This document shows, one piece after another, positions 1 through 64,000 of a stretch of DNA of 64,000 nucleotides. This stretch comes from Proteromonas lacertae (taxonomy: Eukaryota): assembly GCA_002245135.1 (NCBI GenBank), contig NGBS01001173.1, positions 62,001-126,000 of the forward strand, written 5' to 3'. The position numbers and the translations under genes were made by a program. Positions within the stretch are counted from its first letter, which is position 1, and every line of letters starts with the position of its first letter. The notes below the pieces were generated by a model that was not told the origin of the DNA, ran no database searches, and worked only from the letters and a program-made list of their open reading frames with translations.

Positions 1-611
1 CTGATAATAATAATGGTGAGAATATATCAATATTGAAATTATATTCATTGCCTGGTGTATTGGTGATTAATTATAATTATAATCAAGGTAATATAAACTA
101 CAACAAAATCGATTTTTATGATATAAACAGTAAAACAGTTAAAGAATATGATTCAACGTTATATTATGATGTTGCTGGTGAATTACCACAATGTTTATAT
201 TATTATTTCAGGTATATTCGTCAAAGAGATTTATTCATTTGTATGTGCGGTTATCAAGCCGGAGTTTGTGTGTTTCAACATATTGATAATGAATGGAAAT
301 ATGCAGGATTAAGTGAATCATGTAATTATCAATTTTCTAGTGGATTTGGTGATGAAATACCTGAATATCCAGTTACTGTTATCTCTAATGTAGATTCAGA
401 TGATCCAAAGTTAATTAGAAATTGTATTGTTCTTAGGACTTTTAAATTATTCGTATTGGATTTATATGATAAGAGAAATAATGAAAATATTATTCCAGTT
501 CCTGAATGTGATGTAAAAATTGATTTTCCAAAACCAATGAAAAGTAATAATATTTCAAAACCATTAATACCAACACCATTATTTCCAAAACCAACAACAA
601 CAACAACAACA

Positions 612-643
<32 letters not shown>

Positions 644-2940
644 ATCTTCATCATTATTTCCACCAAAATCAACTTCAACCTTTAAACCAACATTTAATCC
701 AACAGTTAAACCGACTATATCTTCATCTAATAATACAAATACAAAACCAACAACTGTATTTTCTTCAATTCGATTAAAGTCTGAACCATCATCAATACCT
801 CATCAACAACCAGAATCAATAACTTTGAAGATCAAACATCCAATATTATTTGAAGATAAAAAGAAATCTGAACCAATCAAAACAATCCCTCAATTAACAC
901 CGAAATTAAATTTGGTTACTGATATTGATCCAAAAATTAAACCACCAGATTCTTTAATGTTATCTAATAGAGATAAAATGTTGTTTATTCATAATACATT
1001 TAAAGGAATCTTAAAGGAAATGGATAATATATTTACATCTACTGTTGATCCTTGCTTACTTGATAATACTGAGTTTATTGTTAATCATTTAATTGAGAAT
1101 AATAAAATAAGTGAAAAAATTGAAGAAATGAAGGATTGTGATTTGATTAAACAACAAGTAAAATCAATTACTAAAAAAATTGAAGATTTTGAAACTTATG
1201 TTGCAAGAATAGAAAAGACAAAATATAGTGGAAATAATAATGAAATATGTGAAGATTTATTACATACAATTCCATTTGATGCTTCTAATATGGTTCGAGA
1301 ATGTCAAATCTTAGTAAATGTATATATATTTTAATATTTATTTTATTTTTATTATAATAGAGAATTGATTGTAGATTAAAAAATATTGAAGATGAAATTG
1401 AACTATACAAAACATCTGCAAAAGAAGAGAATCCATTTGATAATACAAGCACTCGATTATATTTAAATAAAGCAAATGAATTAGCAGAAGAATTAAAGAA
1501 GCAATATCGTGATACAAAGGAAATGGCAAAGAAATTAAAAAGATTAGAAGATAATAGATTAAGAAAAGATAAATCAGTTCATGTGTTTGACTATAACAGT
1601 ATTATTCCATTATCAGTAAATGTTATACCTAAATATCCTAAAAAACAAATATCATTATTAAGAGATTATTTAAAGACAAAAATTAATAATCATACAGCAG
1701 TTAAACCAGAGAATTATAGTGGAAAAGATAAAGAGGATAAAGTAATAGAAAGTCACTATATTCATAAAGGAGTGAATGTTGAAACTGAGTTTGTATTTCC
1801 TAAAAAACCTGAAGCAACAACTGTTGTGAAGAAAATAGAAATTCCATTATCATCTAAAGCTATTCATAAAGAAACACCACCTCCATCTGTACCTCCTCCA
1901 ACATCATCATTATCATCATCATCTACTACAATGAAAGGAACAAATGATTATGGTGTAATGCCAATTGGTTCGACAAGCTCAAGTTCTAATATGTTTGTAT
2001 CAAAGCCATTTACTACTTCTACAACTTCAGCTACTACATCATCATTGAAAGATATTATTTCTAAACCAAAAGATAAAGGTATTGTTCCACCTCCTATTAC
2101 TACATCAACAACAACTAGTAGTAGTTCAAGCTTATTTAGCGGATTTACTGCATTTGGTTCAACAACAACAAAAACTACTGAAACAAAAGATGAAAAGAAG
2201 AAGAATGATTTAACATCAACAACTTCCACTTTATTTGGCATTCCAGCAACTCCAACAAAAAGTAATTCAAAGAAAGAAGATGACAAGAATAATGATGTTA
2301 ATGGTAGTGATGAAAGTGATGAAGAAGTGAATAACTTATTCAGTGGAAATTCAGCTAATCCATTATTTAGTGATAATACTGTTAATACACCAACCAATAA
2401 ATCAACACAACCATCATTATTGAATGATACAAAACCAATAGTTAATAATCTTCCACCTCCTTCTTCACCTCCACATCAACCAATAACAACAACAAATAAT
2501 AAAGCAGAAGCAAAACCTGATGATAAATCAAATAATAGTATGACATCATCACTATTTGCTAATCTAAGTGGTAATAATAATAATAATAGTAATAATAATA
2601 ATGCAAATCCTACACCAAATATATTTGGACAACCAAACAATAGTAATGACAATAATGATGAGAATCTATTTGGAACTACAGCTTTTGGACAATCAACCAA
2701 CAACAACAACAACAACAGTAATAATTCAATTGGATTTGGTACTAATGCAAACAATACAACAACTACAACTACTACTTGGGGAATTGGTAATAATAATAAT
2801 AAGTCTCCATTCTCAACTACTCCATTTGGTTCTAATACAAATAATAATAATAATAATGCATTTGGATCAACTGGATTTGGTACTTCCACTGCTAGTAATA
2901 ATACAAACTCATCTGTATTTGCATCTACAGGGTTTGGATC

Positions 2941-2972
<32 letters not shown>

Positions 2973-3646
2973 CCATCTTTGGAAGTGGTAGTTTTGGTAG
3001 TAATAATACAGCATCATCCACAACAACAGGTACAAGTTGGGGTATTGGTTCAACTAATAATAATAATAATAACAATCAAACTTCATCATCATCTGCATTT
3101 AGTAGTAATACAGCCAATGTATTTGGAGGAAATACTTCTACTACAAATAATAGCAATGTATTTGGTACTACAGGTTTTGGAAGTAATAAATTCTCATCTC
3201 CACCATCATCATCAACTACTACAACTGGTACTAGTTGGGGAATAAATAATAATAATAATAATAATGCTTCATCTACAGGATTGACATTTGGAACTACAAA
3301 TTGGGGGATTGGTTCAAACAGTAATAATACAAGTAATACAAGTTTTGGATCACCAGGTTTCTCAAGCCCAAAAACTCAAACATCGTGGGGAATAGGAAGT
3401 AGCAATACAAATTCAAATACATCAATGATTAATGGTGGATTAGGAAATATATTTGGTTCAAATAATAGTACCGATTTTAGAGGATGTTTAACATCTTTCT
3501 TCACAGCTAAAAAGCCAGAAAATGTTAGTAAGATTGATGCTTTAATAGCAAAACATGGAAAGAAGAGATTATTAGAAATGCTTACAGCCAAATATGGTGG
3601 ACCTACTGTCGGTCAATATTTCAGTAAATGTACTGAACAACTATAA
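1..3646 (+). CDS. FG-repeat nucleoporin, Nup214/Nup159-like (5' end outside window)
   Basis: ORFs 33-1334 and 1523-3646 join in frame through a phase-0 GT-AG intron at 1320-1360. The product has a beta-rich N-terminus, a central coiled-coil region, then an S/T/N-rich tail with many FG motifs (LFG, IFG, GFG, AFG) and a short helical C-terminal domain. This order matches Nup214. Confidence 0.65.
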
Positions 3647-3740
3647 TACAGTTAAATTTCTATTTTTGTTTTATTTGTTTTTGTATTATTTCATAAAAAC
3701 ATTTTAAATATATATAATTGATACATTACTTTAAAAAATG

Positions 3741-5221
3741 TTAGATACAACAAAATGTTTCTTCAATTAAACTACTATATTCATCATCTTCAAATTCTTC
3801 ATCTTCATCTTTATCATAGATAATAATCATTCTACTTCCATACTTTGTCTTTGACATTTTTTGTCTGAATACTAATATGGCGATGTTTAATTGATTAAAA
3901 AAATCCTATTACAATTAATAATGATGAAAAAGATAAAATAATACATATAATGTTAAATGTAAAACTGATAATATGAAATTACCAAATATCATAAAAAACA
4001 AATACAATAATGAAATACCTCTTTTACATACACTATTTCCAGTTGTAAAAGAACACTAAATTATATAGAATAAAGATATAATAGAATTATACTTGATCAG
4101 TATTCATCAAATCTGTACAACATTTAGTAAATGTTTCAGTTGTATTAATAGAATTAGGAACAAATAATAAATATATGTTTAATACAAATAGTAAAACTAT
4201 AATAAAGTAAAATACATAAGTATAATCGTCATAATTGTAAATCACAAAAGGAAATTCATATTTAACATTCACATAAGTAAATATAACCATCATAACCATA
4301 TAAAAAGCCAAAGAATAACAAATGAAAGATGAAATCAATCCATAACCAAATGTACTACTTTGATATAACAAACAAGAAACAATAATAATTTGCAAGAACA
4401 ATACTCCATATAAACAATATGAAATATATTTCTTTCTACTATAAGCTTGTCTTAATGATATTCTCCTTTCTCCTATATAATCCAAACAAGTTGTTTTATT
4501 CTCATCACTTACACTATAGTCACTGTCATCACTGTCATTATAATTATTACTATTATCATCCAATTGATCAATTATTTTACCTTCTCTGTATAACATGAAA
4601 TAAGTAACTTTATAATAGAAATAGAGACATATTATATAAACTAAGAAACTTATTGAAACACCCATTGTTTCTTTGAAATATAATCCTTTTAATGCATAAA
4701 GAGAATATTCTGATTTTGAACAATAGCCATAAGGCGAAAATTGGAAATTACCACAGGCTGCTGTTGAATTTCTTACATCTTCTGGACCAGAACAACAGAG
4801 ACTGAATATATTATCGATTTGACTAGTATTTTTTGCGAAATGAAGTGACATCATTAGCACTGCATTTAATACAAGATATAATGAAAATATAGATATCACA
4901 ACGAATGGAGCTATTCTTTTACGAAGAATATTTTTCTCACATCCATATACGGCTGGAATAAAATACACAATCATTACAACAAATATCACCAATGCATTTA
5001 TGGAGATTGAATTTAATGATATATGATAGTCTATAGCATATATAAGTATTTCTTAATAAATACCAGTCTTGTAACTTATAATAGAATAAATCAAAGTGTA
5101 ATAAAGACATTTATAGCAAGAAATCTAAAGTTAATATATTGTAATATACAGCCATTATGACAACAATAAATAACTGTGGAAAACTTCTAGGATAATGTTT
5201 AGATGCATTTGTTCTATTCAT
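3741..5221 (-). CDS. Multi-pass membrane protein of unknown function
   Basis: ATG at 5221. Four short GT-AG introns join the flanking exons in frame to ORF 4087-4992. It has several hydrophobic segments, Cys-rich loops and an acidic C-terminus ending ...EETFCCI* at 3741. Confidence 0.6.
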
Positions 5222-5443
5222 AGAATATATAAATGATTTATATGAATATTTCTATACTGTCTTAAAGCCATATTTTGAAATATAAAATCCTATTAAAGAT
5301 TTAAAAAACAAAATTTGAAATGTATAACGAACAAATTGTGAAACGAATATATTTTCATTATTTTCAAAAACATCATAATAAACAATGATTTCATTTAAAA
5401 ATGTATAAATACTTAACTAGATTTTTATTCAATAAAAATCTAA

Positions 5444-6432
5444 TTAGTTACTGTTATTAATACTTCCTGATTGCAATATTATTGGTGTAGACGGCGTGCT
5501 ATTACTTATCATAGGTGAATCAAGTATCATTGATTTATTATTACTATTATTAACAATTAAAGGAGATTGGAATGATTTTATTGATTCTATAGACTGTGGA
5601 GTGTTTATTTGTTTGATTTCATTAATATTATGGAGGAGAATTGTATAATAATATTGATGAATTTACTGATTCTGCTGTGGTAATATCAGGAGATTGAGGA
5701 TGGGGAGGTGTAGTAGGGTTTTGAGTATTTATGTAATTAAAATTACTATTATTGGTGGTATAAGTGTATTTCTTTGATTTTAATTTATCATATTTATGCC
5801 TTATATTCTTTACAATTTCTTTGGGATCAAAAATTCCTTGAGATTTCAGAATTTCTACTTTCTTACTTAAGGAAGAGTTCCAGTGGTTTTTAATTGCATT
5901 ATCTGTCCTTCCATTGAGCTCTTTTGCTATTTCTGCCCACTTGTTACCACTGATATCATGCATTTCTATAATTATTTCATCTTCTTTCTCGCTCCAGGGT
6001 TCTTTACATACATCTGGTGATAAATGATTATGCCATCTTTCTCTACATTGTTTACCTATTCTGCCTGGCAGATGATTTGCTATTACGCTCCATTTCTTAG
6101 CTCCATATTCTGAAACATACTTCACCAGCAACGCATCCTCCTATAGATAGATAATTTGTAATTAAAATACAGATTCTGACCAAGGTCCTTTATAAAGAGT
6201 GGGATTAAGTACTTTCTGCCATCGATGAAGACATTGAACTTCATTTTTGTTTTGGAAGTAAGATGCAATCTTCTTCCAATTTTTGTATTCGTTATCTTCA
6301 ACTGCTTGCTTTAGAATTTCATCTTCTTCTGCAGTCCATTTTGTTCTCTGATGGTTTACTATATTTTGCTTATTTCTAACATTTAGACCTTTTAAAATAA
6401 TACATTGTTGTAGAATTCTTAATAGAATCCAT
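5444..6432 (-). CDS. Three-repeat (R1R2R3) Myb transcription factor
   Basis: R1 [14 protein letters not shown]...[13 protein letters not shown]2 [16 protein letters not shown]...[13 protein letters not shown]3 [10 protein letters not shown]...[16 protein letters not shown] at 6432 with two small introns. There is an internal TAA at 5628-5630, followed by an open +1 frame (SP/TP-rich) to TAA at 5444. Confidence 0.9.
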
Positions 6433-6655
6433 ATTATACTGTTATTCCACACAAAAATGCAGATTAGGGATATTCAGATGTTGTATATCGTAGTGATAAT
6501 ACTAGCTTCGTTCTAAATGATTTATAGAGTGAGAAAAATAAATCAAAAAACGTTAAAAAAGCGGGAAATGCAGTTTAAAAATTACATAACTGACATGTGA
6601 AAAACATACATAAAGCTAATACAAAACAAAATATTTATCGAATAATATAATAACA

Positions 6656-7238
6656 TTAAGCTACAGACCTTTCGGCACATTTTCGAACCATTCTACGATA
6701 TTGCTTCTGATCTGTTGTATAAAGCTAAAATCAATAAAAAAATAACTATCTATACTCTTGCAGCATCTGGATTAGCAGGTGAATCAGGATTTGGATCAGT
6801 GAGTAAACTCTGATTAAAAAATAAATAATAAAAATTGTAAATACTTGTATGGATGTAAGAATTGAACTTACAGTATAGATTGGCGACCATTTCTTTTGAA
6901 TAATATCTAGACAAATTGATCCATCCGGGAATACTACAAAAAATAAATTGAAATGAACATACTATTTGGGTGATACATTTGAGTAATAAATCTAATCTTT
7001 GGTGGACAATCAGGGTAGTTTTCAGGAAATATCATATTTAAATTGTAAACACCTCCTTCCCAAGGACTTTCATCTGGACCTATTATTGTTGCATTCCACA
7101 CTAATAAATTTTCATCGCTTATTGGTTGAGCAGATATTCCCTAATATAACTAAATGAATGAATAGATACTGCTGGTGGATCAAAAGCCATAGCTTTTAGA
7201 TCATTTTTCAATCTCATAACTGCTGTATGTGATGTCAT
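6656..7238 (-). CDS. UBC2: Ubiquitin-conjugating enzyme E2, Rad6/UBE2A-like
   Basis: Missed by the ORF track (5 exons). Spliced: [29 protein letters not shown]...[10 protein letters not shown]...[52 protein letters not shown]...RKCAERSVA*. The HPN motif and catalytic Cys are intact. Confidence 0.9.
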
Positions 7239-7426
7239 GGCAAATATTGTATTTAAATATTAAATATTAATTGTGAAACTAAGAAGAATTTAATAAAACT
7301 AAAATTTATAAAAATCAAATCAAGCCTAATTATATCCGTTTCATAATGTATTTTTCAATTTTTTTAAACAACAAAGACTATAATGACATTATTAATAATA
7401 ATAAGATATTATGAGAAACTCCATTC

Positions 7427-10354
7427 TTATAATGGATAGGATATTGGTGGTAAAGCAGTATGACATTCTTTACAACAAACTTCAGTATTTGCTTCAAGGA
7501 TATTCATCTTATCACACGATCTACATTTCACAACATACATAATATGAGGATCATACACTTCTTTGTTTTTCTTCACTCTATTACACTTAGCGTTTGTCAT
7601 AGTTCCACAGGATAAGCATTTCCAAGCTTTTCTTTGTTTAAAATCACTATATGGTAGTTCTGTACCACAATAACATCTTGGCGTATCCTCAGGAACTTCA
7701 ATATCGTCATACATCACAGAGTCATCTTCACTTCTCACATTATTATCTTTCCAAATGAACATTCTATAAAATGAACAAATTTGACAGCTAACTTCACAAA
7801 CAACATACAATTGCTTAGGATCAGGGTGATAAGAACAAAGAGGACAAGTTATAGCCAAATAATGTAACTGATCTTTGGCTTGACATGGACAAGCCAATAC
7901 ATATTTATTTGTTTCTAACGGTAATCCAGCTTTTTTGATATTCAAAGCTGATGGAGTTCTACAAGGCATAATACTGATATTATCATTTAATAATGAAGAA
8001 TATAAATCCTTTGGCATATTCTCTTTTGGAATAATTTCATCATTTTCACTTTCTTCTTCATCTTCATCACCTTTTATACCTTTCATTTGTTGTTTCATTT
8101 GATTCATATAAGTACATAATGTTTCTGGATTTTCATTATTATTGATACTCATTAAAAATGATATTTCATTACTATAAATCCTTAAAATATTAGGAGTCCA
8201 AGCTGATACGATTTGTTGAAATGGAATAGTTAATAATAACATATTATTATCATCATTATTAGCATCAAATGATGAAATAAATAACGATTCATTATCTACT
8301 TCTAATGATAGTGTAGAAACTCCATTAAACTTATCATTATTATTACTATACCAAATTAAATCTCCAATTATTTGATTCACTTTGTCACTTGTAAGAATAG
8401 TGGAGTTGTTACTACTATCAATTGATGGTTTGAATGGTAATTGAGTTTGTTGTAAGAACGTATCAACTGGATTATCTTCATTATAACTTTTTTCATCATA
8501 TTCAACATAACCATCGTTAAATATACAGTTTTGAAGTGGAGCATAATCAGTATAGATACCAATACCATCAACATTAGAAAAGAAATGAAGATGATAGGAT
8601 AAAACAATATTTTTAATTTTATTGCTGTTAGTTTTTAAAGTAACTTTTACATCTTTATCTTCTACGAGTGGTATTAAGTCAACAAGTGGGATTTTATATT
8701 CTGCAAATAGTTTTTCATCTTTCAATATACGTATATTGAAAATATTCTTTTTATCATTAAACACATCACCTATACTATCATATTCTAAATCAATCTCTTT
8801 ATCATCACTTATAAAAGTAATGGATTTATTCTTTATATCAGAAGAATAGACATTGTATTCTACTTTCTCACAATTCATATTTGCTTCAATAATAAATCCA
8901 TCGAAATCATTTGTGATGTTTTGAATTGTTAAATCAGTCAATCTACCACATATCTTCTTCTTTATAACAACATCAGTACTGAAAGTCACTTTAACGATTT
9001 CATTTTCATGATAGCTATTCAATTGACAGGAATAACTCACTGGACCACTGAAAAGGTTATGCAAAGAGATCTGAAAATTGCCATAACAATATTCACCTTC
9101 TTCATTATTATATACTTCCATATTTAAATACTGGTTTGTAAATAAGTATGGAGTAAATGAATTGATTAATGGTAGTTTAATATCTTTACCATTTGATGTA
9201 AATGATCCTGTCTTTTTATCACCTGATTCTAAAGGTTTTAAACCGGTTGTAGTATCATTAATATAGAATAATATTGAACAACTAGTTGGGATTTCATCTT
9301 GTGAAATAATACATTCTATATCTTTGATAGATATACTTATCTTTATTGGATATTTTGTATTTGTTAGCATTGATCCTGGTGGTAAACATTGCGGTTCAAA
9401 TATTGACAGTTTATTATTTTTACTTCTTATACTTAATGAGTCAGACATTATATCAGCTATTTGAATATCTGTAAAGATATTTTTACCATCTTTATATGTA
9501 TGTAAACCTTTAAAACATTGCAAATATTTTGGTAAACCAGTAATTGAACCATGTAATTCAAATTGATAGGTTGGAGTTTCTACAGTTTCTCCATTTTCAT
9601 CGGTTGTATAAAATGTAAAATGATCTTGAATTATAAGTTCAGGATATTCATCCACTATATTCAAATAATAATCTCCTAATGATTCTGATGTATTTGCATT
9701 GATTAATGCTATTTTTAAGATTGGATTGGATATAATATCTTGAAAACAGATTGATCCAGATAATTCAGGAAGATAATCAGCTTGAGCATTCCATATTGCA
9801 TTTGGGTCGGATTGAGATGATATTACATCACTTTCACATTGCTCATGAGTTAAGCTTTGTATTTCAAACTGTAGTTTGATTTGTTCAACATCTAAATTGT
9901 CAATTTGTATAGTGTCTGGTTTGAAGAGTAAATTGGAGTATTCTAATGCTAAACACTTTAATGCTACATAATAATGCATATTTACATCACAATGACTTAA
10001 ATAACATACATTATTTTGAGGACCTAGAAATAGTGTGCTTAGTGAAACTTGTACATCACCTAAACATTCTTCTTGTTCAGTACCATTGATACCACGCAAC
10101 TCAATTCTTAAAAATAAGTTGTCTAAAGTGTTATAGTCATAATCAAAGTGTTTGTAAGTCAAACTCTCTTTAAATGGAACAAGCAATGCTTTATTAGGCA
10201 CAGAAGTAATATGTGACCTAAATGGAAGGTAGTTTGGGAATGACACTATGAAGTAACACTCATTGTATGGAATTGCTTCATCAGATTGAAGGGTTATATC
10301 AGAAACTAATTATGTATATACAGAATTCATACATTTGATGTGAAAATAAGACAT
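7427..10354 (-). CDS. Protein with probable multiple C2-like beta domains and C-terminal CxxC zinc ribbons
   Basis: ATG at 10354, a 27-nt intron at 10306-10332, then a long ORF. C2-like segments recur (LRIELRG...CLGDVQVSLSTL; LNMEVYN...YGNFQISLHNL). The C-terminus has CPLC, CQIC, CYC, CLSC, CRSC and CKEC. Confidence 0.55.
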
Positions 10355-10430
10355 TATGAAAAAGTCAAATATTTGAAATTTTTGTATCAAGCCAAATATC
10401 TTTAGAAAGTTTTTAAAACTGATTATTTCG

Positions 10431-10711
10431 ATGAACATCGAAAATAATCAAAATCAGAAACATAGAAATCATCATGTATATTATTCTTTATATTTTTATT
10501 AAAGAAACATCATCATACAAGCAAGATTGATAATGAAAAGGATTTAGAAAAGTATCGTGATGAGTATAAAAAACAAGTAGATTATGCAAAAGAATTGTTA
10601 ATGAAGTTATTACCTGATTTGAATAAGAAATACACTCAGAAATTGGACAACAGAAATAATTCATCAAATGGGTTATTATACACACATAGTAATGGGAATA
10701 ACCAAGATTAG
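10431..10711 (+). CDS. Small (~83 aa) protein paralogous to the N-terminal domain of the adjacent giant repeat protein
   Basis: Exons 10431-10475 and 10505-10711 with a 29-nt GT-AG intron. It encodes DLEKYRDEYKKQVDYAKELLMKLLPDLNKKY, similar to ELEQYRDQYINQVRYAKDLFMRLLPGLRDKY in the next gene. Confidence 0.6.
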
Positions 10712-10912
10712 TTGAGAATTACAGAATATTTGTGATTCTCTGGTATATTTTGTAATTATAGTTGTATATAATTGTACTGATAATAATACTAATATAATAA
10801 ATTAAATAATGGATATTTATGAGAATATGTTGTTTAGAAAAATTTTAAAATGAAAAATTCATCAGTTACAAAACGAGTATATTTTTTTATAAAAGATTTT
10901 TTATTTTTGAGA

Positions 10913-13900
10913 ATGAATATGGATGAAAGTGGAGTCACTGTTCTTCCAAGAGCACTATCAGATGTATATTTATTAATAACAATATATTTAGAATCATTTG
11001 CGTTTATCTGATGCACATAGTGTTCAAGAACTCGAACAATATAGAGACCAATATATTAACCAAGTAAGATACGCTAAAGATCTTTTTATGCGTTTATTGC
11101 CTGGTTTAAGAGATAAATATCATCCAAGAAGATACTCGTATGATGTATTTCTTATACCTTTATAGATATTCTTCATCATCTTCTTCACAATCTGTAGATA
11201 ATTCCGACTATTCACCTGAAGAAGACGAAATAGGTGTTATTGAGTTAAATGAAAGTGATTTTGTAGAACCACAACAGAATAACAAACTAAATTCTATATA
11301 CTTATTCGATGAAGATAAGGTAATGGATTTACCTCTTCTATATGTCAATAATTACAAAGAAAATAATAATGACTATGATAGCATTTATGATGATGACCAT
11401 AGTGATGATGACTATTCTGAAATAACAGAAATAGAGCCAGATCCATGTTATTTATATGATGAAGATAAAGTAATGGATTTACCAATAATCTATAATAACG
11501 AAAAAGATGAGAATGATGAATTATTAAAGAATGAGTTATTAGAAGGTGATGAATTATTACCTAAAGAAGAAGAAGAAGAAGAAGAAAGTATAAAAGAGAA
11601 TGATGTAGATCCATGTTATTTATATGATGAAGATAAAGTAATGGATTTACCAATAATCTATAATAACGAAAAAGATGAGAATGATGAATTATTAAAGAAT
11701 GAGTTATTAGAAGGTGATGAATTATTACCTAAAGAAGAAGAAGAAGAAGAAGAAAGTATAAAAGAGAATGATGTAGATCCATGTTATTTATATGATGAAG
11801 ATAAAGTAATGGATTTACCAATAATCTATAATAACGAAAAAGATGAGAATGATGAATTATTAAAGAATGAGTTATTAGAAGGTGATGAATTATTACCTAA
11901 AGAAGAAGAAGAAGAAGAAAGTATAAAAGAGAATGATGTAGATCCATGTTATTTATATGATGAAGATAAAGTAATGGATTTACCAATAATCTATAATAAC
12001 GAAAAAGATGAGAATGATGAATTATTAAAGAATGAGTTATTAGAAGGTGATGAATTATTACCTAAAGAAGAAGAAGAAGAAAGTATAAAAGAGAATGATG
12101 TAGATCCATGTTATTTATATGATGAAGATAAAGTAATGGATTTACCAATAATCTATAATAACGAAAAAGATGAGAATGATGAATTATTAAAGAATGAGTT
12201 ATTAGAAGGTGATGAATTATTACCTAAAGAAGAAGAAGAAGAAGAAGAAAGTATAAAAGAGAATGATGTAGATCCATGTTATTTATATGATGAAGATAAA
12301 GTAATGGATTTACCAATAATCTATAATAACGAAAAAGATGAGAATGATGAATTATTAAAGAATGAGTTATTAGAAGGTGATGAATTATTACCTAAAGAAG
12401 AAGAAGAAGAAAGTATAAAAGAGAATGATATAGATCCATGTTATTTATATGATGAAGATAAAGTAATGGATTTACCAATAATCTATAATAACGAAAAAGA
12501 TGAGAATGATGAATTATTAAAGAATGAGTTATTAGAAGGTGATGAATTATTACCTAAAGAAGAAGAAGAAGAAGAAAGTATAAAAGAGAATGATATAGAT
12601 CCATGTTATTTATATGATGAAGATAAAGTAATGGATTTACCAATAATCTATAATAACGAAAAAGATGAGAATGATGAATTATTAAAGAATGAGTTATTAG
12701 AAGGTGATGAATTATTACCTAAAGAAGAAGAAGAAGAAGAAGAAAGTATAAAAGAGAATGATGTAGATCCATGTTATTTATATGATGAAGATAAAGTAAT
12801 GGATTTACCAATAATCTATAATAACGAAAAAGATGAGAATGATGAATTATTAAAGAATGAGTTATTAGAAGGTGATGAATTATTACCTAAAGAAGAAGAA
12901 GAAGAAGAAGAAAGTATAAAAGAGAATGATGTAGATCCATGTTATTTATATGATGAAGATAAAGTAATGGATTTACCAATAATCTATAATAACGAAAAAG
13001 ATGAGAATGATGAATTATTAAAGAATGAGTTATTAGAAGGTGATGAATTATTACCTAAAGAAGAAGAAGAAGAAGAAGAAAGTATAAAAGAGAATGATGT
13101 AGATCCATGTTATTTATATGATGAAGATAAAGTAATGGATTTACCAATAATCTATAATAACGAAAAAGATGAGAATGATGAATTATTAAAGAATGAGTTA
13201 TTAGAAGGTGATGAATTATTACCTAAAGAAGAAGAAGAAGAAGAAGAAAGTATAAAAGAGAATGATGTAGATCCATGTTATTTATATGATGAAGATAAAG
13301 TAATGGATTTACCAATAATCTATAATAACGAAAAAGATGAGAATGATGAATTATTAAAGAATGAGTTATTAGAAGGTGATGAATTATTACCTAAAGAAGA
13401 AGAAGAAGAAAGTATAAAAGAGAATGATGTAGATCCATGTTATTTATATGATGAAGATAAAGTAATGGATTTACCAATAATCTATAATAACGAAAAAGAT
13501 GAGAATGATGAATTATTAAAGAATGAGTTATTAGAAGGTGATGAATTATTACCTAAAGAAGAAGAAGAAGAAAGTATAAAAGAGAATGATGTAGATCCAT
13601 GTTATTTATATGATGAAGATAAAGTAATGGATTTACCAATAATCTATAATAACGAAAAAGATGAGAATGATGAATTATTAAAGAATGAGTTATTAGAAGG
13701 TGATGAATTATTACCTAAAGAAGAAGAAGAAGAAGAAGAAAGTATAAAAGAGAATGATGTAGATCCATGTTATTTATATGATGAAGATAAAGTAATGGAT
13801 TTACCAATAATCTATAATAACGAAAAAGATGAGAATGATGAATTATTAAAGAATGAGTTATTAGAAGGTGATGAATTATTACCTAAAGAGAAGAAGAAGA

Positions 13901-16900
13901 GAAAGTATAAAAGAGAATGATGTAGATCCATGTTATTTATATGATGAAGATAAAGTAATGGATTTACCAATAATCTATAATAACGAAAAAGATGAGAATG
14001 ATGAATTATTAAAGAATGAGTTATTAGAAGGTGATGAATTATTACCTAAAGAAGAAGAAGAAGAAAGTATAAAAGAGATGTAGATCCATGTTATTTATAT
14101 GATGAAGATAAAGTAATGGATTTACCAATAATCTATAATAACGAAAAAGATGAGATGATGAATTATTAAAGAATGAGTTATTAGAAGGTGATGAATTATT
14201 ACCTAAAGAAGAAGAAGAAGAATAAAATGATGTAGATCCATGTTATTTATATGATGAAGATAAAGTAATGGATTTACCAATAATCTATAATAACGATGAG
14301 AATGATGAATTATTAAAGAATGAGTTATTAGAAGGTGATGAATTATTACCTAAAGAAGAAGAAGAAGAAAGTATAAAAGAGAATGATGTAGATCCATGTT
14401 ATTTATATGATGAAGATAAAGTAATGGATTTACCAATAATCTATAATAACGAAAAAGATGAGAATGATGAATTATTAAAGAATGAGTTATTAGAAGGTGA
14501 TGAATTATTACCTAAAGAAGAAGAAGAAGAAGAAGAAAGTATAAAAGAGAATGATGTAGATCCATGTTATTTATATGATGAAGATAAAGTAATGGATTTA
14601 CCAATAATCTATAATAACGAAAAAGATGAGAATGATGAATTATTAAAGAATGAGTTATTAGAAGGTGATGAATTATTACCTAAAGAAGAAGAAGAAGAAG
14701 AAGAAGTATAAAAAGAGAATGATGTAGATCCATGTTATTTATATGATGAAGATAAAGTAATGGATTTACCAATAATCTATAATAACGAAAAAGATGAGAA
14801 TGATGAATTATTAAAGAATGAGTTATTAGAAGGTGATGAATTATTACCTAAAGAAGAAGAAGAAGAAAGTATAAAAGAGAATGATGTAGATCCATGTTAT
14901 TTATATGATGAAGATAAGTAATGGATTTACCAATAATCTATAATAACGAAAAAGATGAGAATGATGAATTATTAAAGAATGAGTTATTAGAAGGTGATGA
15001 ATTATTACCTAAAGAGAAGAAGAAGAAGAAGAAGTATAAAAGAGAATGATGTAGATCCATGTTATTTATATGATGAAGATAAAGTAATGGATTTACCAAT
15101 AATCTATAATAAACGAAGATGAGAATGATGAATTATTAAAGAATGAGTTATTAGAAGGTGATGAATTATTACCTAAAAGAAGAAGAAGAAGAAAAAGTAT
15201 AAAAGAGAATGATGTAGATCCATGTTATTTATATGATGAAGATAAAGTAATGGATTTACCAATAATCTATAATAACGAAAAGATGAGAATGATGAATTAT
15301 TAAAGAATGAGTTATTAGAAGGTGATGAATTATTACCTAAAAGAAAAGAAGAGAAGAAGTATAAAAAGAATGATGTAGATCCATGTTATTATATGATGAA
15401 GATAAAGTAATGGATTTACCAATAATCTATAATAACGAAAAGATGAGAATGATGAATTATTAAAGAATGAGTTATTAGAAGGTGATGAATTATTACCTAA
15501 AGAAGAAGAAGAAGAAGAAGAAAGTATAAAAGAGAATGATGTAGATCCATGTTATTTATATGATGAAGATAAAGTAATGGATTTACCAATAATCTATAAT
15601 AACGAAAAAGATGAGAATGATGAATTATTAAAGAATGAGTTATTAGAAGGTGATGAATTATTACCTAAAGAAGAAGAAGAAGAAGAAGAAAGTATAAAAG
15701 AGAATGATGTAGATCCATGTTATTTATATGATGAAGATAAAGTAATGGATTTACCAATAATCTATAATAACGAAAAAGATGAGAATGATGAATTATTAAA
15801 GAATGAGTTATTAGAAGGTGATGAATTATTACCTAAAGAAGAGAAGAAGAAAAGTATAAAAGAGAATGATGTAGATCCATGTTATTTATATGATGAAGAT
15901 AAAGTAATGGATTTACAATATATAATAACGAAAAAGATGAGAATGATGAATTATTAAAGAATGAGTTATTAGAAGGTGATGAATTATTACCTAGAAGAAG
16001 AAGAAGAAGAAAGTATAAAAGAGAATGATGTAGATCCATGTTATTTATATGATGAAGATAAAGTAATGGATTTACCAATAATCTATAATAACGAAAAAGA
16101 TGAGAATGATGAATTATTAAAGAATGAGTTATTAGAAGGTGATGAATTATTACCTAAAGAAGAAGAAGAAGAAGAAGAAAGTATAAAAGAGAATGATGTA
16201 GATCCATGTTATTTATATGATGAAGATAAAGTAATGGATTTACCAATAATCTATAATAACGAAAAAGATGAGAATGATGAATTATTAAAGAATGAGTTAT
16301 TAGAAGGTGATGAATTATTACCTAAAGAAGAAGAAGAAGAAAGTATAAAAGAGAATGATGTAGATCCATGTTATTTATATGATGAAGATAAAGTAATGGA
16401 TTTACCAATAATCTATAATAACGAAAAAGATGAGAATGATGAATTATTAAAGAATGAGTTATTAGAAGGTGATGAATTATTACCTAAAGAAGAAGAAGAA
16501 GAAAGTATAAAAGAGAATGATGTAGATCCATGTTATTTATATGATGAAGATAAAGTAATGGATTTACCAATAATCTATAATAACGAAAAAGATGAGAATG
16601 ATGAATTATTAAAGAATGAGTTATTAGAAGGTGATGAATTATTACCTAAAGAAGAGAAGAAGAAGAAAGTATAAAAGAGAATGATGTAGATCCATGTTAT
16701 TTATATGATGAAGATAAAGTAATGGATTTACCAATAATCTATAATAACGAAAAAGATGAGAATGATGAATTATTAAAGAATGAGTTATTAGAAGGTGATG
16801 AATTATTACCTAAAGAAGAAGAAGAAGAAGAAAGTATAAAAGAGAATGATGTAGATCCATGTTATTTATATGATGAAGATAAAGTAATGGATTTACCAAT

Positions 16901-19900
16901 AATCTATAATAACGAAAAAGATGAGAATGATGAATTATTAAAGAATGAGTTATTAGAAGGTGATGAATTATTACCTAAAGAAGAAGAAGAAGAAAGTATA
17001 AAAAGAGAATGATGTAGATCCATGTTATTTATATGATGAAGATAAAGTAATGGATTTACCAATAATCTATAATAACGAAAAAGATGAGAATGATGAATTA
17101 TTAAAGAATGAGTTATTAGAAGGTGATGAATTATTACCTAAAGAAGAAGAAGAAGAAAGTATAAAGAGAATGATGTAGATCCATGTTATTTATATGATGA
17201 AGATAAAGTAATGGATTTACCAATAATCTATAATAACGAAAAAGATGAGAATGATGAATTATTAAAGAATGAGTTATTAGAAGGTGATGAATTATTACCT
17301 AAAGAAGAAGAAGAAGAAAGTATAAAAGAGAATGATGTAGATCCATGTTATTTATATGATGAAGATAAAGTAATGGATTTACCAATAATCTATAATAACG
17401 AAAAAGATGAGAATGATGAATTATTAAAGAATGAGTTATTAGAAGGTGATGAATTATTACCTAAAGAGAAGAAGAAGAAGAAAGTATAAAAGAGAATGAT
17501 GTAGATCCATGTTATTTATATGATGAAGATAAAGTAATGGATTTACCAATAATCTATAATAACGAAAAGATGAGAATGATGAATTATTAAGAATGAGTTA
17601 TTAGAAGGTGATGAATTATTACCTAAAGAAGAAGAAGAAGAAAGTATAAAAGAGAATGATATAGATCCATGTTATTTATATGATGAAGATAAAGTAATGG
17701 ATTTACCAATAATCTATAATAACGAAAAAGATGAGAATGATGAATTATTAAAGAATGAGTTATTAGAAGGTGATGGAATTATTACCTAAAGAAGAAGAAG
17801 AAGAAGAGAAGTATAAAAGAGAATGATGTAGATCCATGTTATTTATATGATGAAGATAAAGTAATGGATTTACCAATAATCTATAATAACGAAAAAGATG
17901 AGAATGATGAATTATTAAAGAATGAGTTATTAGAAGGTGATGAATTATTACCTAAAGAAGAAGAAGAAGAAGAAAGTATAAAGAGAATGATGTAGATCCA
18001 TGTTATTTATATGATGAAGATAAAGTAATGGATTTACCAATAATCTATAATAACGAAAAAGATGAGAATGATGAATTATTAAAGAATGAGTTATTAGAAG
18101 GTGATGAATTATTACCTAAAGAAGAAGAAGAAGAAAGTATAAAGAGAATGATGTAGATCCATGTTATTTATATGATGAAGATAAAGTAATGGATTTACCA
18201 ATAATCTATAATAACGAAAAAGATGAGAATGATGAATTATTAAAGAATGAGTTATTAGAAGGTGATGAATTATTACCTAAAGAAGAAGAAGAAGAAGAAG
18301 AAAGTATAAAAGAGAATGATGTAGATCCATGTTATTTATATGATGAAGATAAGTAATGGATTTACCAATAATCTATAATAACGAAAAAGATGAGAATGAT
18401 GAATTATTAAAGAATGAGTTATTAGAAGGTGATGAATTATTACCTAAAGAAGAAGAAGAAGAAAGTATAAAAGAGAATGATGTAGATCCATGTTATTTAT
18501 ATGATGAAGATAAAGTAATGGATTTACCAATAATCTATAATAACGAAAAAGATGAGAATGATGAATTATTAAAGAATGAGTTATTAGAAGGTGATGAATT
18601 ATTACCTAAAGAAGAAGAAGAAGAAAGTATAAAAGAGAATGATGTAGATCCATGTTATTTATATGATGAAGATAAAGTAATGGATTTACCAATAATCTAT
18701 AATAACGAAAAAGATGAGAATGATGAATTATTAAAGAATGAGTTATTAGAAGGTGATGAATTATTACCTAAAGAAGAAGAAGAAGAAAGTATAAAAGAGA
18801 ATGATGTAGATCCATGTTATTTATATGATGAAGATAAAGTAATGGATTTACCAATAATCTATAATAACGAAAAAGATGAGAATGATGAATTATTAAAGAA
18901 TGAGTTATTAGAAGGTGATGAATTATTACCTAAAGAAGAAGAAGAAGAAGAAAGTATAAAAGAGAATGATGTAGATCCATGTTATTTATATGATGAAGAT
19001 AAAGTAATGGATTTACCAATAATCTATAATAACGAAAAAGATGAGAATGATGAATTATTAAAGAATGAGTTATTAGAAGGTGATGAATTATTACCTAAAG
19101 AAGAAGAAGAAGAAAGTATAAAAGAGAATGATGTAGATCCATGTTATTTATATGATGAAGATAAAGTAATGGATTTACCAATAATCTATAATAACGAAAA
19201 AGATGAGAATGATGAATTATTAAAGAATGAGTTATTAGAAGGTGATGAATTATTACCTAAAGAAGAAGAAGAAGAAAGTATAAAAGAGAATGATGTAGAT
19301 CCATGTTATTTATATGATGAAGATAAAGTAATGGATTTACCAATAATCTATAATAACGAAAAAGATGAGAATGATGAATTATTAAAGAATGAGTTATTAG
19401 AAGGTGATGAATTATTACCTAAAGAAGAAGAAGAAGAAAGTATAAAAGAGAATGATGTAGATCCATGTTATTTATATGATGAAGATAAAGTAATGGATTT
19501 ACCAATAATCTATAATAACGAAAAAGATGAGAATGATGAATTATTAAAGAATGAGTTATTAGAAGGTGATGAATTATTACCTAAAGAAGAAGAAGAAGAA
19601 AGTATAAAAGAGAATGATGTTAGATCCATGTTATTTATATGATGAAGATAAAGTAATGGATTTACCAATAATCTATAATAACGAAAAAGATGAGAATGAT
19701 GAATTATTAAAGAATGAGTTATTAGAAGGTGATGAATTATTACCTAAAGAAGAAGAAGAAGAAAGTATAAAGAGAATGATGTAGATCCATGTTATTTATA
19801 TGATGAAGATAAGTAATGGATTTACCAATAATCTATAATAACGAAAAAGATGAGAATGATGAATTATTAAAGAATGAGTTATTAGAAGGTGATGAATTAT

Positions 19901-22900
19901 TACCTAAAGAAGAAGAAGAAGAAAGTATAAAAGAGAATGATGTAGATCCATGTTATTTATATGATGAAGATAAAGTAATGGATTTACCAATAATCTATAA
20001 TAACGAAAAAGATGAGAATGATGAATTATTAAAGAATGAGTTATTAGAAGGTGATGAATTATTACCTAAAGAAGAAGAAGAAGAAGAAGAAAGTATAAAA
20101 GAGAATGATGTAGATCCATGTTATTTATATGATGAAGATAAAGTAATGGATTTACCAATAATCTATAATAACGAAAAAGATGAGAATGATGAATTATTAA
20201 AGAATGAGTTATTAGAAGGTGATGAATTATTACCTAAAGAAGAAGAAAGAAGAAGAAAGTATAAAAGAGAATGATGTAGATCCATGTTATTTATATGATG
20301 AGATAAAGTAATGGATTTACCATAATCTATAATAACGAAAAAGATGAGAATGATGAATTATTAAAGAATGAGTTATTAGGAAGGTGATGAATTATTACCT
20401 AAAGAAGAAGAAGAAGAAAGTATAAAAGAGAATGATGTAGATCCATGTTATTTTATATGATGAAGATAAGTAATGGATTTACCAATAATCTATAATACGA
20501 AAAAGATGAGAATGATGAATTATTAAAGAATGAGTTATTAGAAGGTGATGAATTATTACCTAAAGAAAAGAAGAAGAAGAAGAAGTATAAAAGAGAATGA
20601 TGTAGATCCATGTTATTTATATGATGAAGATAAAGTAATGGATTTACCATAATCTATAATAACGAAAAAGATGAGAATGATGAATTATTAAAGAATGAGT
20701 TATTAGAAGGTGATGAATTATTACCTAAAGAAGAGAAGAAGAGAAGTATAAAAGAGAATGATGTAGATCCATGTTATTTATATGATGAAGATAAAGTAAT
20801 GGATTTACCAATAATCTATAATAACGAAAAAGATGAGAATGATGAATTATTAAGAATGAGTTATTAGAAGGTGATGAATTATTACCTAAAGAAGAAGAAG
20901 AAGAAGAAAGTATAAAAGAGAATGATGTAGATCCATGTTATTTATATGATGAAGATAAAGTAATGGATTTACCAATAATCTATAATAACGAAAAAGATGA
21001 GAATGATGAATTATTAAAGAATTGAGTTATTAGAAGGTGATGAATTATTACCTAAAGAAGAAGAAGAAGAAAGTATAAAAGAGAATGATGTAGATCCATG
21101 TTATTTATATGATGAAGATAAAGTAATGGATTACCATAATCTATAATAACGAAAAAGATGAGAATGATGAATTATTAAAGAATGAGTTATTAGAAGGTGA
21201 TGAATTATTACCTAAAGAAGAAGAAGAAGAAGTATAAAAGAGAATGATGTAGATCCATGTTATTTATATGATGAAGATAAAGTAATGGATTTACCAATAA
21301 TCTATAATAACGAAAAGATGAGAATGATGAATTATTAAAGAATGAGTTATTAGAAGGTGATGAATTATTACCTAAAGAAGAAGAAGAAGAAAGTATAAAA
21401 GAGAATGATGTAGATCCATGTTATTTATATGATGAAGATAAAGTAATGGATTTACCAATAATCTATAATACGAAAAAGATGAGAATGATGATTATTAAAG
21501 AATGAGTTATTAGAAGGTGATGAATTATTACCTAAAGAAGAAGAAGAAGAAGAAAGTATAAAAGAGAATGATGTAGATCCATGTTATTTATATGATGAAG
21601 ATAAAGTAATGGATTTACCAATAATCTATAATAACGAAAAAGATGAGAATGATGAATTATTAAAGAATGAGTTATTAGAAAGGTGATGAATTATTACCTA
21701 AAGAAGAAGAAGAAGAAAGTATAAAAGAGAATGATGTAGATCCATGTTATTTATATGATGAAGATAAAGTAATGGATTTACCAATAATCTATAATAACGA
21801 AAAAGATGAGAATGATGAATTATTAAAGAATGAGTTATTAGAAGGTGATGATTATTACCTAAAGAAGAAGAGAAGAAGAAGAAAGTATAAAAGAGAATGA
21901 TGTAGATCCATGTTATTTATATGATGAAGATAAAGTAATGGATTTACCAATAATCTATAATAACGAAAAAGATGAGAATGATGAATTATTAAAGAATGAG
22001 TTATTAGAAGGTGATGAATTATTACCTAAAGAAGAAGAAGAAGAAGAAAGTATAAAAGAGAATGATGTAGATCCATGTTATTTATATGATGAAGATAAAG
22101 TAATGGATTTACCATAATCTATAATAACGAAAAAGATGAGAATGATGAATTATTAAAGAATGAGTTATTAGAAGGTGATGAATTATTACCTAAAGAAGAA
22201 GAAGAAGAAAGTATAAAAGAGAATGATGTAGATCCATGTTATTTATATGATGAAGATAAAGTAATGGATTTACCAATAATCTATAATAACGAAAAAGATG
22301 AGAATGATGAATTATTAAAGAATGAGTTATTAGAAGGTGATGAATTATTACCTAAAGAAGAAGAAGAAGAAAGTTATAAAAGAGAATGATGTAGATCCAT
22401 GTTATTTATATGATGAAGATAAAGTAATGGATTTACCAATATCTATAATAACGAAAAAGATGAGAATGATGAATTATTAAAGAATGAGTTATTAGAAGGT
22501 GATGATTATTACCTAAAGAAGAAAGAAGAAGAGAAGTATAAAAGAGAATGATGTAGATCCATGTTATTTATATGATGAAGATAAGTAATGGATTTACCAA
22601 TAATCTATAATAACGAAAAAGATGAGAATGATGAATTATTAAAGAATGAGTTATTAGAAGGTGATGAATTATTACCTAAAGAAGAAGAAGAAGAAGAAGA
22701 AGTATAAAAGAGAATGATGTAGATCCATGTTATTTATATGATGAAGATAAAGTAATGGATTTACCAATAATCTATAATAACGAAAAAGATGAGAATGATG
22801 AATTATTAAAGAATGAGTTATTAGAAGGTGATGAATTATTACCTAAAGAAGAAGAAGAAGAAGAGAAAGTATAAAAGAGATGATGTAGATCCATGTTATT

Positions 22901-25900
22901 TATATGATGAAGATAAAGTAATGGATTTACCATAATCTATAATAACGAAAAAGATGAGAATGATGAATTATTAAAGAATGAGTTATTAGAAGGTGATGAA
23001 TTATTACTAAAGAAGAAGAAGAAGAAAGTATAAAAGAGAATGATGTAGATCCATGTTATTATATGATGAAGATAAAGTAATGGATTTACCAATAATCTAT
23101 AATAACGAAAAAGATGAGAATGATGAATTATTAAAGAATGAGTTATTAGAAGGTGATGAATTATTACCTAAAGAAGAAGAAGAAGAAGAGAAGTATAAAA
23201 GAGAATGATGTAGATCCATGTTATTTATATGATGAAGATAAAGTAATGGATTTACCAATAATCTATAATAACGAAAAAGATGAGAATGATGAATTATTAA
23301 AGAATGAGTTATTAGAAGGTGATGAATTATTACCTAAAGAAGAAGAAGAAGAAAGTATAAAAGAGAATGATGTAGATCCATGTTATTTATATGATGAAGA
23401 TAAAGTAATGGATTTACCAATAATCTATAATAACGAAAGATGAGAATGATGAATTATTAAGAATGAGTTATTAGAAATGAATTATTACCTAAAGAAGAAG
23501 AAGAAGAAAGTATAAAAGAGAATGTAGATCCATGTTATTTATATGATGAATAAAGTAATGGATTTACCAATAATCTATAATAACGAAAAAGATGAGAATG
23601 ATGAATTATTAAAGAATGAGTTATTAGAAGGTGATGAATTATTACCTAAAGAAGAAGAAGAAGAAAGTATAAAAGAGAATGATGTAGATCCATGTTATTT
23701 ATATGATGAAGATAAAGTAATGGATTTACCAATAATCTATAATAACGAAAAAGATGAGAATGATGAATTATTAAAGAATGAGTTATTAGAAGGTGATGAA
23801 TTATTACCTAAAGAAGAAGAAGAAGAAGGTATAAAGAGAATGATGTAGATCCATGTTATTTATATGATGAAGATAAAGTAATGGATTTACCAATAATCTA
23901 TAATAACGAAAAAAGATGAGAATGATGAATTATTAAAGAATGAGTTATTAGAAGGTGATGAATTATTTACCTAAGAAGAAGAAGAAGAGAAAGTATAAAA
24001 GAGAATGATGTAGATCCATTATTTATATGATGAAGATAAAGTAATGGATTTACCAATAATCTATAATAACGAAAAAGATGAGAATGATGAATTATTAAAG
24101 AATGAGTTATTAGAAGGTGATGAATTATTACCTAAAGAAGAAGAAGAAGAAAGTATAAAAGAGAATGATGTAGATCCATGTTATTTATATGATGAAGATA
24201 AAGTAATGGATTTACAATAATCTATAATAACGAAAAAGATGAGAATGATGAATTATTAAAGAATGAGTTATTAGAAGGTGATGAATTATTACCTAAAGAA
24301 GAAGAAGAAAGAAAGTATAAAAGAAATGATGTAGATCCATGTTATTTATATGATGAAGATAAAGTAATGGATTTACCAATAATCTATAATAACGAAAAGA
24401 TGAGAATGATGAATTATTAAAGAATGAGTATTAGAAGGTGATGAATTATTACCTAAGAAGAGAAGAAGAAGAAAGTATAAAAGAGAATGATGTAGATCCA
24501 TGTTATTTATATGATGAAGATAAAGTAATGGATTTACCAATAATCTATAATAACGAAAAAGATGGAATGATGAATTATTAAAGAATGAGTTATTAGAAGG
24601 TGATGAATTACCTAAAGAAGAAGAAGAAGAAAGTATAAAAGAGAATGATGTAGATCCATGTTATTTATATGATGAAGATAAAGTAATGGATTTACCAATA
24701 ATCTATAATAACGAAAAAGATGAGAATGATGAATTATTAAAGAATGAGTTATTAGAAGGTGATGAATTATTACCTAAAGAAGAAGAAGAAGAAAGTATAA
24801 AAGAGAATGATGTAGATCCATGTTATTTATATGATGAAGATAAAGTAATGGATTTACCAATAATCTATAATAACGAAAAAGATGAGAATGATGAATTATT
24901 AAAGAATGAGTTATTAGAAGGTGATGAATATTACCTAAAGAAGAAGAAGAAGAAAGTATAAAAGAGAATGATGTAGATCCATTTATTTATATGATGAAGA
25001 TAAAGTAATGGATTTACCAATAATCTATAATAACGAAAAAGATGAGAATGATGAATTATTAAAGAATGAGTTATTAGAAGGTGATGAATTATTACCTAAA
25101 GAGAAGAAGAAGAAAGTATAAAAGAGAATGATGTAGATCCATGTTATTTATATGATGAAGATAAAGTAATGGATTTACCAATAATCTATAATAACGAAAA
25201 AGATGAGAATGCATGAATTATTAAAGAATGAGTTATTAGAAGGTGATGAATTATTACCTAAAGAAGAAGAAGAAGAAGAAGTATAAAAGAGAATGATGTA
25301 GATCCATGTTATTTATATGATGAAGATAAAGTAATGGATTTACCAATAATCTATAATAACGAAAAAGATGAGAATGATGAATTATTAAAGAATGAGTTAT
25401 TAGAAGGTGATGAATTATTACCTAAAAGAAGAAGAAGAAGAAGAAAGTATAAAGAGAATGATGTAGATCCATGTTATTTATATGATGAAGATAAAGTAAT
25501 GGATTTACCAATAATCTATAATAACGAAAAAGATGAGAATGATGAATTATTAAAGAATGAGTTATTAGAAGTGATGAATTATTACCTAAAGAAAGAAGAG
25601 AAGAAGAAAGTATAAAAGAGAATGATGTAGATCCATGTTATTTATATGATGAAGATAAAGTAATGATTTACCAATAATCTATAATAACGAAAAAGATGAG
25701 AATGATGGAATTATTAAAGAATGAGTTATTAGAAGGTGATGAATTATTACCTAAAGAAGAAGAAGAAAGAAAGTATAAAAGAGAATGATGTAGATCCATG
25801 TTATTTATATGATGAAGATAAAGTAATGGATTTACAATAATCTATAATAACGAAAAAGATGAGAATGATGAATTATTAAAGAATGAGTTATTAGAAGGTG

Positions 25901-28900
25901 ATGAATTATTACCTAAAGAAGAAGAAGAAGAAGAAGAAAGTATAAAAGAGAATGATGTAGATCCATGTTATTTATATGATGAAGATAAAGTAATGGATTT
26001 ACCAATAATCTATAATAACGAAAAAGATGAGAATGATGAATTATTAAAGAATGAGTTATTAGAAGGTGATGAATTATTACCTAAAGAAGAAGAAGAAGAA
26101 GAAAGTATAAAAGAGAATGATGTAGATCCATGTTATTTATATGATGAAGATAAAGTAATGGATTTACCAATAATCTATAATAACGAAAAAGATGAGAATG
26201 ATGAATTATTAAAGAATGAGTTATTAGAAGGTGATGAATTATTACCTAAAGAAGAAGAAGAAGAAGAAGAAAGTATAAAAGAGAATGATGTAGATCCATG
26301 TTATTTATATGATGAAGATAAAGTAATGGATTTACCAATAATCTATAATAACGAAAAAGATGAGAATGATGAATTATTAAAGAATGAGTTATTAGAAGGT
26401 GATGAATTATTACCTAAAGAAGAAGAAGAAGAAAGTATAAAAGAGAATGATGTAGATCCATGTTATTTATATGATGAAGATAAAGTAATGGATTTACCAA
26501 TAATCTATAATAACGAAAAAGATGAGAATGATGAATTATTAAAGAATGAGTTATTAGAAGGTGATGAATTATTACCTAAAGAAGAAGAAGAAGAAGAAGA
26601 AAGTATAAAAGAGAATGATGTAGATCCATGTTATTTATATGATGAAGATAAAGTAATGGATTTACCAATAATCTATAATAACGAAAAAGATGAGAATGAT
26701 GAATTATTAAAGAATGAGTTATTAGAAGGTGATGAATTATTACCTAAAGAAGAAGAAGAAGAAGAAAGTATAAAGAGAATGATGTAGATCCATGTTATTT
26801 ATATGATGAAGATAAAGTAATGGATTTACCAATAATCTATAATAACGAAAAAGATGAGAATGATGAATTATTAAAGAATGAGTTATTAGAAGGTGATGAA
26901 TTATTACCTAAAGAAGAAGAAGAAGAAAGTATAAAAGAGAATGATGTAGATCCATGTTATTTATATGATGAAGATAAAGTAATGGATTTACCAATAATCT
27001 ATAATAACGAAAAAGATGAGAATGATGAATTATTAAAGAATGAGTTATTAGAAGGTGATGAATTATTACCTAAAGAAGAAGAAGAAGAAGAAAGTATAAA
27101 AGAGAATGATGTAGATCCATGTTATTTATATGATGAAGATAAAGTAATGGATTTACCAATAATCTATAATAACGAAAAAGATGAGAATGATGAATTATTA
27201 AAGAATGAGTTATTAGAAGGTGATGAATTATTACCTAAAGAAGAAGAAGAAGAAGAAAGTATAAAAGAGAATGATGTAGATCCATGTTATTTATATGATG
27301 AAGATAAAGTAATGGATTTACCAATAATCTATAATAACGAAAAAGATGAGAATGATGAATTATTAAAGAATGAGTTATTAGAAGGTGATGAATTATTACC
27401 TAAAGAAGAAGAAGAAGAAAGTATAAAAGAGAATGATGTAGATCCATGTTATTTATATGATGAAGATAAAGTAATGGATTTACCAATAATCTATAATAAC
27501 GAAAAAGATGAGAATGATGAATTATTAAAGAATGAGTTATTAGAAGGTGATGAATTATTACCTAAAGAAGAAGAAGAAGAAAGTATAAAAGAGAATGATG
27601 TAGATCCATGTTATTTATATGATGAAGATAAAGTAATGGATTTACCAATAATCTATAATAACGAAAAAGATGAGAATGATGAATTATTAAAGAATGAGTT
27701 ATTAGAAGGTGATGAATTATTACCTAAAGAAGAAGAAGAAGAAGAAAGTATAAAAGAGAATGATGTAGATCCATGTTATTTATATGATGAAGATAAAGTA
27801 ATGGATTTACCAATAATCTATAATAACGAAAAAGATGAGAATGATGAATTATTAAAGAATGAGTTATTAGAAGGTGATGAATTATTACCTAAAGAAGAAG
27901 AAGAAAGAAAGTATAAAAGAGAATGATGTAGATCCATGTTATTTATATGATGAAGATAAAGTAATGGATTTACCAATAATCTATAATAACGAAAAAGATG
28001 AGAATGATGAATTATTAAAGAATGAGTTATTAGAAGGTGATGAATTATTACCTAAAGAAGAAGAAGAAGAAGAAAGTATAAAGAGAATGATGTAGATCCA
28101 TGTTATTTATATGATGAAGATAAAGTAATGGATTTACCAATAATCTATAATAACGAAAAAGATGAGAATGATGAATTATTAAAGAATGAGTTATTAGAAG
28201 GTGATGAATTATTACCTAAAGAAGAAGAAGAAGAAGAAGAAAGTATAAAAGAGAATGATGTAGATCCATGTTATTTATATGATGAAGATAAAGTAATGGA
28301 TTTACCAATAATCTATAATAACGAAAAAGATGAGAATGATGAATTATTAAAGAATGAGTTATTAGAAGGTGATGAATTATTACCTAAAGAGAAGAAGAAG
28401 AAGAAGAAAGTATAAAAGAGAATGATGTAGATCCATGTTATTTATATGATGAAGATAAAGTAATGGATTTACCAATAATCTATAATAACGAAAAAGATGA
28501 GAATGATGAATTATTAAAGAATGAGTTATTAGAAGGTGATGAATTATTACCTAAAGAAGAAGAAGAAGAAAGGTATAAAAGAGAATGATGTAGATCCATG
28601 TTATTTATATGATGAAGATAAAGTAATGGATTTACCAATAATCTATAATAACGAAAAAGATGAGAATGATGAATTATTAAAGAATGAGTTATTAGAAGGT
28701 GATGAATTATTACCTAAAGAAGAAGAAGAAGAAAGTATAAAAGAGAATGATGTAGATCCATGTTATTTATATGATGAAGATAAAGTAATGGATTTACCAA
28801 TAATCTATAATAACGAAAAAGATGAGAATGATGAATTATTAAAGAATGAGTTATTAGAAGGTGATGAATTATTACCTAAAGAAGAAGAAGAAGAAGAAAG

Positions 28901-31900
28901 TATAAAAGAGAATGATGTAGATCCATGTTATTTATATGATGAAGATAAAGTAATGGATTTACCAATAATCTATAATAACGAAAAAGATGAGAATGATGAA
29001 TTATTAAAGAATGAGTTATTAGAAGGTGATGAATTATTACCTAAAGAAGAAGAAGAAGAAGAAAAGTATAAAGAGAATGATGTAGATCCATGTTATTTAT
29101 ATGATGAAGATAAAGTAATGGATTTACCAATAATCTATAATAACGAAAAAGATGAGAATGATGAATTATTAAAGAATGAGTTATTAGAAGGTGATGAATT
29201 ATTACCTAAAGAAGAAGAAGAAGAAGAAGAAAGTATAAAAGAGAATGATGTAGATCCATGTTATTTATATGATGAAGATAAAGTAATGGATTTACCAATA
29301 ATCTATAATAACGAAAAAGATGAGAATGATGAATTATTAAAGAATGAGTTATTAGAAGGTGATGAATTATTACCTAAAGAAGAAGAAGAAGAAAGTATAA
29401 AAGAGAATGATGTAGATCCATGTTATTTATATGATGAAGATAAAGTAATGGATTTACCAATAATCTATAATAACGAAAAAGATGAGAATGATGAATTATT
29501 AAAGAATGAGTTATTAGAAGGTGATGAATTATTACCTAAAGAAGAAGAAGAAGAAAGTATAAAAGAGAATGATGTAGATCCATGTTATTTATATGATGAA
29601 GATAAAGTAATGGATTTACCAATAATCTATAATAACGAAAAAGATGAGAATGATGAATTATTAAAGAATGAGTTATTAGAAGGTGATGAATTATTACCTA
29701 AAGAAGAAGAAGAAGAAGAAAGTATAAAAGAGAATGATGTAGATCCATGTTATTTATATGATGAAGATAAAGTAATGGATTTACCAATAATCTATAATAA
29801 CGAAAAAGATGAGAATGATGAATTATTAAAGAATGAGTTATTAGAAGGTGATGAATTATTACCTAAAGAAGAAGAAGAAAAGAAGAAAGTATAAAAGAGA
29901 ATGATGTAGATCCATGTTATTTATATGATGAAGATAAAGTAATGGATTTACCAATAATCTATAATAACGAAAAAGATGAGAATGATGAATTATTAAAGAA
30001 TGAGTTATTAGAAGGTGATGAATTATTACCTAAAGAAGAAGAAAGAAGAAAGTATAAAAGAGAATGATGTAGATCCATGTTATTTATATGATGAAGATAA
30101 AGTAATGGATTTACCAATAATCTATAATAACGAAAAAGATGAGAATGATGAATTATTAAAGAATGAGTTATTAGAAGGTGATGAATTATTACCTAAAGAA
30201 GAAGAAGAAGAAGAAGAAAGTATAAAAGAGAATGATGTAGATCCATGTTATTTATATGATGAAGATAAAGTAATGGATTTACCAATAATCTATAATAACG
30301 AAAAAGATGAGAATGATGAATTATTAAAGAATGAGTTATTAGAAGGTGATGAATTATTACCTAAAGAAGAAGAAGAAGAAGAAAGTATAAAAGAGAATGA
30401 TGTAGATCCATGTTATTTATATGATGAAGATAAAGTAATGGATTTACCAATAATCTATAATAACGAAAAAGATGAGAATGATGAATTATTAAAGAATGAG
30501 TTATTAGAAGGTGATGAATTATTACCTAAAGAAGAAGAAGAAGAAGAAGAAAGTATAAAAGAGAATGATGTAGATCCATGTTATTTATATGATGAAGATA
30601 AAGTAATGGATTTACCAATAATCTATAATAACGAAAAAGATGAGAATGATGAATTATTAAAGAATGAGTTATTAGAAGGTGATGAATTATTACCTAAAGA
30701 AGAAGAAGAAGAAAGTATAAAAGAGAATGATGTAGATCCATGTTATTTATATGATGAAGATAAAGTAATGGATTTACCAATAATCTATAATAACGAAAAA
30801 GATGAGAATGATGAATTATTAAAGAATGAGTTATTAGAAGGTGATGAATTATTACCTAAAGAAGAAGAAGAAGAAGAAGAAAGTATAAAAGAGAATGATG
30901 TAGATCCATGTTATTTATATGATGAAGATAAAGTAATGGATTTACCAATAATCTATAATAACGAAAAAGATGAGAATGATGAATTATTAAAGAATGAGTT
31001 ATTAGAAGGTGATGAATTATTACCTAAAGAAGAAGAAGAAGAAAGTATAAAAGAGAATGATGTAGATCCATGTTATTTATATGATGAAGATAAAGTAATG
31101 GATTTACCAATAATCTATAATAACGAAAAAGATGAGAATGATGAATTATTAAAGAATGAGTTATTAGAAGGTGATGAATTATTACCTAAAGAAGAAGAAG
31201 AAGAAAGTATAAAAGAGAATGATGTAGATCCATGTTATTTATATGATGAAGATAAAGTAATGGATTTACCAATAATCTATAATAACGAAAAAGATGAGAA
31301 TGATGAATTATTAAAGAATGAGTTATTAGAAGGTGATGAATTATTACCTAAAGAAGAAGAAGAAGAAAGTATAAAAGAGAATGATATAGATCCATGTTAT
31401 TTATATGATGAAGATAAAGTAATGGATTTACCAATAATCTATAATAACGAAAAAGATGAGAATGATGAATTATTAAAGAATGAGTTATTAGAAGGTGATG
31501 AATTATTACCTAAAGAAGAAGAAGAAGAAAGTATAAAAGAGAATGATGTAGATCCATGTTATTTATATGATGAAGATAAAGTAATGGATTTACCAATAAT
31601 CTATAATAACGAAAAAGATGAGAATGATGAATTATTAAAGAATGAGTTATTAGAAGGTGATGAATTATTACCTAAAGAAGAAGAAGAAGAAGAAGAAAGT
31701 ATAAAAGAGAATGATGTAGATCCATGTTATTTATATGATGAAGATAAAGTAATGGATTTACCAATAATCTATAATAACGAAAAAGATGAGAATGATGAAT
31801 TATTAAAGAATGAGTTATTAGAAGGTGATGAATTATTACCTAAAGAAGAAGAAGAAGAAAGTATAAAAGAGAATGATGTAGATCCATGTTATTTATATGA

Positions 31901-32742
31901 TGAAGATAAAGTAATGGATTTACCAATAATCTATAATAACGAAAAAGATGAGAATGATGAATTATTAAAGAATGAGTTATTAGAAGGTGATGAATTATTA
32001 CCTAAAGAAGAAGAAGAAGAAAGAAAGTATAAAAGAGAATGATGTAGATCCATGTTATTTATATGATGAAGATAAAGTAATGGATTTACCAATAATCTAT
32101 AATAACGAAAAAGATGAGAATGATGAATTATTAAAGAATGAGTTATTAGAAGGTGATGAATTATTACCTAAAGAAGAAGAAGAAGAAAGTATAAAAGAGA
32201 ATGATGTAGATCCATGTTATTTATATGATGAAGATAAAGTAATGGATTTACCAATAATCTATAATAACGAAAAAGATGAGAATGATGAATTATTAAAGAA
32301 TGAGTTATTAGAAGGTGATGAATTATTACCTAAAGAAGAAGAAGAAGAAAGTATAAAAGAGAATGATGTAGATCCATGTTATTTATATGATGAAGATAAA
32401 GTAATGGATTTACCAATAATCTATAATAACGAAAAAGATGAGAATGATGAATTATTAAAGAATGAGTTATTAGAAGGTGATGAATTATTACCTAAAGAAG
32501 AAGAAGAAGAAAGTATAAAAGAGAATGATATAGATCCATGTTATTTATATGATGAAGATAAAGTAATGGATTTACCAATAATCTATAGTAATGATAAATG
32601 CTTGATGAATACGAAACATAAAGTATTTTCGTTTGATAAATCTAAAGTTAGAAAAGGAATATTAATATTTGTTGATAAGAAGGATAAGAGAATTATTTTG
32701 TTTGACGAATCTAAAATAATTAAAACTAAAACTATAGATTGA
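10913..32742 (+). CDS. Giant acidic tandem-repeat protein (~7,200 aa if the array indels are errors)
   Basis: Exons 10913-10963 and 10992-11137, then 11166 onward (28-nt introns). A unique N-terminus reads in frame into the array, and the array reads into a unique C-terminus ending TGA at 32742. Many small indels interrupt the frame between ~13.9 and 32.0 kb. Confidence 0.65.
11440..32587 (+). repeat. Near-identical coding tandem array, unit 162-168 bp (54-56 aa), roughly 129 copies
   Basis: Unit DPCYLYDEDKVMDLPIIYNNEKDENDELLKNELLEGDELLPK-E(5-7)-SIKENDV. Recurring variation is limited to GAA copy number and a GTA/ATA (V/I) variant. Copy number is estimated as length divided by unit size. Confidence 0.97.
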
Positions 32743-32858
32743 ACTATTATTTGATTTATTTTTGTTGATGTATAAATTATATAATAAATAATGAAAAATA
32801 TAGCTAATATTACATATTAATAGCAATTCTAAATACTCTTTGTAATAATATACTTAAA

Positions 32859-35404
32859 CTATTTCAATCCATTAAAACCGTTATAATTATGATATGCTAA
32901 TAATGGATTATAATTATTCACTTTATATTGGTTTTGATAAGTTATATTCCTTTTTTCACTCACAATTGATTGTCCTTGAATTATAGGAACAGAAACTAAA
33001 GGAGTAATTTTCTGGTTTGTTGTTAAAAATGTGGTTTTATCTCTTGAACGGGGTGTTGTTCTACTTCTTTCACTTGATCTTGACCTGTTATATGTAGTAT
33101 ATTTTGTAGAAGAAGGATGAGGAGAACCAAGACCAAATTTATTCTGTATATAAGAAGAACCTTTCAATATTTTCACTGTTTGTTGTTGTTGTTGCTGCTG
33201 CTGCTGCTGTTGTTTATATTGTAATCTTAGTTTCAATTGATCTGAGAGAGAGGAAGAAGTTGCAAAAGAATACTTATTAATTCCAGACATATTTGAATTA
33301 ATTACAATTTTGGGATTATCACTTAGATGGCTAGTAATATATAATTCACTATCTCTATTACTGGTAGTAGAAATATTTGCAGCTTTTCTACTGGGAGATG
33401 AGATTGGTGATCTTTTTATAAATATTGCTGAAGATTCATTATTATTGTTACTAGTGACATTGACATTTTCTAATTTTGAAGATAATGTAGATGATGTATT
33501 ATTAGTTACAGAAGAAGAATTAGGTTTAGAAGATGAAGATGTAGTTGAATTTGCATTGGTATTTGGATTAACACGAGATGATAAATTACTTGGTGTTAAT
33601 GGTAATGGAGTTTTTGGTACAGTAATAGTTGTAAGACGAGTTAAAGATGTTGTTGTTGTTGTTGGAGTTTTTGGACGATTTGAAAATAGTTTGATTGAAG
33701 TTCGTGGTGTTGTATGTGTTACAGGAACTATATAATAATAATAAAATAGAGAGATAGATATATACTTGAATTTGCTCTTCTAGTTGACATTTTTGTTCTT
33801 TGTAATGGTTTTCTATAAGAAGGAATATTCTTTTCTTCATATTCTTCATCATCTTCTTCTTCTATATCTTCACTTTCACCTGTTTTACTACTCTTTTTTC
33901 TCACAATTACTGTTCCTCTTGATCCTTTACCGTTCAATTCTTCAGCTGCAGATAAGAATTGATCATATTTCTTTTGTTTTTCTGGATCATCTGATGGATA
34001 GATCAATTTAAGAATGTTTGAATATTTCAATTCTAATTTTGCTCTTTTTTCTTCATATTTTTCTTTTATTTTCACTTTATCAATACTATTCTTAGTTGTA
34101 TCTCCTCCATATAACCTTCTTTTTGCAGATATTCCATGATATTTACTGACATGTTTTCGATCATATGCAGATACTTGAATCATTGACAAAGTAGTACCAA
34201 TTACTTCAGTTTTCACTTGATTATCTAATGGACTGTCACAGGTAAATGATGGAGAATGATTTACTTCCATTAACCTATTAATTATATATATATATATATA
34301 TAATTTATACCATGGTTTACACTTCCTATCTACCAAAATATCAAATCCCAAGACTTCAAAACAATTATTATTTTCCATTTCATCGGGTATTGAAGTATGA
34401 TATGTATGTGCTAATATTGGTTGAATCATTATAATTGTCTTCACAATTACATCACACATATCTATCCAGAATTTATCACTATCATATCCTTGTTCAGTGA
34501 GGTATTTTAAAAACCAAATTATACTACGTTTAGTACCTCTTCCTATATCAGGAATATCAGATTTTATTTCAAAATCTTTTTCTGCTTTGTTTACTGCATA
34601 GTTTGTTAAATGCATTTTCATTTTTCCTAAGTTCTTTGAAGTTGGATCTGTATATTTTACAGTACAAATTCTCACTAGCCCATCGTGGAATATATATATT
34701 CTTAATGGATCACAACAAGTGACTAAAACATAGATTCTTAAATCAAACTAAATAAATATAAACGTTAAATATATAATTTTTATACTTTATAACCTTCAAT
34801 AAGCAAAGGTTTTGAGATATATATTTGTGCAACAGATTTTTCAGTTTGACTGATTTTTTCTAGTTTTTTGGTTAGAATAATGCCTCGTCCTTGACATCCT
34901 GCATCTGGCTTTACTATCATCACTTTATTGGATTTACCATTGATAAAATGGGACTTGAATTCTAACCAATCTTGGGGTAATAGAAATGTCTTTGGATAGA
35001 AATTGTAATCATCTGGAAATAGTTTCTGCATTTTATTTAAATGAAATCCCATTAGATTCTTTCGACATATATTCAACATTCCAGGAAAATGGTTAATTTT
35101 TTGATAGGATTGAAGTTTCATAATACGTTCAGGTAATACCGATAGATCAGACCAATATACATTCCATGGAACTTCATCATCGTCGCAACACCTATACCAA
35201 CCTTTTGCTTCAGCACACCGCTGAACAACTTCATAACTAATGAAAATTAAATTTCTATATTTTATACACTGTGTTTGTCATGTTAATATAGACGGCTGGC
35301 TTATGACTCTTAGATTTCTTTTTGTCTTCAATTGGCACAGGATCAGGGTATATTACATGACCACATTCATCCAGCAAAGTTTCTTCTGAACCATTATAAG
35401 TCAT
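32859..35404 (-). CDS. TTLL6: Tubulin polyglutamylase, TTLL6/TTLL13-like
   Basis: Motifs WNVYWSD, QKINHFPGM..ICRKN, FYPKTFLLP, IVKPDAGCQGRGI, GYK|FDLRIYVLV, MHLTNYAVNK, CFEVLGFDIL, KPW|LMEVNHSPSF. Four GT-AG introns and a low-complexity S/T/Q tail. Confidence 0.88.
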
Positions 35405-35600
35405 ATTTGAAACATTCAATTTTAAAAACTAACAGTTTTTGGTAATTACAATCTGACATGTCGTTTTATGTAATTTCTTGTCAAACACAAAAAAATGTTA
35501 ATAAAAGAATATGAAATTAATATAAATTATATTCTATTGCTTTTAATGCAATTATATAATAAAATTAGGGTTAGTTTATGAAAACACGATAATATACCAA

Positions 35601-38600
35601 TTACTTATCTTGTGGAGTAGTGGGGATGGTTCTAACCTTATCTTTCACTCTTCTCAATAACACTGTATGTTTTGATTCAAATATATCAGTCACTTTTGCT
35701 TTTTCTTGAATTATCTGAATAGCATCGTTTAATTCTTTCACATATCCTGCCAATTTGCTAATACCTTCACCATGACCAGTAAGAGTTGATTTAATTCTCT
35801 TCACTTCTTTCACTAACGATTTACCAATCTCCAAACTGTTATTTTCTTTATCTTCAGATTTAATATCAAATTGTTTTTTCATTTTCTTCTTCTTTTCTTT
35901 CTTAAACAATCCATTAGCTGTCCAGTAAATCACACCATCTCTTCCTTCCATTTTTGTACCCCAATAATCTTCATCTAATAGTTCTAAAACAACTGATCTT
36001 CTTTTAATATCGAAATTATCTTTAGAATCAGTTTGCATACTCAAAATATCATCTACCATATATTCAGCCATCAAAATTTCCCAATTGATAACTGACTGTT
36101 CTCTCACTTTTGGATATAATTCTGCGACGATACCTACGAATAGTGATACCAATGCGATTGATAAGAAGACATATACTATGAAATAAATAGTATAAACGAA
36201 TCTTCTATCTAAATTATAGGTAATATCATAATTGTTATTGAATGAAGATGAGAATAATTGGAAGAAAACGTATAACAAATTTGAAAACTGTTCAACTTCA
36301 GCACTGTAGGAAACAGCATAGGAAATTGAAGTCATTAGTGTAATAAAGAAGAAAGCGAATAAATAAAGCATCACATCAATATCTCTTATAGTATCTATAA
36401 TTGCTAAAATCATAGGTCCCCATGTAGGAATATAACGGAAGAATTTAATCAATCTTAGACCATATAGGAATTGTAATACTGAGATGAAATCTAATTCGTA
36501 TTTCATAGTGGTTAGTATGCTGGAATAATCGGTGAAGGTTGTAGAGGAGAAATCGATTGTATAACTATTGATCTATTTAAATAAAATATAATTATATAAT
36601 TATATATATATACAATTTGACACAATATAAAATCCCATAGTAATAGTATTAAAATACATAAAATAATAATCCAATCAAACAATAACCAACCATCTTTAAA
36701 TTGATTTGAGAAACCTCTATTTCTATAAATATCTTTAACCTTATAATAAGCTTCATATAATAATTCACTAAGTAATGCAATATCGAAATAATACTATTCA
36801 AAAATAATGATAAATTAATAAAAATATAATAATATACTGATGGTGCATGTTGTAAATCAATGATATTACCAGATTCTACATACCAAGTAGGTTCAAATTC
36901 ACCTGTTTCTTCTTTATTACCAGATAATGTAACTAGTGCTAATCTTTGAGTTGATGGATTATAGAAATTGAATTTTATTTTCAATGATCTTGTCCATTCA
37001 TCTGTTAAACCATTTTGAACTAACTGTTGATATTCTAATTGAGCATTTTTCAAATTACCAATTGGTATATCTTTTTGAAAAGTTGTTTTTACTTTTCCTT
37101 TCATACATACCAAATCTTTATTCACTACTAAATCCCATTGACTACAACTGTCACTTTCATAAGAATCAATTTCTATTCTCATTGAACCAAATAAAAATGT
37201 ATTTCCATGATAAACAGTCATTCCATTCACTTTAGAAACTTGTAACATTCCATAATCATCAGGATTCAGCAGTACATCTGCTATATAGTTGTTGTAATCA
37301 TGATAATTGTATAATAAAAAGTAATTATATTGTGTTAAGTCATTTTTAACGAGAGTTTGATAAGCATTTTCAAAATCAGGTCTGTAGTTAGGAAATAATG
37401 GAGTAAAAGCGATATATAATATATAAAATGCAATAGCAACAATAGCAGGTATTAAACAGGCAGTTATTCCATAAACATTTCTTCTATGTTTCACTTCACC
37501 ACTTGTTGATAATAATTCTACCACTTTTGCTGCTCTTAATTTACTTTTAATTTGCTTTTCGGATTTCTTTTCACCAATTGCATTTTTCAACTGTTTTTTC
37601 CATTTTTCTTTTACTGTTAAAGTTTCATATCTACAAGCTTCATGGTCATCTTTCTTTTTTGGCGCTTTTATTCTTTTTAATTTCTTTTTATTACTGTTAT
37701 TATCATCATTATCATCTTTATCTTTCTTCCAACATAACCATCCACTTTTCTTCTTCTTCTTTTCATTATTATTATCATCTAAATTAATAATATCAATTCC
37801 ATTAGCAGAATCATCTTTATTCACCATACCATTGTCTTCCTTTTTCTCTTTCATTTCTTCATTAATTGTGGCTGTAACTTGCTTCAGTAAAGCTCTACCA
37901 TATGGAGAAATCAATGTTCCATCTTCTTCCATTGGATTTACTCCATGTTCTAACAATATCTGTATAACAGGAGTATGACCAGCTTTGACTGCTAAACTTA
38001 AAGGTGAATATTCACAATAATCAATAATCTTCTTATTCTTCTCATTATTTGTATTATTGTTATTATCTTCATCATTATCATTATCACTATCTTGATAACT
38101 ATCTCTACCAGTTTCTTTATTGATTCTTCCTGTTTTCATTCTATCAGTGTCTTGTGTTGATTCTCTATTAGTCATTGCTGATATGTTGTTACTGGTATTA
38201 TTATTATCATTTGAAGTTGTTGGAATTAATGGAGTTCCAGGTCTTGATCTTGATGACATAAAACCACCAGCACCACCTCTTCCACTTCTTAATTGGTCAT
38301 TACTATTACTACCCTCTTTGTTGTTATTATTACTTAACATCATACTGTTACCTAAACTACTCATTTCTTTCTGATGTTTTTGTAATTTTGCTATGGCATT
38401 CATAGATGATTCTCTTCTTGAACTTTGCATATTCTTTCTAGAAGAATTGATTGGTGAATTTACATTACTGTTTAATTCATCAGGATTTCTAAATACTGAT
38501 TTGATTAATGGATTATTATCTTTTGCTGGAGTTCTCATTACAGCATTTGGTATTTTTAATAATGGAACTGGTTCTATATTATTATTATTATTATTTCCTC

Positions 38601-41600
38601 CAGAATTATCATTATTAATAGATGGAGTATTTGGTGTTGTTGGTGATTCATTATTATTATCAATTCTTCTTGATACTGGATTAGGTGTTTTGATTAATAA
38701 TGATCTATTCATTGACATTGGGGATTCAGTATTGGAAGTAATATTCTGTATAATTGCACCTGAAAGTCTTTTATTTGTTGCACCTCTTGATAATACACTT
38801 GTACGTTTATTCGGTTTTGTTTTTGGTGTATTATTTTCTGTAGTTGGTGTATTATTATTTGTTCCATCTGATGGGAATTTCAAACCTCCAACTGGGTTAC
38901 TATTAGCATCAGGTGTTAATATAGATCCTTTTTGTAACGACTCTTTATTTTTATTCTTTTTTACCAACATACTTTTCTTCTTAGTAAATGCTGGTTCATT
39001 ATTATCTTTATCTTTATTTTTTCCTTTATTCTTACCTTTTGCTATTGCATCTATTTGTTTCTTAACAGAATCATTCTCATTTTGTTGTTGTTTATCATCT
39101 TCAATAGGTAAAACTTTACTAGTTCTAGCTGTAGCATGAAAGAATATATTATTACTATGTTCAATTCTACTATGCAAAGTATTCAAATCGACTGAATTAT
39201 CTCTTAATAATAACGCTAATATTTTATCATGTCCGTTTGCACATGCATGATGTAAGGCTGTGTAGCCGTTATTATCTTTCTCCAATACTTGTGCCCCAGA
39301 TCTTAACAATAAATCAACAATTTGATAATTACCTAAAAATACAGCTAACATTAAAGGAGTCATTCCTGTATTATCTTTAAGTTCAATATTCGCTTTGAAT
39401 TTAATTAATAATTCACAAACAGCTAAATGTCCTCTTTTTACAGCTAAATATAAAGGGAAATGACCATATTGTTTGTCTTTATAGTTTATATTTGCAACTA
39501 TATCATCATCTGATTGGATTAGTAGTGGAATAATATCGATTTGATCATTTCTACAAGCTCTATGTAAATACAAATTGAACAATTGTTTTTTCAATTTTTC
39601 TGTTTCTTTCATATTATGTTTTAAAGAGTGATAATCATCGTAAACATTAGCTGTAGAAATCAAAGCAGGATCTTCTCTTACTTGAACAAATGAATAACCT
39701 AACAACAAAATATCCCGAATTATCTCCAAATTATCCATTTGAAATGAACATTTTTCTTCATCTGATAAATACTCATATGGAACTAATAAATTCGATGTTT
39801 TACCTGTTGCATTACTATTCACATCTGGACTATATTTACATCCATTATCCATCATGTTCTTACTCCATATTTCATGTGTATTCTTTGATAATCCTTGAAT
39901 TAACATCAATAAATTAGGATCAATTTCTATATCATCTGTACATAATACAGCTGGATAATAATCTTCAGGAGTAGCTGTTTCATCCCAATCAGCTTTTGTT
40001 GCTTCAACAATACCTTCTTGTTCACATACTAATTCATATCCGAAATATTTAATCATTTTTATAGTATTTGTTACATCTTTTACATAATTCTTTCTTTCAT
40101 TCACTGTCATTGCATTCCAAGGAATTAACATCGGATCAATCATAGCATTTTCATCTCTTTGCATTCCTAATTGCCATCCTTCATCTATCTTCTCTCTCGC
40201 CCATAACTCATGTTCATTGATTGCTAAACATTCGATTAAATCCTTCAAATTATCATCATCTTCGATTAAGTTACTTGGATCTATAGGATGTGGTTGGTAT
40301 TTATAACCTTCAGTTTCTCGTTTATCTACACCCAATAAGGAGATACAGGTGTTTTTAGTACAGTTACAATATGTATCAGCGATTAAACCTTTATATTCAG
40401 TATCATGACCTTTATGGCATTTTTGATTGCAAATTAGACAGATGAATACATCGCAGGTTTTACATCGATACATATGTTGAGTGATTGGATTAGTGAAGTT
40501 GGCAAAAGCAAATGTACATGATTTACGATCTATATTATAATAATAATAAATGCAAAAAAGAAATAGATTTATACATTTTAATCTTCGAGTAAATTTCAAC
40601 AATAATTCATCTATTTCTATACTATTTTCATCAAATCTCAACAATCCTTCTACTACATCACTTTTTCCTGTTATTATCATATAATTCAATAATTTATAAA
40701 CTGCTTGACCTGTGCATCTAATTACTATGACTTCCTGCCATTATTAATGATTTACAACAAGCGATATCATCTTTTAATATCTAATAATAATATATATATT
40801 ACAATATATACAGCATAATCTAATTCACAATAACCTGTTTCTTCATTAATATCATTCAATTCGATAAAATTTGGCCATTCATTCATCACTATATCAATAA
40901 CTTCACTTTGGTTATTCCAAGCAGCAATATCGATCTAAATTACAATAATATTAAGAAATAAATATTTATATATACAATATTATAACCTTGTTTTAATCGA
41001 CGATTGATTAAATTCTTTTCTTTAAACATTTCACGATAATCTTCAGTCAATACACTATCAAATAAACCATATTTACAATTATAAAACAAACAATCCCAAC
41101 CACGATCATCTATATTTATCATTAATTGAAAGATTTTGGCTTTCTTCTTTAGTTTTTCATTGATTATGTTGAACATCTTTTCAGTTACATTTTTATCACT
41201 ATGAATGGATAAAGATATACAATTTGCATGATATCTAGATTTGGCTTGAGATTTGACTTTACTGTTACTTAATAATAGTGAAACTATTTCATAATTTGCC
41301 ATTTCACAAGCGATCATTATTGGAGTATAACCATCAGTATATGAAGGTAAATTCAAATCTGCACAACCTGAAGTTATTATCTTTTCAGCAATCTATTCAA
41401 CAAATTAATATATATATATATATACTTCAGTTCTATTTAATCTACAAGCTAAATGTAATGGAGTATCACCCATTATATTCTGAATATTCATTCCAATTTC
41501 ATAATTAAATAACAAATCAACTAAATTACTTCTTCCAGATTTAACTGCACAATGATATAGATTCTCATCCAAAGGAGCACATTTTCCATTTATCTTTACA

Positions 41601-42897
41601 TTATCATTCGAAGTTGTTATTTTATCTAATAACCTTTTAACTATTTCATCACTTTCATAATAAATAGCATATCGAATATCACTTATTTCAGGTGTTTCTT
41701 CACGTAAACAAATTACATAGCTATTGGTATTATTATCAGCTAAAATTCCTTCACTACCTCCAAATACAAAATCTTCACCACAACAAATTATTTCATTTTT
41801 TTGCCATAATTCAAAACATATGGTTGGATGATCTGTTCCAACAGTTTCATGTAAAAATTGGAAATTTTTATTCAACCAATTAGGATGTTTATTGTGGTTT
41901 GGCCATAAAATGAATAAATTACATCGACATTTACTTCGCATTGATAAAAAATCATTTGCTGTATTAGTACGATCAGCTTGATAGCCACTTATAAAAAAAC
42001 TATTTATTATCATACTAGGAATTGAAGTAAATTTATTCTTCTTATCAACCCAAGGTTTTTCATCTACATTTAATGGACTCGGACTGATTTGATACTTATT
42101 CATTGATTTTACTGAGATTATATCAGCTATTGGATTTTCATTATTACTATTATAATCTTTCTCAGCAATTGTGGCTAATTCTGGACTAGTTGATAAGATT
42201 AAATTGATTTTTTCATATTCAAATTTTTTATAAATTTCTTTACATTCATCTATATTGTAACCTTTACAAGCATCACTTATACAATAAATTGTAGTTTTAT
42301 TCACATGCATATTACAGTCTAGTATATTGTATTGTAAACCATATTCAACAGCTATTATATATTATATTGTATTATATATACGTAAACCACAAAAATATAT
42401 TTCATTTATATTATTTTTATTCAATATATCTTGTAATACACAACTTGCAGTTTCTTTACTTTCTAAATTCAATTTTCGAGTTTCACGGAAACCACTATAA
42501 TTATCTCGACTAGGATGAATACCACAGTTTATTATTATATCACTTGGACGAGTTATTAATTCTGGGTGTAATTCTGCTCCATATGTTCCAGCTACACAGT
42601 AATCTTTCCATAACATCTGAGGACCTATTCCTGGTAAGTGACTTACTTTACCACAGGGAAAGCCAGGATTGTTTGAAGCAAAAGAGATGTGATTGAGAGG
42701 ATGCCATAATTTTAGAATTATTGTAAAGTCAAATGCTTTTCGACGAATTTTGTTGATTATTGGAATTATTTCTTCAGCTTCAGGAACAGGAACTACTCCA
42801 TTACTGAAAAAATCATTCTATTATTATTAATAATATACTATTCTCATACTTGAACATCAACGATTATAAGAGCACGAATTTGAGATCCTTTAGGCAT
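35601..42897 (-). CDS. Multidomain cation channel: degenerate nicotinamidase, ankyrin repeats, UBR-like Zn finger, two RyR repeats, ankyrins, PKD/TRP-like channel (PKDRR-like)
   Basis: ATG at 42897, with exons joined by small GT-AG introns through all listed ORFs. PncA-like RALIIVDVQ|NDFF; ANK motifs (GDTPLHLA, GMTPLMLA, GYTALHHA); RyR repeats (LAINEHELWAREKIDEGW, LSKNTHEIWSKNMMDNG, LVPYEYLS); channel segment LRLIKFFRYIPTWGPMILAI...SLFVGIVAELY. One +1 shift is needed at TAG 40718-40720. Confidence 0.8.
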
Positions 42898-43027
42898 TTT
42901 ACTCTCTTTTTATCAAAATGAAACGAAGTTTGATATTGGCTTGATTTGTGAAAAGCTTGAAATCTTTTTTTTTTCAATTCTAAATTAATCATTTTGTGCT
43001 GATTCTAGTTGCTTGAAATCCGTGAAT

Positions 43028-44224
43028 ATGTTCTCTTCTTGGTTGAACAATCACAAATTTGAGGTATTAATATTTATTTATTTTTAATTTTGTGATTTAG
43101 TTATTGAGTGATAGAAGTAATAATAGGATGTGTAAAATTCGAGATGCATCTAAGAATTCAAAGAGATTGTTGAAAGTGATGAATGTAAGTGAGTTAGATC
43201 CAGATATAGTTGATGAAGTAGTATTAATAATGAATAAAATGAACAATTTGAATATTAGTGGTTTAATGAAGTATAAATTAATCGAAAATGACGAAAATTG
43301 TTTGTATCTAGTGATGAGAGAATATAAAACTCACTTAGATAGAATTAATCCTTTCAAGTATTATGAAGAAAGTGGTTCATTTGAAGTCTTGAAAGGAATT
43401 TTAATGGTATTGAAAAGCTTAAATGAAACAGGAACAATTCACAGTGATTTAAAACCATCCAACATATTTATAACTGATGAAAATGAAATTAAGATAAGTG
43501 ATTATTGTATTAATTTATTATACAAAGGAAGAGAAGGTAAAAAATTTGCAGGAAAGATGGAAGATTTATGTTTTATTTGTTATGATGAATTATTAGGAAA
43601 AGAGTTAGATATAAGTAGTGATATATGGAATTTTGGATTGGTGTTTTACTATATAGAAAGTGGAAAATATCCATTTGTTGGAAAAAATATGTCCGAGACA
43701 TTATTAAATATATTAAATATCAATTATATTCCATTAAGCAGTGAAACTGACAGTGATGGATTAAACAAATTTCTAAGAAAAGTGTTAGTAAAAGAAAAGA
43801 AAGATCGTTTAAAACTAGATAAAATATTGAAGGAATTGAAGAGTATATATAATTGTAAGTTTTATAATTAAATAGGATTAAATGAACCAGAACTTCCAGT
43901 AACTCCTCATGAAGTAGAAGATCTTTTAATTCCACCAATTCCAATTATAATAGGAAGTACAAAAGTTGCTGATTGGATGAGTATATAAATAAATATATAA
44001 TTATTATTATTAACTAGAAAATTGTATTGATTCTAAAATCAGTCAATGTAAAAACTCTAATGAAAATGAGTTGAATTTTGATGGATGTATATATATATAT
44101 AACAGTTATTAAATATTATATAAATAGTGGAAATGAAAGATGAAGAGATGAAGTATTTATTTTCCTCACTTGATACAATGAAGAATATTATAAAAATAGA
44201 TGTGAGTAGTATAATAATAATAAT

Positions 44225-44256
<32 letters not shown>

Positions 44257-44832
44257 TATAGGTCAACAGTTAAGTTCAATTGGATTTACTTTCTTCTCTT
44301 ACAGTCTGAAATTCTTTCCAAATTTAGAGCAATTATTATTAAGTTGGAATTCAATTGGAAATGGTGAAGGTTTTAAACCTTTTTCTGAGAATGTTCATTT
44401 CATTCCTAAATTAAAAGAATTAGTAATGGTCAGTATTATATATATTATTATTATTATTATTATTAAATAGAGTGTGATTTGAGAGATAGTGATATTAAAT
44501 ATTTATCTTCACATTTTGAGGATATTCATAATTTAGAGAGATTAAATTTTTCGAGTATTTTTATAATAATAATAATGTTAATAGATAATAAAATAGGTGA
44601 TTATGGAGTGAAGTGTATATGTGATAGTATTGATGAATTAACAAGATTACAAGATTTACATTTGGAGAATAATGAAGTTGGTGATAAAGGAGGAGAAATA
44701 CTGCTAGAGAATCTTGATAAATATAAAAATTCAAGATGGTTGTATATCCATCACAACAAAATGTCAAATTATGATGATTTCATTGAAAAGATGAGAGAAA
44801 AGTATCCAGACAAAAGTTTAAAGATAATGTAA
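43028..44832 (+). CDS. Pseudokinase plus RNase-inhibitor-type LRR protein
   Basis: ATG at 43028 and a 37-nt intron at 43064-43100. The kinase fold has HSDLKPSN, DYC in place of DFG, DIWNFG and no Gly loop. A Pro-rich linker precedes 28/29-aa LRRs (LEQLLLSWNSIG, LQDLHLENNEVGDKGG). LRR exons of 171 nt (44262-44432) and 84 nt (44471-44554) are bounded by phase-1 introns. Confidence 0.85.
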
Positions 44833-45104
44833 GTAGTTTTTTGTTTTTTATTATTGTTTATTTCATTTAACATTCTTTCTTTAGTGATTTTAATACAATG
44901 CTATTATTCAATTCAGATTAAGTGATCAGTACAATTTATCAAGCGCATTCCGTTGAATGTATAGTAACAGAATCGGAAAGGAAATGAATAAGAAGAAAAG
45001 AAGAAAAAATATACTCAAGCCTTAGTGTAAAAAGCTCGAGATTTTTCAAATAGTTACTTTTTAGTTCTTTTTGTAGTTATATTTAATATTGCTCATTGAA
45101 ATCA

Positions 45105-48100
45105 ATGAATTCACTTTCTAGTTGGTTAAATAAACGCAAATATGAAGTATAATTATCATTTATGTAATGTTTTAAAATTTTAGTTGTTAAATGATAAAAA
45201 TATCAGTAGATTATGTAAAATTCGAGATATTTCAAGCGATTCAAAGAAATTATTGAAAGTAATAAGCCTGAATGAGTTAGATCCAAAATCAGTTGATGAT
45301 GCAGTAACCACCATGAACAATGTGAATAATTTGAATATACCCGGATTGATGAAGTATAAAATAATTGAAAAAGATGGAAACTACTTATATAGAATAATGA
45401 CAGAACATGAAACTCATTTAGATGAAATAAATCCAATAAAATACTTTTCAAATCATGATTCATTTAAAGTAATGAATGGGATACTGACAGTATTGAAGGG
45501 ATTGTATGAAAATGGAACAATTCACAGTGAATTAAAACCATCTAACATATTTTTGAAGGATAAAGATGAGGTAATAATAAATGATTATTGTAACAATTTA
45601 TTATATAAAAGAAGAGAAGGTAAAAGAATATCAAAGATAGAAGATTTATGTTTTACTTGTTTAGATGAGTTAGTTGGAAAAGAACTTGATGTATATAGTG
45701 ATATATGGAACTTTGGTTTAATACTCTATTATATAAAGAGTGGTAAATATGCATTTCGTAGTTTAAATATATTACAAACAATAGACAATATACGAGACAT
45801 AAAATATGTTCCATTAGACTGCGAATATGACAAAGAGTTAAACTCAATTTTGGGTAAAGTGTTATGTAAAGAAAAAAAGAATCGCTTAAAACTTGATCGC
45901 ATAATGACTGAAATACAAAGTATTGATGTTTAATAATTATTATTTAGAATTGAATAAGGCTGAACTTCCAACAGTTCCATTTCAAGTAGAACCAGAAATT
46001 CCTGCAATCCATTTTGATATAGAGAGTGTAGAAGGCTTTGCAGATTTAGAAGAATATAGAAGAGCAATTCTATACTTTAAACGAGCATTGGAATTATCTA
46101 CCACAAATAAAGATAAATCAGATAATAATAACCAAATTGGTATATGTCATTTCAAAATGGTATATATATATATATATATATATATTCTTCTATACAATGG
46201 ATAATTAGAATGAATATAAAGAAGCTATTCCTTACTTCAAAAGTTCGCTAGAGTTTTCAGAATTAGATGATATGAAAAATGTTACTAATAGAAACATAGG
46301 TGAAAGTTATTATGGGATGGTATAGAAATAATACTATAGCTATAATAGAAAGAATTTAAAGAGGCTATTAAATATTATAAAACATCTTTAGAGTATAGTT
46401 CATCAGATGAGATAAAATGTAAGATTAGTAATCGTATTGGTTTATGTCACTTCAATGTTGTATATATACAATATTTAATAATTATAGAAAGAATACGGAG
46501 AGGCAATTCCATATTTTAAAACAGCTTTAGAATATTCATCATCAGACGAAATGAAGTTTGAAAATAACAACCAAATTGCTTCATGCTTTTTTAATTTAGT
46601 ATAATATTAAGATGATATTTACAACATATCTTAGAAAGAGTATTTAGAAGCAATTCCTTACTATAAAGCAACAATAGAGTATTCTTGTTCAGATGATGAA
46701 ATAAAGTCAAATAGTTATAGCATGATTGGTTTATGTTTATTTTTAATGGTATAGAATCAATATATAATTTTGAAATAGAACAAATATGAAGAAGCAATTA
46801 CATATTATAAAAGTGCATTAGAATATTCTTCATCAAATGAGATGAAAGAAGTATTTAGTAAGACTGTAGGTAATTGTTATTATAATTTGGTATACTTAGT
46901 ATTGATTTAAATTCAAATAGGATAATTATGTTGATGCAATTCCATATTATATAAGCGTATTAGAAAAATCTTCATCAGATGATGTAAAAGCAGAAGTTAA
47001 TCAGAATATTGGTAATTGTTATATACAGATGGTATAATAACTTGAATGTAATATTGAATAGGATAAATACAAAGAAGCTATCCCTTATTATAAGTCTGCA
47101 TTAGAAAACTGTTCATCAGATGAAAAGAGAGAAGTTCTTAATCAAAATCTTAGCTTATGCTACTATAATCTTGTATAATAACCAAATCATAATAATAAAT
47201 AGAAAGAATATAAAGAAGCAATTCCATATTTTAAAAACATATTAGAGAATACATCAAAAAATGATGTTAAATCAAATATTAACAATAAAATTGGTTTATG
47301 CTATTTCTATGTTGTATAAATTCATTAAACTATTATTGGATAGAATGAAAGTTCAAATGCAGTTATGTATTATAAGGTTGCTTTAGAGTATTGCTCATCA
47401 AAAAAAATGAAGGAAGTTATTAATCAAAATATCAGTTTGTGTTTATATAAGAACGTATTGAAAATGATATATTCCATTGTATAGAAAGATTTTGAAGAAG
47501 CTATTCCTTATTATAAATATGTAATAGATAATTCTTCATCAGATGATAATAAGATATCCAGTAGCATTCAAATAGCTCTATGTTATTTTAATATGGTATT
47601 TAACACATTGCTATATATAAATAGAAAGAATATATGCAGGCTGTTCCATATTTCAAATATGTATTAGAAAATTCTTCATCAGATGATGATATAAAAGAAA
47701 CATTCAATCAGAATATTGGTAATTGTTATATACAGATGGTATAATAACTTGAATGTAATATTGAATAGGATAAATACAAAGAAGCTATCCCTTATTATAA
47801 GTCTGCATTAGAAAACTGTTCATCAGATGAAAAGAGAGAAGTTCTTAATCAAAATCTTAGCTTATGCTACTATAATCTTGTATAATAACCAAATCATAAT
47901 AATAAATAGAAAGAATATAAAGAAGCAATTCCATATTTTAAATACATAGTGGAGAATTCTAAATCAAATGATATAAAAGAGATATTCAATCAAAATGTTG
48001 CTAATTGTTATTATAATATTGTATAAAAGTCATAATATAATCATTATATAGAAAGAATATAAAGATGCAATTCCTTATTATAAGGCTGCTTCAAAATATT

Positions 48101-48516
48101 GCTCATCAAAAGAAAAGAAAGTATATTGCAACAACCAAATTGGTTCATGTTATTTTGATATGGTATGCATTTAACAAATAATAATTTTAGAAAGAATATT
48201 CTGAGGCAATTCAATACTTTAAAACTTCATTAGAATATTGTTGTTCAAACGACATAAAATCAAGCACAAATAACAAAATTGGTGTATGTTATTTTAATCT
48301 GGTATAAAACACTATATTATCATTTAAATAGGAAAAATATGATGAAGCAATTCCTTACTATAAGGAAGCATTAAAATATTCAACTACAACTCACATGAAT
48401 GAAGTGATTAACCAAAATATAGGAGTCTGTTATCATACTATGGTATAAATAATATAAATAATATATGATTATAGGGTGATTATAATGAAGCGAAAAAATA
48501 CTATAATTTCGAGTAG
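45105..48516 (+). CDS. Pseudokinase plus TPR-array protein (20 exons; 16 internal single-repeat exons)
   Basis: ATG at 45105, introns at 45147-45183 and 45920-45947. The kinase is paralogous to the upstream gene (HSELKPSN, DYC). Then come 16 exons of 111 nt (two of 114 nt), consensus KEYxEAIPYYKxALEYSSSDxxKxxxNxxIGxCYFxM, separated by phase-0 introns. The last exon is 48475-48516. Confidence 0.9.
46999..47942 (+). repeat. Perfect 237-bp direct duplication inside the TPR array (46999-47235 = 47706-47942)
   Basis: The identical sequence includes two introns (gtataataacttgaatgtaatattgaatag and gtataataaccaaatcataataataaatag) and one full exon, at an offset of 707 bp. Confidence 0.9.
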
Positions 48517-48768
48517 TTTGAAGAATTATATCATTCTATAAAATATATTAATAAATTGGTTATTCATATTTCTATGTGATTATATTTCAATTACATAACA
48601 ACACCCTTTTTAATTTCTACTCATTGCATTTTTAACAATTCTAAAATGTTAATGAGAATATATTTTTAAGAAGATATTTGTTTTATTTGTTATGATGAAA
48701 CATATATTCTTATTATTTTTATAACAGATTTATAATAAAATACAAATAAAACATAAAAAATAACAAAA

Positions 48769-51700
48769 TTATTCTATAAACTTCCATATCTCAATCTCAT
48801 TTTCACTTGAAACTATTATATCTTCACCATTTAGATTATATTTTATATTATATATTGGATCATAACCATGATTTATATGACATATTAAATCTATTATTAT
48901 AATAATAAATAGAAATATACCAAATGTCTGTGGGTTTATAACAACAATACATCCATTATAAGTACAAAATGATAAATACATAATCTTATTGTTTTTCAAA
49001 CTAAATCCATAATCCATATCAACTATCCAACTCTCTAAATCGAAACTATATTCTTCATTTCCACTTGAATAATTATATTTTATTAAAACTGGTGGATAGG
49101 CATTACTAGTTAGATAGATTATGTTGTTTTCTATTGGAGAGAATAATCCTAAAGTTGGAGTAGCTGGTCTTTCATTGTTTAACATTATTTTATCACTCTT
49201 TTTATCATTAATTTTAAATATATCAATTGGGCTTGGCTCGTTTTCAATACTAAATATTATTATTATTAAATAAAAAAAATATATATACATTTTCCACACT
49301 GAGATTTGTCTACTTCGACTTGTACATAAGAATATGTTATTATTATTAACATTCACTATACTGGTGTCAATCTCACTATCTTTATTCAACATATATTTAT
49401 CATTTAAATCAATTGTATGACTAGAAAATCGTAGCTTTATATTATTATTATTTTCATTATCATCTTCATATTCTAACATTGTATAACCAATACAACCATC
49501 AATTGTACCAACAATTATTCCACTACTTTTATCATTTACAAAACATACACTACTAATTGGAGTTGTATAAGGCCTCATATGATTCAAATATTGATTAGTA
49601 TATAAATTGTAGAATAATACTCTACCATCATTTAAACCAATGCAAATTGGTATTAATTCATCATCTATCTCATTACTTATATCATAACAACTTATCTCTA
49701 GAATATTTTCATTATTTAAATCTTTTCTTAATTTGATTTCTTCCACTTTTATATTTGTATTACAATCCCAGAAATTCATTACATCTTTATTACAGGTTAT
49801 ATATAATAGATTATTTAAACAGTATTTCAGTTTTAAACCATCAATTTCACATTTGTTAATATATTTTGATAGTTTCTTTTCATTTATATTTAATTCATAG
49901 ATTTCATTATTAGAAGTTCCAATAAAACAAGCATAATTGGTTTCTTCAATTGATATTGCTTTAATATATCCATTTATGGAGATATAGCTACTGTTTGGTT
50001 GACCTTTCATTAGTTTCAATGATTCTCTCATCTTACAGATATATAATCCATCAAATAATCCACTTATATATAGTTTATTATCAATCCAAATCATCTTATT
50101 GATTTCTGCATCTAATGGCCAGTGATTGTAAACTTTACCATGACTATCACATAAGTAGAGAAAGTGGTTCTTCTTACTGATTATAAACTTACGATTTTCA
50201 CTTCTTACTATTTAAATATATCAATAATATATATATACATCTTTTAGGTTTTCTTACTATATAAGTAATTTCACTTTTATCAGTTATTGATTCATATATT
50301 ATATTATGACTTACGATCTCAGGTTTGTCATATTCACTCATTATATCACATATATACAAATCATTATTGATTGAATATAATAGCGTTGTATTCTCTAACC
50401 AAATTATATGATTTACTGCTTTTTCACATTCAAAATTATAGATTTCGCTGGAGATTAGATCGTATATTTCAACTATTCCATTCTCACTTGTAACACACAT
50501 AAATCTTCCACTTTCATTAAAACTCATTTCGTTAATATAGGAAGAGTAATTGTGTTTAGATATAAGGGTGTATTTGTTTTGAGTTAATCGATAGAATAGT
50601 AATATTGAATGACTTTCAGAGAATATATCACATATTACACTTAATGTACAAGCTATATAAAAATATTAATATAAAAGGAAAAAAGATTATATATATATAT
50701 ATATATACAATTTTTACAATATTTGATTGTTCTAACATATCCTTCACAGAGTATTGATATTTGATTTCTTGTTTCTATTTCATGCATAATAATCCTTTGG
50801 TTGATCGTATATAATAATTGATGATATTCACTTAACCATATGATATTATCAACTCCATTACCATTATAACCTAATACATTATGTAACTTTAACTTATTAT
50901 TGATATCTATATCATATTCACCTATACTCTCGAATAGAGTGTTTATTTCATTATTATCTTCATTTTCTTCTTCTTCTTTTTCTATTTCATTATTATCCCA
51001 TTCATATTCAATATTATTATTATCATCATTATATACATCATCTATTGGAAATGATGTTTCTGTGTTATTTCCAGTATGTATTTCAACAGTATTATCCATT
51101 TCATTATCTTTATCATTATAATCTTCTTCTTCTTCTTCTTCTTCTTCATTATCTGTATTAGTTGTATTTGTATTTGTATTTGTATTTAATGATTTACTAC
51201 TAAATATCCCATTCTCTATTTCTACATTTTCATCACTTTCATTGTTATTTATTACACTACTCACAGTTTGAATAGTTGAACTTATATTATCTAAATTATT
51301 ATTATTATTTATTATATTATTAATATTGTTATTATCTTCTACTGAATTTAATTCATTATTATTATTATTATTATTATATTCATTAGGTGGAGGTAATTCA
51401 CTACCACTATAACTTTCTTCACCATTATCAGAATACACTGTACTACTTGTATTATCTGTATTTGTTATTATAATATGATCATTATCATAATCATTCATAG
51501 TTACATCAGGACTCATAACAATTGGTTTAATATCACTTTCACCTTCATTACCATAGAATTCCCAAATATATAAACAATTAGAATCATCAATTGAACTAAT
51601 ATATCTTCCATTATTACTTATTTTAATATCTTTTACTTTACCAGTATGACCTATAAACGATTGATAAGATGCATTTGGACCTCCTGTTTTCAATAGCATA

Positions 51701-54700
51701 TCATGAATACCAATTGACCCATTCTCCGCACCAGTAATGAAATATAATGGTGAAGATATTGTCAAACTACTAACTTTGGGATTATATATAGAATTACAAC
51801 TTCTTATCCTACTTCCATTATCTACATTATAGATATACATCTCATTGTTAGAAAGAATAGTCAATAGCTCTAATCCATGAATAAACTCAATACAATTGAA
51901 TAATAGTTTATTTGTTAAGTTAGATTCGTCTGGAATTATCAAAGTATTCATTTTCCTTTTATTACTATCTGGTGGATAGATATGATTAACGATATTCAAT
52001 GTTATACAGTCATATATAATAATCTCACATCCTTGTGGCACTAATAAACCCAATCTAGTACCTAAATCATTCATTTTCATTGTTGAAGTAATTATACCAA
52101 GTGGTCCTTTTGATTGACTCATTTTTATAGGGTTATAATTATCACTGATATCGTAAATACATATAGCTCCATCTACTGAAGAAGAATACAAATAATGACC
52201 AGAGAAATGATAGATTACAGAGACAACCTTGGAATTATGTTGTTTCATTTGCTTAATAAGTTTTTGCTCATTTATATCAACGATTTTAACCATACCACTT
52301 TCAAATCCAATTGCTACAAAATCTCCATTAGGATGAAAAGCACTACATATTGCTAAATCATATAAATGAGTTGGATTTAATTCTATTAGACTATTATTAT
52401 CATTAATAGATTTGGATTTACTTTTAAACTCTCTTAATTCACAACATGTATTAATATCCCATAATCTTAAAGTTCCATCTTTTGAAGTAGTTAAAATTGT
52501 TTTATTATTTGGACTAAATTGTACAGATAATATTTCATCAGAATGTGAACGTAATAGTGTGATATGTTTATGATTTGATATATTCAATATTCCAATAACT
52601 CCATTTATAGTTCCAATTATTACATCTAATCCATCATTACTTATATCTAATGATGTTATAGCTACATCATGATTTGCTTCTAAGTAGAAGTCACTAAAGT
52701 CCAAAGGCCATACTCTGACATAACCATCATCACTCCCTGTTATACAAAACCCTTCGTTGATTAATATGCTATTAATGCAATCATCATGCAATCTAAATAC
52801 ACATTCTAATGCTTTATTATTACTATTTATCTGTACAACTGTTCCTTTATTGGAAGCTACAAATATTCGTGGTAATATATTATAAGTATCAGACATATCA
52901 AATGTACTTTCAAAGGCAATATCTGTATAGGTTATACCTCTTGCATATTCATTTAATACAACAGGACAACTATGTAATACTTCCATTCCTATTTGATGAT
53001 GTCTTTTGATTCGATATCTTCGCCAAAATCGAATATTTTCATAACCGCAACTAATAACCTGTTCATGTTCATGATTCTCTGGAAATGGACAGAATTTTAT
53101 TCGTTTTACATTTGCTTCGTTATTTTTCTTCACTAAAGGTGGAATAAATCTTTTACTATCAACATTTTCATTCCTTATATCTTCCATTGAGTATAATATG
53201 ATTTCAGTTAATCCTTTTATTCCACTACCTGCAATTACTAAGTAATCACTATTACTACATAAATTCATATCGTATATCTCATTAACAGGTAAATTGAAAG
53301 GTCTCAAGCTGGAGTTTGAAGCTATATCCCAATAGATAAGTGTTGGATTTTTACCACTTTGAACTGTTAAAATAAATTCTCCTTTTTTATCAATTTCTAT
53401 TCTTTTAATTGGCTTAGAATGACGTAATAATATATTTTGTTTTAATGGTATATTTTGGCTATTATTATTATTGTTATCTTTTACATTATCTTCATCGTTA
53501 TTAATGTATCTTTCCATACTCACCAATAGTGGACCAGTTGGATAATAAATCAAAGAACTAGTTGCATTCCATTTAATTATATTGTGATATTGATTATTAA
53601 ACCCAATTGTTGATTTTAAGGACATGATCGGATCTGGCTGTAAAACAGAATGAGACAAGGACTGAGCCAATAAAGCTTGACTGATTTGGGTCTTGGATTG
53701 AGATTGGCTTGATGGATATGAATTTGTAATACTGTTATTATCACTAACAGTTGGTTTATTAACGGATCTATAGAGGGGAGAGACATTCTTTGCTGCTTGT
53801 ATATAGGATTTCAATAATTCATTGGTTTTATTCATTTGTTTTGTTGATCTGAAGGATATTGGCGTTCTTTCTGCTTTTGTACTGATTTTTGATTGATTTA
53901 ATGCTTCTGCTGTTGAAGAAGATGATTTTTCTGTTGTACTTACTGTTGTTGTTGTATCATTCATTTTATTTGACAAATTGTTGTTATTTTCATCATTCTC
54001 TTGTTTATTCTTGGATACTAATTGAGATATTGCATTTTTACCACCCATCATCTCTTCATCATGCTTAACTTCTGGTAACCAACAAAAATCATAATCATCA
54101 TAGAATGTTCGTTTATTTCTAAGTGGAAACTTCATGTCACGAGGTAATGTAATTTCACTGTAAGAGGTATCACTGGTGTAAACTCCTCGAATTACTAATG
54201 TTGCACAAATTTGAATCTATAAAAAAATAATAACATAGATATAAATGATAGATATATACATTTTTAATAGACCAACTCCATTCAATAGAATTGTCTACTG
54301 GATTTAAATCTGAATAATCTTTCACTATTGATAGTAAATCAAGTGATAAAATTGTCCACTTTTCTTTAGGAAATACGAATGGAACCTATATCAATAACAA
54401 AATATGAATAATTACTTGAATAGTGTTAGGATTAGTAAAAGATGGCCTTTTATACATGTTGCTAACTGAAATACGCAGCAATGAAGATGTATCTTTCATT
54501 TTTATTGTTATATGAATGACATATAACTCAGGATCCATTCCTTTACATTCAAAGTAACTACAATAGAAATAGAAATATAATAAATCATACATATATCTTC
54601 CAGTTAAGCCTAATGACTTGCCTTTATCTGGAATAGTAATGGATGTTGAAGCAGATGTGGAACCTTGAAGTGTATAGACTCTCTTACCTATGATTCTATC

Positions 54701-54860
54701 TATTCCTTCAATAACCTTTGAAAATATAAAATCATTAAAAAAATACATCACCACTCTTTTTAGCTTTTACCCAATTGGGTAAGTCAACGTGTTTAAATAT
54801 GTCTACATATGGGTGTTGCCATATATCTGAAGATTTATCTGACAAAATGCTACTATCCAT
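48769..54860 (-). CDS. WDR90: WD-repeat protein 90 / POC16-like centriolar protein (CFAP20-like N-terminal domain plus WD40 propellers)
   Basis: N-terminus IWQHPYVDIFK...SLGLTGRY and LRISVSNMYK; conserved SCGYENIRFWR, TGSDDGYVRVWPLDFSDFYLEANHD and TLLRSH. Exons join by GT-AG introns. Confidence 0.88.
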
Positions 54861-54906
54861 GTTGGTTGATAAGATTTAAGAGATTGAAATTTAAATTCAA
54901 ATTTCA

Positions 54907-54918
54907 AAATCAAGCCAA
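54907..54918. promoter_or_regulatory. Candidate promoter element AAATCAAGCCAA in the WDR90/FOP bidirectional promoter
   Basis: The same or near-identical motif occurs at 7317-7326, 10386-10395, 42936-42947 (reverse strand) and 45014-45021, with TCAAGC at ~56815. All are just upstream of start codons. Confidence 0.5.
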
Positions 54919-54965
54919 AAGTTTGAATTGATATTTAAATTTCTGTTTGTTTTTTCTATTATTTC

Positions 54966-55832
54966 ATGTCTGAAGAAGAAGAAGAAGATATTAGCCAATT
55001 GGAAACCTTAAAATCGTTAGTATCACAAAGACTACGTGAAACTGGTGCATTAGCTGAACTAAAAGTATTTCTTTAATGATATATTGTTTTTAAGGCCAAT
55101 TTGAGATTAGCAATTTATACATCCATTATAAATAAGAGAATTGGAGAACCAGGTCATTTAGAGAATGAAAATATTAAAAAGTTACATAAATCTGAAGATG
55201 ATACTCTTATGATTAAACTTATATATGACTATTTCAAAGAAAAGAATTTAAAATACTGTCAATCAATTTTATTAGCTGAAACTGACTTTCATGTACATTT
55301 TATTGAATTTTATATGTTTGTATAGGAAAACGGTATGAGTGACTTACCAAATAATATTGATTCACTCCAGCCAATACATTCAGATGATAATTCATCGTTA
55401 TTAGTAAAATTAGTTTCTGGAAATCACTCATCAACAACAACAACCCAATCATCATTTTCAAAGAATGAAAATTCTCAACCACCATCTAAAGCTCCATCAA
55501 TTCAAACACCACTAAATGCAGCAGTATCATTGCCTTTACCACAAATTCAAAATAGAAATGAAGTATTATCACCAGAAGAAGAAACTTTTGATGAAGATTT
55601 TGAATCAAACACGTTTGAGAGTTTAGACACAAGAACACCAACAGCAACACCACAAGCTTCATCAAATAATAATGCAATTAGAAAACCAGTCCAAAATCAA
55701 TTATTAGAACAATCTAAAAAAAGTGAAATGAGTATTGAAGATAGTAGTAGTTTAATGATGAGTTTAGAAAGTAGTGTTGATCCTTCAACTATTATGAAGA
55801 AAGGAGATTATGTTGAAGAGGTTGATTCATAA
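54966..55832 (+). CDS. LisH/FOP-family centrosomal protein (CEP43/FGFR1OP-like)
   Basis: Three exons: LKSLVSQRLRETGALAELK|ANLRLAIY (FOP dimerisation), LIYDYFKEKNLKYCQSILLAET (LisH), and C-terminal DYVEEV. Confidence 0.7.
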
Positions 55833-55908
55833 AAAAAAGAAAAGCAATTAACAGAATTGAATTTTTTTATTGCTTTATTATTTTAATTACATAAATTATT
55901 ATTATTAA

Positions 55909-56784
55909 TTAATTAAATATATCATCACCAAGATCTTTAGCTAATTTGTTGTGTTGAGAATCACTTATTTCTATACGATGAGCATTATTCTTTAGATTTC
56001 TCACCATTTTGATATATTCTATATCTAACATAAATTGACCTTCACGAGGATCAATTAGAGATATTGAAAACTATTAAATATCTTATAATTATTGAATATA
56101 CGGAATCTACTCTTCTTGCATCTAATAATTTCTGATTTTCTTTTATATATCCATAACCAGTCAACATAAAGTCTTTAAATGGCAACTACAAATGTAAATC
56201 AAGTAATATAATATATACTCCAATATTAAACCATTTATTCTCTGGTAGGTATATATATCCTTGATACAGGTCGTTTGTTATTACACTTGACGGTTTTATA
56301 CATACCATATATCCTCTACCCTTTGTTCTTAATCTCATTTCTATTCCTTTATATTGAGACCAATCATCATATGGTCGAAACTATTTTTATTAATTATTGA
56401 TATAGATAATACGGTTAATTTCATTGCTGAAAAACATTTAGAAGGTGCAGAACTTGATTGATTTAATCTCAAATGTCCTGCAAAACGAGCTATTCATAAA
56501 ATTCACAGATAGATATACCATATCTTTTACCATTTTCTTCCATTAACGACAATGAACACTGACTATTTCCACCAAACATTTGATCTGTAAGCAATTCAAA
56601 TTGGTCTATATCTTCTGTATCGTTAAATGTTATATTTAAATCTTCTAATTCACCTGATCTCATAAATTGAAAATCTAAAATATAATTTATTGATTATACT
56701 ATTCAAAAATGGTTTAATTGCAAGTGACATTCGTTTTTTAATATCATTTTTCCAAAATGTTTGTAAGCCTTTGAAGAATGACAT
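55909..56784 (-). CDS. NDUFAF1: Complex I assembly factor CIA30/NDUFAF1-like
   Basis: Missed by the ORF track (6 exons). Spliced motifs TDQMFGGNSQC, ARFAGHL, DWSQYKGIEMRLRTKGRGY, LPFKDFMLTGYG and EGQFMLDIEYIK match the CIA30 family. Confidence 0.8.
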
Positions 56785-56844
56785 TTTTTATAAACTCATA
56801 TATCAAATCAGAGTTCAAGCTTTTATATTATTTCTTCTAATATA

Positions 56845-57813
56845 ATGTTACCCCAAAAGAAAATAAGAGTTTTGGAAGGACATCAAGGTCGAATAAACAG
56901 TGTAAGATTTACAGGTATTATCTATATTATCATAAATAGAAAAGGGAACATTTTGCATGTCTTGTGGCCAAGATAAATGCATAAAATTATGGAATCCATT
57001 TAGAGATACTGAAGATGGTAAAGGTTTTCTAATAAAGAATTATCAGGGCCCTCATGGTTACGGAGTTTATGATGTAGCAATGTATATTTGAATTTATATT
57101 CTTTTCTGTTATATAGAAGTCATGATAATAGTGTATTTGCATCATGTGGTCAAGAAAAAGAAATATTTCTTTGGGATGTTTCAACATCAAAAATTCTACG
57201 AAGATTCGCAGGACATGATCAAAGAGTCAATACAGTACAATTTAACTTCGAATCAACAGTATTAGTATCAGGTTCATATGATACAACAATTAAGTGTTGG
57301 GATATGCGAACCAACAATTATAAACCCATCCAAGAGATGAGAGATTCAAAGGACTCTGTGTCTTCTATTGTAGTTACTAATAATTTTATATTAGCTGGAT
57401 GTATTGATGATAAAGTAAGGATATATGATATAAGATCAGGAATATTAAGAACAGATGATTTACATTGTGCAGTAACTAGTGTGTTTGTTAGTTATGATAA
57501 TAGATGTTATTTAGCATCATGTACTGATAATAAAATAAGGTTAATTGATGTAGAAACAGGAATGTTATTACAGAAATATGTTGGTCATGATTGTGATAGT
57601 TTGAAGGTAGATTGTTGTATGTCGAATGATGATAACACCATTATTTGTGGTAGTAAAGATGGAAGTATATATTTCTGGGATTTAATGAGTGGCAATGTAA
57701 AACAAAAACTATTAGCTCATAAAAGTAATGTGAGTTGTGTAAATTATCATCCTAAGAATAATGTGATATTGTCAAGCTCTTATGATGGTACAATTGGTGT
57801 TTGGAGTTCATAA
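56845..57813 (+). CDS. WDR83: WD-repeat protein 83 / MORG1-like
   Basis: Three exons: GHQGRINSVRF, MSCGQDKCIKLWNP, HGYGVYDVA, RRFAGHDQRVNTVQFNFESTVLVSGSYD, PIQEMRDSKDSVSS. Confidence 0.85.
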
Positions 57814-58454
57814 TTTAATAATCTTGTGTAATTTTTTCTATTTTTTATAAATTTGTTTGTTATTACTGAATATTATTGTTACTGAATATAAATAATATGT
57901 TCATTTTATAAGTATATAGTTAAATTTAAATCTCGATTGATTTAATTATGGCATTATTTAAAGCATATATCATTTAATTTATTCATACAATAAAATATTA
58001 CAGTATACTTACAAAAATAAAATAACCAAATATGTTACAAAAATTTTCGAACCCCTAAATATAAATTATGTTGTTTTCTTTCTATACAAACATTTATGTA
58101 AGCTAAAAAGAAGATATATTCTTCTTCGCCTGCTATATAATATGTTATATAGGTTTAATGGTGGAAATAAGTAATCATTAAATCAAATTATACATCTTTT
58201 ACTAAATTGTAGATATAATAGGATTTCCTGTGAAAGTATAGCTAAACTAATATTCTTGATCTTTTAAATAGATTACTAACAATGAGAGTTTAAAAGAAAA
58301 CATTAGGCTAAATAATGCTAATATATAAAAATGTTTGCTCAATAAAGCAAATAAATGTTTCAAAACATAAATAAAAAGTGAATAATGTGAAACGTTAATG
58401 AGAGAGATGAATTTATAGTCGTTTTATGCCGTTTAAGAATTGTAGTTTGATTTT

Positions 58455-61400
58455 ATGAAAATTCTGCTTACTTTCATCTTCTTATTCAACCTTTGTAGTT
58501 GTTTAAAAATTAATGTTGGTTATCTATACGATGGTGCAGCTAATTATTATGATTTGTTTCAAAAATTAGGTTGATAGCTACCAGTCAGAATTGAATATAG
58601 CAATAACTCCAACAGATAAAGATGCAAGCTGATCATGACAAATATGAAGCTGCTGTACAACAATTAAAAACTAGTAAGATAACTATTGCGTTTGGGACAT
58701 TTGAAATGGATGATCCTGCTTGGTATGATGATATTGCTAGATCGGCTGGAGTTTATATATTCAACAGTTTGTTAAATTACAATGTTACCGTCTGCCTTAC
58801 TAATATTATAATTAATCGTTCTCCATGCGATTCAGATAATTCAGGTATTCATTTGGTATATATTATATAGGCTCTGAACACTTTTCTCAAGAATTTAAAG
58901 TCCATACTGTATTTGTTTCTGAAAACTCACCTGTACAACCTTGTTTAGAAGATGCTGGTCAATGCGTAAAGTCAAAAGGATTTGATTTGAATGAGATTAA
59001 GTATGATGCTACTACTGTTGAAGATGAGTTTATAAAAGTGAAAACTAATTATCCAGAAGGATCTACTATATATGTATATGTAGAAAAAGCTCAAGAAACT
59101 GCATTAGTTACAGCATATCAAACTGCAGGACTAACATCTGACAAATATCCTCTTGTTTTCTTTCATGATGCTACTTACTCAGATATTATAAGTAATGCAT
59201 TCAATAAAGGTCATTATTTAATGACTGAATTACACGATTTATCAATGGATGCAAATATTGAAGCATTAATGGAAGTGAATGGTGATAAGAATCACAGAAA
59301 TTATGATGCTTTATACTTGTATGATAATTTAGTTTTTATTTCTTAAAAATAGATTAGGAATGATTCATATATACTTCAACAAAGCCAAATCATTAGATTC
59401 TACTGATACTGCAAGTATTATCTATGGATTATATTATACAAACTACAAAATCAACAACACTGAATTTGAATTGTTTCCTAACAATCGTGTTATGACAAAT
59501 TCATTATTAATTAAATTCAATGGAGCTAATACTGAACCAGATGTTACTGTTTTACCAATGCCAGATAGAATACAATACAGTACATCTCCTGGTCGTCCAG
59601 CTATTAATATATGTAATCATTTAGATGATAATCCAATAGCTTCTGCTATTTATGTCATTTTTATGGTTTATACTTCTGGTGAATATAAAGAAGTTGAAAG
59701 GGGTATTTTAGATGCAATGTCTGTTGCTGTAAAATATATTAATGGAAATAGTATGTTGCTAAACAAAGAAATTGTTCCTATTTATATTGATGCTAATCAA
59801 GAAGTTGATGTTATTATAAAAGCTACCAATCAAATAGAAGAAAAACTAAAAGTTGTTGCTCTATTCACCACTTTGGTATTGGATGATTTTAATACAATTA
59901 TAGAAAGTATATATTTATTATTTATTGCTATATTCATATAGAAAAACAATTTACATATCCAGTTTATTCATTGTTAAACACACCTGGTGAAAAGTGTACT
60001 AATACTTATTTATCAATATCTTTTTTATTTTCTATTTACAATATATTATTATGATTCTTTAACTTTATATAAACTGGTCTACCAATATCATTATCCTTTG
60101 AAATTGTCAATGAAAACTTCTTAAGAAATCAAAATCCAAATGTATTTGTCTTATACAGTGATAAATACTTTGGAAGTGTTGCTTATGAAGCTTTAAGCAC
60201 TTTAATCGTAAATGAAAACATTAATAAAATTGGTGAATATATGTTTGAAGAAAACACAGCTGCTCAAAGTGTAAATGCTTGTTCATCAATATATGAAAGT
60301 TGTACTGATAGTATATATTTTATCTATATTTATTTTATATATATAGATTGTTATATTATTGATATTGCTGAAAGAGAATATGATACATTATTCTTTTCCA
60401 ATTGTTTTATGAGTAATACATCAATCATGAAATCTGAAAGATTTACAGTATTTTCATTTACTGTGGATGAAAATGAGTTAAATATTTTGAAGGATTTACC
60501 AGAAGTAAGTGGTAATATATCCAATTTAGACGGTCATTATGTAGTTTCATATTACTTTGATTCTATGGATAGTGAAATTGGCAAATCAATAAAAGCATCT
60601 TTAAAAGAAAATTTCTATTATAAAGAGTTTACTTCAATTATGGCAACTGCATATAATACTATTTTCTTATGGGAAGAAGCTGTAAAAATTGCTCATTCTT
60701 TTGATTATGAACTAGTTAAAAAGTATTGATATTATTTTATTAGTATTAATATTTTTTATTGTAGATCAATTACTCAAACACATTATGAAGGTGCTGGAGG
60801 AAAATTTTCAATTAATAAGAAAGGTGTAATTAGTGCACAAATCCACATTGGAATTGTATTAATATTATATATATTTATTTATTTATATTTCTATTTAGAT
60901 AAACAATGGAACAATACAATTAGTTTCTTATAGTTATTACTTAACTAATGGATTTGTTTTTACAAACAGAGATCAAACATGTGATTATCAATCTGGAATT
61001 GCATCAGCACAACCAACAAAATATGTTGGATTCTTTGTGAATAGTGATGGTTATATTGGACAATTAATGAATGCTTATACTAAAGCAATACCTATTGTTG
61101 TTGATTTCTTAAACGATCAAGGAGGTTCAAATGGAATTATTATTCAATTGTTATATTTAGATATAGAAAAATTCAACAATGAAGAATATATGAATGAAAT
61201 GGATAAAAAAGTATTAATCTATCTTGGAACTAATTCAAACGATTTTAGAAGTAGAGTTCAACAATTTGTATATAAGAAAAAGAAGATGTTATTTAGTTTA
61301 ATGCCAGTAACAGGTGAACAATGTTTATCAAATGTTATTAATGTTGGTAGACTTCCTCATCATTATCATCCTCATATGTTGGTTTATCATTTCATTCGAT

Positions 61401-64000
61401 CTGTTAATTGTGCTTTTGTTGCTGCTTGGGATGAGTATATTTATTTGTGTTATAATATTTGTTATAGAAATGATTATGGAACTTCAATAGCGCAATTAAT
61501 TTATCAAGCTGCTAAAACATACAAGGGAATTAATTGTAGTTATTTTATGTTTAATGGTACTGAAGGAATATCTGATTTAGTTGGTAATTTAACTGCAAAT
61601 GTTTCTCAAGATGCAACAATTTTTACTTTTGCTGGAATATTTACTGAAAATTTATTAGGTGAATTATATAGTTTAGATAGTAATTATACTATTGTTTTAG
61701 CTGATCAATTTGAATCTTTAATAGTAGAAAGTAAACATCAAGAATACTATAAAGGAGTTTATATTGCAAGTAGTTATTTATCAGAAGATAATAGTAATGA
61801 GAATTATGTATTAAAAGATTTGATAACTAACCAATATGGTATTGTTACACACTGTATGAATGAAATCACTACAAAAATGTATATTACTAATGTATTTAAT
61901 TATCTAATAATAGTCAAGCTTCTATATTATTCTTCAATGACGCTGTTGCTAAAACTGGTTCAACTGATCCATTTACCATTAGAAAACAATTTTATAAACT
62001 TACAGAATCAACTGCTCAAGGTGATACAACTATCGATAATAATAATATTATGTCAACTAAGTTCATAATGGGTAGAGTAAATGATGATTATGGAATTGAC
62101 ATTGTTGCTAAGTCACCATATCCATTACTAGTTAATCCATTCTCTGAATATGTATATTTTTATTTGATTATATATAGCTGACTAATTTTCAAGAGTATAA
62201 AACTTGCAAATTTGAGGAGATGGTTGAATCAGATTCTGATGTTTATAATGAAGATGCTTATGTAGTTGATGATGATGTTCTAAGAGTTGAAATTATTATA
62301 AACGAAGGACAAGAAGATTTAACACTGTTTCTAGTTTTATCCACAATTTTAATGAAACAGAATAATAATGGAGGATTTTTAGATAGAAAGATAGTTGCAG
62401 AAAGATTATATTGTCCTAAAACAAACTCAACAGAAGACATAGAAACATTAGAAATAGAAATAGAGAATAGAACATCATCATTTCTTATTAGTAACTGCAA
62501 AGAAGAATTGATACAACCTGTCTTTGAATATTTCGTAGGTAAGAATATCTTGTTCTTTGATATAACTGATAGTGATGCTACAAATTGTGTTAATAATATG
62601 TATGTTTATATATATATATTTAATATATAGTCTTGTATTTGGTTCAACACCTCCTCAACGTACAATTCCTAATTTGTTCTATTTAAGAAAGACAAGAGAT
62701 GATTTTTACTTCCTCATATTAGCACCTGAATCATATAAAACATCCAATGAAATACAATTAGTTACTTCAATGATAAATGAATTAACTGGAACTTATAGAA
62801 CTTTTTATGTTTCAACAACTGATGAGATTATATCAACAATGCAAAATTCAAGAGTGTATTTTTCATCAGGTTTTATTGTATTGAATTATCTTACAGGTGA
62901 TTTATTCCGTGATGTTTATCAATGTTTGAATGAAACTTACAGTGATTTAGATAAAGAGTATTTTGAACAGCATTATATAGTTGTTACACCGAATGGTGAT
63001 GAATTTAGAAAATTACCACCAGCATTATCACATCATAATCTTTTAATTACATCTTATTTTGTTGATCATATTGAAGGAAATATTATGTCTTCAGGATTAC
63101 ATAACTTACTTGGAAATGATCATTTTATTACAGAAAATGAATTGAAGGTATATGTTGCTGCAGATTATTTCTTAAATGCTTTACTTTCATGCTTATCTGA
63201 GAATGTGACAATATTAAGAGATAAAATAATAGAAACTCATTATACAACACCAATTGGAGATGTCAATATTCGTGAATCATTATATCCTGATTTACCTGTC
63301 ATTTTATTAACTTCAAATAATGGAAAAGTAGAATTGGAAGCTGTATTGTCTAAACAATGGCATTCTGAATTATTCAGAAGAAATGCATTTAATCCAACAT
63401 CATATTCAACTTGTAGTTATACATCCTCTCATTTTATTGAATATGAATATACAAAGATTATATTAGCTTTACCAATAAGTGGTGAATTGAAAGAATATGG
63501 TGCAGATACAGTAATTGGATTATATGCAGGAGTTGATAAAGTCAATTATGATGCTAGTTATGATGCAAGAACATTATTATCTCATGTTGTTGATATTGGC
63601 TCAGATACAGAAACATTAGTTGAGAAGTTAACAAATGCTACAGAGAAATATAATTCATCTGTTATATTTGGATTATATGGAAGTGATCAAAGAAAAGCAA
63701 TAATGCCATTACTACATGATGAAGATGATGAATTGATGTTATTCTATTTATTTGATAATGAAGGTGAAGAATGTGATTCTAATATAGTTTATATGGGACC
63801 TTCTGTTTATAGTAATACAATATTAATACCATGGATTCAATCCAATCTTGGCAATTCATTAATTATATTGTATCATACAACCACTGAACAACAAGCTATG
63901 TATAGATATTATAAAAGACATTTAGAATTAAGAGGAATGACATTAGTTGATGCTGTTCCAATTAATTTAGGAGTTACTGATATGTCTTATATTGTGAGTA
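58455..64000 (+). CDS. Secreted/membrane protein with at least 5 tandem UrtA/AmiC-like periplasmic-binding (Venus flytrap) domains; runs off the window
   Basis: Signal peptide MKILLTFIFLFNLCSC. Repeated type-I PBP motifs, e.g. LALPISGELKEYG...VVDIGSDTETLVEKL...VIFGLYGSDQRKAIMP...EGEECDSNIVYMG. About 10 introns; two +1 shifts are needed near the 5' end. Confidence 0.75.
60016..60072 (+). other. Probable U12-type (minor) intron with AT-AA termini
   Basis: A 57-nt AT-rich insert with two in-frame stops and no AG acceptor. It starts ATATCTTT and has a branch-like TTCTTTAAC at 60055-60063. Removing it restores GEKC-x7-G spacing. Confidence 0.65.

Follow-up and report, generated by a model that had tools for sequence, protein, structure and literature searches.

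Two neighbouring genes in a 64,000-nucleotide stretch of DNA (the window, taken at its full length) from an AT-rich eukaryote with tiny introns encode the same degenerate kinase-like module, joined in one gene to LRRs and in the other to TPRs, raising the question of what such a constant module with exchanged tails is for. A sequence-only reading had likened the pair to NLR-type immune receptors. The answer favoured here, with a little better than even confidence, is that the genes are tandem paralogs of a lineage-specific, cytosolic kinase-fold family, likely acting as protein-binding signalling scaffolds or switches and not as ordinary kinases, with "scaffold" denoting a generic role drawn by analogy with known pseudokinases.

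Gene structure of the tandem pair

The paralogs lie in the same orientation and were modelled as follows.

43028..44832, + strand: gene 1, 510 aa in the model, 8 exons, stop TAA (splice search, standard code)
43028-43063, 43101-43842, 43876-43980 and 44018-44086, + strand: gene 1 exons 1-4, exon 1 encoding MFSSWLNNHKFE
44128-44205, 44262-44432, 44471-44554 and 44585-44832, + strand: gene 1 exons 5-8, the exon 5 donor being 44205 in the model, with 44208 also possible
45105..48516, + strand: gene 2, 937 aa, 20 exons, stop TAG, reading open from start to stop
45105-45146, 45184-45919 and 45948-46159, + strand: gene 2 exons 1-3, exon 1 encoding MNSLSSWLNKRKYE
46209-48442 (16 repeat exons within) and 48475-48516 (last exon), + strand: gene 2 exons 4-20
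43064-43100 (gene 1) and 45147-45183 (gene 2), + strand: first introns, 37 nt each
43843-43875, + strand: gene 1 intron after the kinase exon, 33 nt, phase 1
45920-45947, + strand: gene 2 intron after the kinase exon, 28 nt, phase 1

Exon 1, the 37-nt first intron, the kinase exon, the phase-1 intron behind it and a Pro-rich linker (RLNEPELPVTPHEVE in gene 1, KLNKAELPTVPFQVE in gene 2) are common to both genes, and models built from the sequence reproduced every item of this layout as it had been described before. The two proteins share 50% identity over 378 aa (E 8e-110), rising to about 60% between the kinase exons, and the 5' flanking sequences are partly alike in a DNA alignment. All 19 introns of gene 2 are 28-49 nt long, start with GTAT and finish with TAG, while the spliced tail of gene 1 stays in frame when aligned with its intronless relatives P0135, P0099, P0093 and P0090. 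A 21-nt version of the post-kinase intron of gene 1 was rejected, as an in-frame TGA would result. Read directly from the sequence, the N-termini of both proteins carry neither a hydrophobic signal nor a membrane segment. No third copy was found by tblastn within the 64-kb window, and the genes around the pair are cilium and ion-channel genes.

A kinase fold with degenerate motifs

43101..43842, + strand: gene 1 kinase exon, Pfam Pkinase 75.2 bits
45184..45919, + strand: gene 2 kinase exon, Pfam Pkinase 61.0 bits

Both genes belong to the eukaryotic protein kinase superfamily, scoring above the Pkinase (PF00069) cut-off of 31.7 bits, and the AlphaFold2 model of the gene 1 domain (pLDDT 90.5, pTM 0.89) adopts a bilobal kinase fold. 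Foldseek matched this model to Ser/Thr kinases (E about 1e-13, TM 0.65-0.77), the closest solved structures among the best 60 matches listed being CAMK-like kinases (MLCK4, DAPK, CDPK, MARK) and NEK7.

A competent kinase carries a GxGxxG loop, the beta3 Lys, the HRD Asp, the catalytic-loop Asn and DFG, a set of sequence motifs that is complete in neither gene. The Gly-loop positions read SNNRMC and KNISRLC, with all glycines gone; the DFG position reads DYC in both genes; and the catalytic loop reads HSD in gene 1 and HSE in gene 2. The lost Gly loop, the DYC and the Glu at the catalytic Asp of the TPR copy, all pointed out earlier, were thus read again directly. A kinase-like domain counts as a pseudokinase when it has lost the beta3 Lys, the HRD Asp or the DFG Asp, one such loss being enough. 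By this strict definition the suggestion that both copies are probably pseudokinases holds for gene 2, through its Asp-to-Glu change, but not for gene 1, which retains the beta3 Lys (LLKV), the HxD Asp, the catalytic-loop Asn and the DFG Asp. With all four catalytic residues in its sequence, gene 1 could be an unusual but normal active kinase. Differences between the two kinase exons are mostly synonymous, giving a dN/dS of 0.27.

A distinct kinase family

By sequence comparison, the pair belongs to a distinct kinase family that is new in this analysis. A family profile sets apart 30 of the best 150 representative matches, which score at least 146.7 bits against at most 125.2 for the others; all 30 come from run assemblies, and 14 of them were not used in building the profile. 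Set against four generic kinases, the family forms a monophyletic group (SH-aLRT 98), and within it gene 1 groups with P0075, not with gene 2 (SH-aLRT 84), so the duplication that separated gene 1 from gene 2 is not recent. A counterpart of gene 2 was looked for among the relatives and not found.

Across 32 family sequences, the catalytic Asp column contains D in 7, N in 20, E in 1 and other residues in 4, so that 25 no longer have the Asp; every sequence does have the catalytic-loop Asn and the DFG Asp. The beta3 Lys occurs in 19 of the 21 sequences covering that position; Tyr follows the DFG Asp in 25/32, and the DFG Gly is kept in 2/32. No sequence has Arg before the catalytic Asp (0/32), making all of them non-RD. 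Residues for binding nucleotide and metal are kept across the family, usually without the catalytic base, and its members can be described by the signature H-[SG]-[DN]-LKPSN ... D-Y-C, followed by a Pro-rich linker and a variable tail.

Relatives that share this kinase and the Pro-rich linker end in RI-type LRRs, a beta-rich domain or a Pro-rich tail, and the constant degenerate kinase with exchangeable tails, first noticed in the two copies, accordingly proves to be a family trait. LRR_6 scores above its cut-off in P0090, P0093, P0263, P0099 and P0135, that is in 5 of the 14 longer members scanned, tail counts being a biased lower bound, since the relatives are short run-assembly contigs in which reading frames stop at introns. 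RI-type LRRs are the commonest tail, are present across the family tree and are probably ancestral. A single beta-rich, weakly SPRY-like domain is common to the tails of P0109, P0171 and P0132; SPRY reaches 16.9 bits against a cut-off of 26.3 in one of these three proteins (profile positions 2-112 of 121), and a profile of the three tails matched nothing significantly among solved structures. The TPR tail was seen among family members in gene 2 only, tails built as one repeat per exon being invisible in the relatives because reading frames there end at introns.

Two different repeat tails

43876..43980, + strand: gene 1 Pro-rich linker exon, RLNEPELPVTPHEVEDLLIPPIP...ADWM, read from the sequence
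44018..44832, + strand: gene 1 LRR region of the RI type, five exons carrying about six repeats
45948..46159, + strand: gene 2 exon 3, Pro-rich linker then first TPR-like unit, TPR_1 19.7 bits
46209..48442, + strand: gene 2 repeat-exon array, 16 single-unit phase-0 exons, 14 of 111 nt and 2 of 114 nt
46999..47235, + strand: 237-bp perfect repeat, copy 1
47706..47942, + strand: 237-bp perfect repeat, copy 2, five repeat units downstream of copy 1

RI-type LRRs consist of 28-29-aa units of the pattern LxxLxLxxNxIgdxG with an alpha-helical convex side. The tail of gene 1, which follows a linker conserved in P0075 and P0135, contains about six units of 28-29 aa each, with four of the introns at one same point of the unit, just past the beta-strand segment. 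LRR_6 reaches 22.1 bits on exon 8, the last exon, slightly below the cut-off of 23.4, and the assignment of the tail to the RI type is made through its relatives: the spliced tail aligns by blastp (E 2e-17 to 1e-9) with proteins whose LRR_6 scores are 31-80 bits, and the predicted model of one relative, P0263, shows six strand-helix units spaced 28 residues. The RI-type LRRs ascribed to this copy beforehand stand on these alignments, the best of which (P0135, E 2e-17) spans from the linker to the C-terminus.

Gene 2 ends in 17 full TPR-like units of 37 aa and a terminal half unit, in agreement with the roughly 17 TPRs estimated earlier. Its resemblance to gene 1 ceases within exon 3, not at an intron, in both DNA and protein alignments. 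Every repeat exon runs from TPR helix B through a loop into helix A of the repeat that follows. TPR_1, the top Pfam match in five of five exons scanned, stays under its cut-off in every one because each exon splits a repeat. A profile of the 16 units matches designed consensus TPR proteins (E 9.2e-13), aligning helix B as eYkeAIpYYKsaLE and helix A as nIGlCYfn. The array thereby displays the helix A plus helix B consensus (G8, A20, A27 pattern) in tandem that identifies TPRs, of which the canonical unit is 34 aa; with 37 aa and a loop three residues beyond canonical, the gene 2 unit is therefore a TPR variant with a longer loop.

The exons and introns of the array recur with a period of about 141 bp. 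The two 237-bp copies have zero mismatches, each spanning an exon end, an intron, a whole exon, a further intron and the start of the next exon. With 16 consecutive symmetric exons of the same unit and this perfect recurrence, gene 2 fits the pattern of an exon-shuffled repeat gene, and its array grew through duplication of the approximately 141-bp exon-plus-intron unit. No stray TPR exons were detected by tblastn in the window.

Possible functions of the pair

The scaffold or switch reading draws on what both genes combine, a full, confidently predicted kinase fold, degenerate motifs and a Pro-rich linker leading to a repeat solenoid. The repeat tail would bind a partner protein, while the kinase-fold domain would bind nucleotide and relay a signal through its own conformation or through an active kinase partner. 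Gene 1, non-RD with all four key residues, perhaps retains weak phosphotransfer, which gene 2 has probably lost. Gene 2 may have arisen from a duplicate whose ancestral LRR tail gave way to a TPR array inside exon 3, the array then expanding through unequal crossing-over or gene conversion.

It is unlikely that gene 1 is a working non-RD kinase and gene 2 its dead regulator, their kinase domains pairing while the LRR and TPR tails bring different cargo. HSD in one gene and HSE in the other, in domains otherwise 60% identical, would suit such a division, as would the adjoining, co-oriented genes with partly similar 5' sequence, purifying selection on both kinase domains, and the established precedent of HER2 with HER3 (mentioned in PMC3019232). 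Yet adjacency is the sole link between gene 1 and gene 2, the grouping of gene 1 with P0075 (SH-aLRT 84) indicates a duplication that is not recent, no counterpart of gene 2 was found elsewhere, and Asp to Glu is a conservative change with which activity might persist.

Also unlikely is a role as immune-like sensors, whose tails would detect non-self from pathogens, symbionts or prey and diversify by duplication of exon units, the degenerate kinase signalling without a NOD. This view is encouraged by the choice of tails that the constant module bears, LRR, TPR and possibly SPRY-like, each a type that innate immune receptors use elsewhere. All 32 family sequences are non-RD, and a review cited in PMC6564038 reportedly ties non-RD kinases to pattern-recognition signalling. 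Symmetric phase-0 TPR exons with a perfect recent duplicate recall the candidate receptors of Ectocarpus as described in PMC3341825. In the closest pairs of TPR exons, dN/dS comes near to 1 or exceeds it, and the most variable unit positions (TPR positions 2, 3, 5, 9, 12 and 13 in our own mapping) lie on the concave face; these are, however, the positions that vary in every TPR protein. Positive selection on the TPR repeats, proposed earlier as a check, did not emerge: pairwise dN/dS has a median of 0.44 and exceeds 1 in 10 of 112 usable pairs, a noise-level share in 37-codon sequences that are prone to noise.

Further points weigh against immune sensing. NACHT, NB-ARC, TIR and death-fold domains are lacking, just two copies occur in the 64 kb with cilium and ion-channel genes beside them, and TPRs were found in a single family member. 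From linker to C-terminal cap, the LRR tail stays conserved even in members with only 25-32% identity to it, which looks like a conserved partner and not like arms-race turnover. The tests run here lend no support to an immune function of the pair.

The claimed NLR-likeness survives as an analogy of architecture, interchangeable LRR or TPR superstructure repeats lying C-terminal to a nucleotide-binding signalling module, but that putative module is here a kinase fold in place of a NACHT or NB-ARC P-loop domain. Pfam gave no NACHT or NB-ARC match in 9 exon translations (4/8 exons of gene 1, 6/20 of gene 2) or in the 18 matched proteins scanned, and the gene models leave no space for either domain, placing the pair outside the NLR/STAND class. 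A kinase-fold counterpart of NLRs is quite unlikely; in it a nucleotide-binding, mostly dead non-RD kinase would be the constant switch, with tails (RI-type LRR, TPR, SPRY-like) swapped between paralogs and TPR cassettes duplicated or converted. In that case the LRR/TPR pair would represent two sensors, or one sensor with its helper.

That the genes are functionless, as decaying duplicates or gene-model artefacts, is very improbable: the motifs are degenerate, the perfect 237-bp duplicate could stem from assembly error and a nearby 21-kb tandem repeat with many frame breaks hints at imperfect repeat assembly, but gene 2 is open over 20 exons with 19 canonical GTAT..TAG introns, the kinase exon dN/dS is 0.27, the same motifs recur in relatives from many independent run assemblies, and alignment with intronless relatives validates the splicing of gene 1.

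Comparison with known systems

For Tetrahymena, LRR genes with arrays of 90-bp exons are described, along with species-specific genes in which LRR, TPR and PK domains have expanded, the authors already raising the analogy with innate immunity (PMC6564038). The present genes likewise come from a microbial eukaryote and share the long arrays of one repeat per exon, near-identical exons pointing to recent recombination, and the combination of kinase, LRR and TPR domains (PMC6564038). The Tetrahymena arrays described there are LRRs in 90-bp phase-2 exons, whereas here a TPR-like unit in 111-nt phase-0 exons is attached to a degenerate kinase, in an organism with standard stop codons.

Exon-encoded repeats are also found in Ectocarpus, in NB-ARC-TPR, LRR-ROCO and LRR-kinase genes that PMC3341825 puts forward as candidate pathogen receptors. 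According to that paper, its TPRs also derive from repeated phase-0 exons of equal length (42 aa, against 37 aa here) and its LRR-kinases also have a modular exon structure, although without shuffling; its TPR arrays sit on NB-ARC and not on a kinase, and its shuffling was demonstrated by inactivated and reshuffled exons, (PMC3341825), whereas tblastn detected no stray TPR exon in our window.

Among the best 60 structure matches listed for the gene 1 kinase there was no plant brassinosteroid-signalling kinase (BSK), and no specific relatedness was seen. BSK8 is a pseudokinase. BSKs combine an N-terminal kinase or pseudokinase with a C-terminal TPR domain (PMC9208177). They resemble gene 2 in being cytoplasmic proteins in which a degenerate kinase precedes the TPRs, and they act as signalling adaptors; their TPR domain is short, while that of gene 2 has 17 repeats. 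Protist kinases with C-terminal TPR or LRR modules and many inactive members in expanded families are likewise on record, including Phytophthora infestans TKLs with eight C-terminal TPRs or with LRRs (PMC3019232). Those belong to the TKL group and often have a transmembrane segment and extracellular LRRs (PMC3019232), whereas the proteins described here are predicted to be soluble, with CAMK/NEK-like fold matches, intracellular RI-type LRRs and the family signature H-[SG]-[DN] with D-Y-C.

Significance

For now, this lineage-specific multidomain kinase family is uncharacterised and of a type that protist kinomes are already known to include, and comparable immune-type proposals have already been published for Tetrahymena and Ectocarpus. 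If an ATP-binding inactive kinase with exchangeable tails is confirmed, the family would offer a clean natural case of domain swapping on a pseudokinase scaffold, and exon-per-repeat arrays like those of Tetrahymena LRRs and Ectocarpus TPRs and LRRs would be known from a third lineage, there in the setting of a kinase. The signature H-[SG]-[DN]-LKPSN ... D-Y-C can be used as a query in protist genomes.

Gene models and paralogy of the pair

Gene models were obtained by enumerating short GT..AG introns and then searching for open splice paths, yielding two adjacent genes on the same strand:

43028-44832, + strand: gene 1, 8 exons, 510 aa (splice-path model), a degenerate kinase with an RI-type LRR tail
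45105-48516, + strand: gene 2, 20 exons, 937 aa (one clean splice-path model), a kinase with a TPR tail

The gene 1 model carries a single-codon donor ambiguity (44205 or 44208); a 21-nt intron alternative after its kinase exon was ruled out because it gives an in-frame TGA. Gene 2 has 19 introns of 28-49 nt, every one of which starts with GTAT and ends with TAG. The splice models bear out the shared architecture proposed in the sequence-only reading: exon 1 (SSWLNxxKxE) is common to both genes, the first intron is 37 nt in each, the kinase domain occupies one exon, the intron after it is phase 1 (33 nt in gene 1, 28 nt in gene 2), and the linkers RLNEPELPVTPHEVE (gene 1) and KLNKAELPTVPFQVE (gene 2) are present. 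The two proteins are 50% identical across 378 aa (E 8e-110) and their kinase exons ~60% identical, with 745 of 1193 columns identical in the DNA alignment. This likeness reaches back some tens of bases before the ATG and dies out shortly after the linker, within exon 3 and not at an intron. Tblastn against the rest of the 64-kb window, on either strand, returned neither a third copy nor a stray repeat exon.

A family of degenerate kinases

The Pfam Pkinase model scores 75.2 bits on gene 1 and 61.0 bits on gene 2 (cut-off 31.7), and the gene 1 kinase exon adopts the full bilobal fold in an AlphaFold2 model (pLDDT 90.5, pTM 0.89) for which 19 sequences from the family of kinase-fold proteins related to the two kinase exons were used. 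The best Foldseek matches of this model are ordinary Ser/Thr kinases (E ~1e-13), including Stk1/PknB, PDK1, MARK, CDPK, NEK7 and DAPK, and the closest solved structures by sequence are CAMK-like.

Searched exhaustively with HMMER, 1.84 billion representatives yielded 94,552 proteins at E <=0.001 but only six at E <=1e-30; the top match, the protein relative P0075, shows 71% identity, and all close matches originate from run assemblies. A family profile made from 17 matches and the two window kinase exons sets apart 30 of the 150 representatives listed, scoring at least 146.7 bits versus at most 125.2 for the others; 14 of the 30 members lie outside the training set of the profile, one of these being nearly identical to a training row. 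The family is monophyletic against four generic kinases (SH-aLRT 98), and within it gene 1 is sister to P0075 (SH-aLRT 84), both falling in a clade with gene 2 and a second relative, P0396 (SH-aLRT 99).

Among proteins of near length (E <=1e-15), the gene 2 kinase gave P0396 as its single word-index match (45% identity) and no close counterpart; this search is not exhaustive, having missed P0075, which is 63% identical over the aligned family-profile columns. The word-index search of longer proteins with the gene 1 kinase gave generic kinases only, at no more than 35% identity, and the many bacterial kinase-TPR proteins among these matches were judged to be unrelated convergent architectures. 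Scanning metagenome and genome contigs with the family alignment likewise gave generic kinases only (<=36% identity), the majority on high-GC contigs or in bacterial MAGs. The sole AT-rich locus from these scans, the metagenome contig L021, was placed outside the family as an ordinary NEK-like kinase with GxGxxG, HRD and DFG, its motifs reading GSG..., HRDLKPSNIF and DFG. This eukaryotic contig (2239 bp, GC 0.20) contains a 662-aa frame open under standard stops and may derive from a compositionally similar organism.

Across 32 family sequences, the catalytic Asp column holds Asp in 7, Asn in 20, Glu in one and Ser, Ala or Gly in four, and the preceding residue is never Arg (Ser 7, Gly 24, Asn 1). 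All 32 retain both catalytic-loop Asn and DFG Asp; Tyr directly follows the DFG Asp in 25, Cys occupies the third DFG position in 19 against just 2 with Gly, and the beta3 Lys is found in 19 of the 21 sequences covering that position. Nucleotide- and metal-binding residues are thus kept and the catalytic base is usually lost, a residue pattern that reads as that of nucleotide-binding pseudokinases. A keyword literature search, which cannot prove absence, found no paper on a family with the signature H-[SG]-[DN]-LKPSN ... D-Y-C, and the kinase family defined from gene 1, gene 2 and their relatives is new in this analysis.

Within the pair, no Gly-loop glycine is left in either gene, D-Y-C stands in place of DFG in both, and gene 2 has H-S-E at the catalytic Asp, as first noticed. 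The usual pseudokinase test is a three-residue criterion, by which the earlier proposal that both proteins are pseudokinases stands for gene 2 but not for gene 1, in which the four key residues (beta3 Lys, catalytic Asp, catalytic-loop Asn, DFG Asp) are all intact; gene 2 alone of the pair is thereby classed, on its motifs, as a pseudokinase. We lean towards the two proteins being soluble scaffolds or switches, in which the repeat tail would bind a partner and the kinase-fold domain would bind nucleotide, signalling either conformationally or through pairing with an active kinase; gene 1 may keep some phosphotransfer. An active kinase paired with its own pseudokinase partner seems an unlikely arrangement.

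The LRR tail of gene 1 and the tails of its relatives

The RI-type LRRs first read in the gene 1 tail, in units of 28-29 aa, were recovered. LRR_6 reaches 22.1 bits on the last exon, slightly below the cut-off of 23.4. After splicing, the tail matches the intronless relatives P0135 (E 2e-17), P0099 (8e-17), P0093 (7e-15) and P0090 (1e-9) in frame all the way from linker to C-terminal cap; LRR_6 scores 31-80 bits in these relatives, and the alignment validates the gene 1 splice model.

A scan of the tails of 18 longer matches, 14 of them family members, placed LRR_6 over its cut-off in five members (P0090, P0093, P0263, P0099 and P0135, with P0093 and P0263 belonging to one cluster), and the beginning of the same LRR is present in P0146. 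A common beta-rich domain of ~165 aa ends P0109, P0171 and P0132; SPRY reaches only 16.9 bits on it (cut-off 26.3), in one of the three proteins, and a profile of these tails found no solved relative; neither result confirms the domain as SPRY. P0076 and P0118 have Pro-rich tails, the tail of P0167 was assigned no domain, and a Pro-containing linker follows the kinase in all these family members. In the model of P0263 (pLDDT 87.3) a helical linker joins the kinase to six strand-helix LRR units; a pTM of 0.62 does not fix how these domains are arranged. LRR-bearing members are scattered over the family tree, and the simplest reading is that LRR would be the ancestral tail, swapped for TPR in gene 2.

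The TPR array of gene 2 and its growth

The gene 2 tail, read earlier as about 17 TPRs, resolves into 17 units of 37 aa (two of 38) and a half unit. A profile built from 16 of these units matches designed consensus TPR proteins (E 9.2e-13), with helix B and helix A aligned; by sequence the unit is a TPR whose loop exceeds the canonical length by three residues. Each repeat exon spans helix B of one repeat and helix A of the next, and for this reason single TPR exons fall below the Pfam cut-off. A local search of 395 proteins found no TPR in other family members, a result weakened by short contigs and by frames ending at introns.

Tandem Repeats Finder assigned the array a period of 141-142 bp, and a repeat search recovered a partly intronic 125-nt unit in 15 copies. 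Positions 46999-47235 are identical to 47706-47942, five units apart, with no mismatch, the repeated stretch covering two introns and one whole exon. Intron-containing repeats and a perfect duplicate indicate that growth or homogenisation of the array takes place at the DNA level, with exon-plus-intron cassettes undergoing unequal crossing-over or gene conversion. Each such event leaves the frame intact, since the exons share phase 0 and a single length.

The 17 introns of the array (46160-48474) are all phase 0; ten have a length of exactly 30 nt, which is divisible by three, and an eleventh has 36 nt. In 15 of them the second codon is an in-frame TAA or TAG (GTA TAA or GTA TAG); in the remaining two an in-frame stop lies further in, so that retention of any of the 17 would end translation early.

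Selection and known systems

Pairwise dN/dS between TPR units, usable for 112 of 136 pairs, has a median of 0.44; the 10 pairs above 1 are chiefly the least diverged, and on 37 codons relaxed selection cannot be told from diversifying selection. Among the unit positions, those that vary most correspond to TPR positions 2, 3, 5, 9, 12 and 13, which form the concave face and vary in any TPR protein. Immune-like sensing, the role first proposed for the pair, appears quite improbable. The immune analogy itself is already in print for expanded LRR, PK and TPR genes of Tetrahymena, along with exon-per-repeat arrays of near-identical exons (PMC6564038), and likewise for such arrays in TPR and LRR genes of Ectocarpus (PMC3341825). 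Work on protist kinomes describes kinases carrying TPR or LRR tails at the C-terminus, as well as families with many inactive members (PMC3019232). The kinase exons of gene 1 and gene 2 have a dN/dS of 0.27 (NG86), both domains therefore being under purifying selection and not decaying, and non-functional or artefactual genes are a highly implausible explanation.

Neighbouring genes in the window

The window is AT-rich (GC 0.22-0.30 in 2-kb windows), with very short introns and long frames open under standard stop codons (e.g. 1363 and 1187 aa); no Rfam family and no tRNA was found in its 64 kb. The neighbouring features are:

11439-32598, + strand: tandem array of 21 kb, 162-bp unit, 129 copies, 97% matches
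33728-34747, - strand: exon of a TTL-family tubulin ligase, best named relatives TTLL6/13 polyglutamylases (37-47% identity)
35601-40740, - strand: large channel-type gene whose 1363-aa open frame carries two RyR domains plus ankyrin repeats
48769-54216, - strand: multi-propeller WD40 protein, matching the second and fourth propellers of WDR90/POC16
62566-63999, + strand: frame with Peripla_BP_5 and Peripla_BP_6, running past the window end

The named relatives of the TTL-family exon are mostly animal, with one from a green alga. In the channel-type gene, an Ion_trans segment follows the RyR/ankyrin frame in the next frame, an unusual channel architecture. The WD40 gene, which comes immediately after gene 2 but on the opposite strand, likely encodes a basal-body or centriole protein, and the frame at the window end may encode a receptor's ligand-binding portion. 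The neighbours also include an ankyrin and isochorismatase-like gene. Together they suggest a eukaryote with cilia or flagella, perhaps a ciliate-like one to judge by its tiny GTA..TAG introns, its AT-richness and its cilium genes. The unit of the 21-kb array encodes a 54-aa acidic repeat (DPCYLYDEDKVMDLPIIYNNEKDENDELLKNELLEGDELLPKEEEEEEESIKENDV), and the array has a GC skew of ~ +0.61; its many frame switches suggest a degenerating gene, or else a giant repetitive one carrying assembly indels.

What the first reader, a model, noticed from the sequence alone, without database searches (positions are those of the whole stretch)
46160..48516. One-exon-one-TPR cassette array with all phase-0 mini-introns
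Sixteen consecutive 111/114-nt exons start at 46209, 46349, 46488, 46635, 46779, 46921, 47062, 47203, 47344, 47485, 47625, 47769, 47910, 48052, 48191 and 48332. They are separated by phase-0 introns (mostly 28-36 nt) at an identical repeat position. Any exon can be skipped, duplicated or swapped without a frameshift. Scaffold residues are fixed and the positions between them are highly variable. The array is invisible to the ORF track.
Basis: seen in the sequence. Interest (0 to 1): 0.7.

Follow-up and report, generated by a model that had tools for sequence, protein, structure and literature searches.

The report
Kinase-TPR gene, one intron per repeat
A microbial eukaryote's predicted gene for a likely inactive kinase with a tail of 17 helical repeats carries a tiny intron at the same spot in every repeat, a layout known from brown algae and ciliates that likely grew by DNA duplication and recombination rather than to make many splice variants.

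Summary
The array is real: all 16 exons sit at the stated coordinates (14 x 111 nt, 2 x 114 nt), with phase-0 GTAT...TAG introns. It is the tail of a 937-codon gene model (45105-48516): degenerate kinase, proline linker, 17 TPRs. Each intron falls mid-TPR, so an exon is helix B plus the next helix A. Uniform phase follows automatically from duplicating a 141-bp unit. The one recent event, a perfect 237-bp copy, begins and ends inside exons, which points to gene conversion, not intron-bounded shuffling. I found no orphan exons and no positive selection (omega 0.20). Splicing and skipping are untested by reads; skipping would need 168-189-nt excisions where the modelled introns are 28-53 nt. The layout is known from Ectocarpus and Tetrahymena, and this scan noted it before on other DNA. 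More interesting is the context: the tandem paralogue joins the same kinase-like domain to LRRs, unnamed relatives carry LRR or SPRY-like tails, and the TPR unit recurs behind a membrane-like segment. This suggests an unnamed pseudokinase family with exchangeable binding domains; its function is inferred.

The parts
45105..45146 (+). Predicted first exon (14 codons) of the kinase-TPR gene
   Evidence: Matches the paralogue's first exon; 37-nt phase-0 intron follows in both genes
45184..45919 (+). Exon for a degenerate protein-kinase domain: no glycine-rich loop, Glu in place of the catalytic Asp (HSELKPSN), DYC for DFG
   Evidence: Pfam Pkinase E 1.6e-16; motifs; PDB profile hits to Ser/Thr kinases
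45948..46159 (+). Exon for a proline-rich linker plus the first repeat unit (46049-46159)
   Evidence: Gene model; nhmmer hit E 3.7e-13; weak TPR_1 match
46209..48442 (+). 16 exons of 111 or 114 nt (starts 46209, 46349, 46488, 46635, 46779, 46921, 47062, 47203, 47344, 47485, 47625, 47769, 47910, 48052, 48191, 48332), each helix B + loop + next helix A, separated by 28-36-nt phase-0 introns
   Evidence: helical hairpin model, pLDDT 95; register
46999..47235 (+). Copy 1 of a 237-bp identical tract: last 33 nt of exon 6, intron, exon 7, intron, first 33 nt of exon 8
47706..47942 (+). Copy 2 of the tract: end of exon 11, intron, exon 12, intron, start of exon 13
48475..48516 (+). Last exon: closing helix B and stop codon
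43028..44832 (+). Tandem paralogue, 511-codon model: same kinase-like domain, linker and first two intron positions, followed by LRRs with phase-1 introns (exons of 69, 81, 171, 84 and 248 nt)
   Evidence: Model; 71% nt identity over 910 bp; Pfam Pkinase and weak LRR_6/LRR_4

Best explanation
The array is the tail of a predicted 937-residue protein with a likely inactive kinase domain and 17 TPRs, likely built by tandem duplication of a 141-bp exon-plus-intron unit and likely spliced to one main product. Shown: exon-intron layout, open frame, TPR register, degenerate kinase motifs, and one recent identical tract whose ends lie inside exons. Inferred: an intron sat in the turn between helix A and helix B of a founding repeat and was copied passively with it, which fixes phase and position in every copy. 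Occasional homologous exchange between coding scaffolds (gene conversion or unequal crossing over) makes chimeric repeats. The protein would work as a binder or sensor: the TPR superhelix binds partners through its variable concave face and the pseudokinase acts as scaffold or switch. The family likely changes specificity over evolutionary time by swapping and remodelling the C-terminal domain (TPR here, LRR next door).
For: 937-codon open model with 19 GT-AG introns. Splicing at these sites gives the two-residue spacing of consensus TPRs between helix A and helix B. Exons average 65% nt and 46% aa identity, with no relation to distance (rho -0.03, p 0.74): an old array. The only long exact repeat is 237 bp at an offset of 5 units; just outside it the paired exons match at 55 of 78 and 46 of 78 nt, against 33 of 33 inside, and the other pairs 5 units apart are 57-78% identical: a local tract, not a block duplication. 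Helix-B and helix-A halves have discordant trees (0 of 150 random partitions as extreme). Omega 0.20, M1a vs M2a p 0.97. All 17 units found in the window are intact, in frame and on the + strand. Retaining any of the 17 introns gives a premature stop. Unequal crossing over and gene conversion are proposed for Tetrahymena exon arrays (PMC6564038, sections read).
Against: No transcript or second allele was examined, so constitutive splicing and stable order are inferred. With the second tract copy removed the partition test is only borderline (7 of 150), and a run test on exons found no significant tract (best global p 0.15), so recombination rests mostly on one event. Splice variants that combine repeat exons are reported for brown-algal ROCO genes (PMC11378527, section 15). 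In Ectocarpus, Klebsormidium and Bigelowiella skipping was associated with short introns (PMC6142364, passages). Groove positions reach pN/pS of 1.0 in pairwise counts, so weak diversifying selection is not excluded by a 37-codon test. No ligand or pathway is known; kinase inactivity is read from motifs only.
Confidence: 0.65

Rival explanations
1. The gene makes a repertoire of isoforms by skipping exons, as proposed for brown-algal repeat receptors.
For: All exons are 3n and phase 0-0. Skipping removes one B-A hairpin and would keep a continuous TPR solenoid (inference). Splice variants are reported in Ectocarpus ROCO genes. Some non-animal species link skipping to short introns.
Against: A skip needs a 168-189-nt excision, while all 26 introns modelled in the two genes are 28-53 nt. 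Unicellular eukaryotes generally skip rarely and show no 3n enrichment (PMC6142364, passages). In the short-intron ciliate Paramecium bursaria retention and alternative 3' sites are the most often regulated events (PMC12862383, passages). Splice sites are uniform consensus sites (17 of 17 GTAT and TAG).
Confidence: 0.12
2. The locus is an actively diversifying immune-like receptor: alleles and paralogues exchange repeats fast enough to give population-level or somatic variation in specificity.
For: One very recent tract. Sensor swap between tandem paralogues. The same 37-aa unit occurs in another gene, P0010, whose two intron-like spacers are nearly identical while its two units differ at 15 of 37 residues, 9 of them in helix A. 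LRR and SPRY-like tails in relatives.
Against: Most exons are deeply diverged, unlike recently scrambled arrays. No inactivated or inverted spare exons, the Ectocarpus hallmark. No positively selected class. The three variants P0010-P0012 differ only by point changes over their two units.
Confidence: 0.18
3. The array is real but the 237-bp identical tract is an assembly or polishing artefact, and the array is static.
For: The assembly looks error-prone in repeats: 48 of 124 spacings in the nearby 21-kb coding repeat are not multiples of 3.
Against: The TPR array has no frameshift, and both copies join cleanly to different in-frame flanks that are 59-71% alike.
Confidence: 0.05

Closest known systems
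Ectocarpus NB-ARC-TPR and LRR-ROCO genes (Zambounis et al. 2012, PMC3341825; abstract, part 2 of Results, part 1 of Discussion read)
   Same: One repeat period per exon in a TPR (or LRR) domain fused to a signalling domain; local duplications of exons within a gene; some LRR exon types there are also offset from the repeat.
   Different: Here the partner is a degenerate kinase, not NB-ARC or ROC-COR; units are 37-38 aa, not 42; introns are about 30 nt and hold no spare exons; no diversifying selection detected.
Tetrahymena 90-bp-exon LRR genes (Xiong et al. 2019, PMC6564038; abstract, section 17, part 2 of Discussion read)
   Same: Protist tandem exon-intron units with one intron phase, expanded by ectopic recombination or gene conversion, mostly under purifying selection, sometimes fused to kinase domains.
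   Different: LRR, phase 2, thousands of genes, retrotransposon link; here TPR, phase 0, standard genetic code, family size in this genome unknown.
Giardia Nek pseudokinase-ankyrin expansion (Manning et al. 2011, PMC3218828; passages read)
   Same: N-terminal, mostly inactive kinase followed by a variable repeat array that is gained and lost among relatives.
   Different: Ankyrin repeats there, TPR or LRR here; assignment of this domain to Nek is not established (weak fold hits to NEK2, TTK and NEK7 from a low-confidence model).
Podospora hnwd allorecognition genes (Chevanne et al. 2010, PMC2873952; abstract only)
   Same: Repeat arrays rearranged by recombination, creating new repeat variants.
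   Different: STAND-WD40 proteins under concerted evolution with measured instability; here the repeats are deeply diverged and no instability was measured.

Membership tests
TPR repeat protein | Tandem helix A-helix B repeats with the TPR small/large residue pattern | tested here: met
   Pfam TPR_1 matches 11 of 15 exons scanned at E<0.05, each below the curated cut-off because an exon holds half-repeats; exon profile hits consensus TPR structures at E 9e-13; two-helix model. Period is 37-38, not 34.
Ectocarpus-type NB-ARC-TPR | NB-ARC domain N-terminal to the TPRs | tested here: not met
   The N-terminal domain is Pkinase; the model leaves about 35 residues of linker between kinase and first repeat.
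Ectocarpus-type NB-ARC-TPR | One repeat period per exon, frame-symmetric | tested here: met
   16 of 16 exons; 37-38 aa instead of 42.
Ectocarpus-type NB-ARC-TPR | Inactivated spare repeat exons in introns | tested here: not met
   nhmmer over both strands of the window: 17 units, all coding; next hit E 0.09.
Ectocarpus-type NB-ARC-TPR | Diversifying selection on repeat exons | tested here: inconclusive
   M1a vs M2a p 0.97, but only 37 codons and 16 diverged units; groove pN/pS 1.0.
Ectocarpus-type NB-ARC-TPR | Alternative splicing of repeat exons | not testable with these tools
Tetrahymena 90-bp-exon LRR genes | 90-bp LRR exons with phase-2 introns | tested here: not met
   TPR exons 111/114 nt, phase 0; paralogue LRR exons 81-171 nt, phase 1.
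Exon-intron unit arrays expanded by ectopic recombination (general kind) | Same intron position and phase in every repeat, with sequence traces of exchange between units | tested here: met
Pseudokinase | Kinase fold lacking catalytic motifs | tested here: met
   No Gly before the beta-3 Lys, HSE for HRD, DYC for DFG; sequence criterion only. The paralogue keeps the Asp (HSD).
Pseudokinase | No phosphotransfer activity | not testable with these tools
   Needs an assay.
Giardia-type Nek pseudokinases | Nek-family kinase domain with ankyrin repeats | tested here: not met
   No ankyrin repeats in either gene model; best PDB profile hits are SNRK, CDPKs and NEK1 at similar weak scores.

The most novel reading that the evidence does not exclude
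This is one member of an undescribed repertoire of intracellular pseudokinase receptors in a lineage of microbial eukaryotes, in which LRR, TPR and SPRY-like sensor domains are swapped behind one degenerate kinase, the same TPR exon-intron unit moves between kinase-linked and membrane-anchored genes, and within-exon recombination (perhaps with exon skipping) keeps generating new binding surfaces: an innate-immune-like system with no NLR ATPase.
Probability: 0.2. Interest if true: 0.65.

Novelty: new variant of a known kind. Interest (0 to 1): 0.35.

Why it matters
The layout itself is known, and this case shows why it should not be read as a splicing cassette by default: phase symmetry comes free with duplication, and the one visible exchange cuts through exons. 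If the wider reading holds, a single-celled eukaryote has a family of pseudokinases with exchangeable binding domains, parallel to Giardia Neks and algal receptors. The gene is also a clean test of whether a spliceosome tuned to 30-nt introns ever skips a frame-neutral exon.

Tried and rejected
No whole genome is held for this window, so paralogues could not be counted. Sequencing-run search on 43100-50200: none was listed, no RNA holder listed; this says nothing about expression, and no reads were laid. Kinase query against longer proteins: 0 of 1674 candidates at E<=1e-10 (weak evidence). Metagenome scan: 79 loci kept, best segments 20-37% identical, taken as generic kinases and not examined further. 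A crude window-wide intron census was too close to its shuffled control to use. A recalled Blastocystis downstream motif was not at the gene ends checked. The organism was not identified: standard code, about 26% GC, centriole-type genes (WDR90, FOP dimer, TTL family). First M2a fit failed numerically and was redone with bounds. Kinase model is low confidence (pLDDT 55.5), so its fold hits show only a kinase fold. Five-unit block duplication rejected. Alternative donors 3 nt upstream in exons 2 and 8 exist but break the register. Intron-intron identities (mean 66%) are uninformative in such AT-rich DNA, except the two identical pairs. The spliced protein was not folded or scanned whole against Pfam, so the full-length fold is inferred from single exons. 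Own-scan look-ups by place and sequence were empty.

Full report
Observation. Each follows TAG and is followed by GTAT after 111 nt (14 exons) or 114 nt (exons 4 and 11). The 17 introns from 46160 to 48474 are phase 0; 16 are 28-36 nt and the first is 49 nt. The exons hold 0 stops in 594 codons, against a mean of 58.7 in 1000 shuffles. No RNA was examined, so the splice sites rest on sequence, open frame and protein register.

Register. Pfam TPR_1 positions 15-31 align to exon residues 1-17. A profile of the units hits designed consensus TPR structures (best E 9e-13), with helix B at the exon start and a weak helix A match at the exon end; the modelled junction restores the two-residue gap of the consensus. 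A single exon folds as a two-helix hairpin (pLDDT 95). So each exon is helix B, a loop and the next helix A, and the intron sits in the A-B turn. With the unit at 46049-46159 and the last exon at 48475-48516 the protein has 17 full repeats of 37-38 residues.

The gene. Three upstream exons give an open 937-codon model from 45105 to 48516. The N-terminal domain is a protein kinase by Pfam (E 1.6e-16) but has no glycine before the beta-3 lysine, HSE for HRD and DYC for DFG: a predicted pseudokinase. Directly upstream lies a paralogue (43028-44832, 511 codons) with the same domain, linker and first two intron positions (71% nt over 910 bp). Homology fades in the linker, and the paralogue continues into LRRs with phase-1 introns. 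One kinase-like module therefore carries two unrelated repeat tails side by side. The organism is unidentified: standard code, about 26% GC, centriole-type genes.

How the array arose. If a unit with a 3n coding length and one intron is duplicated head to tail, every copy has the same intron position and phase; this is arithmetic, and needs no selection for modularity. Exons average 65% nt identity (range 52-100) and 46% aa, with no trend with distance, so most copies are old. One stretch is recent: 46999-47235 equals 47706-47942 exactly. It starts 33 nt before the end of exons 6 and 11 and stops 33 nt into exons 8 and 13; outside it the pairs match at 55 of 78 and 46 of 78 nt. Other pairs five units apart are 57-78% identical, so this is a local tract, most simply gene conversion, and it made chimeric exons. 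Trees of the helix-B and helix-A halves disagree (0 of 150 random partitions as extreme with exon 12 dropped; 7 of 150 with exons 11-13 dropped). A run test within exons gave no significant tract (best p 0.15 in 500 permutations). Recombination is thus shown once and only hinted at beyond that. An assembly artefact is possible but unlikely.

Variability. The most variable columns include TPR positions 1, 2, 3, 13, 18 and 26; positions 2, 5, 6, 9, 12, 13 together have pN/pS 1.0 against 0.68 overall (15 exons, exon 12 dropped). Variation at 2, 5, 9, 12, 13 is the general TPR pattern (PMC1261162, passages). My own codon-model fit on 16 units by 37 codons gave omega 0.20 and no positively selected class (LRT 0.07, p 0.97); power is low and the tree was fixed. 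No spare or inverted exon exists in the window (17 hits, all coding).

Skipping. A skip needs a 168-189-nt excision; the 26 introns modelled in the two genes are 28-53 nt. Retention of any of the 17 introns stops translation early (15 inside the intron, 2 in the next exon). A 65-species survey found skipping rare outside animals and without 3n enrichment, but names Ectocarpus, Klebsormidium and Bigelowiella as species where skipping went with short introns (PMC6142364, passages). Paramecium bursaria mostly regulates retention and 3' sites (PMC12862383, passages). Brown-algal ROCO genes do have splice variants (PMC11378527, abstract and section 15; the 2023 NB-TPR paper it cites was not seen). 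I put regulated skipping at about 0.12.

Relatives. The paralogue's kinase domain found 5 proteins among 784 candidates, 4 of them at 51-71% identity, all unnamed Logan products. The representative search gave 4 hits at E<=1e-30 and 116 at E<=1e-10. I scanned 27 of the 150 listed with Pfam, picked by score and length: 6 carry LRRs, 1 a weak SPRY match (E 0.007), none a TPR match; one has a Pro/Gly-rich tail. In a quick tree, the two window domains and 29 hand-picked degenerate relatives separate from 20 canonical HRD/DFG kinases (SH-aLRT 100; long branches, careful search unfinished). The TPR unit profile found 1 protein among 7986 scored candidates, P0010, with two near-identical cluster mates. 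It has a hydrophobic segment (19-residue mean hydropathy 2.25) and two 37-aa units, 19 and 20 of 37 identical to the best window exon, each preceded by a 10-11-residue V...Q spacer at the intron position. Of 233 proteins held, only these three match the unit profile.

Comparison. Exon-per-repeat TPR and LRR domains are described in Ectocarpus (PMC3341825; abstract, part 2 of Results, part 1 of Discussion) and Tetrahymena, including kinase fusions and gene conversion (PMC6564038). Pseudokinase plus variable repeats is described in Giardia (PMC3218828, passages). Repeat reshuffling by recombination is shown in Podospora (PMC2873952, abstract). This gene works like these but fails their defining features (no NB-ARC, no spare exons, not LRR phase 2, no ankyrin). 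Searches listed no title describing this kinase-like family or a kinase-TPR exon array; the library is partial and no supplements were read, so that is weak. PMC10690189 (passages) was read for lineage context only. Four earlier notes of this scan describe the same layout in other genomes; they were not used as evidence.

Verdict. Real, well-formed and of a known kind; the diversity-generator reading is unproven and the visible evidence favours slow DNA-level remodelling. Interest 0.35, mainly for the exchangeable-tail pseudokinase family and the mid-exon tract.

Noticed in passing
window 43028-44832 (+): Tandem paralogue with the same degenerate kinase and linker but an LRR tail whose phase-1 introns fall about once per 27-28-residue repeat; one 171-nt exon spans two repeats.
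   Followed up: yes
window 11439-32598 (+): About 129 copies of a 162-168-bp acidic coding repeat, 97% alike; 48 of 124 measured spacings are not multiples of 3, either uncorrected long-read errors or a decaying repeat.
   Followed up: partly
window 36649-40740 (-): 1363-codon open frame with a zf-UBR-like segment, two RyR domains, ankyrin repeats and a hydrophobic segment, continuing into channel-like membrane exons near 35601-36793.
   Followed up: no
P0013, P0024, P0025, P0029, P0032, P0039, P0046, P0058, P0064 (unnamed Logan proteins): Degenerate kinases related to the window's, with LRR, SPRY-like or Pro/Gly-rich C-terminal regions: an unnamed family with exchangeable tails.
   Followed up: partly
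P0010-P0012 (unnamed Logan proteins): Same 37-aa TPR unit behind a hydrophobic segment, with stop-free intron-like spacers that are more alike than the units they separate.
   Followed up: partly
window 58607-62630 (+): Multi-exon gene with a weak periplasmic-binding-protein match (Peripla_BP_6, E 0.001), apparently several such domains in a row.
   Followed up: no

What the first reader, a model, noticed from the sequence alone, without database searches (positions are those of the whole stretch)
58560..58640. Two stop-skip sites 58 nt apart in the binding-protein gene, constrained by the fold
At site 1 (TTA GGT TGA) the +1 frame has TAG immediately upstream, so the shift is confined to a few bases next to the stop. 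The stretch between the stops (DSYQSELNIAITPTDKDAS) supplies the expected helix end and beta-2 strand. Skipping the T at site 2 gives ...DAS-DHDKYEAAVQQL, resembling the UrtA/AmiC DGASD-helix motif and domain 5 of this protein (DIGSDTETLVEKL). That T is not in a homopolymer. An alternative 59-nt GT-AG intron (58570-58628) restores the frame but is atypical and deletes beta-2.
Basis: partly seen in the sequence, partly recalled or inferred. Interest (0 to 1): 0.7.

Follow-up and report, generated by a model that had tools for sequence, protein, structure and literature searches.

The report
Extra bases breaking a protist receptor
A large protist receptor gene is broken twice, 58 bases apart, by one extra base each time; these are most likely leftover long-read assembly errors, although a third such break right beside a stop codon in a nearby gene leaves a small chance of a ciliate-style code in which ribosomes skip internal stops.

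Summary
The two +1 breaks are in the sequence. Site 1 is confined to 58568-58574; site 2 may lie anywhere in 58604-58632. The stretch between them is coding-like and the 59-nt intron is rejected. The 'stop-skip' reading is not shown: every single extra base can be written as a skipped T at the next stop, TGA is the commonest such stop here (46-57%), and profile support for the exact residues is weak (98 of 500 shuffles match it). The contig carries long-read indels (50 of 127 repeat units non-triplet; 7 of 17 insertions double a single base), and each site offers such a doublet. Best reading: assembly insertions (0.6). Against it: I found a third +1 break in the neighbouring ankyrin/channel gene, pinned by a relative to four bases before a TAG; all three breaks are +1 and near stops (1-2% under random insertion), while the array's errors are mostly deletions (99 against 17). 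So an Euplotes-like stop-skip code keeps about 0.1, limited by non-slippery preceding codons, no RNA structure, a TGA-ended gene and unbroken relatives. No reads were available.

The parts
58455..58574 (+). First reading piece: ATG, hydrophobic leader (signal-peptide-like by eye), first strand and helix of domain 1; ends in TGA 58572-58574
   Evidence: aligns in length with the N-terminus of relative P0013
58568..58574 (+). Site 1: the 7 bases where one extra base must lie (contains GG and TT doublets)
58573..58632 (+). Middle piece in the +1 frame, 19 codons and TGA 58630-58632; coding-like
   Evidence: codon score 6.7, reached by 0 of 4,839 non-coding windows
58604..58632 (+). Site 2: the 29 bases where the second extra base may lie; soft evidence favours 58624-58630 (AA doublet 58626-58627, C58629, T58630)
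58570..58628 (+). Rejected 59-nt GT-AG intron (GTTG donor, AAG acceptor, 36% GC)
   Evidence: score -31.7 against at least -2.9 for 66 window introns
58455..64000 (+). Gene for a large protein with at least five tandem UrtA/AmiC-like periplasmic-binding (Venus flytrap) domains, 10 GT-AG introns, open at the window end; predicted class C GPCR-like receptor
   Evidence: gene model; Pfam PF13433; PDB urea-binding proteins and AmiC; five domains by profile; relatives carry 7tm_3
60016..60072 (+). 57-nt U12-type-like intron with AT-AA ends in the same gene (ATATCTTT donor, TTCTTTAAC branch-like motif)
   Evidence: only this end restores the frame with the C-x7-G spacing of the other domains
40718..40723 (-). 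Site 3, found here: +1 break in the isochorismatase-like/ankyrin/RyR/ion-channel gene; extra base in 40723-40720 (AA or TT doublet), TAG at 40720-40718
   Evidence: relatives P0117 and P0237 align without gaps across it
11439..32598 (+). 162-nt coding tandem array used as an internal gauge of assembly error

Best explanation
The two breaks are most likely single-base insertions left in a long-read assembly, so the real gene would be one continuous frame encoding a signal peptide and an intact first binding domain. Each extra base would be a doubled base (G or T at site 1, most simply A at 58626-58627 at site 2); reading on in the wrong frame then meets the first out-of-frame stop, which in this AT-rich genome is usually T+GA, and that gives the look of a skipped T. 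Shown: the breaks, the coding middle piece, indel errors elsewhere in the contig. Inferred: that these particular bases are errors.
For: The contig has a long-read error signature: 50 of 127 array units have non-triplet length, clean at both ends and noisy in the middle, with 116 indels against 6 substitutions. 12 of the array's 17 insertions sit next to the same base and 7 turn a single base into a doublet, one in the same TTAG-to-TTAGG context as site 1; sites 1, 2 and 3 each offer a doublet. In simulated insertions TGA is the first stop in 46-57% and TGAT in 21-26%. The rest of the gene (1,656 codons, 10 GT-AG introns) has no stop or shift, so it is not a decayed pseudogene. Relative P0013 has leader and first domain in one frame; P0117 and P0237 are unbroken at site 3. 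18 of 18 inspected relative ORFs (32,361 residues) end, by eye, in intron-like tails or natural ends. Two of three breaks within 60 nt has about 1% chance for independent sites and fits a local consensus fault. That long-read errors create false frameshifts is stated in the abstract start of PMC12007338 (search listing only).
Against: No reads could be laid on the site. Unique sequence is otherwise clean: no -1 break in 10,290 modelled codons holding 144 A/T runs of five or more, yet the array's errors are mostly deletions (99 against 17), so three +1 and no -1 breaks is not what that profile predicts. All three breaks lie close to the first stop: 3.7-5.5% for sites 1 and 3 together, 1.1-1.8% with site 2 (site 2 is only softly placed). 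The profile's best site-2 reading removes C58629 or T58630, neither in a doublet.
Confidence: 0.6

Rival explanations
1. The extra bases are real and the ribosome skips them: internal stops far from the poly(A) tail would trigger a +1 shift, as in Euplotes, so T insertions that create an in-frame stop are tolerated and full-length receptor and channel are made.
For: Three +1 breaks and no -1 break in the window; each can be written NNN-T-GA/AG; site 1 is within 4 bases of its stop and site 3 within 3; joint chance 1-2% under random insertion; the T-skip reading is the best or joint-best reading by homology at sites 2 and 3; both genes are otherwise intact. In Euplotes, sites arise by T insertion and frameshifting rescues insertions upstream of a new stop (PMC10235951, passages).
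Against: Preceding codons GGT, AGC and AAT are not the AAA that dominates in Euplotes, where other contexts are strongly selected against, nor any of the seven antizyme P-site codons (PMC1874602, passages). No stimulatory fold (z from -0.35 to +1.49). One of 14 gene ends uses TGA. Two sites within 60 nt is about 1% for independent sites. Relatives show no such ends in 18 of 18 ORFs (DNA not seen; 23-49% identical, so distant).
Confidence: 0.11
2. The insertions are real, recent loss-of-function mutations (or a broken allele written into a collapsed consensus); the gene yields a 39-residue peptide, or a leaderless product from ATG 58622, and the mRNA is likely degraded.
For: Unique sequence is otherwise accurate; the receptor belongs to a large, divergent family in which single members may be dispensable (inference); the AT-AA end of the U12-like intron could be a further lesion.
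Against: No nonsense codon or other shift in the remaining 1,656 codons; a second hit within 58 nt of the first in a gene over 5.5 kb is unlikely without a clustered event; a separate conserved channel gene would need its own +1 hit beside a stop. AT-AA is the commonest non-canonical minor-intron end in animals and plants (PMC10639083, passage).
Confidence: 0.23
3. A 59-nt GT-AG intron (58570-58628), or another unusual splice, removes both stops.
For: It restores the frame; the gene has another non-canonical intron; GC-AG, GA-AG and AT-AC introns are reported in Blastocystis (PMC5608401, section 'Introns').
Against: All 67 called introns start GTA and 64 end TAG; this one starts GTTG, ends AAG, is 36% GC against a median of 14% and longer than any (25-56 nt); score -31.7 against at least -2.9 (self-scored training set); the content is coding-like; it leaves a 20-residue gap against P0013; no U12 motif; it does not explain site 3.
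Confidence: 0.04

Closest known systems
Residual indel errors of long-read assemblies (false frameshifts)
   Same: Single-base frame breaks in otherwise intact genes, doublet-forming insertions, an indel-rich repeat on the same contig.
   Different: All three breaks in unique sequence are insertions near stops, while the array's errors are 85% deletions; long A/T runs in coding sequence are intact.
Euplotes stop-directed +1/+2 frameshifting (PMC10235951)
   Same: Internal stop with the coding frame continuing at +1; several sites without conserved signal; AT-rich genome with short introns.
   Different: Euplotes shifts at TAA/TAG, mostly after AAA, with TGA read as Cys; here two sites are TGA, none follows AAA, TGA is not a sense codon in 10,290 codons, and genes lie many to a contig.
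Antizyme +1 frameshift at UGA (PMC1874602)
   Same: Short first ORF ending in UGA, main ORF at +1; site 2 would give Ser-Asp.
   Different: P-site codons are not among the seven listed; no 3' structure; two shifts in series; a surface receptor has no evident feedback logic.
Class C GPCR-like proteins with tandem UrtA/AmiC-like (PF13433) binding domains and a 7tm_3 domain
   Same: Five PF13433-like domains in the window; relatives of 2,000-3,700 residues with 5-9 domains, 4 of 7 scanned passing the 7tm_3 cut-off and one below it.
   Different: The gene's 3' end is outside the window, so its own membrane domain is unseen; all relatives looked up are unnamed.

Membership tests
Euplotes-type stop-directed frameshifting | Shift falls at an internal stop and the protein continues at +1 | tested here: inconclusive
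   Met within 4 and 3 bases at sites 1 and 3; site 2 has a 29-base window; true of any +1 insertion at some distance
Euplotes-type stop-directed frameshifting | Preceding codon allows re-pairing, mostly AAA | tested here: not met
   GGT, AGC, AAT against PMC10235951 passages
Euplotes-type stop-directed frameshifting | Shifty stops are TAA/TAG; TGA codes Cys | tested here: not met
   Two of three sites are TGA; 0 sense TGA in 10,290 codons; one TGA gene end among 14
Euplotes-type stop-directed frameshifting | Many sites genome-wide, shared with relatives | tested here: inconclusive
   3 sites in 2 of about 15 window genes; none seen in 18 of 18 relative ORF ends; no genome held
Euplotes-type stop-directed frameshifting | Extra base present in mRNA and ribosomes pass the stop | not testable with these tools
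   No reads or footprints at hand
Antizyme-type +1 frameshift | UGA in the A site | tested here: met
   Sites 1 and 2
Antizyme-type +1 frameshift | [quoted passage not shown] | tested here: not met
   GGU and AGC; list from PMC1874602 Table 1
Antizyme-type +1 frameshift | Stimulatory 3' RNA structure (typical, not universal) | tested here: not met
   Six folds, z -0.35 to +1.49; pseudoknots not modelled
Antizyme-type +1 frameshift | Site conserved in orthologues | not testable with these tools
   No close relative covering domain 1 found
Major (U2) intron of this genome | GTA donor, TAG acceptor, AT-rich, 25-56 nt | tested here: not met
   GTTG, AAG, 36% GC, 59 nt
Residual long-read indel | Indel-dominated errors elsewhere on the contig | tested here: met
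   17 insertions, 99 deletions, 6 substitutions in 125 aligned array units
Residual long-read indel | Extra base duplicates a neighbour | tested here: inconclusive
   Possible at all three sites, but the profile's best site-2 reading is not a doublet
Residual long-read indel | Base absent from accurate reads | not testable with these tools
   No reads at hand
Class C GPCR-like receptor with tandem binding domains | PF13433-like binding domains | tested here: met
   Three window pieces pass Pfam's cut-off; five domains by profile
Class C GPCR-like receptor with tandem binding domains | C-terminal 7tm_3 domain | not testable with these tools
   Gene runs off the window; present in relatives

The most novel reading that the evidence does not exclude
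This protist has, independently of Euplotes, evolved a non-triplet code in which an internal TGA or TAG makes the ribosome skip one base without a slippery codon; the window holds three such sites in two conserved genes.
Probability: 0.11. Interest if true: 0.88.

Novelty: not a real feature. Interest (0 to 1): 0.3.

Why it matters
If the bases are errors, this is a gene-model correction: one intact multi-domain receptor and one intact channel. If they are real and skipped, it would be a second eukaryotic lineage with a non-triplet code, using TGA and no slippery codon, and would test whether position-dependent termination alone is enough for such a code to spread. Papers holding at least three of 'ribosomal frameshifting', 'internal stop codons', 'Euplotes', 'stramenopile' (4 papers), 'Proteromonas' with 'frameshift' (2 papers) and 'Blastocystis', 'frameshift', 'genome assembly' (7 papers) showed no such report in their listings; most subscription papers are not searched. 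The check is cheap: one look at accurate reads.

Tried and rejected
No whole genome is held. No sequencing run was listed for 54000-63900; this is no evidence either way. Two scans of metagenome contigs found no relative of the receptor exon or the adjacent WD40 gene. Two word-index protein searches with domains 4-5 found nothing; the full HMMER search found 67 relatives, none close over domain 1. Earlier findings: three look-ups returned nothing. A single -1 event, a single GT/GC-AG intron of normal size, and stop read-through were rejected (two stops in a row in frame 0). A first profile test included the gene's own first domain by mistake; one search repeats it without, and its numbers are used. 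A first array count (25 single-base insertions, 56 single-base deletions) mis-aligned the GAA tract; one search is used for types. A 31-nt intron first called at 40755-40725 was rejected once relatives aligned through it. Apparent breaks at 10700-10714, 54813, 35400, 32030 and 55911 came from my chosen gene limits. An ankyrin profile from the window's own repeats did not discriminate. A link to adenine methylation at ApT was only an idea; the one search found 0 papers. An Atlas search with a tubulin-ligase exon did not place the organism. No structure was predicted, so whether the middle piece forms strand 2 stays open. No supplements were read.

Full report
Setting. The window is eukaryotic, 22-30% GC, with about 15 genes and short introns: 67 called introns of 25-56 nt, all starting GTA, 64 ending TAG, median GC 14% (two forced calls of 69 were dropped, and one of the 67 later proved false). 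The intron style recalls Blastocystis and kin (30-nt introns, U12 introns; PMC5608401, section 'Introns'; PMC12129017, passages), but the window has WDR90 and a tubulin-ligase gene, and Blastocystis is reported to have lost cilia genes, so a flagellated protist is more likely. The lineage is an inference and was not tested. No genome is held.

The gene. ATG 58455 begins a hydrophobic leader (by eye). The model runs to the window end with 10 GT-AG introns and at least five UrtA/AmiC-like binding domains (Pfam PF13433; PDB urea-binding proteins and AmiC; profile). The 67 relatives found include proteins of 2,000-3,700 residues with 5-9 such domains; of 7 scanned, 4 pass the 7tm_3 cut-off and one falls below it. 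The product is therefore predicted to be a class C GPCR-like receptor with tandem ligand-binding modules; its own membrane domain lies outside the window.

The observation. Frame 0 stops at TGA 58572, frame +1 is closed by TAG 58567 and open to TGA 58630, frame +2 is open from 58607. Two single-base removals are needed: one in 58568-58574 and one in 58604-58632. The middle 19 codons score like true coding frame (6.7; mean 4.9), a value reached by 0.2% of 2,521 open wrong-frame windows and none of 4,839 non-coding windows. The 59-nt intron restores the frame but has a GTTG donor, AAG acceptor and 36% GC, and scores -31.7 where the 66 good introns score at least -2.9. So the breaks and the coding middle are confirmed.

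The fold argument is weak. With a profile of 135 related domains, the T-skip reading scores 47.0 bits, the part after site 2 alone 45.3, the intron form 45.2; 98 of 500 shuffles of the middle peptide reach 47.0. Against P0013, the one relative with leader and first domain in one ORF, read-through forms score 30-38 and the intron form 15, but 285 of 500 shuffles match the T-skip form. Length is supported, residues are not. At site 2 the two removals that give A-S-D (C58629, T58630) are best by 0.5-2 bits; codon scores prefer 58624-58629, which includes the AA doublet.

How surprising is 'two TGAT stops'? After any +1 insertion the frame runs to a first stop, and dropping its T always reopens the gene. 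In 12,128 simulated insertions into this window's coding models that stop is TGA in 46% (57% within this gene) and TGAT in 21% (25-26%); the T-skip restores the protein exactly in 8% and within one residue in 25%. A window as narrow as site 1's occurs in 2%, but the upstream TAG only locates the event; the relevant chance, a stop within 4 bases, is 22-26%.

The contig has long-read errors. In the 162-nt coding array at 11439-32598, 50 of 127 units have non-triplet length, with clean ends and a noisy middle. In 125 aligned units there are 17 insertions, 99 deletions and 6 substitutions; 12 insertions neighbour the same base and 7 make a doublet from a single base, one after TTA as at site 1. 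Some array indels may be real slippage; that was not separable.

A third break, found here, cuts the other way. A weak 31-nt intron called in the ankyrin/RyR/channel gene is false: relatives P0117 and P0237 align without gaps through it (scores 1647 against 1596, and 302 against 247). The match holds in the upstream frame through G-S-H-S and resumes at C-T-G, which pins one extra base to 40723-40720, an AA or TT doublet directly before TAG. A re-run with a trained intron model over 16 regions found no other break that was not due to my gene limits or the U12-like intron. So the window has three +1 breaks and no -1 break in 10,290 codons plus three more genes, with 144 A/T runs of five or more intact. 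Nearness to the stop has a chance of 3.7-5.5% for sites 1 and 3 and 1.1-1.8% for all three, and the sign does not match the array's deletion bias. These are post hoc figures on three events.

Against recoding. The codons before the stops are GGT, AGC and AAT; Euplotes sites are mostly AAA-T-AR, other contexts being strongly selected against (PMC10235951, passages), and antizyme uses seven other codons (PMC1874602, passages with Table 1). No fold stands out near the sites. Gene ends are 11 TAA, 2 TAG, 1 TGA of 14, so TGA appears to terminate. Two independent sites within 60 nt has about 1% chance. 18 of 18 relative ORFs inspected (32,361 residues; chosen as the long or best-matching hits) end, by eye, in intron-like tails or natural ends, and site 3 is unbroken in its relatives; their DNA was not seen and they are distant.

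Weighing (my estimate, not a computed result). Nearness and sign favour stop-skipping by several hundredfold; clustering and non-slippery codons take back most of that; the prior for a new non-triplet code is far below that for a few residual indels in a contig that visibly has them. I put assembly error at 0.6, real inactivating insertions at 0.23, stop-skip recoding at 0.11, odd splicing at 0.04.

Mechanism, if error (inferred): a doubled base survives the consensus at each site; the true mRNA is one frame; nothing is recoded. If real and recoded (inferred): slow release at an internal stop far from the poly(A) tail lets the ribosome step one base, twice in series within the first 60 codons. 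Accurate reads over 200 bases decide between them.

Side result. The same gene needs a 57-nt non-GT-AG intron at 60016-60072 with U12-like donor and branch motifs and AT-AA ends; AT-AA is the commonest non-canonical minor-intron end in animals and plants, and Blastocystis minor introns are enriched in phase 0 like this one (PMC10639083, passages). The U12 consensus motifs themselves are recalled, not from a call.

Noticed in passing
window 40718-40723 (-): Third +1 break, directly before a TAG, in a 2,330-residue isochorismatase-like/ankyrin/RyR/ion-channel gene; masked by a chance GTA...TAG pseudo-intron; relatives are unbroken.
   Followed up: yes
window 60016-60072 (+): U12-type-like intron with AT-AA ends in phase 0; an AT-AC end two bases further would break the frame, so either a rare terminus or a further sequence fault.
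   Followed up: partly
window 11110-32742 (+): Gene with about 129 copies of a 54-56-residue acidic repeat (162-168 nt), 21 kb long; indels inside are likely assembly errors; ends in the window's only TGA terminator.
   Followed up: partly
window 10431-10708 (+): Short gene resembling the N-terminal part of the adjacent repeat gene (similar 'Y-R-D-x-Y...YAK' stretch by eye), likely a tandem paralogue.
   Followed up: no
window 45105-48515 (+): Kinase-like domain followed by about 17 TPR-like units, each one exon of about 111 nt with a 28-36-nt intron at the same place; a paralogous kinase-like domain with leucine-rich-like repeats lies just upstream (43028-44832). Repeat names are recalled.
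   Followed up: no
P0002-P0016, P0029, P0032, P0060 (protein hits): Unnamed family of very large class C GPCR-like proteins with 5-9 tandem UrtA-like binding domains, apparently from related AT-rich intron-bearing protists; P0002 and P0029 look like successive exons of the closest relative (42% identity over domains 3-5).
   Followed up: partly
window 48769-54860 (-), 54966-55832 (+), 32859-35402 (-): WDR90, a FOP-like protein (name recalled) and a tubulin-ligase gene point to centrioles or flagella, which argues against Blastocystis proper despite the intron style.
   Followed up: no
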